Of a DNA stretch of 64,000 bases, positions 1 through 64,000 are shown piece after piece. Source of the stretch: Bispira polyomma. Its lineage: Eukaryota. Location of the stretch: the NCBI GenBank assembly GCA_965649765.1, contig OZ287751.1:76136001-76200000 (forward strand), given 5' to 3'. Within the stretch, counting starts at the first letter, position 1, and the number at the start of each line of letters is the position of its first letter. Below the pieces are notes generated by a model. That model saw nothing but the letters and a program-made list of their open reading frames with translations, had not been told where the DNA came from and searched no databases. Both the position numbers and the translations under genes were made by a program.

Positions 1-415
1 TTTCAATAAATAATCTATCTGTGTGTTTGTTGCAAATATGGTTCTTTTAATTATTGAATTTAAAAAAAAATCCGAAGCAACAAAGAATATACTATGTACA
101 TGGGTGGACACTGATTTGATGTTGTTAATAAAACATGTAGTGAAAGAAAAAATAGAAATACCTGCAAACCATTTCTATCTAGCACTAGGTGTTCATAAAT
201 AGTCAATAAATGGAAATACGGATGGACAAGTATTGCATATAAGCATAAATTAGAAACTATTCGAATGGACTTATAAACATAGAACAAGTTTATAAAAAGT
301 ATTTAATTAAGGAAAAGAAATTGGGTTTAACAATTGGTGTAAAAAAGAGGTGTCAAAAACATTTTAATAGAGTGCAATTTTGACAGCTATTATAATGTAA
401 AATAAGTGTCATTAT

Positions 416-518
416 GCAGTGCTTATGCAATAATGCAATATTTATTAATTAAGTATAATTAAGCAGTTGCTTGAGCAATATTTATTAATTAAGTATAATT
501 AAGCAGTGTTTATGCAAA
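416..518. repeat. Short tandem repeat, ~40-bp unit, ~2.5 copies
   Basis: gcaatatttattaattaagtataattaagcagt occurs twice in tandem with partial flanking copies. Confidence 0.8.
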
Positions 519-959
519 ATTTATAAAAAAAATATGTGGTGGAACAAATTATATCACAACTTAAATTATATTTTTACATGTAAATTAAAGATACTTTCAA
601 TGCTGAAAAAAATGGGTTTCAGATAATATTGAATCTATTTAGGATCTTGCATAGGTCAGTTAAAATTTAGTATTCTATCATTGAATATGGAAACCATAAC
701 ATTTAGGTTGTTAAAATCTGTACTATAAATAAAGTAAATAATAATACTTGTTTATTTAAACTTAATGGTTTAGTAAAGAATATTTTAGTCAAAGTAATAG
801 ACAGATGAAACATGTAAAAGCCACTCACAAAGCTAATACAGGTGATACAAGTGATGATCATTTTTTAAAAATTAAGTCTCATAATTATACTATTGGCTTT
901 ATATAGTTAATAGTGTATGGAATAGAGTTGGGCAAAATCTGGATCTCTTCAAACAAATT

Positions 960-1930
960 GGCTCTTTCATCACGATAGCATGGTCAGTTTTTACAATTTA
1001 TAACAGGATTTTCTTCAGTGCTGCTTCATCCAGTTTGTGGCAAAGGATGTCTGGAGAGGTAATCCAGGGAATATTTCTCCTCTTTGCCAGGTTCATAAAC
1101 TACTTCGTAGTCCACATCTTGTAATGCCATCACACATCTCCCAATTCTGGGGGTTAACTTAATGGTAGCTTTGTTAAACATGGTCACCAGTGGCTTGTGT
1201 CCGGTTATTATGTGATACCCGTTGGTCTAGTGGTTCAGCTGCTGGTCTGATGATCAGAAGGTTCTCTTCTCGGTACCGGCCGCTAGTTTCATTCCGTGGG
1301 ATAACATCCTTAGGCAAGATGTAAACACAAGTTTGCCGAGTGGCTTGAATGACCACTTGAAATGGCGATCCTTTGTCACTTCGTGGCCAGTGGCAGATTA
1401 AAGATCCTTGGGAACGTTGATAAATGTTCATCCTCAAGCATCTCGGTAACCATAGTTGCTGCCCATGAGGAAGGGCATTTGAAAGGACGCTGTGTTCTGT
1501 AAGTGCGCTATAACAAAAGTACTATTTCATTTCATTTCATTATTACCTGAAATCTAGGTGCCTCTTATATACATTTTTTAAGCCAAAGACAGTCTGAGGT
1601 GGAAAAAATCGAAGAGGATAAATAAAAAAAGTAGTTTGCATAAATTTCACAACCACTTTCTTATCTTGAATTAACCCAATCTCATTAAATACATCCTTGT
1701 ACTTGTAGCTGTGTGTAGGTGTCCTTTTTCCCTACGGTCTTAATCCTCTTTTTATTTCTTTTGCGTAAACGTCCTTCAGAGTCGATTTTCAACATGCCAA
1801 TTTTTGTTAATGTTTCTCTGTCTATTAATGGTGGTAATTTAGTGACCTCCTCTATCAAAACAAATACAGTTTTTGTACTACAAGCTTTGTTTCTCACTGT
1901 AGCTCTGAATTCACCTATAAATCATCTGTA
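960..1930 (-). mobile_element. Degraded Gypsy/Ty3 LTR-retrotransposon pol fragments (protease-like and RNase H C-terminus)
   Basis: Minus strand of ~1030-1200 reads HKPLVTMFNKATIKL and RCVMALQDVDYEVVYEPGKEEKYSLDYLSRHPLP, matching the Gypsy RNase H end (DHKPL...RW...LQ.YD...PGK.N..AD.LSR). ORF 1685-1897 (PPLIDRETLTKIGML) resembles the end of a retroviral-type protease. Frameshifted. Confidence 0.65.
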
Positions 1931-2070
1931 AGTTATATAAATAATCTAAGCATCACTAATGTTTAACTGATTGGTCAAAGTTATCTCCATTGGGCTTAGT
2001 TTGGTTGCAATGGGTCTAATGTATGTAAAAGTTGAGACTTATTTTAATGTTCAACTGATTTTTGGGCAAA

Positions 2071-2200
2071 AGTATTATTATTATTATGCATTTTTAATGC
2101 GCTTCATTGATGCTAGGCATCTTCTAAAGTGCAACAGCAAAATCAGGGATCCAATCGTAAAGTCCATAGGCATAGCAAGGTTGTAAGGGTATGGGGGTTA
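2071..2200 (-). mobile_element. L2/CR1 LINE 3' tail fragment
   Basis: Reverse complement of the gatgcctagcatcaat...ttaaaaat(ataata)n tail also seen at 7561 and 13827. Confidence 0.7.
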
Positions 2201-3203
2201 ACAGCTGGTTAATCAGCAAGCAACCAGACTGGGTGTTGACCCACCTCGTAGCATCCGGAGGCAAGGGGCACAACTCCCTTTCACGCTTCACATGGTGAAG
2301 GATGCCGTAGCCTAAAATAATTATTAATAATTTGAAGTACACTTCACCACCACAAATATGTATAATAAATATTTAGAGTTAATTATATGTGTTAAGAACT
2401 TTTGCGACTATTTTTGATTGCTTAAAATGATAAAATTATTTACTTCGGACATGCCTGCTTTTTATGTAGCTGGAAACTGTGGTAATATACATAGACAATT
2501 TGTTCCTTTATAATTCTTTTCTGAAGATGAGGTTCCAGATTGATACAATGAATAGATATGGCAGGTAAAAGGCACAAGAGATTTTCAGGTCACATCAACT
2601 ATCTGTAAATATATATTTGTAATAGACATTATAAATCTAGATATTTGAATCTCATAAAATAAGGCGAAGGAAATTTTTCTCTGACAATGAAGGTGCTGTT
2701 TACATGCACCACTGTCCTCAAATAGTTTTAAGATTCTTATTTTCATAGCGCATATGATTTGTCAAATATCATAATTACTCAAGAAATTTATGTACTTGTT
2801 TTTATTATACTTATTCCCCTGGGACAAAAATAATCTGTATCTATCTTATTATAAAGCATATAGTTAAACACTAAATTAACTTTATAATCTAATGACCGAT
2901 TCAATAGTAATCAAATGAATAGATTTAGATCATTGATCTCTCTAAATATCTATATGTATACAAGTCAAAATAAAATAGGACTCAGTTATGATTGTATTAA
3001 CTTGAAAGGGGCTACAACCCACTATTAATAATTATTTTTTCAATAAATTGCAAGTGAAAGACCACTTTCATTTTCCTACATGGCATCTGTTTTCCCGTGC
3101 TTGTGAATTTGGATTTCTCACCCATCACACTTTTCGCTTGTTAATTCCTTTAAGATTTTTTTTTGGGAAGCAACAACAGCTTAAAACAAGGAAATTAGAT
3201 ATG

Positions 3204-5450
3204 TTAATAATAATAATAAGAATAATAATTGAAACATTTAAAAGGCCAAATTCTGAAAAGGTAAGTTTTCAGATGGCTTCTGAAACCATTTATTTTATCC
3301 TGCAATCTGACAGTATGTGGAAGTTTGTTCCATTCCACATGAGCTGCAACAGCAAAACAGTGCCTACTAATTTTTCTGTTAGGTCGGGTTGAGGAGACAG
3401 AGAGGCAGTTTCCCCGGGTAAGGTTACTAGATTTGATAAGTGAGGAGAGATAAGAAGGTTGGTTGGGTTTGATGGCTTTAAACACAAGAAGGTTGTATTT
3501 AAAGAGAATACGCTGTTCAACAGGCAGCCAGTGGAGTTTCTTAGGTAGGGTGAGACATGGCTAAATTTGTTGAGCTTGCACACAATACGGCAGAGGGCAT
3601 TTTGAACTCTTTGGAGCCTTGTTATGTTGACCTTATTTATACCATACAGCAAGGAGTTGCAATAGTCTAGCTGCTTACTATTGCGTTAGCCACTTGAACT
3701 GCAGTTTTAGGACTAAGGTACCTGCGTATTCTGCGCAGATCGTGTAGATGGTAGTAGCAGGCTCGGCAGACACTGGCTACATGACTACTGAAAGAGTTAT
3801 CTTGGTCAAAAATAACATCAAGGTTTTTGAATTTAGTTGATGGTGATATATGGTTGTTTAGTAGACTGATTGGAAAGAATGGTTTGCAACTGTCTCGAGT
3901 AGAGTTTTCACCTAAAGCGATGAATTCGGTTTTATCTGGGTTAAGTTTAAGCTTGACGCTTTCCATCCATGTTTGCACAGCCTTAAAGCATTTTTCCAAC
4001 TCTGATATGTAAAAATTTTGAGCATCTATCGCTTGGTATATTTGTGTATCATCAGCATACAGGTGGTGGGTGACATTAAACTGAAAAATTATTTTACTGA
4101 GGGGAGTGGTGTATATGGTAAAAAGAAGAGGGCCCAATACAGAACCTTGTGGGACACCATGTGGTAGAGAGAAAACTTCTGAGAAATATTTTGATTTCCA
4201 GGGTGTAAATAGGACTGAATCCAACTAATGACATTGCCATTGATGCCAAACCAATCAGTCATACAGTTAAAAAAGATAGTATGGTCGATGGTGTCAAAGG
4301 CAGAAGACAGGTCCAACAGTATGAGTGCAACTGCTTTACCATTGGAAAGTGCTTTACCATAGGAAAGTGCTTTCTTAGAGTGAAAGATTAATGACACTAG
4401 TAATGGGTGTGATAAGGATGTCGATATATTCTTTTAGCAAGGATGTAGGGATTGAATCCAGATCACAGGATTTATTTGGAGAAGATTGGATGAGCTTAAG
4501 AACTTCTTCCTCGGACAGAAAACGAAATAAGGTAAAAAGGTTTTCTATATTGGGTAGCTGCGGTGAGGTCTTGGAGGATGATGACAGGATGGACCTGAGT
4601 TTGGTGATTTTCTCAAAAAAAAATTTACCAAAAAAGTCTCCCACTGATTTGCAGTCAGGAAGTATTACCGTTGAGGATTTGTGGAGTATTTTCTTTATTG
4701 AATTCCATAAGGCCTTTGGGTTGTCTTTGTTTTCATTTACAAGCTTAGTATAATGGCTGTATTTTGAAAGCTCCAGCATGTGCTTGTAGCAGTTAACTGC
4801 AGCTTGGTACCTACTCCTGTTTATGCTCGACATGTCTTTGCGCCAGGTATGTTCCAGTTTACGCTTAAGGCGTTTAGCAGCCTGGATTTCTTTGTTTATA
4901 AATCCAGTATCAGGGTGTTGAGGAATTTTTCTTTTGTTTGCTGGTGCGTACCTGTCAAGTAGGTCTCTGAGGGTATTAAAGTACTGATGACTGAGAAGAC
5001 TAGAAATTTTATGTGAGCACTTTATGAGGTTTATGAGTTCAAAATGTCAGCCTTAAAATTCTAAGCATTTATTTTGTTTAGCTTTCAGATTTTTATATAT
5101 CTGCAGATACATAGAACTATGACAGGGAAATCTACAATAAGAACTATTGTGAGTTGATCTGATAAACCGCTAATGACTTGGGGACTCATAGCAGTTGACA
5201 AAAACTTACTGACGCACAGCATGTCTAAGGTGTGGCCATGTATGTGGGTGGGCTCATCGATTAACTGTGTGTAATCGAACTGAGATAGGGTGTCGGTAAA
5301 ATTTTCCTAATGAAATTCTCAGTGTTAAAAGGTCTGAGCCATGTCTCGGTGACACCGAAGACGTCCAGCTTGTTGGTTTGAACGAAGTCGCAAAAAGCGG
5401 CACCCTTGCTTCCACTTGATCTGACATTAATAAGGTACACATTTAAATTA
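3204..5450 (-). mobile_element. L2/CR1-clade LINE, degraded ORF2 (endonuclease remnant + reverse transcriptase)
   Basis: Frameshifted ORFs carry [62 protein letters not shown] and FRSHLKTYLF; (taa)n tail at ~3204-3228. Confidence 0.9.
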
Positions 5451-6569
5451 GTTGTGCTGAGCCCAGGATTGTTATAGACATCAATACAAATAAATATTAA
5501 AATAATTAAAATTCTTCACACTTTTTAAATTACCAACATTTATATGTCTGAGTCCTCTTTTATTTTGACCAGTGTATATACAATGTACAATAACTGTAAG
5601 TATAATCTTAATAAATGTCAAGTGCTTTTAAATTGCAAAAACATTCTCAACATTCAGTAACCCTCTGTAACACTCTGAGTAACACTCTGACCCTCGCTAC
5701 ACTTTGTAGTGTATATGTCATCACTAGAACTATCATCAATCTTAAAATACGTGTCTGATGTATGAGGTTTAAATACATAATGAGAAGAACATGAAGTAGT
5801 TCAGCCTCTGACATGTGGCCTACAAACAGTGACCTGACGTAGTTTTACAGTGAGCTCTGGGGATTTTCGGGGGCAGTGTTAAGGCATTGCCCTTGTCAGT
5901 CCTTCACGACCTTAAACTCAGTGAGGGTATTAGGCTTATACACAGGTAGAAATCATTAAATGGCTAAACAAGTAAACAACCCCATGTTGCTAAGTAAAAT
6001 GCTAAACAATGAATCTCATTGGCTGTGGTCACAAACAGCAGGCCTTTAAGTAAATAACAAGTCAGATGAATTTAGCCACGGACAAGTGTGGCAGGAAATA
6101 AAAATTCTTAAAAAGGACTTATTTTAGTATTTCAGTAATTAACAAGGGGATTGTGTGTGTAAAAGTTATACATTTTCTCTACAGACAGTGGTTCCAGTTT
6201 GCTCGTTCTGACAACCTCATGCTTGGTTTGACCTTTTTGGGTCGGGATTAAGGTATGGCCTAACCTAACTTATTATTCTTGCATTAGTCAAATCAACCGT
6301 GTTAAACCAAGTCATGACGCTGTAAGAAAGGAGCGCTGTGGGCCTGTTTATTCTTATTTTTCAGAAACTCAGACATAAACTATAATACATGAATTAAATA
6401 CAAGGAAATACACCGAATCAATCAAAGGCATTATGTAAAAAATAGACAGGTAAAAAGATAGACATGTTCCCCCCAAAGGGAAAAAATGTGTACATGAGAG
6501 ATAAAAATAACTGAGACTTTCAATAGCTATGAGGCGGTGCTGGTGACCCATACAGTGAAGGACACTAAT

Positions 6570-7608
6570 GTTAATGTTAAATTATTCTCTTCGGGATGGT
6601 GTTTTTCCCACCTGTTTCAAGACGGCAAATGTAACTCCCTTGATTAAAAAAACAAGGGCTTGATCAAAACCAGCTCAAAAACTACAGATCGGTGTCAAAC
6701 CTCAGCTTCGTCTCAAAAGTCATCAAGAAAGCTGTAGCTCAACAAATTTCTGACCCCCTTAATAGACAAAAGATTGAAAATCGCCACCAGTCTGCCTATA
6801 GAAAATTTCACTCCTTTTTTCCATTAGCAATGATATCAATCTTGCACTGGACCGCTCTGGATCTCTCAGCTGCATTTGACACTATTGATCATGTCCTGCT
6901 CTGCGACACTCTGAAGCAGTGGTTCGGTATAAATGGCAGTGTCCTTAAATGGATCAGATCCTACCTTACTCTTAGGGCACAAAGAATTAAATTAAATGAT
7001 CACTTATCATCTTCCAAAAAGCTACCATTTGGAGTACCCCAGGGATTCGTCCTTGGCCCTCTACTCTTCACCCTTTATACACATCCTCTCAGCACCATCA
7101 TCAATAAACACAGTATAAAACACCACCTGTATGCAGCTGACACTCAAGCCTATCTCTCTCTCTCAATCCACAAAATGCAAATACAAACATAGACCTACTT
7201 GCAGACTGTCTGTCTGATGTCCAGGCGTGGATGAACTACTCCAAACTAAAACTTAACCCTGACAAAACAGAATTCATCCTCATAGGAAACAAGAAAAACA
7301 GTGAACTCCTAAAATCTTTGTTTTTCATCTCCCTGCTGGGAAAAAACATACTACCTTCCGAAAATGCCAAAAAGCTGGGTGTCACTTTTGATTCAGCTTT
7401 TTCGTTTGATACTCATATTGCCAACATCTGCTATTACCACATACGCGACATCAAAAGAATCAGAAACCACTTGTCCATGAACACAGCGATAACTATGGCA
7501 AATGCCCTTGTGAGTAGCCACCTTGATTACTGCAATTCTCTCTTGTACGGAGCTTTAGAAGATGCCTAGCATCAATAATGCCCGTTAAAAATCTATAATA
7601 ATAATAAT
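6570..7608 (+). mobile_element. L2/CR1-clade LINE fragment, internally deleted
   Basis: [63 protein letters not shown], followed directly by the 3' tail gatgcctagcatc...(ataata)n. Confidence 0.9.
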
Positions 7609-7609
7609 G

Positions 7610-9117
7610 CAAAAGGGTCAGATGCTCGACGGGGTAGAGGTTCCACGGCAGCTAACAGTGGCAAAAAGCAGCAGGACAGTGTCCAGATTTTGAAGGAACT
7701 ACATGGGGTGAATGCAAGGCTGGACATGGTAGAGAAGTAGGTAGCTAATTCCAGTCGACATAGAGACGCCCGGAAAAATGTACAAAGTTAAGTAAAATTT
7801 CACATAAAAAAGTATCCAGTGTAACAGAAGTGAAAGCACCTCTGATAAGGAATCCTCAGATGAAAAACATGTACTGCCCAGTTTGTCTGCATTAAGAAGC
7901 TCAGTTTCCTTCTAACGTTGAGTTGATTCTAGGTTAAGGGACCTGGAGAGGGACAGGAGAAATACAGGTAGTGAATATTCAAACAAAATTAAATAAAAAA
8001 GGAGGGTGCAGTAGATGTTATGGTTAAGCAAAAAGTGGTGTGGCCTCAAAAATCCATTTTGGGAGGACTTACAAGAAATAGGTTACCCTATGATCAGCTC
8101 TCATTGTCACAATGGGTGCAAGGGTTTTGTAAAAATATGTGAGGAACCAGATAGAAACATAAAAGATAAAATGGTCATGTACATGTCTGATCTCATAGAG
8201 GATGCCACCGATTTCACTTGGCAGGGGGCAAAGGCGGGTCACGCTGTGCTGCAATGTGAGATGGAGAGGGGTTCACTTACTTAGGAAGGCACAAATAAAA
8301 TAAATCGTATCCGTAGGGCTCATGCCCCAAAACATACTAGTCATAGCAACTTTGGCAGGGTTAAAAATTGGGGAAAATCAGACAGCAATAAGACACCTTG
8401 GTTTTGTAAATTTTATCAGACAGGCACTTGCCAACAAACAAAAGACCTTAAATCGGGGGCAAACTACACAGACATATCTGTTCACATTGCATAGGCACAG
8501 GTCGTATCCTAGCTCACCCTGAAAAAGATTTGCCAAGAAAAGTCAGCATCAAGCAAAAATCAAATAAGTTGCTGTTCTTTAAGTCCTAAACTGGAGGGCA
8601 GCTGGATTAGTACCAAACATAGTCAGTTACAGGCAGTAAAAAGTAGAGAAAGTGTCAATGTTTTTAGTGTTATAGATAAACCAGATGGTGATAGTGTTAT
8701 TAACACTAAATGTGAAGTTATAACTAATCGATGATAACTAATAGAAAGGTCAGTAGAAAGCAGGCAGATATTTCTGCAGTTTCCAAATGTATACAGCGTG
8801 ACACACAACATGCGGATGGATATTTTTATAGCAAAGAAGTCGGGAAAAATGATGTCGAAAGTTTATTAGCTCACCCATTGCAAAGTAATATATGCACATT
8901 TAGGGCATTGAATTGTAATATCAAGGCCAATTCTTATGCGAGTTTGGTTAAGGCTTGGCAGGAAGATACTAGGCAGGTACCAAACACTAAATGAGACACA
9001 ATGTGAAACAAGTTGACGTGAAGTCCAGTAGTATGGGCACTAGTGTCAGAAAACAAAATTTCTTTCCAGTAAAAAGAAGAGATAAAAACGTAAACCTTAA
9101 TAAACAAGGGGAAGTCC

Positions 9118-9148
<31 letters not shown>

Positions 9149-11070
9149 AAAAAAAAAAAATTAAGCAAACCGCACGTGACGATAATACCTCGACGGAAAA
9201 ACCAAAACTATTGTTTGATGTAAATGGTATGGAAGACGACAAATTCATTAATTCCATAATGTTTCATAACAAAGGGTTTAAGTCTAAGCAAGTGGTTGGG
9301 GAATGTGTCAGCTTCATCAATTTTACAAACACTTTCAATTTGGATTTATTCCAATCATGGAACAAATACTGCCAAGTAAGACTGGTGTTACAAAATCAAG
9401 CATTGCGTGTCCAATTAGGTTAACATGGGGGAAAGCCTAATTTTTGGGGGCTTGAATACCACTAGTGTCATAATTACACACAGAACGATGAAAGACCATG
9501 TTAACCGATTATTGGGACCAACAATGTCTTATGTTTGGATTCCCTTTGGGTTTCAATCGGAAATGTGAACTCAGATCTGACGTTGCTATTCACAAGGCTG
9601 TGGAATATCCGAATGATGTTAAGACTTATTTAAATGAAGAAAAAAGCCATGGGGCAATAATAGGACCTTTTAAACAAAATCCAATTGAAAATGGTCACTA
9701 TTCCCCTTTCATGACCAGACACAAATCTAATTTAGATAATAGGTGTGTCATAATAGATCTGCCCAAAGGTTATCCAGTTAACGGAGGGGTAGAAAAGGAT
9801 AGTTATCTAGGGGGATTCTAAGCTCAGTTTTCTAACAATTGACGATCTCATTAGAGATTTAACTAAACTAGGCAAAGGCGCTCATATTTACAACCCTGTT
9901 TATGACCCCGTAGATTATGATTTGTTAGGACTGAATTGAAAAGGTACATATCATGATACTTGCCTCCGCTTTGGAAGTCGTCACGGAAGCCAGTTTTTCC
10001 AATGCATTAGTGAAGCTGTACGTTACGTTATGCGTCAACGCGGTTTCAGCGTCATTAACTAGATTGACAATTTCTTAGCCCATGTTAGCAAACCATTAAT
10101 TTCAATGTTTATATCAAATTATGAAAACTTTGGGACTCACCATTAGTCAGAAGAAGTTGGTGGCACCTAGCACACAAGCAGTGTGCGTTCAATGATCAAA
10201 ATTGAGTTCAATGTACCAAAAGGCAGTTAAAATCATTGCTGCAGGATGCTTTCTGAACAGAATGTCAGAATTGTTAAGAGGTGTCTCAAATCCAAACAAG
10301 GTCGTTATAACACAAGATTTCAAACGTGACTTGAGATGGTTTGACAGATTTTTACCCTTATACAATAGTGTGTCAATGTATGGCCACAAAGTCATTGATC
10401 AAACTTTGGAGCTAGATGCTTGCCTTTATGGTTTAGGTGGTAGATGGAGAAATCTGGTCTATCGTCTACGTATTGCCTTGAAAAAGTCTGGGGATAGTAC
10501 ATCTTGAGTTGATTAACATTGTAGTAGCCTTGAAGTCATACTAAAGTTATTGTGCAGGTAATAAGGTACTCATCAAATGTGACAATCAAGCAGTTGTGAA
10601 TGTATTGCAATCTGGTAGGGCTAGAGACCCTTATCTATCAGCATGTGCTAGGAATGTATGGTACATGACAGCAATAGCAGACGTTAAGATCCAATATATA
10701 CATGTTATGGGTAGGGATAACCAAATAGCTGATTCATTGTCAAGAAAAATTCAGTTTATAATGTACAAGAATTGAACACATAAGTGGAAAACCCAGTATG
10801 GTTGAAAACCTCATTAGAGTTAACACACATTGATGATACAATGTAGATAACAGATACTATTCTTTGTGTTGTAGAGCCTGCAGCAGTATAAGTACTACAG
10901 GCAAAAGCTCATCAGAGATTGCACACAGCATTTAGACCCAAGACCAAGAGATGTTATCAAAGTTTATTCAAAACTTTTGTGGCTTTTTGCTTATGTGTCA
11001 ATTTAGCGTTAGAATCTCTAAATGTCAATGACATCATGTCCTTTCTGGAAAACTTAGTATTTATGGTCTA
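7610..11070 (+). mobile_element. DIRS/Ngaro-type tyrosine-recombinase retrotransposon, degraded and 3'-truncated
   Basis: Gag-like region (YMSDLIEDATDFTWQGAKAGHAVLQCEMERG, ~8000-8500). RT region (HGAIIGPF, SPFMTRHK, RCVIIDL, LRFGSRHGSQFFQ, ~9500-10200). RNase H (LELDACLYGLGG, IKCDNQAVV, HVMGRDNQIADSLSR). Start of a YR-type ORF (AFRPKTKRCYQSLFKTFVAFC, ~10930). The gag-RT-RH-YR order is characteristic. Confidence 0.8.
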
Positions 11071-11615
11071 AACAGCAAATTTTGCAACAAAGAATAATTC
11101 TTAAGAAACGTGCCAAACAAGCGATATGCTATTAGGTGTTTTTGAACACACACACATCAGTTTACACCATCAATGCCACAGGTCATTCCTTACCGCTGTA
11201 TGTTATTTTTCAAAGAATATACTCACTACCTTAAATGCAGAAACATTATCAACAGACTGGGTGTATGGAAGAAGTCCCTTAGAGACAGTCTCTACATAGA
11301 CATCAAGCTTTTCCATGAGTAGTGCACCGGTGTCTTTTCTGTTCATTTCAACCCAGAGGTTGTATAAAGGGCCACAAAAGATAACGGCCTCAAAAGAAAA
11401 CATTAATTATTTGCATGCCACCAATCATCACACTTTTTTCAACCAGCAGGTCTTGCCAAAAAGAAAAAATTGCTAGTATAGCTTACAAATGGTCTATTGT
11501 GAAAGCTGACTTTAATACCAGACCATTCCAATTTACTGCTTTGTTGAAATCGGCTATTTCACTTTCTTGGCCCACAACCTTGACATACAGAACATTGCTT
11601 GCATCTCTAGAATAA

Positions 11616-13110
11616 TTGCATCCACTCCGGTGGATACTATGGTTTAGTCATCGTTACGCCGCCGCCGTGTCAGTGTGTGTAGAGATTTTACAGTTACCGC
11701 CCTCCTGGGAAAACTTTTACACCTAGGCTCTTGAAATTTACAGGAAATGTTCTTTATTACAAAAGCTTGCCTGGAAGTAATTTTGGCCTCATTTAGACAA
11801 ACAAGATGGCCGCCACGGGCGTTTCTTTAAAAATAATCAAGCTTTTAACTGTGTCTGTTTCTCAGCTGTAGAAGATTGAATCTGTGTACGGGTGATATGT
11901 TGAATGGATATATATGTCCTTTATAAGCATGCAGACATTTAACCTTGAGTGCTAAAGTGACCAATTTTGGCCAAACTTTCCCTAGTGTCTATATCTCGCT
12001 TAATATTGGTCCTAGCGGTTTGAGATCTAAAACAAACCTATAGGAAATCTTGGGCTGGGAATCTTTTCAAACGATCTAATTTTACCTTGGGCCCCTCGTT
12101 TAAGGTCAAATGCGGATGGCCAAACTTAAAAGTGCCTTTATCTCACTTAATATTGGTCCTAGAGGTTTGTAATCTGAACCAACTTATAAGAAATCATAAA
12201 CAGGGAATCTTTTGATGTGCTCAGATTTGACCTTGGCCCTCTCCTTTAAGGTCAAACAGGGATGGCCAAAGGTAAAAATGCCAATATCTCACTTATTTTT
12301 GGTCAAACACGTTTTGGATGTGAACCAACCTACAGGAAATCATGGGCTGGGAATCTTTTGATGTGGTTTGATTTGACCTTGGTCCCCTCGTTTAAGGTCA
12401 AATGCGGATGGCCAAACTTAAAAGTACCTATATCTCACTTTTTATTGGTCCCAGAGGTTTGGAGTGCCAAACCAACATATAAAAAATCATGGGCTGGGAA
12501 TCTTTTAATATACTCAGATTTAACCTTGGTCCCCTAGTTCAAGGTCAAATGCGGATAGCCAAATTTAAAAGTCCCTATATCTCACTTATTATTGGTCCCA
12601 GAGGTTTGGAGTGCCAAATCAACCTATAGAAAATCATGTTCTGGTAATCTTTTGATGTACTTAAATTTGACCTTGGTCTCCTCGTTCAAGGTCAAATGCA
12701 GATGGCCAAACTTAAAAGTGCCTATATCTCACTTATTCTTGGTTCTAAAGGTTTGGAATATGAAACCAAGCTGTAGGAAAACAAGGTCTGGGAATCTTTT
12801 CATGTGGTCTGATTTGATCTTTGGCCCCTTGTTCAAGGTCAGTCTTGGTCAAACTTAAAAGTGCCTATATTTCGCTTATTATTGGTCATACAGGTTTGGG
12901 ATGTGAAACCAACCTATAGGAAATCATGGGCTGCTCTTTGGCAGTGGTCAGATTTGACCTTGGATCCCTTGGATCCATTGTGCAAGGTCAAATGGGTAGG
13001 CCAAACTTTGAAGTGCCTATCTCACACTTATTGGTCCAACAGGAAATGCCCAATAGGAAATCATAGGGTTCTAGCTGGGGTGCTAGCTAGGGTGCTTGCA
13101 ACTAAGGTGT
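11616..13110 (+). mobile_element. Helentron-associated non-autonomous element (HINE-like) with ~7-8 tandem ~147-bp units; 3' terminus missing
   Basis: 5' hairpin ttgcatccactccggtggatac and a (gcc)n microsatellite, then units recurring at ~12005, 12152, 12298, 12444, 12591, 12738, 12881 and 13030. Same family as 41971-43162. Confidence 0.75.
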
Positions 13111-13388
13111 TTGCTACCTACAGATCTGTCAATGTTCCTTAGGTCGACAGGTAATAACCTTCTGCTAGACGCCAATCCTAATGACAAACTCTTTGGTACA
13201 GACCTCTCACTGTTAAACACAGACCTTTGGCACCAGAATAAGTGATATGTTAGTGTATTTACATATGCGCACATACGTGTTTGCATACATGTTTATGAAA
13301 ACTTTTTGGAGGTTAGAATTATAACGTCAACTCAGCAATAATAGCGCAAAAGACCTATTATTATCATCTATGTAGAGTCATCTTTCGT

Positions 13389-13878
13389 TTGGGTTTTCAT
13401 ACTGATGTAACTCCATACTTCAAGCAACTCCATTGGCTTCCAATTCACTATCGAATCCTGTTTAAAATACACGAAACTACCTTTAAAGCTGTTGTCTCTC
13501 AACAGCCTCACTACCTTGCTACAAAACTCTCCTTCAGCAACCTTAAAATGGGAAAGAGACTCTCTGTTTCCTCTAAAACACCCACCAAGAGGGTCGGATC
13601 TAGAGTCTTCTCGGTTGCCGCCCCTGTGCTATGGAACCACCTCCCAGTTGAACTTAGAATGCTTGAAACACTTTCTAGATTTAGGAAAAAGCTCAAAACC
13701 TATCTCTTCAGGCTCGCCTATCCTTCGTAGTCCTCTCCTTGGGCGCTGACTCATTCATCGTTACGACCTGGCTATTGTTTATTGATTTTTCTATTGGCTG
13801 ATTGATTCTGATATTGCGCCTTAGGAGATGCCTAGCATCAATAAGGCGCGTTAAAAATGTACAATACAATACAATAAT
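13389..13878 (+). mobile_element. L2/CR1 LINE 3' end
   Basis: VTPYFKQLHWLPIHYRILFK...FSVAAPVLWNHLP...FRKKLKTYLF; 3' stem-loop gcgcctta-ggagatgcctagcatcaa-taaggcgc; (tacaa)n tail. Confidence 0.9.
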
Positions 13879-14299
13879 TACTTGTACTTTTGATTGTAAC
13901 CTGTTATTGTACACTTGTATGCAAGTATATATATATATATATAAATGATCAGGATTCACATATGTAGTGACAACATATTCATGATAGTAAACCTATATCC
14001 AGGCTGTTTAAATCATTTCTATCAAATTTATTTTATTACTTTCTATCATTTAGTTTTTTTTTGTGTGTGTTTTTTGGTATGTCTTCTGTTTTAGTGTGTC
14101 TTGTAACCTGCGTTGTTTTTTTTGCCTTTTCCATTGCAAGAAATTAATGGCTAAGATTAATGTATGTGTTGTGTTGACTGGGTTAACCATTTTGGTTGAA
14201 CTTGAAAGAAAGCAGTACGGAATGATTTATTTTGAAATGTATCGTGGATGGGGTATATTTTTTGTAGAGAGTTTTTATCAAAACCATCATAACAAATAT

Positions 14300-17200
14300 T
14301 GGAAATAATATTAGAGTCCAAACTGTCAAGGTTTACAAAGTAAAGAAAAACGGTTTGATGTGTTATCTTTTTTTAAAGACAAAAATTTTAACATTGTGTA
14401 TCTCCAAGATACACATTGGGCCGAAAAAGATGTCAAAAGTGTAAAGAAGATATGGGGAAATGATTTTTGTATGATTTTTTGTATAAATCAAATTCTCGCA
14501 GTGTTGCGATTCTTTTGAGCGACAATTTTGAATATGAGGTCATATCTTTGAAAAAAGACAAATTAGGAAATTATTTACAATTGTCACTAAAATTTTGCAC
14601 AGTCACATTTAACCTAATAACTATATATGGACCAAATAATGACGATCCATCATTTTTTAGAGAAATACAAAATATAATGCAACTCACATCTACCGATTTT
14701 ACAATAGTGTGTGGAGACTTCAATTTTAGTTATGGATCAATGAAATGATACATACAATTATAAACATTTAAACAATCCAAGGGCACGATTGCAAGTGTTG
14801 GACATTATAAAAGAATTTGACTTAATATATATTTTTAGATCAATTCATCCAGAAAAAAAACGATATATATGGCGAAAACTAAACCCTAAAAAGCAAGCAA
14901 GACTTCATTTTTTTGGTATCTGACAATTTGACTGATATAGTTAATAAATGTGACATAAAATGTGGATATCACTCTGATCATTCTGTTATCGAGTTAGATA
15001 TAGTGATTAATAAATTTGTTATTGGTAAAGGCATTTGGAAGTTTAATAACAGTCTATTAAAAAACCTGATTACTTGTGTTTAATAAATAAAACAATTGAT
15101 GACAAAGTCATAAAATATGTCTTGCCAGTTTGTGATTTTGATTTTTCTGCCATGTAATTTAGAACAGGTGGAACTGTCAATTGATCATGCCACTTTTCTT
15201 GAAATAATTTTTCTTAGAGTAATGGGTGAGACCATTAAGTTTGCTACAGCACTGAAGAAACAAAACCCTGTGAAAGAATTCTAAAGAGTAGTTGTATAGT
15301 TCTAAAGAATTAATAAAAGACATTGACTATTTGGAATCACGTGCAGATTTATTAAGATCAAATGATCAGCTACTTACTGATAGAAAAATAGAATTAGAAA
15401 ATATTCATCCAGTAAAAGTGAAAGGTGAACAAGTAAGGTTGCCATTACAATGGCTCAGTCACAGAGAAATGCCTTTAAAATATGTTTGTAAATTAGAGAG
15501 CCAATTTTTTTTTGATAAAACAGTTAAAAAACTACAGTTACAAGATGGTACTTTTGTGTCAAAATTAGAAAAAGTACTGCATCACGTTTAAAAATATTAT
15601 GCCAATCTATTCCAAAACAATAATAGTATACTACAAAATGTTCAATTAAATGATATTTTACACAATTATCATGTCAATAAGATTGTAAATAGTAATCTAG
15701 GGAATCCAATTACTGTTCAAAAAGTAGGGTCAGTTTGAAAAAGATGAAGCATAACAAAACTCCAGGAATGGATGGCATCACTTCGGAATTCTTAAAAGTT
15801 TGTTTGGGTAAATTAACATTTTATATTATGCAGGCAATTAACACATGATTTGAAAAATGTCTTCTATCTACCACACTTCGTCAATGCCTGCGTAAGTGTT
15901 CATCTAATGGAAAAAAAATAGGAAATTACTGCTTTGGGTAGTGTATAAGCTAGTCTCCGAAGTTATTGCGAACAGACTACAACCAACTCTAAATACCATT
16001 ATATCAAGGTCACAATCTGCTTCATACCTGGTAGACAACTTAGCGACAGTACTAAATTGATCTATGATTTAATGCATACAGCTGAAATAACAAATATACC
16101 AGGACTAATAATGTTAATAGAATTTGAGAAAGCTCGATTTTATTTCTTGGAAATATCGATATAAAAGTCTAACTTACTTCGGTTTTGACCCTAATCGTAT
16201 AAACAGGATAAAGATGTTTAATAATAACATCAAAGCCTATGTAGTGCAGTGTGGCTTTTTGTCATACAAAATTCATATTCAAAGAGATTGCAGACAGGGT
16301 GACATGATTTCTCCTTATCTCTTTTTGATTGTTGCAGAAGATCAATACTGATCAGATTTAATGTAGAAATTACAGGCTCAAAATTTAAGAAAATAGAATT
16401 TAAACTGACACAGTTTGCAGATGGCACCACATTTATTCTAGATGGTACAACAAACTCCTTAATCTTATTAGCAGCTCTTAATACAATTGAAATTTTCGGA
16501 AATTATTCTGGACTAATGATGAATAAAGGAAAAAAACAAAACAAAGTCATATGGATTGGTAGGAAACAATTTTGTATAGATAAGCTAAATGTTACTGAGA
16601 AATTAAATTGGTGTAAAACAGAGTTTAATTTTTTAGAAATAGAATTTTCAACAGATATAAGTACCACATATGTTGTTTTCATTATTTGTCATTTAGTAAC
16701 ATCATTTATAAAAGTGACATTAATAAAAGTTTATGTTTTACCAAGAGAGATGTTATTGTTAAGTTGACCTTACTTATTTAAAGGTTAACCTTAAACTAAG
16801 AATTGATGGAAAACCACTTTATAACAAATAGTCAAAACATATAGTTTTCCCGTTTTATTTTATCAGGTTTGTTATTCCAAAGGAACTTGTAAAACATTTT
16901 GTTTAACTCTTCTGAGAGAGTATCAGGTATTGGTACTGATAGAAATAAATTAATTAGTTTTGAAACAAGAATTGTTTTTATCATTATAATTTTACCCAAG
17001 GGTGTAAGATATCTACCATTCCATTTTTTTTTATTTCATATTTTATTTTTTCGATACATTTGGAATAGTTCAGCTGTGGGATGTTAGGTCTTTATTATTG
17101 TTAAGCTAAATTATATAACCTATTGTATGTCAGATGTCAGAATTGTTTGTAAATGTATTTCTATTTGAATAACACACTTGATGTTTGATAATCCATAATT

Positions 17201-19040
17201 AGTTATGTTTGCTTTATAAGGATTATTGTAAATAGATGGCATCTGTATAGGGATTATGGGACTAATTAGTATTGTTAGAATGTGTATATAAACCACTACA
17301 TTTTGGATGTTAAGACAGAGATAAACTGAGCAGCGATAGATAGAGAGCAGAATGAAATAGTAACAGCAAAAGTAGAAGTGAATTTTAGAACTAAGAGAAT
17401 AGAAATAGAATATACAAGTTAGGTTATTAGTGAAGTGAACTAAAAAGAGACAGACCTAAAGTTATAATTACATGTACTATATCTTCTTTTAAAATTGTTT
17501 TGACTATTTCAAAGGGGGACTGAGAATGTTAGACATCTATAATTTTGAAAAGGCTTTAAAAGTTATTTGGATGGCAAGATTAAGCCTTCTAAAGGAATCA
17601 TCATGGCAAACTTAATTATTGAAAACATATGAAAATCTTGATATTTGTTTACAGTGGGACCAGAATGGTGCAGGAGTATAATGAAAATTGTTAGAAATAA
17701 ATTTTGGCAAAATGTCCTTATATAAAGCACATAAGGTAAGGTCAAATAGTGGTATGACACAATCTTGTATATGGTATAATGTTCAGATTTCGGAATAACC
17801 AATGTTCTATCTGGTTAGGCACAAAAAAGAAATATGCTGTGTTGGCGACATAGTGGATACAGCTGGGAAGGTACTTGATATAAATAGTATCAAAAGTAAA
17901 TATAATTTAAACCTTTATTTATTGCATTATTTTAAAGTATATGCAAGAGCTAACTAAGTTTATTGCTTAATATATAGAAGACGCACTATTTGAATGTATT
18001 AGACCATATTACCGGTTTCATTTAAAATTTTTAATGAATAATAAAGGGTATAACGACCTATATGTGTTACTTCAACAGAACCTTTATGTAAGACCAAATG
18101 GTCAAGGGAACTTAATATGAATTAAAAGATAATATGTGGTCAAATCTCTTTAAATGTTGTTTCAAATCTGTGATAGACAATTCTCTAATATGGTTTCAAT
18201 ACAAAGTATTATTTCATATTTTAGATACAAATGATTAACTAAATAAAATTAAAGTTATTGCGAATAATAAATGTACGTTATGTGGAAAAATGCCTGAGAG
18301 TATTATAAAATATATTTGGCTGCTGTGAAAAAGTATCTGTATTGTGGAACAACAAAGGAAATTGGATCTGAAGAAGAATAGATATTGAGATAGATATAAC
18401 TGAACCAATAAAAATCTTAAATTATCCTATATTAGACTCTCATTTTTGGCCATTAAATTTCATCCTTCTTATTACAAGAAATTATATTATAAATGTACGG
18501 AAAAAAATAGATCTTAATATTTACTATTTACAACAAGAAGTTAAAAGGAAGTTTGAAGAACGAAAAATACTTATGAGAAATAAATGGAAAGCATATTGTT
18601 TTTTACAAATAATGGGAAAGATGGAAAAATTTTCTAGTATATATAGTACTAATTCAATTCTTGTTATGTATTCAGTTTTTTGTGTTGTTACCGGATTGAT
18701 ACTTACCTGTGCAAAATATTTTTGACATAATATCAGTCTGTTACTAATCTATTAGCTCAGTTTATGCAATATATATTTGAAAAATTAATTTTAGTTTGTT
18801 ACCTATTTAGCAGCTTATTTTATGTAATATATATTTGTTCGTCTACATTTTTGATATCATGTGACTGCTAAAAGTATGTATCCCAGTATTTTTGTAATTG
18901 TGAAATATTTTGTGGGAAAGTGAGATACATTCTGTATATGTACTTATATGTTCTTAAACATTAACCAAAACTATGGAGATATACCCAATGTAACACATTT
19001 TAATGTAATATGGAAAATGTTTTGTGTCCTGTGACTGTGT
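14300..19040 (+). mobile_element. L1/Tx1-clade LINE, near-complete but heavily mutated ORF2 plus 3' UTR
   Basis: APE motifs (NCQGLQ, LQDTHW, IYGPNNDDP, CGDFN, SDHS), RT motifs (KTPGMDG, CRQGDMISPYLF, QFADGTT) and a C-terminal CTLC; many stops and frameshifts; interrupted at ~16660-17470. Confidence 0.88.
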
Positions 19041-20538
19041 GAAGAAACCCCCAAAAAACAACATCAGATCTTAGTTTATTGAGACATTTCTATTCAGCCC
19101 AGTTTGAGTCAGCATCAGGTAGGAGTTCTTCTTTGGCACTTATCTCTTTCCATAAGGCAGCTCTGGTATTTTCAACTCCACTGGGTTCAACTTTGTTGAG
19201 AAATCTTTTCTAGACTTGAGCCGACTCTTTGCTGATTTATGTCTAAATAGAGGGTGCGCTCATCTGTAGTCTGGCACTGGTGTTATCTACTACTTACAGC
19301 ACTGAGTCAAATTTCTGGTGGGCTGGAACCTCAGCTTGTTCCATTAAGTATGCTGGCAATGTAGTTTCTTGTACAGAGTTTTGCCACACTAGCTTCAAGC
19401 TGCAGCAGATCTTGCTGCTCTTATTTCATCCAGAAATTTCCTGCATGCCCTGAATGTTAGGCACATGTTTGACAGATATTATTCATAAAGACCGCTCTCA
19501 GTGCGAAAATTGACCCATATTGTGTCACATTTGGAGAAAAGTTCAAATCAACATTTTTGTCTATAAATCACTAGTTATTTGGATAATATTAACAAATTTA
19601 GCACAGATTATATTTTTGAAAACCTTCTTTCAATGTATGTTAATTATTAAAATTTCAGAAAAATAGTTAAAAATCAACGGATACATGTACAGGACATTTT
19701 TGATGAAGTCCTTCATGCTGGGTTTTGCACACAAAATGATGACGATATATTCTATTAATAACTCAGAAATTGCACGAAAATAAAGTGAGAAAGCTTATTT
19801 TATTGCGATTCCTGTGCTTTTTGTTGCGTCAAAATTCTCTGAGAAACGGCTAAGATATTCATGCTTAAATATAAGTACCCATCTCTAAAAATGTTGACGG
19901 CAACCTCATCCTCAGACATCTAGAGGATTTTACTGGGCAATTTCTCCTTCAAGTTAAGCTATTTTAGTGACTAAACCTTCTTCGAGTTTTAGAAGGTTCC
20001 TTCATCTAGGTAGTAACTAAACCTCGGATCAAACTGTATTTTATAAATATCCATATCCATTTATTATTGACAAAATGTGTAAAATTATTTACCAAAAATA
20101 TTAAAATTAATTTAGTTTGGGTTTGTAATAATATTTTATTTTTAATGACGAAACTAGAAGGTCCAGTTAAAAAAATCACCAGAAAACATATATTACGACA
20201 CTGTATATAAAACACAATGTGCAAAAAACAATGTTTTAGAAAAATCACGTTAAAATGTTGGGGTAAAAACTTAGTGGGGGAAACAAAGCTAAAGATCTCC
20301 ACAAATTTAAGTAGGGTAAAAGTAGTCTTTTGATAATTATTTGAAGTAACGGAATTTAATAATTGAGAAATTAGTGTAAGATCAAATTTGTGACTAGCTA
20401 ATTTCACTACAACCTGCATTATTGATTCTCTTTATAATGCCTGCCAGTACACAATAGTACTATACTATTATAATTAATCAAGTAATCTTTACTTTAACAA
20501 TATCCCATGTTGACATTTAGCCTTGAATAAGTGTACAG

Positions 20539-21217
20539 CTATTTCTTATGCTTTCTACATGTGCTCAAACTAGTATATTTAAGATCAAACAGTTGATTGT
20601 AAAATTCATACTCAAGCTGAATGTCTTTCCTTTGCATTAGCATATTTTTAGCCTCATTTGACACATTTACCCTTGTTGTACTTTTGTTAGGTTTTTTAGA
20701 AACTGTATGGTACATTTTCAAATCCCCTTTAAAGTACTGTGGAAACATGTATTCTACTACCTCTATGAATTGATCATAGTTTTCAAGGTAACCAATCACA
20801 GTAAAAGCGGATATGGCATTCCGTTTGGCCTGAGCTAATGCACATTCTGAAGGCATAATACACATTGGATCTTGACCACAGAAGTGTGGTATCATTGAAA
20901 ACATAAACCTTGGAACTGCACATTCTATATCTTTACTTTTCACACAGTCATTGAAGTTCATACTTTTCCTCTTTAGCCTGGAGTCCTTGGCTTGTTCAGT
21001 TAGATCACCCAATGGTGGGGCGTAAACATTATGTTCCCTGCGATAGTAATAAAAGGACACTAGCCTTTCTATCGGATCCCTAACAATATTTATATAAGAT
21101 GGGTTCATTCGGTATCCAGCTGCAGTAAAGTTGATGTAATCCAAATGACCGTAAAACAACCAGGGCTCTTTCTCATGAAGAAACTGGTTTTGTATGATAT
21201 ATTGCACACCATTTTCA
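20539..21217 (-). CDS. Sulfotransferase last coding exon
   Basis: Acceptor ttttctttcag at 21218-21220 (minus strand), open frame to the stop at 20539, with the RDPIERLVS motif. Confidence 0.9.
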
Positions 21218-24100
21218 CTGAAAGAAAACAATGTATATAGTATAGTTAAATCAATAATTTAAATGAAAAAGCAATTGATACAATGTTGTAAAAACTTTAG
21301 TATACCCCCAAAAGATTTACCAAACCTCAGCGATAAAGAAAGGTACTTTGCATTATTTTTCTATCACCATCATACAAGTTCAAATGCAAGAATGAAGACA
21401 CTTTTGTTAACTAAATCACTCTCAGTAGTTCTCCTATAGTTTCCTTACTGACCTGCTCTTCCATCTTCCACCATCCTCAATGGTAATTTGAGGCCATAGA
21501 CTTTTCTATGTCACTCTTCTATCAGAGAGCTTACTCAGTAGCTACTACTAAGCTATAGAACGATCTTGCATGGGCTTACATCACAATATACACTTTCAGC
21601 TTTAGGAACATAGTCCCATCACATTAAACTAACTTACTCACCTTAGGTTCTTTATTTGTTACAGCAATATAAACTTTTATGACCTGGCTATGTTATTTTA
21701 CTATCCCTTGATTTACCAATTTTGATTCTGTGCTTTAAAAAATGGCTAGCATCATCATTGCATGTTAAAACCCCAAAATACAATATATTATATTGTGTGG
21801 TTCACATCATGCCTACTTAATTTTGTTGGCCTTAATTGTAAGATATGCACTAGTTTGTCAATTTTAATTTGCAAATGTTGATCATAATCATCTATTTAAT
21901 TAAAGTAAACTCACCTTAGGTGATAAGGTTTTATAATATGTTTAGGATTACGATAGTTCAGCTCAATAATGTCAAAATGATGAACTTTTTTCATGCGACC
22001 AATTAGTCGACGGAAGCCGAAGCTTCCACATTTTGGAACCATATTGTAAATCAACTTGGTTTCTGCAGGCTTCTTCGTAATGCGACACAGATCTTCACCA
22101 GGATTATTCCAATTTCCAGATTCTAAATTCATTGGCACTGGTTCTCTCACGGCACTTAATAACATCTAAAATATCAGAGATGCAGGTTAGTATTGATTGT
22201 TTTTTTTTAATAACTTTATTTCAGACATACATAATGGTCTATAAGACAAAAGAAAGATAATGATATATTAATATGTACATAAATATGCACAACTATGTAA
22301 GTTGCCTAAGTATTCATGCTATTTTACACATATACATTCATTCCATCGGGCAGTTACTTTTGAAGATTTAGATATGTAACTACAATAATAGTTACTAATA
22401 AGTTTGTTACTACAGTTCACAATTCTGTGAAGCAAACCGGCACAGTTTATTCAAGTTATTTCTTGATATGACCGAATACTATGTCGGACAAACATTTCGG
22501 ATGCACTGCCATAAGTTGGATACTTAAACAATGCCCTAAAACTATTGTTGTATTTACCAAAAGCTTTATGTAAATACTCTGTGTATATACACCCCATAAG
22601 GGACAACAATAAAAACTGTACATAAAACTTCTAAATAGCATACACTTCGATTTAAAAACTAGCAGTTTTAAAAATTACGATGCAGCATATTTCCTCTTGA
22701 AAAATTACTGCTTGTTCGTTTCTGTATATCTTTATCATCACATAAATTGTGTGTAATATAGAGCTAGGTACTTAAATTTATCAACAATTTTAATCGCATT
22801 AATTCCAAGAAGGACTTGAGGAAAAGGCACACTAAATTTTCTGTCATAATTACATAGGATGTGCATACAGACTTACACTCATAAAAAATGATATCATTGT
22901 TTTTACCAAATTCGTAGCAGATATTAACAAGAGTTTGTAGACGTTTTACAGAAGGGGAAATGAGAACTGTATCATCAGCATATACAAGATGATTTATAAT
23001 GTATCCATTAAATAAACATCCATTTGACAAGCAGTATAATTTTACACTTAATCTGTCTTTTTTAACATTAAACAGCAGGGGAAAGAGAATTCCTCCCTGA
23101 CGTAGTCCATTTACTCTTGATAAAAAAACCCCCACTGGCTATCATAGAACCCCACCTCCCACACACTTTCTGGCTATTGTACCAGTAATAAAGTATTCAG
23201 ATGATATAGGCAGGGACATTGCATTCAAGTAGGCATTTGAACAATACTCCATGATTAATTCTGTCAAATGCTTTGGAGGCATCAAGAAAGGTTAAAAAAC
23301 CACTGGTGTTGGAGCTTTATAGTAGTTTAGTATCTCTTTCAGAAGAAGTATACACATGTCATTTAAGTTCTACGTTTAAAACCAAATTGGTTATCTGTTG
23401 TATTCAGGAAGGACTCTAGTCTATTGAGTAATATGTGTTCAAACAGTTTAGAAAATGCAGCGCATATATCAATGGGGCATACGTTTGACTTGGAACTCAA
23501 TTTACCGCATTAGTATTTCATTATAGGCACAACGATACTCTAATAAAACTGATCTTGTGCCTTCTGTCATACTAAATGTATTATTCCTTTACTGCTATCT
23601 TTATGATTTATACTGTGTTAGTTAAAATATTATGGTGTACATTGCATGACCATATTGGATGGAATGCATACTTTGGAAGAAGATGCTACAATGACATTGT
23701 TATGGGGCCTCAGTGATGTTGTACTAACACACTTGCCTCCCACCTCCGACTTGATGAAGGCTGGTGGTTTGCAGTGCAGAAAATCTTCTGCTCTTATTTT
23801 CTCCCCAGAAAACTACTATCGTAATTTGACACAAACACCTTTGTATTGGCAGAATACTAAAGTTATTTGATCATAATTGTAGACTAATTAAAACAAAACA
23901 GAGATTTGTTTATATATTTTTCCAATACAATTTCTTATTCATGAAAAGACGGTATTGCATTGCAAAAAGAAACCACATAAAAAAATGCATGCGATGATAT
24001 TAAGAATAAATTTACTTGCCTTCTGTGAATTATTATGTAACATGACTTTTACAATAAAAATCATTGCCATTCCAATTATTATCAATAACCCACTTTTCAT
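20539..24100 (-). CDS. Heparan-sulfate/uronyl 2-O-sulfotransferase-like Golgi enzyme (HS2ST/UST/pipe family), 336 aa; coding exons 24100-24020, 22165-21915, 21217-20539
   Basis: Exon phases join cleanly (81+251+679=1011 nt). N-terminal signal anchor MKSGLLIIIGMAMIFIVKVML; 5'-PSB-like YNMVPKCGS; YGHLDYINF; 3'-PB IVRDPIERLVSFYYYRR; IPHFCGQDPMC; ALAQAKRN; EYEFY. An acceptor at 24146-47 implies a further upstream UTR exon. Confidence 0.88.
21915..22165 (-). CDS. Sulfotransferase middle coding exon
   Basis: Acceptor attttag, donor AG|gtgagt; encodes LIYNMVPKCGS. Confidence 0.88.
22200..23530 (-). mobile_element. Intronic non-LTR retrotransposon fragment (RTE-X/Proto2-like; clade tentative)
   Basis: LDASKAFDRINHGVLF, NGLRQGGILFPLLFN, HLVYADDTVLISPS, LFRSFMYSFYCCPLW; aataaa plus A tail at ~22200-22220. 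Confidence 0.8.
24020..24100 (-). CDS. Sulfotransferase first coding exon (signal anchor)
   Basis: ATG at 24100, 27 largely hydrophobic codons, ends at AAG|gcaagt (GC donor) in the phase the next exon requires. Confidence 0.75.
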
Positions 24101-24660
24101 AATATTTTCTGCAACTTTAAAATCAGCTGAATGTGTCACTGGAACCTAGATAGTATAATAGAACAGTGACATTTGTAATTAAATGCCAGTTCAAGGCAAG
24201 CTTTTATTAACATGAAGAAACAATGCAGAATATATTGTCACTTTAATTGAATTATTATATTATATGCAAATCACAATTAATTACTAATGTAAGATTATTA
24301 TTTCTTGTCTCCACAACAGTATGGTGGTTTACAATCTTAGACCTTGTGACATATTAAATGGTACCATGATACCAAAATTAAAAGTAAGTCATTTAATGAT
24401 ACAACAAATTACAGAAGTGTTAAGCAGTATAATAGGGAACATTTTTGATAATGGTGTACTAGATCAACATAAAAATGTCCTTAGTTCATCAAGTTTTCAA
24501 TATGGCTTTAAAAGTAAATAATCGATCACTCAATGTACCCTTTTGGTGAATGAAACAGTTCAGTACAATGCCCATAGAAAAATTTAGATTTATTGGACAG
24601 TTTATCTAATGTTATTAGATGCATCCCAGGCTTTTAACAGAGTGAATTGTCTGAAGTTAT

Positions 24661-27600
24661 TTTTTTTTTTTTTTTTTATTTTTATTATTCACATAAATCA
24701 TATAGCATTAATACTGTAACATGAAAACCACAATTTTACACAACATACGTAAATTGTCGATGCTGAAACATAAAAAACACAATTTTACACAACATACATA
24801 CATCATTTACATGAAAAACACAAATTTACACAACATACAAAACGATTTTACAACATAAACAAAAAAAAAACAACAAAAGACAAGAAATGCAATAACAGTA
24901 TTTCACAAGATACACAACCTACATAATCATACCCATTACTAGTGTACTAAATGTTTCCTATATGTTACTTTTACAAAAATAAGTAAACTTCAATGTCTGA
25001 CAAACATGTAATCAATCTAAAATTCACCGTAATTTACGTAAATAAATTGGCAAATACTGCCCAATTTTGTTGGAATTGACTTTGTCTATCCAATTCAATA
25101 CTCAGATAATATTGTTCTTCATAATTTGTTTTAAGTCTCCTTTGTAATTCAATCAAATTTGGCAACGTAGCTTTTATTGCACATGTAAAGATATAGTGTT
25201 TGGTGGTAACTAACAAGGTATTAATTGGGTGGAAGTTGTTGTCCGTGTTAATATGGCCTAGTATAATCTCGATTGGAGTAATGCACATAATTTTATTTAC
25301 TTTAACCGCTATCCACCTTTTTAATTTTTCCCAAAGCGTTTTAGCATTTTCACATAAAACTAATAGGTGTAGCAATGTTTCTGGATATGAATGACAAGAT
25401 CTACACATTGTTGAATCACTTATGGCCATTTGACCAAGGAGTTTATTTGTTCCCACTATTCGATATAATACTCTATACTGAAACCAAATTAGTTGGTTAT
25501 TCTTTATTGAGTTAAAACAAGCACGAAATATTCTTTTCCAAGTCAATTCATCAATAACGGTTTCTAAGTCCTTGTTCCACTCTTTTTTAAATTTTCCTAC
25601 ATTTTCCTGTTCATTCAAAATGTTGTATATATTTTTGCACCCCTTTTCTTGTTGTAATAAAAATCTTATGTGATGGGGGATAAAGGGCCTTTGAAAAACT
25701 GCCAGAGTTTTAAGTTTAGTACATTTTGTAAACTCCTGTATTATGCTCCTAACCTGGAAGTAGTCCAAGAAGTTTGTGATTGAAAAATTATATTTGGATT
25801 CAATCTCTTCCTTAGTTAATATTTTGTTTGTGGAGAAGTCCACAAGATCACAAATTTGGGTAATCCCTTTGTTATACCACAATTCCTTGTATAATTTAGC
25901 ATTTTTTAGTCTAGTATTATACCATAGAGGTGTAGACAGTTTATCCAAGTTTGTCTTCAAGGGAATCGTGCAATATATAAAATTCCACATTTGAAAAATC
26001 TCTCTCCAGAAGGAGTTTTTAGTTTTTTCATATAGTTTTACAGACCAATGCGGGCCAAAGTCCATTAATTTTTTAAGTGAGCAGTGTGTGTTTTCAAACA
26101 ATTTGACCCACTGACAGTCTTCTGATCGTATAGGTCTTCTTATCCAAGTACATTTAAGGGCTTTGATAAAGTGGCCAATATTTATCATCTTTAGCCCTCC
26201 GTCTCTATATGTTTGAGTGATATTAACACGTTTTATTTTGTCTGGTTGATCGTCCCAGAGAAATTTATAAAACTTGGTTTCAAGTTGCTTCAAAAATTTT
26301 TCGCTGGGTATAGGGCTGACCATAAATAGGTGATTCAACTTGGAAATTGCTAAAGTCTTAATTACCGTAATTTTACCCAACGGGGTTATAGTTCTCTTCC
26401 TCCAATTTTTTAAAGTCTCATCAATCTTGCACAGAGCTTTGGGGTAGTTTAACTCTGGAATTTCATCCAAATCAACGCAAAATTCTATTCCTAATAATGA
26501 AAATTCTACCGCATCCCAATCGAATTTATAGTTTGTTTTCATTTTTTCTTTAGTAAATCTTTTTCTTCCTATCCATACCAATTTTGTCTTGCTAGTATTC
26601 ATTTTTAGCCCTGATACTGAACCAAAAACTTCTAAAGTATTTAGGGCTGCTAACAATGAACTCTCTGAGCCATCCATTATCAAAGTAGTGTCATCAGCAA
26701 ATTGGGTAATTTTAAACTCTTCATTTCCAACAATTATACCAACAATGTCTTTATTTATTTGTATCAGTTCAAATAAGACTTGTGCACAGAGAATAAAGAG
26801 ATATGGAGCAATAGGATCTCCCTGCTTACACCCTCTCTCTATGTTAATAAAATCAGACAATACACCTGCTTGTAATATTGTTGCTTTTATATCTTTATTA
26901 AAGAGCTTTATCCACTCAATAAAACTTTTACCAAATCTAAATTGTTCTAGGGTTTGGTACATAAATTTCCATGATACTGAATCGAAAGCTTTTTCGAAAT
27001 CGATAAGCATGAGAAGTGTATTGATATTCTTATATTGAATATGGTTCATTATATCGTAAATCAACCGAGTACCTTCTCCAATAAAGCGACCTTTAATGAA
27101 TCCAGTTTGTGCTTTTGCTATCAGTTTGAGTAGAAGTTCTTTTAACCGTGATGCAATGGCAGAGGAGGTTACTTTATAAAGGACACTTATTAGCGAGATT
27201 GGTCTCCAATTTTTTAGCTGATCTCTTGGTTTATTGCCTTTGGGCAAGCAACTAATTATGGTTTGTCTAAGGCTAATTGGTAGCGAGCCTTTTAAATAAC
27301 AATGATTTAGTGCCCGCAGAATAAAATATTTGAGCCTTGACCAAAATATCTTGTAGAAATCAGCAGGAAGGCCGTCGATCCCCGGAGTTTTATTATTTTT
27401 CATATTTTTTAATGCTAAACTTAGTTCTTTAAGTGTTAGGGGACCTTCCAATTTAGAAGCTTCTCCAAGTGAAAGTTTATTTTTAGCGTCGATTAAGCCT
27501 TCCCAGTTTAAATCTTGTAGATCTTTTTCCCTGTTTGCAAAGAGTTTTGCATAAAAGTTCCTTACTTGGTCAAGTATTTCTTTTTGTGACGTTACTGTAT

Positions 27601-28257
27601 CACCATTTTCGAGTTGAATCTTTTTTATTGTTTTTTCTACATATCGATATTTTTCTAGATTACAGAAGTATTTACTGGGTTTCTCGTTTAAATGTAAGTT
27701 CTGTACCCTAGATCTTATCATATGGCTATTCATTTGGGACTCTCTTAAACATTGTAATTCTTCTTTTTTACTTTTCATGGATTCTAAAGATTCAACTGTT
27801 TCCATGTTTTCTAAAATCTCAATCTCAACAGTCAGCCTCTTTTCAATTTGCAGTTTTTCCCTTTTAATTTTAGTTGCAAATTTGATTGTATCTCCTCTAA
27901 TTCTTAGCAAAAGCATTTCTAAGAACATGTCATCGGATATTGTAAATTTAATATCGCTATCTGCAATTGAAGCTAAGTTGCTTAAATTATATACAGGTAA
28001 TGCATATTGTTTTTTTATTTGTACAATAGAATCATTTATCATTCTTAGATAGTCGGGATTTTTTAAGTGACTGCAATTAAGTCTCCAAACTCCTTTACCT
28101 TTTTCAAAATTATTAAGCCTGATATCCACGTTTACTCTTGAATGGTCACTCCGGTACCCCGGCTTTATATTACAACACTGAGTCAAGTCAGTTAAGGTGT
28201 TTGAAACTAAGAAGTAATCTAGTCGTGCCTGTTTTACTGGATTCCTCCTTCGCCAAG
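24661..28257 (-). mobile_element. Young 5'-truncated L1/Tx1-clade LINE with poly(A) tail and 14-bp target-site duplication
   Basis: TSD ttgtctgaagttat at 24647-24660 and 28258-28271; T-run at 24660-24678; frame open from the truncation point (WRRRNPVKQARLDYFLVS) to the stop at 25034. Confidence 0.95.
25034..28186 (-). CDS. L1/Tx1 ORF2 (end of endonuclease, RT, CCHC zinc finger), 1050 aa, N-terminally truncated
   Basis: SDHS, KTPGIDGLP, NWRPISL, LIDFEKAFDSV, GCKQGDPIAPYLF, QFADDTT, CRSCHSYPETLLHLLVLC. Confidence 0.93.
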   Translation of the reverse strand: MTQCCNIKPGYRSDHSRVNVDIRLNNFEKGKGVWRLNCSHLKNPDYLRMINDSIVQIKKQYALPVYNLSNLASIADSDIKFTISDDMFLEMLLLRIRGDTIKFATKIKREKLQIEKRLTVEIEILENMETVESLESMKSKKEELQCLRESQMNSHMIRSRVQNLHLNEKPSKYFCNLEKYRYVEKTIKKIQLENGDTVTSQKEILDQVRNFYAKLFANREKDLQDLNWEGLIDAKNKLSLGEASKLEGPLTLKELSLALKNMKNNKTPGIDGLPADFYKIFWSRLKYFILRALNHCYLKGSLPISLRQTIISCLPKGNKPRDQLKNWRPISLISVLYKVTSSAIASRLKELLLKLIAKAQTGFIKGRFIGEGTRLIYDIMNHIQYKNINTLLMLIDFEKAFDSVSWKFMYQTLEQFRFGKSFIEWIKLFNKDIKATILQAGVLSDFINIERGCKQGDPIAPYLFILCAQVLFELIQINKDIVGIIVGNEEFKITQFADDTTLIMDGSESSLLAALNTLEVFGSVSGLKMNTSKTKLVWIGRKRFTKEKMKTNYKFDWDAVEFSLLGIEFCVDLDEIPELNYPKALCKIDETLKNWRKRTITPLGKITVIKTLAISKLNHLFMVSPIPSEKFLKQLETKFYKFLWDDQPDKIKRVNITQTYRDGGLKMINIGHFIKALKCTWIRRPIRSEDCQWVKLFENTHCSLKKLMDFGPHWSVKLYEKTKNSFWREIFQMWNFIYCTIPLKTNLDKLSTPLWYNTRLKNAKLYKELWYNKGITQICDLVDFSTNKILTKEEIESKYNFSITNFLDYFQVRSIIQEFTKCTKLKTLAVFQRPFIPHHIRFLLQQEKGCKNIYNILNEQENVGKFKKEWNKDLETVIDELTWKRIFRACFNSIKNNQLIWFQYRVLYRIVGTNKLLGQMAISDSTMCRSCHSYPETLLHLLVLCENAKTLWEKLKRWIAVKVNKIMCITPIEIILGHINTDNNFHPINTLLVTTKHYIFTCAIKATLPNLIELQRRLKTNYEEQYYLSIELDRQSQFQQNWAVFANLFT

Positions 28258-29089
28258 TTGTCTGAAGTTATGATAAAGGTATATTTTCCCTCACAGTCAG
28301 ATTTCTTTTACAGTTATATCCCAATTCATTTTATATTTAGTTTCAAACCTAATTAATACGATGGGGGTCATGTGTTACTGATAGTTTTATCGTGAAAAAT
28401 GGTGTAAACACGGCGGAGTTCTATCCCCGATATTATTCTGTTCATATTTGAATCAAATAATACTTCGAACACAATGAAGTCTGTTTTATAGTGTTACATT
28501 GTTAATATTTTTATGGGTACCCTTTGTTATACTGATGACTGCTCGATTTTAGCTCAAACTCTTGATAGTCTTAAAAGAATGCTGTATATTGTGTCAGAAT
28601 TTAGGAAACAATTGAATGTAGGTTTAATCCCATCAAAAGCCAGTTAGTTGTTTTCAATAAGTATAAAAGTGATCCTGTAAACACAATTTTTGACAATGTG
28701 AAATATCATCTGTTGATGCAGCAAACCACTTGGGTCACCTTATTGGATTAATTAGTAACAATTGTCATATACTACAGGTAAACAGACTTTATTAATAAAG
28801 TTAATTTTCTTGTGGCGAATTTCAATAAATGTTCAGTGAACATGAAGTACAATTTGTGGGGTCGTGGGACTTTTCTAGAAGTTATGTTGATAGTTTCTGC
28901 AAGTCATGGAGAATATGTGTGCGAAACATGCTTGATGTAAACAAATGAGCACATGGTGTTTATTTACCAGTAATAGTGGATGTTGTTCCTGTTGAAGCCC
29001 AGCTGCACAGGAAATTTGAAAAGTTCACTAATTCATTATTGAAATCTGAGAACCCTTTCACTTGATTATGTATGCAGTTCGGGTTGCTC

Positions 29090-30940
29090 GTGGAGCTGCT
29101 GTCTTAATAAAAAACAAAAACAATTTTGAATATAAATTAAAGAGTATCCAAAAGGACTTAGCTGTAAACTTATTGGTGATAGATCTAGATATTGACAACA
29201 TATATGTTATGCTGTTCAATATTTATGCTCGAAATTCTGATAATCCTACTTTTTTTCTAAAATATGGAAGAATATATACACAGCAGTAATGAAACATATG
29301 TGATGATTTGTGGGGATTTTAACTTGGTCTTGGATCCTACTTTAGACTCGCATAACTATATTAGCAGTAACAAAATAAATCCAGGGAGATCTTATATCGA
29401 CATACCTTCTTATAACATGTGTTTATATAATGTATATTTTAATAGAAAGAGACAAATATATTAAAATGTATTACTATAGCCAATAGAAAATTCAAGATTA
29501 CCAAAAATGCTGATGCAAGTACACTAATACTTGATGGATTGGAAAGATCTGTGCAAACATCACTCAATATATTCGAAATTTTTGACAACATGTCTAAACC
29601 CAAAGCGGTGTGGATTGGAAGAAAAAGACATTTAAAAGATAAACTGTGTCTAACTTATATCCTAGATTGGAATAATAAAGAACTTACTCTCTTAGGGTTT
29701 CACTTTACAGTAGATATTCAAAATATTCCTGAAATTAATTATGAAAATGCATTAATCAAAATAAAAAAAACAATGAAGAAATGGGGGAGAAAAAAGTTGT
29801 GTCACATTTTTCTCTTTCACTTCCGTACCCAAACAGTAAGACACTAAATGAAAATAATACACTTCTAAATAAATTTTTGTGGAATGGGAAACCACATAAA
29901 ATTAAAATATCTATTATTTCCGAGGACTACTTGGAAGGTGGTCTTCAGATGATTAATGTAGAAAATTTCATAAAAGCTTTGAAAAGTACATGGATCAGGA
30001 GACTTCAGGAGACAAGCCTGAACATAGAATATGCAATAAAATTTAAAGTCTTAGTCTCTCTAGTCAGCCAATTTTTTTATATTGTATTAGGTTGGTGTAA
30101 GATATTATATAACAAAACTACCAATCAATTCTGGAAAGAAATCTTGAGTAAATGGTTTAGTGTAAGTGATAAAATAGACATAAAAACAAATACTTAAATT
30201 GTAACTTTACCTCTTTGGTACAATATAATACTTGGAACCTTAAGTATGTGTAAATTTCAATGGTATAATAAGGGTATATGTGTTGTATGAGCTGTATTAA
30301 ATATAATAGTCATATTATGCCACAGGACAACCTTTAATTAAAATATCAGCTAGGAAAGGTCAATTTTCTGTATTATTTTTAAATGCATAGTAAAATAGCC
30401 ACTTTTATTAAAAAAGACAAATAGACAAATGTTTACGACACATAAAGCCATGCTTTCCAAATCAGTTTTTCATTTTGTTAACTAATGAGAAAGGATGCAA
30501 AGATGTTTATACTCTACTAAATAAGAGTTTGGCAGATAGTGATTTTAAAACTGAATGCTCAGTTGTGAAACAGCTATGACAAGAACTAAAATCCTGGTTA
30601 TTTAATTTAACAGATATACCTTTAGATATCAATCCTTGCCTCATAATATTTGGGTATTTCAAAAATGATATACTGGCATTACAGAAAATACTTAACAGCA
30701 CATATGAAGAGCATCTCCTATTATCAAAGTTTGTAATTAAGGAACATACTTTTACAATGCACTGGTGTCAACTCGAAATTCTGTTTACAAATAATATTTA
30801 ACCATAAAATTGCATTGTGTACAGTTATTGCATTTATTTTTCCTTTGTAAAATTTATGTTGTTCATACAGGCCATCTTGTGCTATTATTGTCACATGTAT
30901 GCGGCTTTTATGAAATTATTGTAAATTGAAAAAAAAATAT
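29090..30940 (+). mobile_element. L1/Tx1-clade LINE, multiply deleted remnant
   Basis: GAAVLI, NIYARNSDNP, ICGDFNLVLDP, VWIGRKR, KFLWNGKP, GGLQMINVENFIKALKSTWIRR; related to the element at 24661-28257 but on the opposite strand. Confidence 0.85.
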
Positions 30941-31378
30941 GCAGTCAGCATTAATGTGCAGTAAATCAAATGTATGTATATTTAACAGTATATATATAAA
31001 AAGGTACCTTTACCAATCAGACATTTAATGAAAAGAGTTTATTGTAAAGCTGCTAACATTTAGTGAAAAAGAATTGTTATGAATTAAAAATTGTAAATGT
31101 ATTCTATCAATAAGAAAACATATATTTTATGAGTGACAATAATAGGTTTTTACATATGAAGATTATAATTCCATGCTTGATTATATTTTGTGTGAAAGAA
31201 ATGTAATTATCTAATTTTACAACTATAGACATAGAAATACTTTATTATTATTGTATACTCCATAAAATAAATAAATACTTGAGGTGTATTGTTATCTATT
31301 CCAACACAAACTTCATAGAAATGCTGCCGATTCCCAAGTGGTTTGCAGTGAAGAATCTTGACTTTCACCCAACACAAA

Positions 31379-31779
31379 AACTGCCCATCGTGATATGACC
31401 TGTACAATATACAATGTTAAAGTGATCCCAATCAACCAATGCTACATTTACAAAATAGGAACCTACTTTGCCTATTTGAACAATCAATAGAACTGATAAA
31501 ACTAAGTTTTTAAGCACAGTTTTTCAATGTGATGTGAATGTGACAGATGTGTTTTAGAGAAATATGGAAAATCTGTCAAACTGCCCATCGTGATATGACC
31601 TGTACAATATACAATGTTAAAGTGACCTCAATCAATCAATGCTACATTTACACAATAGGAACCTACTTTGCCTATTTGAATAATCAACAGAATTGACAAA
31701 ACTAAGTTTTTAAACACAGTTTTCCAATGTGGTGTGAATGTGACAGATGTGTTTTACAGGAATATGGAAAATATGTCAA
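31379..31779. repeat. Tandem duplication, 200-bp unit x2
   Basis: aactgcccatcgtgatatgacctgtacaat...aatatggaaaat(c/a)tgtcaa repeats at 31379 and 31579 with few differences. Confidence 0.9.
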
Positions 31780-33809
31780 TGCGCTTAAAGTATCAAATCT
31801 CCAGGATCGTCCTATCCACTATTTCTTTATCTTTATCAATCTGTATCAATCCCAGATCCTCTGTATTCCTAAATAATTGAATAATTGTGTATTTCCTAGG
31901 CCGGTGTAAAATATGTAGGGGGTGTAAAATATAGCAAGGGGGTGTAAAATTAACACCGGAGTTGTAGTTTATTTAATTCTATACCAGCAGCATTAATACT
32001 AATGTGGTGATTTCTTCATTTTCTTAAAATGATGACTGCAAGATATGGAGCTTCTGTCTGCGTAGTGTCACAATATTGTTTAAAGCAGATGTAGAAATCG
32101 ATTTCAGTGACATACAGTAAGTCTGCTAAGAATACAAAAGCTCAACCAATACTGGCTTAAACAAAAAAATTGTATGGAAAATTTAATATATATTGTCAGC
32201 CATTCATTACCCCCGCCAAGGGAACATATGTTTTGTAAATGAAGGAAAGAAAGCTATTAAATTTTACTGAAGCACATAACTAGGATAAGGCACCACAGCA
32301 ATAAAACGTGAACAACTTTGCTGCAGCAGTGTATAAAAAACTACAACAACTATTTTGACAAGCTTTTGTGGAGGTTAAATTTTAGTTGCTAAAAGTGAAA
32401 AAATGCCTGTCCAACATTACGCAAGAACTATTGAACAGAACAAATCTTTTTGGATTGCCAGAATATGGGCCAAGAGAGAAACCATTACATTGTAGTGGAA
32501 TGTATTGCCAAAACATGCATATTAGGGCTTAAAAGTGAAAATCCTTTATTTTTACCCGTACACTTATTGGTTTTTTTAAAACACCCAAAGACATGACATA
32601 TTTTTAGTGATTTCTCCAAAGCTAATTGCAGTGTAGTGTGGTGCTGGGACCAGTCTAAACAATCAATATATGTTGTCTTGTTTCTATTTTTTCTAATGTC
32701 GTGTCATATAGTCAGCTGTCTGTAAGACCCTTAAGGCTATTAGAAACTGGATGTTAATATTTATATTGTAAAATACCATTGCACTGAAATTATATTTTAA
32801 CATGCGACACAGAAAATATATTCTTATCTATTTGATTCTATTATATCCTCCTACTATGGCCTGCTTATTACTCAGGCCTGCTTATTAGCTCACTTTTACT
32901 ATGATTAAACGGCCTAGCCCATAACGTTGCCACAGTATTTCTCTATATAAATAATCTTCATTTTCCATTATAAATTGCAATTTCAACACCCCCTAATAGC
33001 ACTAATCATAAGTATAAGTTTAGCACATATTATTTCTCTTCACCAGAATCACCCAAACAACATCAATACACATAGTACAAGTCTGGATATGTCACCATCA
33101 TGAACAATTTTATGATTTCTATTCTGGGTTTTTGGGTGCTCGAATAGTTTTGCTTATAAACTAAGCATGTGGTTAACTATTTATGCATTTATGCTCATAC
33201 TAACTTGCCTTCAACCTGTACAGATTATTTATAATATATTGTGTAAATTATGGCTAAAAGTTTTAAATAGATTTTTTTTTGTTGTAAAATAGATATGAAA
33301 AGAAATTAAATTTGGAAGAGTGGTTATGGCTTTGTACAATTAAATATTCATTATAATAGAAGTTTAAATTATAGCGATTCTACTGTTTATCTTTGTCGGA
33401 CACACAAATATATACAGGCTTTCTAAATGCGATATAGAAATCTGGTATATTTTGTTTCATACCTCCTTCTTATGGTGACTAAGGAAATGTCGTTTCTAAA
33501 GATTTTAAAGCTCATACATACAAAACATGTGCAGAGTCAGTTTAATAGAGTTTATATTTAAAAACTGCATTCTAAAAATGTTAAATAGGGCTCTAGAAAT
33601 TTGTAGCACCTTCGGTATTTGAAAAGGCAGATGTAATTGATTTTCATTATGGACACGCCCATTTGACCTTGATTGAGGGGTTCCAGGTCAAATTTGGCAT
33701 GCAAAAAAATTCCTAGCCTATAATATTCTTCAAGTTGTTTCACATCCCAAACCTCTAGGACCAATAATAAGACCAATATAAGTGGATTTTAATGAATTTA
33801 TGTCAAGTA

Positions 33810-33895
33810 ACCACTGTATAAATGATGATTTGAACATAGATAGGGACAAATGATCAGAATGTGATTAGATCTCTATGTGCTGATATTACAGTGGT
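33810..33895 (+). ncRNA. SNORD74: Box C/D snoRNA, SNORD74/U74-like, subfamily B copy 1
   Basis: Terminal stem accactgta/tacagtggt; C box ATGATGA 33822-28; guide TAGATAGGGACA followed by D' ATGA; D box CTGA 33880-83. Confidence 0.85.
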
Positions 33896-34391
33896 ACTTT
33901 CTACAAGTTTCTGGTGCAGAGAATATATTTGGCATGTTTGTAAATACCCGGCCCCAGATATTCATACCCAAGATTGGTCATACCAGTTTTCCCTTAGTAG
34001 TGTTTTTGTTTTTTTTATTAAATAAGTTATCTTTCATGTCATAATTGTTTAAGTGAAAAATGTTCTTCAGTAATTTCTTAAATTGCCCTTTGAAGGTCAT
34101 GAATGTTAATTCTTACTTGAGAAAATGTTTGGGATGGACTCTTTGAAAATGTGGTTTTGAATATTTTTACTCTAAAACAGTACCGTCTGGAAATTTCAAA
34201 CTTAAGGATGACAGCTCAGTTTTTGGCACCAAGTAAATAGAATTGGTTAAGATCTTGGCTGTGTTTACAAAAATTTCTTATTTTCAAATTTTTTGTCTCA
34301 ACTGATTTGATTACCTGCATATATTGTTTCTATAGATCTGGTTGACTGGGACTGAGAAAATTTTAAGAATGGTTTCTTGATGTATAAATGA

Positions 34392-34480
34392 TTCCAATAG
34401 CAGAATGATGAGTTTTACAGAGATAGGGACATATTATTGGTTACCCCTGATTTTATCTCTCTGTACTGACGCTTCCGGAA
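34392..34480 (+). ncRNA. SNORD74: Box C/D snoRNA, SNORD74-like, subfamily A copy 1 (D' box mutated to ATTA)
   Basis: ttcc..agc/gct..ggaa stem; C box 34405-11; guide AGATAGGGACA; D box 34466-69. Confidence 0.75.
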
Positions 34481-35177
34481 AACTTTACAAATGGTGTGTG
34501 ATTGTTTGCAAATTAGAAAGAGGTTTTATGAAAAGTGCTCATCAAGCAGAATCCTGTATATTTTGTTTCACACGGAACAGTCGGTCATAAAATCTCTTGC
34601 AAACAATGACACCATTTGTAAAAAACGAAAGTAAATGCCATTTTAAAAGATTTAAAAGTTTGTTCATACGAAATATGCACATAGTAATGACTCTGTTGGG
34701 ATCAAGTGCAGATTTCCCCCAGCAGACACCATGATGGAATATAAAGTCTGTCAATGTACACTGGTGTAGGAATTTTAAGGACTGTATTCTAAAAATGTTA
34801 ATATGGTCCTTGATGTTTGTAGCCATATTTATAGCACCTTGGGTATTTAAAAATTCTGATCAGTGATCACTCCCTGTTACTAACTTCGTTTGTAATTATT
34901 CTATAGAAATTTCGGAGATATGGGCTTTTAATGAGAGCATGGAGTTTGTATTTAAGTTTCACCAAGTCGGTTTGAATTTGCGGAATTTTTAAAGTTTAGT
35001 ATACTGCATATTTAGTGTCATTCATCACAATTATTCAAGTAATTTCCTCAGTTCAAGTAAAGTTCAAAAGTACTTCATGTAACTGTTCCAACTTATAAGT
35101 TAACAGTTGCTACAGAAAAAAATCAAAGTACAATGTAAATTTGGACTAAGCCAGTTAATGCAGTTATCTGTGTGATG

Positions 35178-35263
35178 ACCACTGTAAAAATGATGATTTA
35201 TACATAGATAGGGACAAATGATCAGAACGTGATTAGATCTCTATGTGCTGATATTACAGTGGT
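35178..35263 (+). ncRNA. SNORD74: Box C/D snoRNA, SNORD74-like, subfamily B copy 2
   Basis: accactgta/tacagtggt stem; C box 35190-96; TAGATAGGGACA-A-ATGA; D box 35248-51. Confidence 0.85.
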
Positions 35264-35747
35264 ACTTTCTACAAGTTTCTGGGGCAAAGAATATTTCAAG
35301 ACTGTTTGAAAATACACGCCCCCAAATATTAATAGCCAAGATTGGTCATACTTCCGGAATTTAAAGTTTCTCTTTTAGTAGTGTTTCTATTTTATTAAAT
35401 AAGTCCTCTTTTATGTCATAATTGTTTCAATTAAAAAAGTGTTAATTTTAAAATTTCGCTAAACACAATCTCTTTAAAGGTTTGGGATGAACTTTTTCAG
35501 GATATGATTTTGAATACTTTCATTGTAAAACAGTCTGTCTGGAAATGTTAAACATAAGAATTACAAGTCAATGTTTGGCACCTACTAAATAGAATTGGTT
35601 AAGATCTTGGCTATATTTCTAATTCTAAAATTTTGGATCTTAACAGATTTGATTGGCTGCATATAATGTTACAATATAGACCTTGTTGATTAAGACTAAT
35701 GAAATTTTAAGAACCCTTTTTAAAAATTGTGCATTTTTACATTAAAT

Positions 35748-35840
35748 GATTCCAATAGCAGAATGATGAGTTCTACAGAGATAGGGACATATGATTGGTT
35801 ACCACTGATTTTATCTCTCTGTACTGACGCTTCTGGAATC
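35748..35840 (+). ncRNA. SNORD74: Box C/D snoRNA, SNORD74-like, subfamily A copy 2
   Basis: gattcca..agc/gct..tggaatc stem; C box 35763-69; AGATAGGGACA-T-ATGA; D box 35824-27. Confidence 0.85.
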
Positions 35841-35981
35841 CTTGATAAAATGGTGTGATTGTTCGCAGATTAAAGCTGTTTTATGAAAGGTGCACATGAA
35901 CAGATTTCAATATATTTAGTTTCAAACCTCACTCGCCTGGTGACTTAGGAAATGCCATTTGTAAAGATTTAAAAGCTCGTA

Positions 35982-36946
35982 CAGTAGAATCTGTAAGTCG
36001 AATGTGCAATATCCACCATAATTACTTTGAATTATGGTAAATTCGAATTATATATTGGGGAGGGGGGATCTGTCAGAAGTTGTATGGCCATATTAACACT
36101 CTTGCGGTAAGTATGGGCGATAATAGAATAGTGATAAAGTATCCCTAAATGTGATAACAATACAAAAGATTAAATATAAAACCTGTTATTGCCTAAAAAT
36201 AAGGCATTTAACATTGAAATTGTATATTATCTTTGCAAGAGTCCACCGTATTTACACATGTATTATGTTTAGGTTGACGACAGATATGCACTCGTAAAAT
36301 TAACTATTTTAAAGTACAAACTTCTTCCTTAGTTTTAAGGAATCTAGTAAGTACATTCCAATTTCAATTTTAAAAGGCCCCTTTTTCCTTAAAAATCTTT
36401 AAATGTACATCAGTTTCACTCACAAGGTTGTCTCAGTGATTTATACAAGCAAATTGCACTTAGTGGACATAAGAATAGTTATAGCTCGAAGGCGGTAATT
36501 TATGGAAATACGATGAAAGGCGGCCTGTGTCATATAAAATAGGATTAATTTAAATTGTTTTTGGGGTAAGTTAATGGTGTATTTTGATGGAGGTTATGGG
36601 TCAGACATTTAAATAACCTTAATTGCAAATAATGACACCTTCACTAAATGCTGTCTTTAACAATAGCCATATACAAATATGTGGCCCACGAGGACATAAA
36701 ATAGCAATAGATGTAATCCCTTGTCAAACAACACGGTCTTTCCATGGCTCTGATTCGAGTAATCCATTTTTTCCATGCTAAACTTAACCTTAAAGTCAGC
36801 AATTTGCTTCGAATAATGACTTTAAGGGTAATTCGAATGTTCGAGGATTTCCTAAAGATTAAGCTATAAATTGTTGGGGATCTGAAATTCGTTCGAATTT
36901 CGGCTACTTTCGAGTATTGTCCATTCGAGTTTGACCAAATCCACTG
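35982..36946. mobile_element. Tc1/mariner(pogo)-type non-autonomous element inserted in the snoRNA repeat unit
   Basis: TA|cagtagaatc..tcgaatg on the left and cattcga..aatccactg|TA on the right; the flanks rejoin to match the uninterrupted unit at ~34650-34740. Confidence 0.65.
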
Positions 36947-37329
36947 TACATACAAAATATGTGCTTAGTAATGACTCTTTTGGGATAAACTGCAGAATTT
37001 CCCAAGGAAATGCCATAATTGAACTTTACCTATGGCACCCAATGTATATTGTATCCACCTGAGGTAAAAAGTAAGTTATGGTTGGTGATGTTAGTAAATC
37101 ACCTCATTTCTTTCTGAATTTTATATCAACAAAAACTAGGACCAATAATAAGAGATAAAAGGGCCTTTTACTAAGGACACCCATTTGACCTTAAAAGATG
37201 AATCCGAGGCCAAATCTGTTGTGCAAAAAGAGTCCTAGCCCATGCTTTTCTAGGAGTTGTTTCACATCCAAAACCTCTAGGACCAATAATAAGACCAATA
37301 TAAGTGGATTTTAATGATTTTATGTCAAG

Positions 37330-37416
37330 ACCACTGTATAAATGATGATTTATACATAGATAGGGACAAATGATCAGAATGTTGATTAGATCTCCATGTG
37401 CTGATATTACAGTGGT
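37330..37416 (+). ncRNA. SNORD74: Box C/D snoRNA, SNORD74-like, subfamily B copy 3
   Basis: accactgta/tacagtggt stem; C box 37342-48; same guide and D'; D box 37401-04. Confidence 0.85.
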
Positions 37417-38001
37417 ACTTTCTACAAGTTTCTGGTGCAGAGAATATATTTGAAATGTTTGTAAATACATGGCCCCAGATATTCATACCCAATATTGATC
37501 ATACTAGTTTTCCCTCAGTGGTGTTTGTTTTTCATTAAATAAGTTCTCTTTCATGTCATAATTGTTTAAGTGGAAATTTTTTTTAGTAATTTTAACATAA
37601 TCTAAACGGTATTTTTTTTAACTTTTGTAGGATTTTAACTCTTAAAAATATGTTGGGATGGACTCTTGAGAATATGGTTTGACTATTTTCACTGTAAAAA
37701 TATTGGGGGTGGGTTGTTAAAGCACTAACGTGTTGGCTATAATGATAGATTATCCTTTTATGTTTCATATATTCAAGTTTCATCAAGTTAATTGGAAAGT
37801 TTGCAAAAATTTGCATCCGGCATATCGCTTGTCAAAAACTGCTATAATCCTCTTATACCGCCTAAAAAAATAAAACTAATTACTGCGAATTGAACGCATC
37901 CTCCATCCTACCGTCTCACCAATGTTCTGAAGGATTAGGGTCAAAAGTGCTGAATGTAACTGTGTTGCAAGTTAATATAAGCTACAGTCTGTACAGACAC
38001 G

Positions 38002-38082
38002 ACCACTGTTTAAATGATGAGGTAAACATAGATAGGGACAAATGATAAAGTGATTCGATGTCTGTGCTGATATCACAGTGGT
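38002..38082 (+). ncRNA. SNORD74: Box C/D snoRNA, SNORD74-like, subfamily B copy 4
   Basis: accactgt/acagtggt stem; C box 38014-20; same guide; D box 38067-70; ends ~117 nt before the acceptor at 38198-99. Confidence 0.85.
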
Positions 38083-38857
38083 ACTTTCTTGTACAAAGAA
38101 TGTCTCTTTAGATGGTATCGTATTGTAAACTAATATACAGCAAAGAAGTAGTGGCTCCTTTGAGCATTAATGTCAAAACCTGTGATGTGTATTTTGCAGT
38201 AGTCAAAGACAGCATCATTGCCATAGCAACAGACGGCAGTGTGAATGTAGTCCTGTAAGTATTGCGACCATTGTATTAAGATTCAACTTATATGCTGAGC
38301 ATTTGTGCAGTCAACTATAGAGTTTTTGGTAAGGTCGGTGGTAGAGTTAGTTTGTACTTTTAATTATGACCTTAATTTGTTAAACCGTGAACAGTTTCCT
38401 CCATCTACCTAATATGGGAATTCTATTGTATGAATCAAATAAAAATTACATATAACTTGACGCTTTTGTAAATTAAATAATGATTTTGTGGTATTAGCCT
38501 ATATGATTCTATTTTACATTGATCTTGTTAAAAAAAGTTAAAAAATATCGGTATGAAAGCAGTAAGTGCCAAGTTAGTCTCCTGTTTGTTGTATGTGTTC
38601 TATTATTGTACATTTTAGCCATTTAATAGTAAGGACAATATTTTAGATTTTTAATGTATCGTCTTTACAGGAAGTTGCATTAAAGATTCAGTTCCTGAGA
38701 TTAGTTCATAGCTTCTGTGATCATTCAGAGTAAGTTAATAATTTTTTCTGTAAAAAAATGAAAGTATACAGTAAAGTTAAATATTACCTCCATGTATAGT
38801 ATTCTCTACAAATTTTGCAATCATTATCTACTTTCTGATTCAACCGTATCAACATTT

Positions 38858-39050
38858 GGCCCATTGGTTAGATGTGCTCACAAATGTGGATTTGAATCTT
38901 GTTTGTTCCTTCATGTGGGAAAGTTTGTGAGGTACTTGATGTAGGTCGGTGGTTTACAGTTGATTCAGCACTGGGTTCTTCCACCTTTAAATATGACCCT
39001 AAAATCTGACCTATGCTGTTAAAAGTGACACAAAAACCCAACTAAAAAAA
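38858..39050 (+). mobile_element. tRNA-derived SINE
   Basis: A-box-like tggcccattgg, B-box-like gatttgaatc, core atgtgggaaagttt..ggtcggtggttt, tail gttaaaagtg..aaacccaactaaaa; same family as 44754. Confidence 0.7.
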
Positions 39051-39715
39051 TCAACACGTGTATTGACAGATTGCATGGCTTAATATTTCGCAGTCTACAT
39101 TTAAACGTATATATTTTGGTGTGTATAATATTTTTTAATCTGTTTTTGACCAATATGAAGAGAAAATGTACAGCTACAGAAATATGTCTTTAGTGCAATA
39201 ATCATTCATTTTGTCTTTCCAGGTTCAAACATTTGTTGCTTTCTAAAAGTGAATTAAATGAAATCAAAAGAATAAATGGTGAGTTTGTTACTATTGTAAC
39301 TTCATTGTTACTGTATTAAAAGTGCTATAAATTGGTGAGATGGGGACAAAATTATCAAGTAACTAACATAGTTTATTTGTTTTTGTCTTGTCTAAGATAT
39401 GTTAGAAATTGAGAATTTCATTGATATGAAGACAAATACCAAGTTTGTATGTGTCCGTTTTCTTGTTCTACATTTCAACAGCTAAAGCTGGTTCTTGTCT
39501 TAATATTAAAGATGTTATCGAAATTTCTAATAAAGATTGAGTTTATTTCTATGTACTTTAAGAAATGTAAGAGTTTTCGTGCTGTACATTTAAACAGCTA
39601 AAGCGGATCCCTGCCTTCAAGTGGACAATATTGATGGGGTGAACAGAAGCCTCATGTGTAAGGGTAACAAAGGTCTGCTCTCCAAGATTGTAGCCTACAG
39701 CTTCCACTTTCAGGT

Positions 39716-39870
39716 GAGTGGTTAGAAGCGGCTGCTTCACAATGTGGGATTGAATCCCTATCCTGTTTGTTACTTCATGTGGAAAATTTGTCAGGTGCTT
39801 GCCATAGAATGGTGGTTACTTACACCATTAAAACTGGCCATCCTGATATGACCAAGCTTTTTAAAAACAC
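39716..39870 (+). mobile_element. tRNA-derived SINE abutting a splice donor
   Basis: gagtggttagaagcg..caatgtgggattgaatccc..catgtggaaaatttgtcagg..aaactggcca. Confidence 0.65.
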
Positions 39871-40019
39871 AATTAATTTAAAATGACTGTCCTAGTGTTT
39901 TACCTTATTTGTTAATAATGGACAGCTCCTGGTATAATTGACTCGCTGCATTATATTTACAGTACTGCAGGATCTAATAAGTGCCATTAAAGCCTAGTGG
40001 CCGTAATAGTGGGTAACAA

Positions 40020-40260
40020 TGAATTGTATTGTATTTTACATCACCCTATTGATGCGAGGCATCTTCTAAAGCGCAACAACAGAATCAATTCACCAATAGA
40101 GAAAATTTTTTAAACATAGCCAATGTCGTAAAGAAGGATGTTGGGGTTTACAGGCAGGGAATTAAAGGGCCTAAATGACTTTAAAGAGATGGGTTTTAAG
40201 GGTTTTTTGCAAAACCCAGAAAGTGTTTTTAGTGATCTGAGCTATGATGAATATCCAAGG
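40020..40260 (-). mobile_element. L2/CR1 LINE 3' tail fragment
   Basis: Reverse complement of the gatgcct.gcatcaat..(tacaa)n tail family. Confidence 0.65.
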
Positions 40261-40592
40261 TAAATAAATGCACTGAGTAATGAGTATAAGCTCCAATACT
40301 AAATTTTTTTTCAGGTTCTGGTTAGCGCAAGTGGTGGAGAGCTACCTCCGAGGTAGCACGTCTTACTGTGGTCTTCTTGTTACGGAGAGGCCTTCTGCAG
40401 CACATCGCCAGTAATATCGTAGACCACGACATTCGACCCAAAGAGATCCTACAAAGCAGCTTTGACCTCCTGGGAGAACTCTGTAAATTCAACGCCGAGG
40501 CCTTCAGAGCCTTCAACAAAGTGCTCAACTCCACAGAAAGGGTAGGTGGTACTGAATGAGAATTGTTTGTTTTTTTGGGGGGCTGGTGTGTT

Positions 40593-40632
40593 GATTCCAA
40601 TAGCAGAATGAGGAGTTTTTTTTTACAGAGAT
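40593..40632 (+). pseudogene. Truncated subfamily A snoRNA copy
   Basis: gattccaatagcagaatgaggagtttt..tacagagat and then homology stops; C box mutated; guide and D box lost. Confidence 0.7.
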
Positions 40633-40776
40633 GGTTGGATAAATCTGTTTGTTACAAATAGCCTACCTCCACGCATTCGGAAATTTATTGTATTTTTCGT
40701 AATTTGATTCAGTGGCTTTTGTCTAATCCTGATAACAAACAGGGACGAAAAACTAATCTCCTTGACAAAGGTGTTA

Positions 40777-40867
40777 ATTCTAATAGCAGAATGATGAGTT
40801 TTACAGAGATAGGGACATACGATTGGTTACCACTGATTTCATCTCTCTGTACTGATGCTACTAGAAT
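40777..40867 (+). ncRNA. SNORD74: Box C/D snoRNA, SNORD74-like, subfamily A (intronic; D' reads ACGA)
   Basis: attcta.tagca/tgcta.tagaat stem; C box 40791-97; AGATAGGGACA; D box 40852-55. Confidence 0.8.
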
Positions 40868-41605
40868 CCATTATATATTGTTTCACATATTCTGGTGAAG
40901 AGTCTAAATTGCGTGAACACTTTTGATTGACTTCTAGCATTGACCTTTGGGGGAATTTTACTAAAAATATGGAGTTTAATCTTTGAGTCCCTATTATATT
41001 TGCCATACAAACTGATATGAAAACTTGTGACTGTGGTTGCCCTTTGTGGAATTTTGACTTAAAATTCTGACCTCCATGTATTGCACATGGTCAACACATT
41101 CTTGGCCTTTACAGTTAAAGTTCGATATTTATATATGGCGTACTAACAGATGCGACCTTAACATTGTTGGAGGTCAAAAAACCATTGTGAGTGGATGTTT
41201 GACTTTGGTATTTTGCCTTGTCCTTGTAACTTGCATCTGTTTTGTTTTTTTTCAAAGGTTTAGTCATAAATGAAATAATAATGACAATTTTTTTACTAAG
41301 AATGCCACATTTAATTAACAATGGTTCAGGTCCATCTTCAATTCAGCTGCTGATGAGGTAGATAAGTAGTACTGTAGCATTGATATCTTCTACATCAAAT
41401 TGTACAAATTACTTCGCCTCGTACATAATCTGGTTATTTAGAGTTTCAAGAAGTTAATTTATTAGTAGGGCCGCTTGAACCGGTAGTGATTCTTGATATA
41501 ATATTTTTAAGTGAAGCCCAAGTGTAACCATAGTACTCATACAAGTTCAGATTTATAAGGCTGCAAGTGTGTCCATGACTTTATGCCTTTCTATATAAGA
41601 GGGTA

Positions 41606-41688
41606 CCAGCAGCAAAATGATGTTTTACAGAGATAGGGACATATGATTGATTAACACTGATTTCATCTCTCTGTACTGACGCTTCTGG
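41606..41688 (+). ncRNA. SNORD74: Box C/D snoRNA, SNORD74-like, subfamily A (intronic; C box degenerate ATGATGT)
   Basis: ccag.agc/gct.ctgg stem; AGATAGGGACA-T-ATGA; D box 41676-79. Confidence 0.65.
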
Positions 41689-41970
41689 AATCCTTTAAAA
41701 ATGGTGGAATTTAATGAATGGAATCTGGTATATTTTGTTACTTTGGTCCTCTGTTGACTTGAGGACAAAAATGCCATTTTGAAACATTTCATATATTGTA
41801 AAAATTATAAATATTTTGATGTTCTGAAGGAATATGAGACGTGTATGAAAATGTAAACCTTTTCACTGGCCGGTTGTAAAGTTTTAGTAGTGGTAATCGC
41901 GATACCAGTCATTAACAGCACTACCAAATGTTATTACAGTAGTCATATTTCAAGGATCCTGCTGGGTTTA

Positions 41971-43162
41971 TTGTATCCACCGATCAGGTGGATACTTTGG
42001 TTTAGTGTTGGCTACGCCGCCGCCGTAGAGAGATTTTACTCGTTAACACTCTCAGCGGAAAACTAGACCAGCTAGCTTCACTAAATTTGCAGGATATCTT
42101 CATTGGGAGGTAAGCTTCTCTGCGACTGAAATTAGCCTCATTCTGAAAAACAAGATGGCCGCCATCGGCATTACTTTGAAAATTATCCACCTTTTTCTAC
42201 TGGCTGGTTCTCGTAACTAGAAGGTTAAATCTCTTCATAGGTGATATGTATAAAAGATATATATGTCCTCTGCAAGCATGCAGACATTTGACCTTAAAGC
42301 TCTTCATTGAAGGTCATCCACGAAGTGCCAAAGTACCCCACATAGCGAACTTTAAAGGTGCCTATATCTCCTATTATTGGTCCTAGAGGTTTGGTATGTG
42401 AAGCCTACCTATAGGAAATCATGGGCTAGGAATCTTCTGATGTGGTCAGGTTTGACCTTGGATCCCTCATTCATTGTCAAACAAGGTATCCAAACCTAAA
42501 AGTGCTTATAATTTGTTTATTATTGGTCCTAGAGGTTTGGCATGTGAAGCCTACCTATAGGAAATCATGGGCTGGAAATCGTCTGATGTGGTCAGGTTTG
42601 ACCTTGGACCCTTCATTTAAGGTCAAACAAGGTATCCAAACTTAAAAGTGCTTTTAACTCGCATATTATTGGTCCTAGAGGTTTGCATTGTGAAACCAAC
42701 TTATAGGTAATCATGGGCTGGGAATCTTCTGTTGTGGTCAAATTTGACCTTGGGCCCCTCCATCAAGGTCATACGAGGGTAGTTAAACTTAAAAGTCCTA
42801 ATAACTCGCTCATTATTGGTCCTACAGTTTTGAGATGTAAAAGCAACCTATAGGAAATCATGGGCTGGTAGTCTTCTGATGTGGTCAGATTTGACCTTGG
42901 GCCCCTCCATCAAGGTCAAATGACAAAAGCCAAATTTAAAAGTGCTTATAACTGGCTTATTGGTCCTACAGGTTTCAAATGTAAAACCAACTTCCAGATA
43001 ATCATGGGCTGAGAATATTTTGATGTGGTCAGATTTGACCTTGAGCCCCTCCTTTAAGGTCAGACGAGGGTAGCCATAGCTTGGGTACTTCCTACCTAGG
43101 GTGCTCTGTCTTTCTGGTGGATACAAATATGCATCGGTTTTCCCATGCACTAGGTCTAGTTT
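41971..43162 (+). mobile_element. Complete Helentron-associated element (HINE-like) with ~5 tandem ~146-bp units
   Basis: 5' subTIR ttgtatccacc with adjacent inverted copy ggtggatac; (gcc)n; units at ~42376, 42522, 42668, 42815 and 42959; 3' subTIR ggtggatacaa (43116-26); hairpin tgcatcgg..ccatgca; ctagttt end in T-rich flank. Confidence 0.85.
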
Positions 43163-44231
43163 TACTTGTTGTTTTTTTTTTTACTTTCTTCGCCTTCTAG
43201 TTCCCAATACATCAAAGCTAAATGTAGTGTTGGTTAAATTCAAAATTAAACATCACATTTTTTGTGTCTGCAAAATACCTTAGGAAATTTCTAATCTCAG
43301 TCTTCTTCGACACATATATTCATTGAAACTGGTTAAATGTTAAATTATTTCCAATCCAGCACGTTAAATTTCATTTTGTTAACTTTCAAAAGTATATTTC
43401 ACAGCAATAAAATCAAAAGAAGAAATAGGGATTTAAAATAGTACACTATTAAGAATCGTGGTACTTTGTTTTTATCCTGTTTTAGGTGAATGTAAATTTA
43501 AGCTTCCTGAAGCATGATGTTAACTACATAACATGTTGGGGTTTCTTTTACAGCTAGAGAAGTTTTTGGAAGTTGTCAACCGTAATCTGGTCGACTCCAA
43601 CATGTTCATCCGCTCTCTGATTCTGTCGTACGAGCATTTTAACAACAATCAATCTGAGTTCAAAGGTCAGTATGTGTGTATAACTAACATTCAGTTCTGG
43701 ACCAGCATTCTGTTTGAAGGTACTTTCATGAAAGACATACTGTAAATAACTTATAGGATGTAATTTTAATGGAGTAAAGTTACAGTTAAAAAAAGTCTGT
43801 TTGGATTCCATAATACAACCCAAAAAAATACACCCAGATATTCCCAATCAAACAAACATGCCTCGAGGGATGGGAAGTAGTCAAAAAGGAGGCATATTCC
43901 TTTTCATTAAATAAGCAAAGTAAATCTAGGCCCAAAGGAGTTTGCACATTATTTAATGAAGAAGCAATCTTTATGTAGTGATAATCTCTTCCACAAGTAT
44001 TGCTATATGCACTGTGTAGGGAATATGTGTACATTGTGGATGTGAAGAAAATTCTTTTAAAAGATAAGTGGGAAAAATCAATTCTTCTATTCATCTAGTT
44101 ACTGTGTTTATCTGGACGATCAGCCTTGGCCTTTTAGCTCATACATAATGTGGTGAATTTTTATGAGACTAAAATGCAGTTGTTTACATATATATGACAT
44201 AATTATTGTAAGAAGAAGAATTTGGAGTTGT

Positions 44232-44321
44232 TGCCACTGTAAAAAAATGATGATTACTACATAGATAGGGACAGATGAAAACACATGATTTCATTCTCTA
44301 TGTCCTGATTCTGCAGTGGCA
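44232..44321 (+). ncRNA. SNORD74: Box C/D snoRNA, SNORD74-like, subfamily B copy 5 (intronic)
   Basis: tgccactgta/tgcagtggca stem; C box 44247-53; TAGATAGGGACA-G-ATGA; D box 44305-08. Confidence 0.85.
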
Positions 44322-44753
44322 GTAAGATTAAGTAATTTTTTTACAGCTTAAACTGAGTCAAGCTTTAAAAACTTAAACTCAAATACATCATGTTTATGCA
44401 TATGTTAGAAAGTTTGGTAGTAGATTTGCTGAAGTCAGTGGTGTGCAGTTCAGGATGTTGAACAACTAGTCTGTTCTTTTTTCCTCCACATGTAAAGCTG
44501 CTTGTCAGGATATAATACTCAGTTGTGAAAAGTCATGTTAACTCCAGTTTAAATGAATCCACCTAAAGTGTAACTTATATGCCACCTTGATTTCTTTATG
44601 AATGTGAATAGCCTGGATAGGTTACACCTTAGTGTAATAGATGTATCGGTGAGGAACTCAAACATAAATTTGTCCGATTATAGATCTCGTTATCGCACAA
44701 AGATGAGGCACTCAATATTATAAATCATTGTGCGTTTCATCAGTATAGGCCCA

Positions 44754-44972
44754 GGGGCCGCGGTGATCTAGTGGATAGAAGCACTTGCTAATAATCATCG
44801 GTCTTTCACCAATGTGGGTTTGAATCCCTTTCATTCCTTTATGTCGGTAAGTTGGCCAGGTACTTGGATAGGTTGGTGGTTTCCAGTGCTCCAGCACTGA
44901 TTTATTCCACATCAAGTCTGGTCATCACAATATAGCCTAAGCTGTTGAAAGCGACTTAAAACCCAACTAAAT
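44754..44972 (+). mobile_element. tRNA-derived SINE, full length
   Basis: ggggccgcggtgatctagtgg (A box), ggtttgaatcc (B box), conserved core, and gttgaaagcgacttaaaacccaactaaa tail. Confidence 0.8.
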
Positions 44973-47900
44973 TGAAATTCAAGACAGGCCGAGAAGAAAT
45001 CAATGTTTTTGAGTTCACATGACACTCTTGTGAGGACTATTGTAGTTGTAATCCATTGTACTCGTGTACTGTATCCAATAACTATGAAAACTTGTGTATT
45101 TTAGACTATTCCAACAGAGAAAGTCCCCTGCTGATGCATGTAGCAAACTTTGAGACGCAGATGACATACCTTCAGAAACTCATTCATGTTATCAATGTCC
45201 AGAATCTCACACAAGTAAGTTGTACAGGCTGATGTCAGTGAGGATTATTTATTGTTTGCCCCATATACAAGGGTATATCATCGGTATAGCTTGCTTGGGT
45301 TTGGTTTTCTGCCCGATCTGGTCAATAAAGATGGCCGCCCAATTGTAACAATGCCTAAACAGGTTCTGCTCATTTAAAGGAAAGGATTGCAGATATTGTC
45401 ATGAGATTTAATACATATACATGGGTTTATCACGGGTATAGCTTGCTTGGGAGTTGATTTCTGTCTCTGACATTGTCTGAACAATGGAGCATTCACACAT
45501 GATTATCTGTACATTTTTTAACCAAAGAACCCTCTCCTGTTCCTATATCTCACAGCCTGCACAGAAATATGTCCCTTTTGCGCTAATTTGTTTTTGTCTG
45601 TGTTCATTGGTTGGTTGGTTGATCACTATGATTTCATTCATATTAGAAATATTACAAAGTCAAGGGGTTTGTACAAATAGAAGAAGTCCTTGGCAGTTTC
45701 ATTTCCACTGTGCAAGGCCTTGTAAAGTGCTTGTTTTTCACAGTTCTTGAATTTAACTTGTGGCATCAAAATCTGTATAAACCTGGCATTAAATAATCTA
45801 TCTTTTGGTTGAGCTTGGGGAGAAGGTGCCTTATGTTGAGCCAAATACAAAATTTCTGGTTTTGTATGTTACATAATAAGGTCGGTATGTTAATTAAAAT
45901 GTAATTATCTGTGTATTAGTTCAATTGAAGCTTAATCGGGGACACATGATTTGATTTATTTCAGGAGAATGTCAGTTGTCTCAACACCACTCTAGTCTTC
46001 CTGATGTTTGCAAACCGCAACTCAAGTATACCCAGGTGAGTGATACCATTATCACTGGAGTAAGAAGAGTAATGGCAGACAGAAAAACTAGTACTATTCA
46101 TACATGAAGGGACAAGAAAGTAAACTGTTACATTACAGCATCTTATCACTTCTCTATATCTATGTGTAATCATACAACAATTGAACCTCTAATAGAATCT
46201 GGATGCAACCTATTAACCGAAGACTTGTCTCTATTGATTTAGTTTGAATTAGTGCCACTATCACTTACGTTTTAGGAAACTGGTTTTTGTTTGCAAGTTA
46301 TCGACGGAACACCGGTAAATTTCGTTTTTACTTATAAAAAAGTACTTTTCTACGGCAAATGCCATTCGACTGTATTTCCTGTTTTCCTGTCAAAACACCA
46401 AGAAAGTTAACATGCACTACACAAACACAAAAAATACTAAAGGAAAGTTATTAAAGTGGTAAAATATGACCAAATCATGGGAAATTATATATTTTACTGC
46501 AGAAATGCAAGTTTCTTAAAAAAACCGGTATCATTAGATATGAACCGTATGTTGTTTGTTTTGCGTATAGCGAAACAAACTGCTTTACCGATATTCCGTT
46601 AACACTAGTTTGAATTTCACAGCGCTTTTAGCATGCTTGTGTCTATCACGACGGAGAGTGATGGAAGGAATCGGGGCAGGGTAGTTGCTACTGTATTACT
46701 AGAGTGCATAAATTCCCCAACACACATAGTTGGACTCTGTATTCTGTGTATTTGTCGGGTACCTACACTATCTGATGACCACCCTATGTACATACTCCTA
46801 ATACAACATGATTTTGGCTCGGGTGCACGAGTTACCCGTACATATACTCTCTGTATTAACCAGGTATATAAATAGTCCAGTACATGCATTCGTATCAGTG
46901 TTGCTAGTGGTGTGCTGGTATCCCGCATTTGATTTCATTTTGGACAAATTTGTGATCAGCGCTAGGATAAAGTGTTCAGAACCGGCTGATGATAATATTA
47001 ATATTTTACTATTTTGAATGCAGATGCAGACGTAATTTTATGAAACAAAATGGCACTATTATGCACAGATTTGTGTATGAGTTTAGAAAGTTTTTGAGAT
47101 TGCATTTCCTGTTGAATATTATAGCTCACGTACACCTGTTATACACTTCATCAGGAGACTGACATGAAACATAATTTTTAGAATTTCATCTTACGATTAC
47201 ACCAGCAAGTCTTTACTGTGTTTTACCCAGATACCTACAAAGTCTGACTTTTCTTTGTTACAGTACCTCTATACACATAGTCTCACTTTTAACACTTTTA
47301 CTCTCATTGTATTTTACCCAGGTACCTCCAGGGACTGATGACAACCAAGTCTCCGCGTGGTGACTGTATCATGGACATGACACTGATGAGGAACTTCAGG
47401 GACTTGCTGATCTTCTGGCAGGATCACTACCTACATAAAGACGAGGACTGCAGTGCACTGGAAAAGGTACACCACATCAAATCATACTCCAACTTCTACA
47501 AAATATAATATTCAGTTAATGAAGACATTTGCTCTCTCCCAATATTTTATAAACCTCCATCATCCGAACAATATGTTCCTCTCCCGATATGTTCGGAGAA
47601 AGAGGTTCCTACTATTTCAATTTCAATTATTAAATGGCAATTATATTTAAGTATTCCCTTAAAAAAGGCACAAAAACCTTGTTGCAATTAGTAGAGTGAA
47701 ATTTCTGTGGAATTTTCATGCAGCTAAAATTTCTACTAGTACTGCACAGAAAGGTTTACAGACTTATAACACTGATTCTTCATAGCCAGATAAAATGTTA
47801 TTTGAGTTCGATCAAAAGTTGTAACATTTATCTCGTCATTTGCAGAGTTCGCGTATACAGTTTGACTTCTGGAAAGCTACGGTCTCCAAACTTGTTGAGG

Positions 47901-49283
47901 ACAACCGAGAACTGAAAACAGCCATAGTTCATTACCTAGAACCAGATTACGAGCGTGTTAGCTGATTGACCAAGACACGTCATGTGACTAACTACTCAGC
48001 CAGTGCTTTCAGCGTCCCACCTCAATAAAACGTGATTGGTACGAGAGACTTTCGTGGAGAAAGAAAGTGGAAATCTTGAGTTAAACGAGGAGTCAAATTT
48101 GCAAGAGTTGCATCGACTGATTTGTATTGGTCCTCAATCTTCCAAAGATAGTTACAAAAACCGTTGCCTTAAGTATTTATTTAGTTAGTATTAATTGGTA
48201 CGTATACCAAGAAAAGGTTACCAGGAAGAAAACCAAAAGTTGTTGGTCTACACATATATATTATTGCAAGTAATGCAGCTTTACCCTGACTGTGAAACAG
48301 GCATCATTACACATATCTTTGTGACTTGTGGAAGCAAAGACCGCTCACTTTTAGTGGATTAAAAAAAACAAACAGTTTTATGAAAAGTGATTTTAGTTCT
48401 GCGGCCTAACGATGGGTGAAGTCTTCCAAGAGTGGTTTTAATCAAACTGTGGCGAAACAAAAAAAAAAAAAAAAACTTTTTATTTGTAATACTTAATGTA
48501 AAAAAAAAATAGAATTTTTAGAAATGTCTGAGTTTGCACATTCAAATTGCTTTTCTAGGTTCATGCCAAAGATCAAAGCTAGCTCAGTTGTGTTTATATT
48601 TGTGTAGATGTACATTTTATATGAACATTTGTCTTGTCAAGCATATCGATGTTTATTACTGCCAGGTTTTTAATGTATTTCTTGAATATATTTACATTCG
48701 ATATATGAACAAGAATTAAATGCAAGACAGATTAGTGGTTATGTGGACATTTTTTAAAACCTATTTATATGTAGTGGAACGTGTATGAATTTTATCGTGC
48801 TGGACAAAATATTTTAATCTGTATAGTAATTTTTTAAACCGATAGGTGTGTTTGTATTCAAAATGAATTTCTTCAGGGTAAATTATTATCAAAAATTAAA
48901 GCAAAGTCGGGGAAATTATAAAAAAAATATGCAGTCATACTAAGCTAATCCACAACCTATTATCTGGTGAAAAGTGAACAATTTTTCTTGTACTGTGATA
49001 GTTTAAAAAATGTAGTTTAAGTACTTTCCAGTTTAAGCGGTTTGTTATTATAGAGTAGACAACATAAAATTTAATTAATTAACAAATGCATTGTGCTTTA
49101 TTTGTTATTGATATTGTAGGAAATTTTTTCGTAAATGTTTTTACTCAATGAAGTTATAATATTGTTGGATTACCTTCATTTGTTATAAACATATTGTCTT
49201 TTTTTATACTTCTATTAAAATCCTGTACAAAACTGTATTTTATAGGATATGTTTTTATTTAAAACAGTATGAACAATTATTAA

Positions 49284-49307
49284 AATAAACTTATTTTATA
49301 AAATAAA
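49284..49307 (+). promoter_or_regulatory. Candidate polyadenylation signals of the TRPC4AP-like transcript
   Basis: Two AATAAA hexamers followed by GT-rich gtgtcttgtttt at the end of an AT-rich, repeat-free 1.3-kb stretch; a proximal AATAAA also lies at 48024. Confidence 0.4.
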
Positions 49308-51578
49308 AGTGTCTTGTTTTCATAATCCATCTATCGCTATAGCATTAGTATATATCACTGTAGCAGTTGGCTGATAGAGGAAACCAGTATAGATTAGCTA
49401 ATTATTTGTGGACAGCAAACCACCAGCCTTCAGCAAGTGTATGCCAACTTTCCCACATGCCAGGACCAAGATTTTAAAATTGTTTGGAATACCACTGCTT
49501 GTTAATGTTGTAAAGTATGTGGAGTACTTGCAATAGGTCAGTCTTTCACAGTGCAAAGATTCCAGTTGAGTGAAGGGTACGAGATTTGTATACTTGCTCT
49601 AATGTACCTGTAGCTACAACATGGAGACCTCATTTACAGATGCTTACAAAAACTGGCAGTTTATATTAAAACGATGAAATGGACCCGATTTCTGGCCTTT
49701 CAATTAATATTTAATATCCATGCGTTGCAGGGAGTCTGTGTAATCGGGGATTTTGTGAAATCCCCAAAATTCCTAAATATAGCCTAAAATGTAAGATAAT
49801 CCAATCATAAGCCATGTAGTAGCAAGCTGGGTCTATTGAGTTTTACTTTAAACGCATTAAAAGGACTCCTTAAACATATTTGGGTCTTTACCATATTACG
49901 TAATAATTGAACAAGAAATAATAATGCTGTCTATTTGTAACATTATTTTGACTTTCTGGTTTAGGTTACCTAATTAATTTCTAATATTCCTCCACAAGTA
50001 ACACAAATTTGGATGAATTCAAATCTGATTTGTATTGAACCGAAAACTGAGGATTCCTTCTGGGAAATTCCCTTGATATATACACAAATTCTTCAGAAAT
50101 CATCGACTTGCAGGAGCTTTTGATCTTCACATTAATATTGTGTTAGGTACTCCTAATTACTTCTACCTGAATGAATTTTTAATGAGTGAGCCTAGCAAGG
50201 CTAGTCTCACTCATTGATGTTATACTGCAGATTTGGTGTTGTGACAAAATTTTCTTGAAATTGGCCCGAAAATTTAACTTCATATTTACCAGGTATGGTT
50301 TTTTAATTGTAGGGATAATGCAGTCAATTCGTTTTCTAAATAAAAAACTATAATAACAGTTCTAAAACAATGACCTGAGTTGACATGGCTTTGACCTATA
50401 TAGTCAGATACTTCACTTACTTCAGGTACTTAATATACATAGTACAGTGCAATTAGGTAAGTGTATGCTGTATACATTTGTATAAATTCTGTGCTTAGTA
50501 AATAAAAATTGCAACTGGCTCATTTTTCTCCTAAATAAATTATATAGATATACAAATAAATATAGAATGCTGGAAAAGTGAAGTGCGGTTCATCATTTAC
50601 AAGTATAGACACCAATTTTTGTTCTGATAAGGAATTTAGTGAAGAAAACCTTCAGGGAGTTTTAAACTCTTATTGTTTTCAACCCCCTAAATCAAATCTA
50701 TTACATCAGAACTCTTTTAGTGAAACAACTTTAGAAATAGTCAAAATGATTATAATTATTGCTTGGGTACACACCTTACTTAGTTCTTGTAATAAACAGC
50801 CATATCATCACAAAGCTTTTATTCTTTGAATAGTTTGGGTCTCCTGCAGCACTGGTGATATTAAATGTTTTTACATTCTATAAATATAAAAAAATACTAA
50901 TAATGTACTAAAATATATGTGGCTATATACAAGATAATTAGCTTACAAATGATAACTTTTAGGAGTTATTTAGCATCGTGATATTTTAACCACAAATAGC
51001 TTTTATTACAAAATTAAAAATGTAACAAATCAGTATTTTTAGCTTTCTCTTCAAATAATGCCAGATACATTTTCATATTTGTAATTATTTCACAATTTCA
51101 ATTGTTATCAAAAACCATTAGTAATTTATTATGACATTTATATGCATAAGCAATTATTTCATCTGATTCGGAAATCCTGTGGTGAACTATATACAAGGTT
51201 TGACCCAATATGTTTTAAAAACACTTTGTTTATCTACAAATTCTAGCAACATTTGTAATCCTTTATGAGCCCTAGAGCCATTCACTATCCAGTCTTTGTC
51301 ACTGAGTGGGCCATGAACACAGACTTTCCAGATCTAGAATAATTTTTACAGTCCCAAAGTAATGACACAGTATACATTCTGTATGTCTAGTACATGTAAT
51401 ATGTAGAAATAGGAGATGTGTGTATAAATATATAGCTCAATGTAAAGTGTTAATTTAATAAATTAATGATATTTTCAAAAAACTTTACAGAAAACTAGCA
51501 GTGAACTGTTCTGGTATATAACAGGATATGTATCCAGATATATATAGAAAAAAAAGAAAGAAATTAAAATACACTATA

Positions 51579-51751
51579 CAGTTGAACCCCTTTAAGTAGA
51601 ACTCTGTTAAGTAAGTTTCTGTTATGTGGAGACAAATTTGAAGTCCCATGAAGGTCTTTCCCTTTCAAATCTACCCTGTTAAGTGGAAATCCTGCTTAAG
51701 TAGAGGTATTATTACTGGTCCATTGAGGTTCGACTTAAAGGGGTTCAACTG
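51579..51751. mobile_element. Tc1/mariner(pogo/Tigger)-type MITE
   Basis: TIR cagttgaacccctttaagt(a/c)gaac at both ends, flanked by TA. Confidence 0.9.
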
Positions 51752-52639
51752 TATATCATATAAAATATGCTAAAATAATGTTTCTTGCCCATCTTTTTTA
51801 AGCGGGTACCACGTGTATGCATTTTCAAAACACCCAATAGGAGAGTTTATTTTAGGAAATTATACAGTTGCAAACAATCTTCGCGAGAATTGTTAACATT
51901 GGACATTGTGGAAGTTACCCTGGTGCCCCTAGCGAGTTCTACGAAACAATAAAGTACTAGGGTCCACACTTACAAAATAATTCGAAACGACCAGAAAATG
52001 GAAATCTTAGTGTGTTTCCCGAAGTCTGCTACGTACTAATATTATAGCACTTACCTGCGGCAAGATTGTTTGAAATTATTATTAACTACATACAGCCGAC
52101 AACAAGGGAACCCAAATATTACACACTTATTTTAAAGCCCCAGTTTCTGTATATTATTACAATAAAAATGGTTTACTTCATATTTTACTGCATTAAATGG
52201 TTCGATCTTCATCAATATTTAACCTAAAATTATCGTTTTTATATCACCAGAAAGCTATTATTTAGTGCTTTTCGACAGTCCAAACAGTTTCCAAATCCAA
52301 TGAATATTATTTGAGCTTTGTGAAGAAATCGTTGTAAAAACTTTAAAAGTTTGGTGGAAATAGGCATTGATCAAATTCTGATTTCTCTGTAATTACTTAA
52401 GCTAAAATTTTAAGATTTGTATGTCATGAAAGAGCAATTAATACACTTTCTGACCCTTCAAATTACTAGGGATCCTTTTTTAATTCTCAGGATAATGCAG
52501 TCTATTCGTTTTCTTAATAAAAATCTGTAATAACAGTTTCAAAAATGTAGGTTGCATTGACATAAACATGAACTCAGGTTGACCTATATATTTACATATT
52601 TTATCTTCCATATACATCGTCATCAGCCATGACTCCGCC

Positions 52640-53110
52640 TAATCTAATCTAGTTGTACTTTTATAGCGCTTAGTCTTTGTACAACAAATTCTAAGGTGTG
52701 ACAAACCTAAGCATTAATCAAAAATGGTGGACGGATGGTGGTCATTACCAGGAAGACTACCAGAATGGTTGCGACGGCTAATGTGGAAAGGCCTGTTCAA
52801 AAAGGTAGGCCTTCAGCTTATTCCTGAAAGAGGAGAATGTTCGAGCCAGGCGAACATGATCAGGCAGGCTGTTCCATATGAAGGCACCATCATGAGCAAG
52901 GCAACAATTAAAATGTACTTGTGGATGCGAGGGTGTAAAGTGGGAATATTAAGATTATTTTATCAGGGTTACTGCGCCTAGTCTTGACTGAGCATGTATA
53001 TTTGGATAGATAGGGGTTGAAATAGGTGGCTAATGCAGAATTTAGAAGTTTGTATAAAATTGTTGCTGTTTTGAAAGCTATATTTTATTGGGAGCCAGTG
53101 GAGCCTACCT
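52640..53110 (-). mobile_element. L2/CR1 LINE 3' fragment
   Basis: Minus strand has LHWLP-like ctccactggctccca, gaataagctgaaggcctacctttt (KLKAYLF) and an (attag)n tail. Confidence 0.6.
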
Positions 53111-55909
53111 AGGGGTCTTACTAAACTTACTAAATTGTTTTCTAAAATCAATAAACTTACCAGTAAAGCTACAATTTAAAAATCAATATGTCCATTAAGA
53201 GTAATTTATACCCTTTCTGAAACTTTTTACCATACCACTTACCGAGATGTACACATTTTCACTTTGTCAGCTGATGTACTTACTGTTAGCAAACGAATAC
53301 GTGACCGATTTATCGGTCACTGATTGCTTGTTTAATTTGCTTAATCTACAGTTACTCCCAATAAGTTTAAAACTGAAGATTTTGGGGGTCAGTTCACCGG
53401 AACCTACTCAGAATTAGTTGTCTGACTTGAAAAGAAAAATTTGCAATTGAAAAGCTTATATTAAACCCACAAGAATTTATACCTTTCTACGTAATACGCT
53501 AACTGTGGATTCTAATGTATTATTCTAACTAGAAAGTAAAATCAGTATTTCACAAATTCCCTAAAAGCCATTCAGTAAGATAGTGTACATTAATATTTTT
53601 TATGGAATTGGCTGAATCAGGTATTTCATGAAATCCCTAAAATTTTCAGAGATTTTGCGAAATCCCTGATTACACAGATTCCCTGTAACACATATATTGC
53701 AGTATTTATAAAGAATCCGTAAATATTCCATTAAATACGCATATGTGCTTGTTTTAAAGTCCAGTAAGTTCACATATTTATCAAATTCTTATTATTCTTT
53801 AATTTTTCGCCTTAATTCAAAATAGTTACTCCCGAAAATGTCTTTAAAATAGATTTGCTTATATAAATGATACCAATTAATTAATTAGATCATTACAGAA
53901 AATATGTACCTGTATAAATTGTTGGTAAGTTCATTATTTTTACAGGATGAAATTAGAGTAGCACCTGCTATTTCATTTAAACTTAGATTTATAACACTTG
54001 CATCTATTGTTACTGCACTGATTTTCACCACTTACATTTCGCAAATCCTTCATCACTTTAAATTTTAGTTATTAACCAGTTTAACCTAAAAGATAAAAAT
54101 ACATTGTACTAGATAACCAGTAACACCAATTTAAGTTTTTAAATTTCACAGCACATTGTTATTTAAAGTTGTTTAAATTTTACCTCTAATTGTATTTAAA
54201 AGTTAAAAAGCCATGGGTATCGCATATAATTACAAATAGGCAATTACGAGTTTTGATGAGATGTACTTCCACAGAAGCCACGTTTCACAGTTTTAGTTGC
54301 ATCAAGAGAAGGGTTTATAAAGGGTACTTTTAATCTAGCTATTATACTACCTTCAAAGGTAGTGTGGCCTTTACAAACCTGCAATTGAGTCTTTTATTTT
54401 ATTTGGATGGGATGCTGTAGAAGCCAAAGTGAACTGTCTACAATAATATCAAAAGAATGTTTTACAAAAGAGTACCTTACTATTATTCTTTATTTAAATA
54501 AATCGTAATTTTAAATCAGGTTAATATTTTTACAAATTTTAAAATAATTCAATTTTCAATTAAAAAGCATTAGTGTTGATTTTTATACTATAGGGAAACC
54601 AATATTTTGATTAAACACTGTAAATAGACAAAAATATACATGCAAAATATATGGGATTTAGTGTGCTTTAAAGTGACCTAAATAAAGATGGACTCCTAAT
54701 AACTTGTAGAACACAAACCACCAAATAATATATATATTGATAAAAGCCTTTGTTTTATCAATAGGCCTTTAGTAGGTTTAATGAATTGCAATTTAGATAG
54801 GTAAGGCTTTTTGTACTAGCTTCATACACACACAGTAAATTGTTGTTGCTAGTGTTAAAGTAAATGCAAATTAATGTCAAGGTTATTTTGAATAAATGTT
54901 TTGAAGACATTAAATTTTACTTTAATAATACTATACTTACAATTTAAAATAGAGTAAATTAAACCTTCTTTGAAGTTAAAGTATTAATAAAGGCATTCAT
55001 GAATACATTGCAAATGTATTCAAATTCTGATTCGATACATTTAAAATTTGTGTATTTGCATTCATATTCGTAAAATTTGAAAGTATTCGCATTCGTATTC
55101 AAATACTTTTCAAATGTATTCACCCCATGTCTGATCTATTCTAAATATTATAAAGATAGAAATCACAACAAATGTTAGTAACAGTTTAATTATTATAATG
55201 TGTCACACAAACCCATTGTTTATTTGCAACTGAGTCATTGTTATACCCAACACACTTATAATGAAATCATAGATAATGCTTATCATTTTCACATTAAATC
55301 ATGTTATCATAAAAATCGGAAAATCCACAAAAGCTTAATTTTTTTTTCTCTTTCGCTTATGCCTTTAATTTTAATTTTACGGGTAGTTTTTTTTTTAGGA
55401 AATGGCTGAAACTTATTTTTTTCCAAACAAGTAAAACAAACAATGCTCAATTTGTCTTTGTCTAATTGAACATTAAAATCTTCTTTGTAATTACTGAAAC
55501 AAAATTTAACCAAATTGGCTATTGCATGTAAACCACAATCACCCTTATTCTGTGGCTGTACTTTTGAAAATATTATTTGAAAATCCTGTCATGGTTTTAA
55601 TATTACTTACATTTATTCCACTTGACTCAGATAAATCTAGTATAAATACAAGAAAGGATGATTCTATCTTACATAACTTCTTTGAAGTGTATTTCTGTTG
55701 ATAATACAATAGAATCCCATGGAACATAAATACAATTGCCTTTACCAATATTAGGGTACACCGTGCATTAGCACTTATAATCCCCCTCATTTGATTGCTT
55801 CTTTTTTTTTAATTCGGCATGTTGATATAGAATTTTAGAACCTCTAAGTAGATTGCTTCTATAAGATAAAGTAATTTATGTTGATACAGAACTTCAGCTA
55901 ATGGTCACC

Positions 55910-57936
55910 TGCCAATTCTGTAGCCAAACTTTACTAACAATACAAACATGACTTGGGTGATGTACTAGATAAGCATGCACCACTTGTATCTAGAATGTCA
56001 AAGAAAAATTCTGTGCAGTGACTCTCTGATTCATACCGACGGGCAAAATCTCTCAGGCGCCAATATAAAAGAATTTGGCGAAGGCCCGAGAATCCATTAA
56101 ATAGAAGTCAACTTCGTCGCCAGATTGCTCGGTGCAATGTACTTGTTGATGAGGATAAGTCAGAGTATTATAGCAAACTTATCTCTGACAACAGTCACAA
56201 CTCCAGAAAGCTATGGCACGAACTGCGCAAGACCCTAATATGGATACCAATGTGGCACTCCCGTCCCATGATTCTGATAAATCACTAGCTGATAAGTTTG
56301 CTTCCTTTTTTTCCCGACAAAATGAAGAGAATTACTGAGGGACATGTACCTGATGGTTTTAAAACAGCTGTAGTTACTCCTCTTATTAAGAAGGCTTCTC
56401 TTCCAGTTGATGACCTAAAGAATTATCGCCCTGTATCTGGTCTTAGTTTCATATCAAAACTGGTTAAACGTGTGGTTGCTACGTAACTGTTAGATCACAT
56501 CTTTATTCACGGCTTAGACGACCCATACCAGTCTGCGTATAAAACAGGTCATTCGACTGAGACAGTTCTTTTGTCTATAAAAAATGAAGTTAACCTATCT
56601 TTGTCAAGAGAGGAACCTACTGCCCTGGTATTGCTTGATCTCTCTGCTGCCTTTGACACCATTAATCATTCCACGCTTCTCAGTTGTCTTCAGACTTGGT
56701 TTGGAGCTAGAGGCTCTGTTCTTATATGGTTCAAATGCTTTCTACTTAACTGATTGTTATCAGTCGATAAAATTTGGCTCTACTTTGTCCGATCTATGTA
56801 AACTCTTGTTTAGTGTTCCTCAAGGTTCTGTTTTGTGCCCTCTGTTGTTCTCATTATACACTGCCCCTCTCAGATTGTTTATTGGCAAATACACAGGAAT
56901 TCAGTTTCATTTTTATGCAGATGATACCCAAATTTATGTGCACCTATCCCATAAGAACACATCTACTGCCTTTGAACAGTTGAACAGGTGCCTTGACGAC
57001 GTGAAAGAGTGGATGTCAACTGGTAAACTCAAACTTAATCCTGAAAAGACTGAGTTCATAATCTTTGGTTTAAAACAACAGAGGGATAAGTTGAAAGCAT
57101 TGTTACCAGTTGACATCCTGGATAGCCCTTTCAGCCCAGCTGATTCTGTCAAGAACCTGGGTGTATTGTTTGACTCTGACTTTTCTTTCTTTAAACACGT
57201 TCAGAGTGTCTGCAAAAGCTGTTTTGTGCCACTTCGGGACTTTAGACGTGTCAGGCGGTTTCTCACTTATGATGCGTCTATACTTGTAGCCAATGCTTTT
57301 GTCAGTAGTAGACTGGATTACTGCAATTCACTTTTCAGGAGTCTCTCAAAGTTTAATTTATGTAAATTACAATGCATTCCAAATAGTGCAGCTAGAATTG
57401 TGTCAAATACCAGTCGATACACCAGTATAACTCCTGTTCTTAAGAAATTGCATTGGCTCCCTGTTGAACAGCGTTGAGTGTTTAAGGCAGGTACACTTGT
57501 TTATAAGTTTCTTCACACTAGGTTTCCAAAGTATTTTGCCCCATATCTTTTCACTTACAGTAGTTTCTACAATATCAGATGTAGTCAGAGTGGTAGTAAT
57601 TTCCTTGTTGTTCCGAAGTTCCACCCATCTACTCAAAAGTCGGTTAAACAGTTTGGTCACAGCTTTTCTTTTGATGCTCCCATTGTTTGGAATGCTATTC
57701 CTGATGTGATTCGTGCTTCCCCCTCACTAGCCTCTTTTAGAAAGCAGCTTAAAATCCACTTGTACACTAAAGCATACCCACCTTAGTCTCAATCATCCCC
57801 CGTCGCGCTCTGTGGTGCTGACCCTTTTCTGTCCCTTGATTTTGGAAATTGGATTACTGTCTTTTGTGCTGGTGCGCCTTAGAGTCCCCTTTGTTAAGGG
57901 GAGATTAAGCGCCATAACAGTCTAATTACAATTACA
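55910..57936 (+). mobile_element. L2/CR1-clade LINE, 3' half, few disruptions
   Basis: [71 protein letters not shown]; 3' stem-loop gcgccttagagtcccctt..aaggggagattaagcgc and (attaca)n tail. Confidence 0.92.
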
Positions 57937-60339
57937 TTGGAAATGATGATTTCTCCTGATCTCCCAGACTGACAGATTAGGCTATTTTAGGCAATTTTTC
58001 CCAATCACCTTGAGAGGTAGGTGATCACGTCCGAGTAATGTGGTGGTTTCACATTAAAGTACGATCAGAAAAATGGGCCCAATTTTAAGATTAAGATGCT
58101 TGGGGCGAACAAGTCAAAATATTTGATATTTTGGGCGGGAAAATAAAAATGTAGGGCATCCTTCTAGATCGAACGGATTGCGTCCCGTTTTGACTGGACA
58201 AAGATCATGATTGACCTTGAAGTCTGTACTAAAATTGACCTGTCCTCCCTGACTCGGTTAGGATCAAACTTATTGGCGATAGGATCTGACTTATCGTCCT
58301 AGGATCAACCGTATCGTCGATAGGATCTGACGTACCTATACCCCCGTCTCTCAGGATCGCCCCTATAATAATGAAGGTCGGGAATGCTATGCCAATGCTA
58401 CTGACAAAATGATTTTATATTCTTCTGCACCACTCCGTTTTTGTCTCCCCAACTATAAATTCGAGTAGGCCAGTGGACAAGCCTTGGGTGAGATAAAACC
58501 CATCAGACAGAACATATTGACTATAAAATCAAACGTTTTTGAAGTCTGGGAAGCTAGTTTTGTTGCAAAGTATCAAACAGGTTTAATATTCTTGCCGATC
58601 ACCACGTTCGCCACATTTTCGTCCCCCGAATTGTACAAACTCGCCCTGGACCTTAAAAACAGGAAGGTCAGGGACTAAATTGACAATCTGGAACCGCCAA
58701 ATAAGGTACCAAAGAATAATGTGAACCAGAGGCACTTGACTTTAAAATTATTTATGAAAATATACATCAAACTTAATTTACACAAGATTTAAAGTGAAAA
58801 TCAATATTCACATTTGCATACAGCCAAAAGTAATAGTATGTATTATGTACCTTAGTGTAGTTTTTACATTCTTTATTTGAAAGTAATATTATTTCACTAA
58901 ATTGTATATAAATCTTTAAAAAGACTAAATTTTTAGCCAAATTTAAATGTAATTAATGTTTCACTTATCTATCTATATTACACCAGGTTACCTTCATTAA
59001 ATCCATTAGTTAATCTGAAAAATTATAATTAAACCTGTCATGCAGTGATCAGATGTGTTTATATAATTTTGCTTTGTAAAAGCAACTTGATCTGGAATTA
59101 ATGTAAAAGTCAATTTAACCTTCTCTGAAAATTGTCCTTGTATAGAAAAATCTTGCAATTGTTGAACCCATTTTACACTGAAATTATTTCAAACATATTA
59201 CATTGTGGTGAAAATTATGACATTGATCCCGTCCCTGTCTTTAGCATATATAAAATATACCATAATAAACCATATTTTACCATGAACATGGTAACATATG
59301 TGCAATTAATTGTTTTTAAGGTCTGGTGTTAAAATTAAGCAAACAATTGTAAATTACAGTACCAACATTTTAGTTAATGATTCAAAGTTGTTTATTACAT
59401 TTACCAACCTATACCATTGATAATTGCCAACATTTATGTCATAAAGATATATTAAATTAAAGGGGAGCCCTTAAACATACACCATTGGTCATCGTGAGAA
59501 ATCAATTGTTGTTATATTGCTTAATTATATTACTCACTGTCAACTTATTAAGATGTGATCTAGAGATCTTTTGATTACAATATTAAATCTCTAACTGCTA
59601 GGCCACAGAAACCTTCTCTGATATAGGCCACAAAGTGTATAAATGATACGGTTGGGTCATTCACAGTACTTCTGTGGCCATAGAGAGCGAAGGTTAGTTT
59701 CCCAGTGAATTTGTCTCCTATGAAGGGTAAATAAAAACTTTACCCCCTATGCCTCTTGCAAAAATGCGGGTGAATCAGTAAGAGCTGCAAATCCAAAATG
59801 GCCGCCGGCAGCCGGCAGCCATTTCGAATATTAGCTTTTAATGGTTTGGCCTACAATGCTGCATACTACATCATTTCTGGGACTTTTTGGGTCAAGAAAT
59901 TCATATTTGATATTGTTTTGATGATTTGACCTATTTCTGTCCTTCAAATCCACGATGGCTGCCAATTTTCAACTCAAAAAGCTCATTTTTCAAAATCATC
60001 ATAAAGCCTTTTCAATATGCTCTAATGAAAGCTCTGTTCATGTAGAGTTGTGTCCATTACACCCACAACTCTGGAATACTGACCTGTTACGTCCCTCGGC
60101 TATAATTTTAGATTATTGTCTTGTTTCATTTAGCGCACTGAGTTCTCTTTGTAGGGAAGATATTGCGCTTGCATAGCAGTAGATTAGATTAGACTATAGA
60201 CAGTAAAACTCAAAGTAAATGCATAAAGGTCATCTCACAGGTCAAAAAGGTTTTTGTTTGTGGTTTGTTAAAACCAAACCTTCATACGCCATGGTCACAA
60301 AATCACTGAATTTTTTTTTTATTTTTTAGAATTTGGATA

Positions 60340-60578
60340 TTTAATGTCCACTTTAGTACTTGCTAGTTAGGTTATATTAGGACGGGTAGTGGGTAACGCT
60401 GGAGGAAACACTGCATACAGTTCATCAAGGTTCTGCACTGAAACCAGCGGCCCACAGTAAGAAACCACTTTTCCCACATAGACAACGACAGGAGGCGAAC
60501 CCACACCAGCCAATCTCCAGAGGTGAGAGGCCAGTGATTGTGAAGCGCAATGCTTGCTAACCACTAGGCCACCACACA
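60340..60578 (-). mobile_element. tRNA-derived SINE
   Basis: Minus strand: ggtggcctagtggttagc (A box), gggttcgcctcc (B box), atgtgggaaaagtgg core, aaagtggacattaaa tail. Confidence 0.75.
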
Positions 60579-60628
60579 CAAAATCACTGAAGATAACCCA
60601 ACAAAATGTATGTATTTGAATAATATAT

Positions 60629-60632
<4 letters not shown>

Positions 60633-60681
<49 letters not shown>
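60633..60681. repeat. (TA)n microsatellite
   Basis: About 24 TA units. Confidence 0.95.
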
Positions 60682-60683
<2 letters not shown>

Positions 60684-61374
60684 CTTTATATTAGGGAGGT
60701 ACAAGGTATTGAGCCTTAATTTACAACTTTAGAATAATTAATTTTGCAACTAATGGTCATTACTGGATCAATACTCTTCATCTGAATCTGTTGATTCTGC
60801 ACATTCACTCCTCTCATCATCACTTCTACTGTTATTGTCAATCTCATCTTGAAAGTCGTTAGGTGTGAACTACTGGGGTCAGGATGTGATGCACTGGTCG
60901 GCACTTTCTATTGAGAATTGCCCAGCCATGTCCAATGGGGGAAGAATGCTTTAGTAGGCTGTAATGGAGCTTGCAATATGTGACGTCATTGGTCCTTTCC
61001 ACATCGAGAGTCATTATAAGGTGGGAGGTGGATTGTACTCTTTTTCTTCAGCTGACAAATGTGTGTAAATGTATACAGGTTTATAGTCTGATTTCACCTC
61101 TATTGAGGTTTCAGTCAACTTCGAAGTTTACACCCCAGTTGAGTTCTTTCGCTTGTCAACCATTGTTTAGTCTCAGCTCCCTGAGGAAGTGTACTAGCTG
61201 TGCTGCCACATACGGCGCACAAAGACCAACACCCATTAGTGACCAGGTACCCATTTATACACCTGGGTAGAGAGAGATAATTTTCACAAAGATTTATTTT
61301 CGCACCAAACAAACCTTTACATTTGAACATGGCAAATGAAAAAGTATAGAAGTCTGCTGTATATAATACGTAAT

Positions 61375-61995
61375 TATTTGTAATTGCAATTAGACTTTTA
61401 TTGCACTTAATCTCCCCTTAACGAAAGGGACTCTAAGGCGCAACAGCACAAAAGACAGTAATCCAATTTCCAATATCAAGGGACAGAAAAGGGTCGAGCA
61501 CCACAAAGCACGGGGGATGATTTAGACTAAGGTGGGTATGCTTTAGTGTACAAGTGGGTTTTTAAGCTGCTTTCTAAAAGAGGCTAGTGAGGGGAAGCAC
61601 GAATCACATCCGGAAGAGCGTTCCAAACAATGGGAGCATCAAAAGCAAAGCTGTGACCAAACTGTTTAACTGACTTTTGAGTAGACGGGTGTAACTTTGG
61701 AACTAAAAAGGAAATTACTACCACTTTGACTCCGTCTGGTATTATAGGAACTACTGTAAGAGGAAAGATATGGGGCAAAATACCTTGGAAAACCAGTGTG
61801 AAGAAACTTATAAACAAGTGTAGCTGTTTCAAACACTGAACACTGTTCAACAGGGAGCCAATGTAATTTCTTAAGAACAGGAGTTATACTGGTGTATCGA
61901 CTGGTATTTGTCACAATTCTAGCTGCACTATTTTGAATGCATTGTAATTTACATAAATTAAACTTTAATCCAGTCTACTACTGACAAAGGCATTG
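61375..61995 (-). mobile_element. L2/CR1 LINE 3' end, same family as 55910-57936, inverted
   Basis: Near-identical reverse complement of ~57290-57935 (TSRYTSITPVLKKLHWLPVEQ). Confidence 0.92.
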
Positions 61996-62030
61996 GCACC
62001 CTAGCACCCCACACTATAGCCTCACCTTAA

Positions 62031-62905
62031 GGCTTTAGTAACGTAAACACAAAAGACGATCGCGGATAACCACATTTTGTGTGCTTGAGCTTCTCAGAAA
62101 CTGCACAACTTTTTCTTTGTGGCCTTAAATTCGATTTACAGAAAACATATTTACATTTTTATGGGTAGAAATAATAAAGCATGACATCTATTTTAATTAT
62201 ATACTAATTCATATATTTTGTGTCATTTTAATACATATTTTGAGACATACAATGCATATAGCAGTGTGTAAAATTATAACTAAAATGGGTAATATTTTAA
62301 ATGTACATGCTTCACAAACATGACACAATTCATATACCAAGCAGGGATCAATACTGAAGTATTGTACATGACTAGAAAAAGGAAAACATCAGCATTATTT
62401 TGAATGAATTCGTTTTTTAATTAAACCACAAAAACTGGCTTATTTTAGAAAAACATTAAAGTTACACTCCTATTAACAGAAAGATGTTTTATATTCTTTG
62501 TTTTTATAAAATAAGGAAACATATTGAAAAATGTAAATCACTAGAAATAATATACATGTTTTATAAAGTTGTGTAACATATATCTTGTGCTGATATATGC
62601 TGGATCAATACTCGTATTATGTCACAATAGAAAGGACTCTCTTCGAGACTTGTTTACAAATATGACGTTCTACATAGATTTTTAAATTGTGTGACGTCAC
62701 AACACAAGGATGGTGATATGGGTGTTTTTATAGTTTTGTAGCATATTATTAACCTTTTGAATTGTCTGGACACATAAAAATGGTTAAAGTCCTTACTAAA
62801 GTGTACTTTTAAAGTCCTCATAGTTGATATACAGAGTAGACATGGCTCTCGTAAAAATAGCATGCTTTTTTGCCGGCTCGTTTATGTGTTTACGTTACTA
62901 AAACC
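62031..62905. mobile_element. TTAA-flanked non-autonomous DNA transposon (Kolobok-like)
   Basis: TTAA|ggctttagtaacgtaaacaca ... tgtgtttacgttactaaaacc|TTAA: 21-bp TIR with one mismatch, GG termini. Confidence 0.8.
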
Positions 62906-64000
62906 TTAAGCTAAGTACAACCACACCAAGATGTAGCAATATATAAATGAGACAAATTGGAAAGAGAAGTGATTAGAAAGGATACACAATAAAAATAGAT
63001 ACAAAGATATGGCAAAACCAAGTGCCAAATATGCGGACACAGTGCCAAATATGCAAACACAGTGCTAAATATTTTAACTGAATTTACATACAAAACATAA
63101 AAAATAAGACAAAATCGAAGTAACAGGGGTAATAAATAAATGCAAAGACCACAATACTATTTACCTAAATGGGATACAGCCCACTCCCGCCAAACGGAGT
63201 GGACAATAATAGGGTATATATGGTATCTGGCTAACTTTACAATACAGAACATCAAAATATGACAAAATCAATGTAAAAGGGGTAGAAAAACCATAAATAG
63301 TAATAAAATAAATGTAAAGATGTAGCCAAACTGACGATCTTTTACAAAATTTTGTAGTATTTTTCCATAACGATCTTCCCCTGGTGTATGCTCCACTGGG
63401 CATCAAGTGTTACTGTTTAATTTTCTTTTAAATCATTAAATACAATGTAATTTATCGAAGCTTTTGTGGTATATTTCAACAAATGGTCAACTTTAATTAA
63501 AGTCCTATTCTAACCTTATAAGATCGATTTATGAATTATGTACCATAGATCTGTGTACGATATTTAAAGACACTCAACTAGTTTAAAGTAACTTGATCCA
63601 TTGTATTCCGTTTTTCTGGGATACTTTGCTTTCAGAGAGATAACTTAAACACAATGTTTAAAACAAGTTTAGAGTAGGGTTATTTTTAGCATATCAGGTT
63701 ACCCTAAACATGTATCAATTTGAAATCTATTTGGCTAGTACGAAAAACCCCACAGAAGTCACACAAAAAATATGTGATAATAAATATATTATTGGAAAAT
63801 TACTATTATAACTAAAAATGGCGCATATCCTCCAAAAATACATAAATTATATTTCAACCAATCAAATCCAAGGATATTAAAGTCCTCCTCGTCTTTAGGT
63901 CATGAACTCTGACCTTTTCCGTGTGATGTTTATTTCTACAGGTAATTGTGGCTAAAATACTGTTGTAACGAGGATTTATATCACTTACAAATGTTATAAG

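Follow-up and report, generated by a model that had tools for sequence, protein, structure and literature searches.

Why should a single rRNA methylation guide be repeated nine times on one strand within about 10.5 kb of the genome of Bispira polyomma? A sequence-only reading of the window (the whole analysed stretch of 64,000 nucleotides, contig OZ287751.1) had described an array of nine full-length and one truncated box C/D snoRNA units and had regarded it as a local, roughly ten-fold amplification that may reflect dosage selection or birth-and-death turnover; it had overlooked the host gene, its pseudogenisation and the layout of many units per intron. We consider it likely that the working arrays reside in TRPC4AP and KARS1, that the units are SNORD74-clan guides for 28S C2603, and that the window array is a silent, decaying passenger on a duplicate. 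The family and function of the guide are already known, and guide and target are ancient; what is new is an intron with 21 copies, the presence of such arrays in a second species and the pseudogene status of the window copy.

The units and their rRNA target

A motif search of the window returned nine exact copies of the 11-nt guide element, all on the + strand within 33810-44321 (starting at 33838, 34421, 35206, 35779, 37358, 38030, 40807, 41631 and 44263), while shuffled controls with one mismatch tolerated gave a mean of 0.93 and a maximum of 3. One base past the guide lies a D'-like box, which reads ATGA in seven of nine units, ATTA at 34433 and ACGA at 40819, and a CTGA D box is present in all nine, which bears out the reported units, their common strand and their common guide. 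The claim that every full unit has a C box holds for eight of the nine, in which it is perfect (RUGAUGA), and needs correcting for unit B4, where the box is damaged. Boxes are perfect throughout in six of nine units, and the span from C to D measures 57-65 nt. The spacers, which had been said simply to diverge, do not do so freely and divide the full units into two subfamilies, A (five units) and B (four units). The units are as follows.

33810-33896, + strand: unit A1, SNORD74-type C/D; C box 33822, guide 33838-33848, D' box 33850, D box 33880
34390-34482, + strand: unit B1; D' box ATTA, likewise in the parent copy
35178-35264, + strand: unit A2
35748-35840, + strand: unit B2
37330-37417, + strand: unit A3; window-specific change at 37395 disrupts an internal-stem pair
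38002-38083, + strand: unit A4; 3-nt and 2-nt deletions relative to the parent; first retained exon 130 nt further on
about 40592-40632, + strand: truncated B-type unit; 5' part only, parent copy truncated too
40776-40868, + strand: unit B3; D' box reads ACGA, a mutation confined to the window copy
41600-41692, + strand: unit B4; C box (41617) damaged in the window copy alone, where 2 nt are deleted
44233-44321, + strand: unit A5; divergent A-type, sole unit of its intron

Against a background averaging -5.2 kcal/mol, the terminal-stem duplexes of the window units range from -7.7 to -18.7 kcal/mol and the external stems of intact units from -7 to -23. A single internal-stem pair covaries between the subfamilies (U-A/G-C/C-G; 0/500 shuffles). 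The first three bases of the guide double as part of this internal stem. The segment on the D-box side was considered as a second guide and rejected, as its rRNA matches were short, G-U-rich and inconsistent and gave no consistent target; it is accounted for as internal-stem partner. The degenerate D' box (ATGA) is kept in nearly all copies and in the second species, and a C'-like TGATT is present.

The guide forms a perfect duplex of 11-13 bp with the 28S rRNA of its own genome at the SNORD74/snR64 site, confirming the complementarity proposed before. The D'+5 rule picks LSU C2603 (numbering of this genome's LSU match), which we take to be human Cm3820/3841 and yeast Cm2337; 11 nt upstream of it is a SNORD79-type Am site, matching human and Arabidopsis tables. 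While the pairing itself is observed, methylation of the target C is inferred from the family rule, under which the D'-linked guide would pair with 28S and fibrillarin would methylate the C whose pairing partner lies five bases upstream of D'. A search of Rfam, suggested earlier as a check, did yield SNORD74-clan matches, albeit at 17.7-22.6 bits and thus under the gathering score of 41, and nothing in the window reached the gathering level; by count of these sub-threshold matches SNORD74 is the top C/D family, and its Rfam consensus agrees with the units in layout and guide. Since the score stays below gathering, the label rests on the target: the evidence supports the units as putative SNORD74/U74/snR64-type C/D guides for this 28S Cm site, not as Rfam members. 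With SNORD74/U74 (RF00284, clan CL00069; yeast snR64, Arabidopsis snoR44, Drosophila Me28S-Cm2645) they share the guide placement ahead of D', the LSU target C and the box order, but they differ in their sub-gathering scores, in a D' box of ATGA instead of CTGA, in their number (43 copies) and in their hosts, TRPC4AP and KARS1, the human SNORD74 host being GAS5.

A duplicated, truncated TRPC4AP carries the window array

Positions 33439-54731 proved to be a copy, 95-98% identical, of the 3' half of TRPC4AP, the intact parent of which lies 50 Mb off on the same chromosome; searches for genes with introns took one exon at a time. A 1.48-kb deletion near 33625 has removed two units from the duplicate.

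16600-33438, + strand: upstream block in permuted order; its match, C4:25646494-25659151, lies downstream of the parent gene; LINE inserted
33439-54731, + strand: TRPC4AP 3'-half segmental duplicate; parent C4:25570977-25592235; begins mid-intron
38200-38254, + strand: first retained TRPC4AP exon; no upstream coding exon in the window
38671-38729, + strand: TRPC4AP exon
39223-39278, + strand: TRPC4AP exon
39598-39713, + strand: TRPC4AP exon; 17-nt frameshifting deletion at about 39691
40315-40541, + strand: TRPC4AP exon (PF12463); 5-nt frameshifting deletion at about 40369
43554-43665, + strand: TRPC4AP exon (PF12463)
45103-47965, + strand: final four TRPC4AP exons; boundaries approximate

With its introns kept, its 5' end truncated, two frameshifts and an intact parent, this copy qualifies by its sequence as an unprocessed duplicated pseudogene. 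At both frameshift sites the reading frame of the parent is intact, and the 17-nt and 5-nt deletions recur in read contigs from two samples (DNA comparison of 5.9 kb). A search for RNA sequencing runs containing the sequence returned none. The upstream block ends at 33438, directly adjoining the duplicate, so that the block order is B|A. Segmental duplications via circular DNA intermediates likewise flip an A-B order to B-A at a distant site (PMC7450558), whereas here B-A is seen at the internal junction alone; the permutation may have arisen through such an intermediate or through a displaced tandem junction. The array would have been carried along on this recent duplicate, losing promoter and 5' exons.

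If the parent locus had been misassembled, or one of its haplotypes misplaced, a similar picture might result, given that both loci lie on one chromosome and that an intron divergence of 2.3% falls within the allelic range, which in marine invertebrates extends that far. This is highly improbable in view of the permuted order, the window-specific insertions and the two frameshifts, and of the contigs of both samples, which contain window-type as well as parent-type sequence.

Most probably the window array is silent and has begun to decay, because the 5' exons are missing, the frame is shifted twice and some boxes are damaged (window-only damage affects one C box, one D' box and one stem). Some features argue against silence: exons diverge from the parent by only 0.86% (9/1042) and introns by 2.3%, splice sites are retained among those checked, and a window-side change at 40781 restores a stem pair. 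These same features, together with the perfect boxes of six of nine units, would suit a transcribed, GAS5-like non-coding host, in which coding was lost by frameshift and splicing kept for snoRNA release. We regard such a host as quite unlikely: six of the nine units have no preceding 5' exon or donor site, the upstream DNA holds a LINE and a sulfotransferase copy, both antisense, two boxes are damaged in the window copy only, and splice sites would be expected to stay intact even without selection when introns have diverged by 2.3%. The parental 5' exons are absent from the window; a cryptic promoter may be present. As a probably silent duplicate, the window copy forms with its parent a natural control for snoRNA decay after loss of the host promoter.

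Arrays across the genome and the question of dosage

Genome-wide, the bare 11-mer is uninformative (863 matches against 749 in the control), but combined with a C box it places 38 of 39 matches inside three clusters. A covariance-model search, supplying the genome-wide count that had been called for, found 43 SNORD74-type copies in these three clusters, all intronic and on the host sense strand. Intact TRPC4AP holds 13 copies, nine of them sharing one intron, and KARS1 holds 21 inside a single intron, the flanking exons of which carry contiguous codons; these layouts derive from coding-exon mapping, which is blind to non-coding cassette exons. The copies in TRPC4AP and KARS1 would be the functional sources. 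The notion of a local ten-fold amplification is thereby replaced, the window array being a secondary, probably dead copy of the 13-unit TRPC4AP array. The same counts dispose of the possibility, raised earlier, that the units are pieces of a dispersed transposon or satellite: the region is repeat-rich, yet intronic sense copies confined to three loci, with perfect rRNA complementarity and conservation across species, make this origin vanishingly improbable. At the TRPC4AP loci of Saccostrea, Argopecten, Ridgeia, Paralvinella and Owenia (five examined) units are absent, so the association with this host is lineage-specific.

Other guides are amplified as well, namely U14 and a SNORD79-type guide with six copies each in their own hosts, and amplification is therefore a habit of the lineage rather than a site-specific matter of dosage. 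Selection for dosage of this one methylation guide would find some support in its 43 copies, more than in any other family checked, in its weak D' box and in the persistence of arrays in two species. We nevertheless hold it to be improbable, as unrelated families are amplified likewise, two contigs from a single sample differ in copy number (8 against at least 12) and nine of the 43 copies came as passengers. Birth-and-death turnover, the other explanation first offered, has gained support. Unit and flank are probably multiplied by local tandem duplication within introns and turned over by unequal exchange, with many copies kept per intron.

Conservation within the KARS1 intron

In the KARS1 array, changes per site amount to 0.23 in the core, 0.50 in the loops and 1.85 in the flanks, and units are 94% identical against 68-72% for flanks. 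In a related animal, two contigs from a single sample carry the corresponding KARS1 intron, with 8 copies on one and at least 12 on the other, and between the species alignment is confined to exons (74-88%) and snoRNA units (79-83%).

It may be asked whether internal copies matter at all. If only the outermost intact copies did, trimming would yield a sno-lncRNA or one mature snoRNA, and the internal copies would be neutral, gene-converted passengers. In mammals, introns with two snoRNAs do give sno-lncRNAs by exonuclease trimming (PMC11028025). Many copies here are near-identical recent duplicates, and core versus loop conservation by itself falls short of significance (p=0.08), so gene conversion could contribute to the likeness of internal copies. 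This explanation is nonetheless unlikely, because the likeness does not extend from the unit into the homologous flanks, which drift, because damage in the KARS1 array falls on its two end copies, and because two interleaved subtypes with intact boxes persist in both species.

Possible release of many snoRNAs from one intron

Animal C/D snoRNAs mostly occur one per intron, because exonucleases trim them from debranched lariats. What is unusual in the present system is that an animal intron should hold so many conserved C/D snoRNAs, 9-21 copies in two species, against this rule; such an arrangement implies endonucleolytic release or long RNAs ended by snoRNAs.

Intronic clusters in rice and H/ACA clusters in Drosophila likewise place several snoRNAs in one intron, whereas Drosophila C/D snoRNAs occur one per intron (PMC3089462), in contrast to the single C/D family with 9 and 21 copies per intron described here. 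The imprinted SNORD113-116 and rat Bsr families also form extensive local arrays of C/D snoRNAs, in which copies are gained and lost, subfamilies exist and evolution is concerted (PMC11028025), but they are orphan guides, mostly one per repeated intron of non-coding hosts in placental mammals, while the present guides have a canonical rRNA target and lie in single introns of protein-coding genes. A further possible product are sno-lncRNAs (PWS region, SLERT, LNC-SNO49AB), which arise from two snoRNAs in one intron (PMC11028025); the known ones have two end snoRNAs, compared with 9-21 copies here.

We tentatively propose, with slightly less than even confidence, that canonical C/D snoRNAs of this probably annelid lineage are as a rule expressed from polycistronic intronic arrays holding up to about 20 copies, each copy being assembled on its long external stem without regard to splicing and excised by an endonuclease, a route of plant or yeast type. 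Long external stems would probably allow splicing-independent assembly far from the branch point, and cleavage of the spacers would probably free the internal copies, which exonucleases would then trim. Internal-copy release, if true, would require an endonuclease. The spacers hold no endonuclease signal conserved between the two species, and visual inspection of the flank alignments showed no conserved cryptic splice motif. The literature searched contained no endonuclease route for animal C/D snoRNAs at this scale, no paper with both SNORD74 and TRPC4AP, and nothing relevant on annelid or mollusc snoRNAs. Copy-specific SNPs allow a direct test of internal-copy release versus very long snoRNA-ended RNAs.

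A SNORD74-type guide and its target

The feature is real, with a family and function that are already known and an organisation that is unusual. All nine exact matches to the 11-nt guide element in the window lie on the forward strand (33838-44273), against 0.93 matches in shuffled sequence even with one mismatch tolerated. Each of the nine copies carries a terminal stem and the same 57-65 nt frame of C box, spacer, guide, D' box, loop, C'-like box and D box, and a tenth unit (~40592) is a 5' fragment only. The sequence-only reading of the array is borne out, with two corrections: the C box at 41617 is damaged, and the units divide into two subfamilies, A and B.

At gathering level, an Rfam scan of the window units gives no match. 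Below the cut-off of 41 bits there are repeated weak matches to SNORD74 (17.7-22.6 bits) and to Me28S-Cm2645 of the same clan. In the consensus of SNORD74, as in the window units, the guide stands one base before D'. The genome's own 28S carries the target and forms a perfect duplex of 11-13 bp with every window unit, in which the D'+5 rule selects the C at position 2603 of the LSU match. According to published tables, U74 Cm3820/3841 corresponds to Cm2337 of yeast snR64, and 11 nt upstream lies a site for Am (PMC3511168; PMC8583080). The SNORD74-type units are expected to guide methylation of this C, and SNORD79-type guides of this genome aim at the A exactly 11 nt upstream of it. On the D-box side, a search against the own 28S found no consistent rRNA target.

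A covariance model search of the genome detected 43 copies, all on the chromosome-scale sequence C4:

Window, + strand: 9 copies
Parent TRPC4AP gene (C4:25.56-25.59 Mb): 13 copies; 1, 9, 2 and 1 per intron
G000:C4:86380188-86405348 (this genome; stretches L012-L014), - strand: 21 copies, subfamily C

One pair of the internal 7-bp stem is U-A in A, G-C in B and C-G in C (0/500 shuffles), a covariation that, with three subfamilies only, amounts to about two independent events. The C-type copy at G000:C4:86400975 has a guide A changed to G, as in the Rfam SNORD74 consensus, which leaves a G-U pair with the own 28S.

The window array within a TRPC4AP duplicate

The window units lie in sense orientation in introns of TRPC4AP (PF12463; homologue names agree), of which the genome holds a second gene at C4:25.56-25.59 Mb. 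Window 33439-54731 is a duplicate of the 3' half of this parent, with 2.3% intron substitutions; searches with spliced gene models covered each exon individually. In the parent, the upstream exons are present and the frames open; the window copy begins mid-intron, lacks the exons for approximately the first 400 residues and carries exon deletions of 17 nt and 5 nt. Contigs assembled for two samples with public DNA runs span both deletions gap-free, which are therefore not consensus errors. With no 5' exons ahead of them, six of the nine units lack a donor site upstream. In the stretch before the duplicate no gene was seen on the sense strand; the long ORFs there belong to a LINE and a sulfotransferase, both antisense. 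Changes found in the window copy alone damage the C box at 41621, the D' box at 40820 and the internal-stem pair at 37395; another window-side change re-forms a pair. Parent-side changes later than the duplication are for the most part tolerated ones. All these numbers are small. The window array is probably a passenger on a TRPC4AP pseudogene and is probably silent.

To the left of the junction at 33438/33439, the sequence of at least 16600-33438 corresponds to C4:25.646-25.659 Mb, which lies beyond the 3' end of the parent gene. Together the two blocks form a duplicate of C4:25.57-25.66 Mb in permuted (B|A) order, placed 50 Mb away. Such an order has been described as a mark of duplication through circular intermediates (PMC7450558), a possible route here, although a displaced tandem junction looks the same. 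Further features of the region are:

20542-21258, - strand: sulfotransferase ORF (PF03567) without interruptions, a duplicate of the one at C4:25.65 Mb; further paralogues (82-85%) near 22.6-22.7 and 25.665 Mb
25037-28267, - strand: open LINE ORF2 of 1077 aa (RVT_1, zf-RVT), whose insertion apparently postdates the duplication
11984-12968 and 42352-43076: tandem satellite of 146/147 bp, with further scattered occurrences at the parent locus and in other introns of this genome

The KARS1 array and the proposed release of its copies

Two consecutive coding exons of the lysyl-tRNA synthetase gene (KARS1) flank the 21 subfamily C copies, which share a single 26.6-kb intron; both end copies are damaged. 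Among the copies sit inserted ORFs that resemble transposons, of LINE and other reverse-transcriptase types. In the family as a whole, copies arose when a unit was tandemly duplicated together with its flank, the blocks measuring up to 2.8 kb at 70-99% identity. Within the KARS1 array, units are 94% identical and flanks 68-72%; parsimony changes per site are fewest in boxes and guide (0.23), intermediate in loops (0.50) and most numerous in flanks (1.85).

Animals predominantly have one snoRNA per intron, and two per intron yield sno-lncRNAs (PMC11028025); in Drosophila, H/ACA but not C/D snoRNAs are clustered (PMC3089462). In humans, C/D snoRNAs favour a position ~50 nt ahead of the branch point, and their assembly becomes independent of splicing when the external stems are long (PMC5519232). 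Strong external stems are retained in all intact copies here, even at distances of up to 25 kb from the 3' splice site. The units in KARS1 and the parent TRPC4AP are presumably expressed, and conservation of the internal copies favours their individual release: they would be freed one by one through spacer cleavage, followed by trimming. Possibly, gene conversion keeps the copies alike and the end copies alone work, a reading left room by the core-versus-loop comparison (p=0.08); non-coding cassette exons between copies are another possible arrangement.

Conservation in other species

The parent TRPC4AP exons have their nearest match in a transcript (83%); the best named match is the annelid Ridgeia (72%), before molluscs (66-68%), and an annelid is the likely source. 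The unit is absent from five TRPC4AP loci of annelids and bivalves. A related animal (ENA ERZ22147071), with 81% protein identity in one KARS1 exon, has arrays of two alternating subtypes in the same intron:

L037:3284-16842 and L038:1143-16832 (contigs of the related animal): KARS1 arrays

Within one sample, one contig holds 8 copies versus at least 12 on the other. Between the species, only exons (74-88%), units (79-83%) and a common satellite align, and the related animal's copies cluster together. The comparison shows selection on the unit, a persisting many-per-intron layout and ongoing turnover.

Amplification of other guides

Two further guide families are multiplied in this genome:

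G000:C9:16399525-16407496, - strand: six copies of U14 (SNORD14) in a host gene that we take to be RPL7A, four of them sharing an intron and the other two the following one
G000:C7:8030952-8059540, + strand: six copies of a SNORD79-type guide in an importin-7/8-like gene, at most two per intron

Since other guides are amplified too, snoRNA amplification is a trait of the lineage, which weakens the earlier proposal that copy number was selected for dosage at the SNORD74 site; in favour of that proposal, 43 is the largest copy count seen among the snoRNA families compared here.
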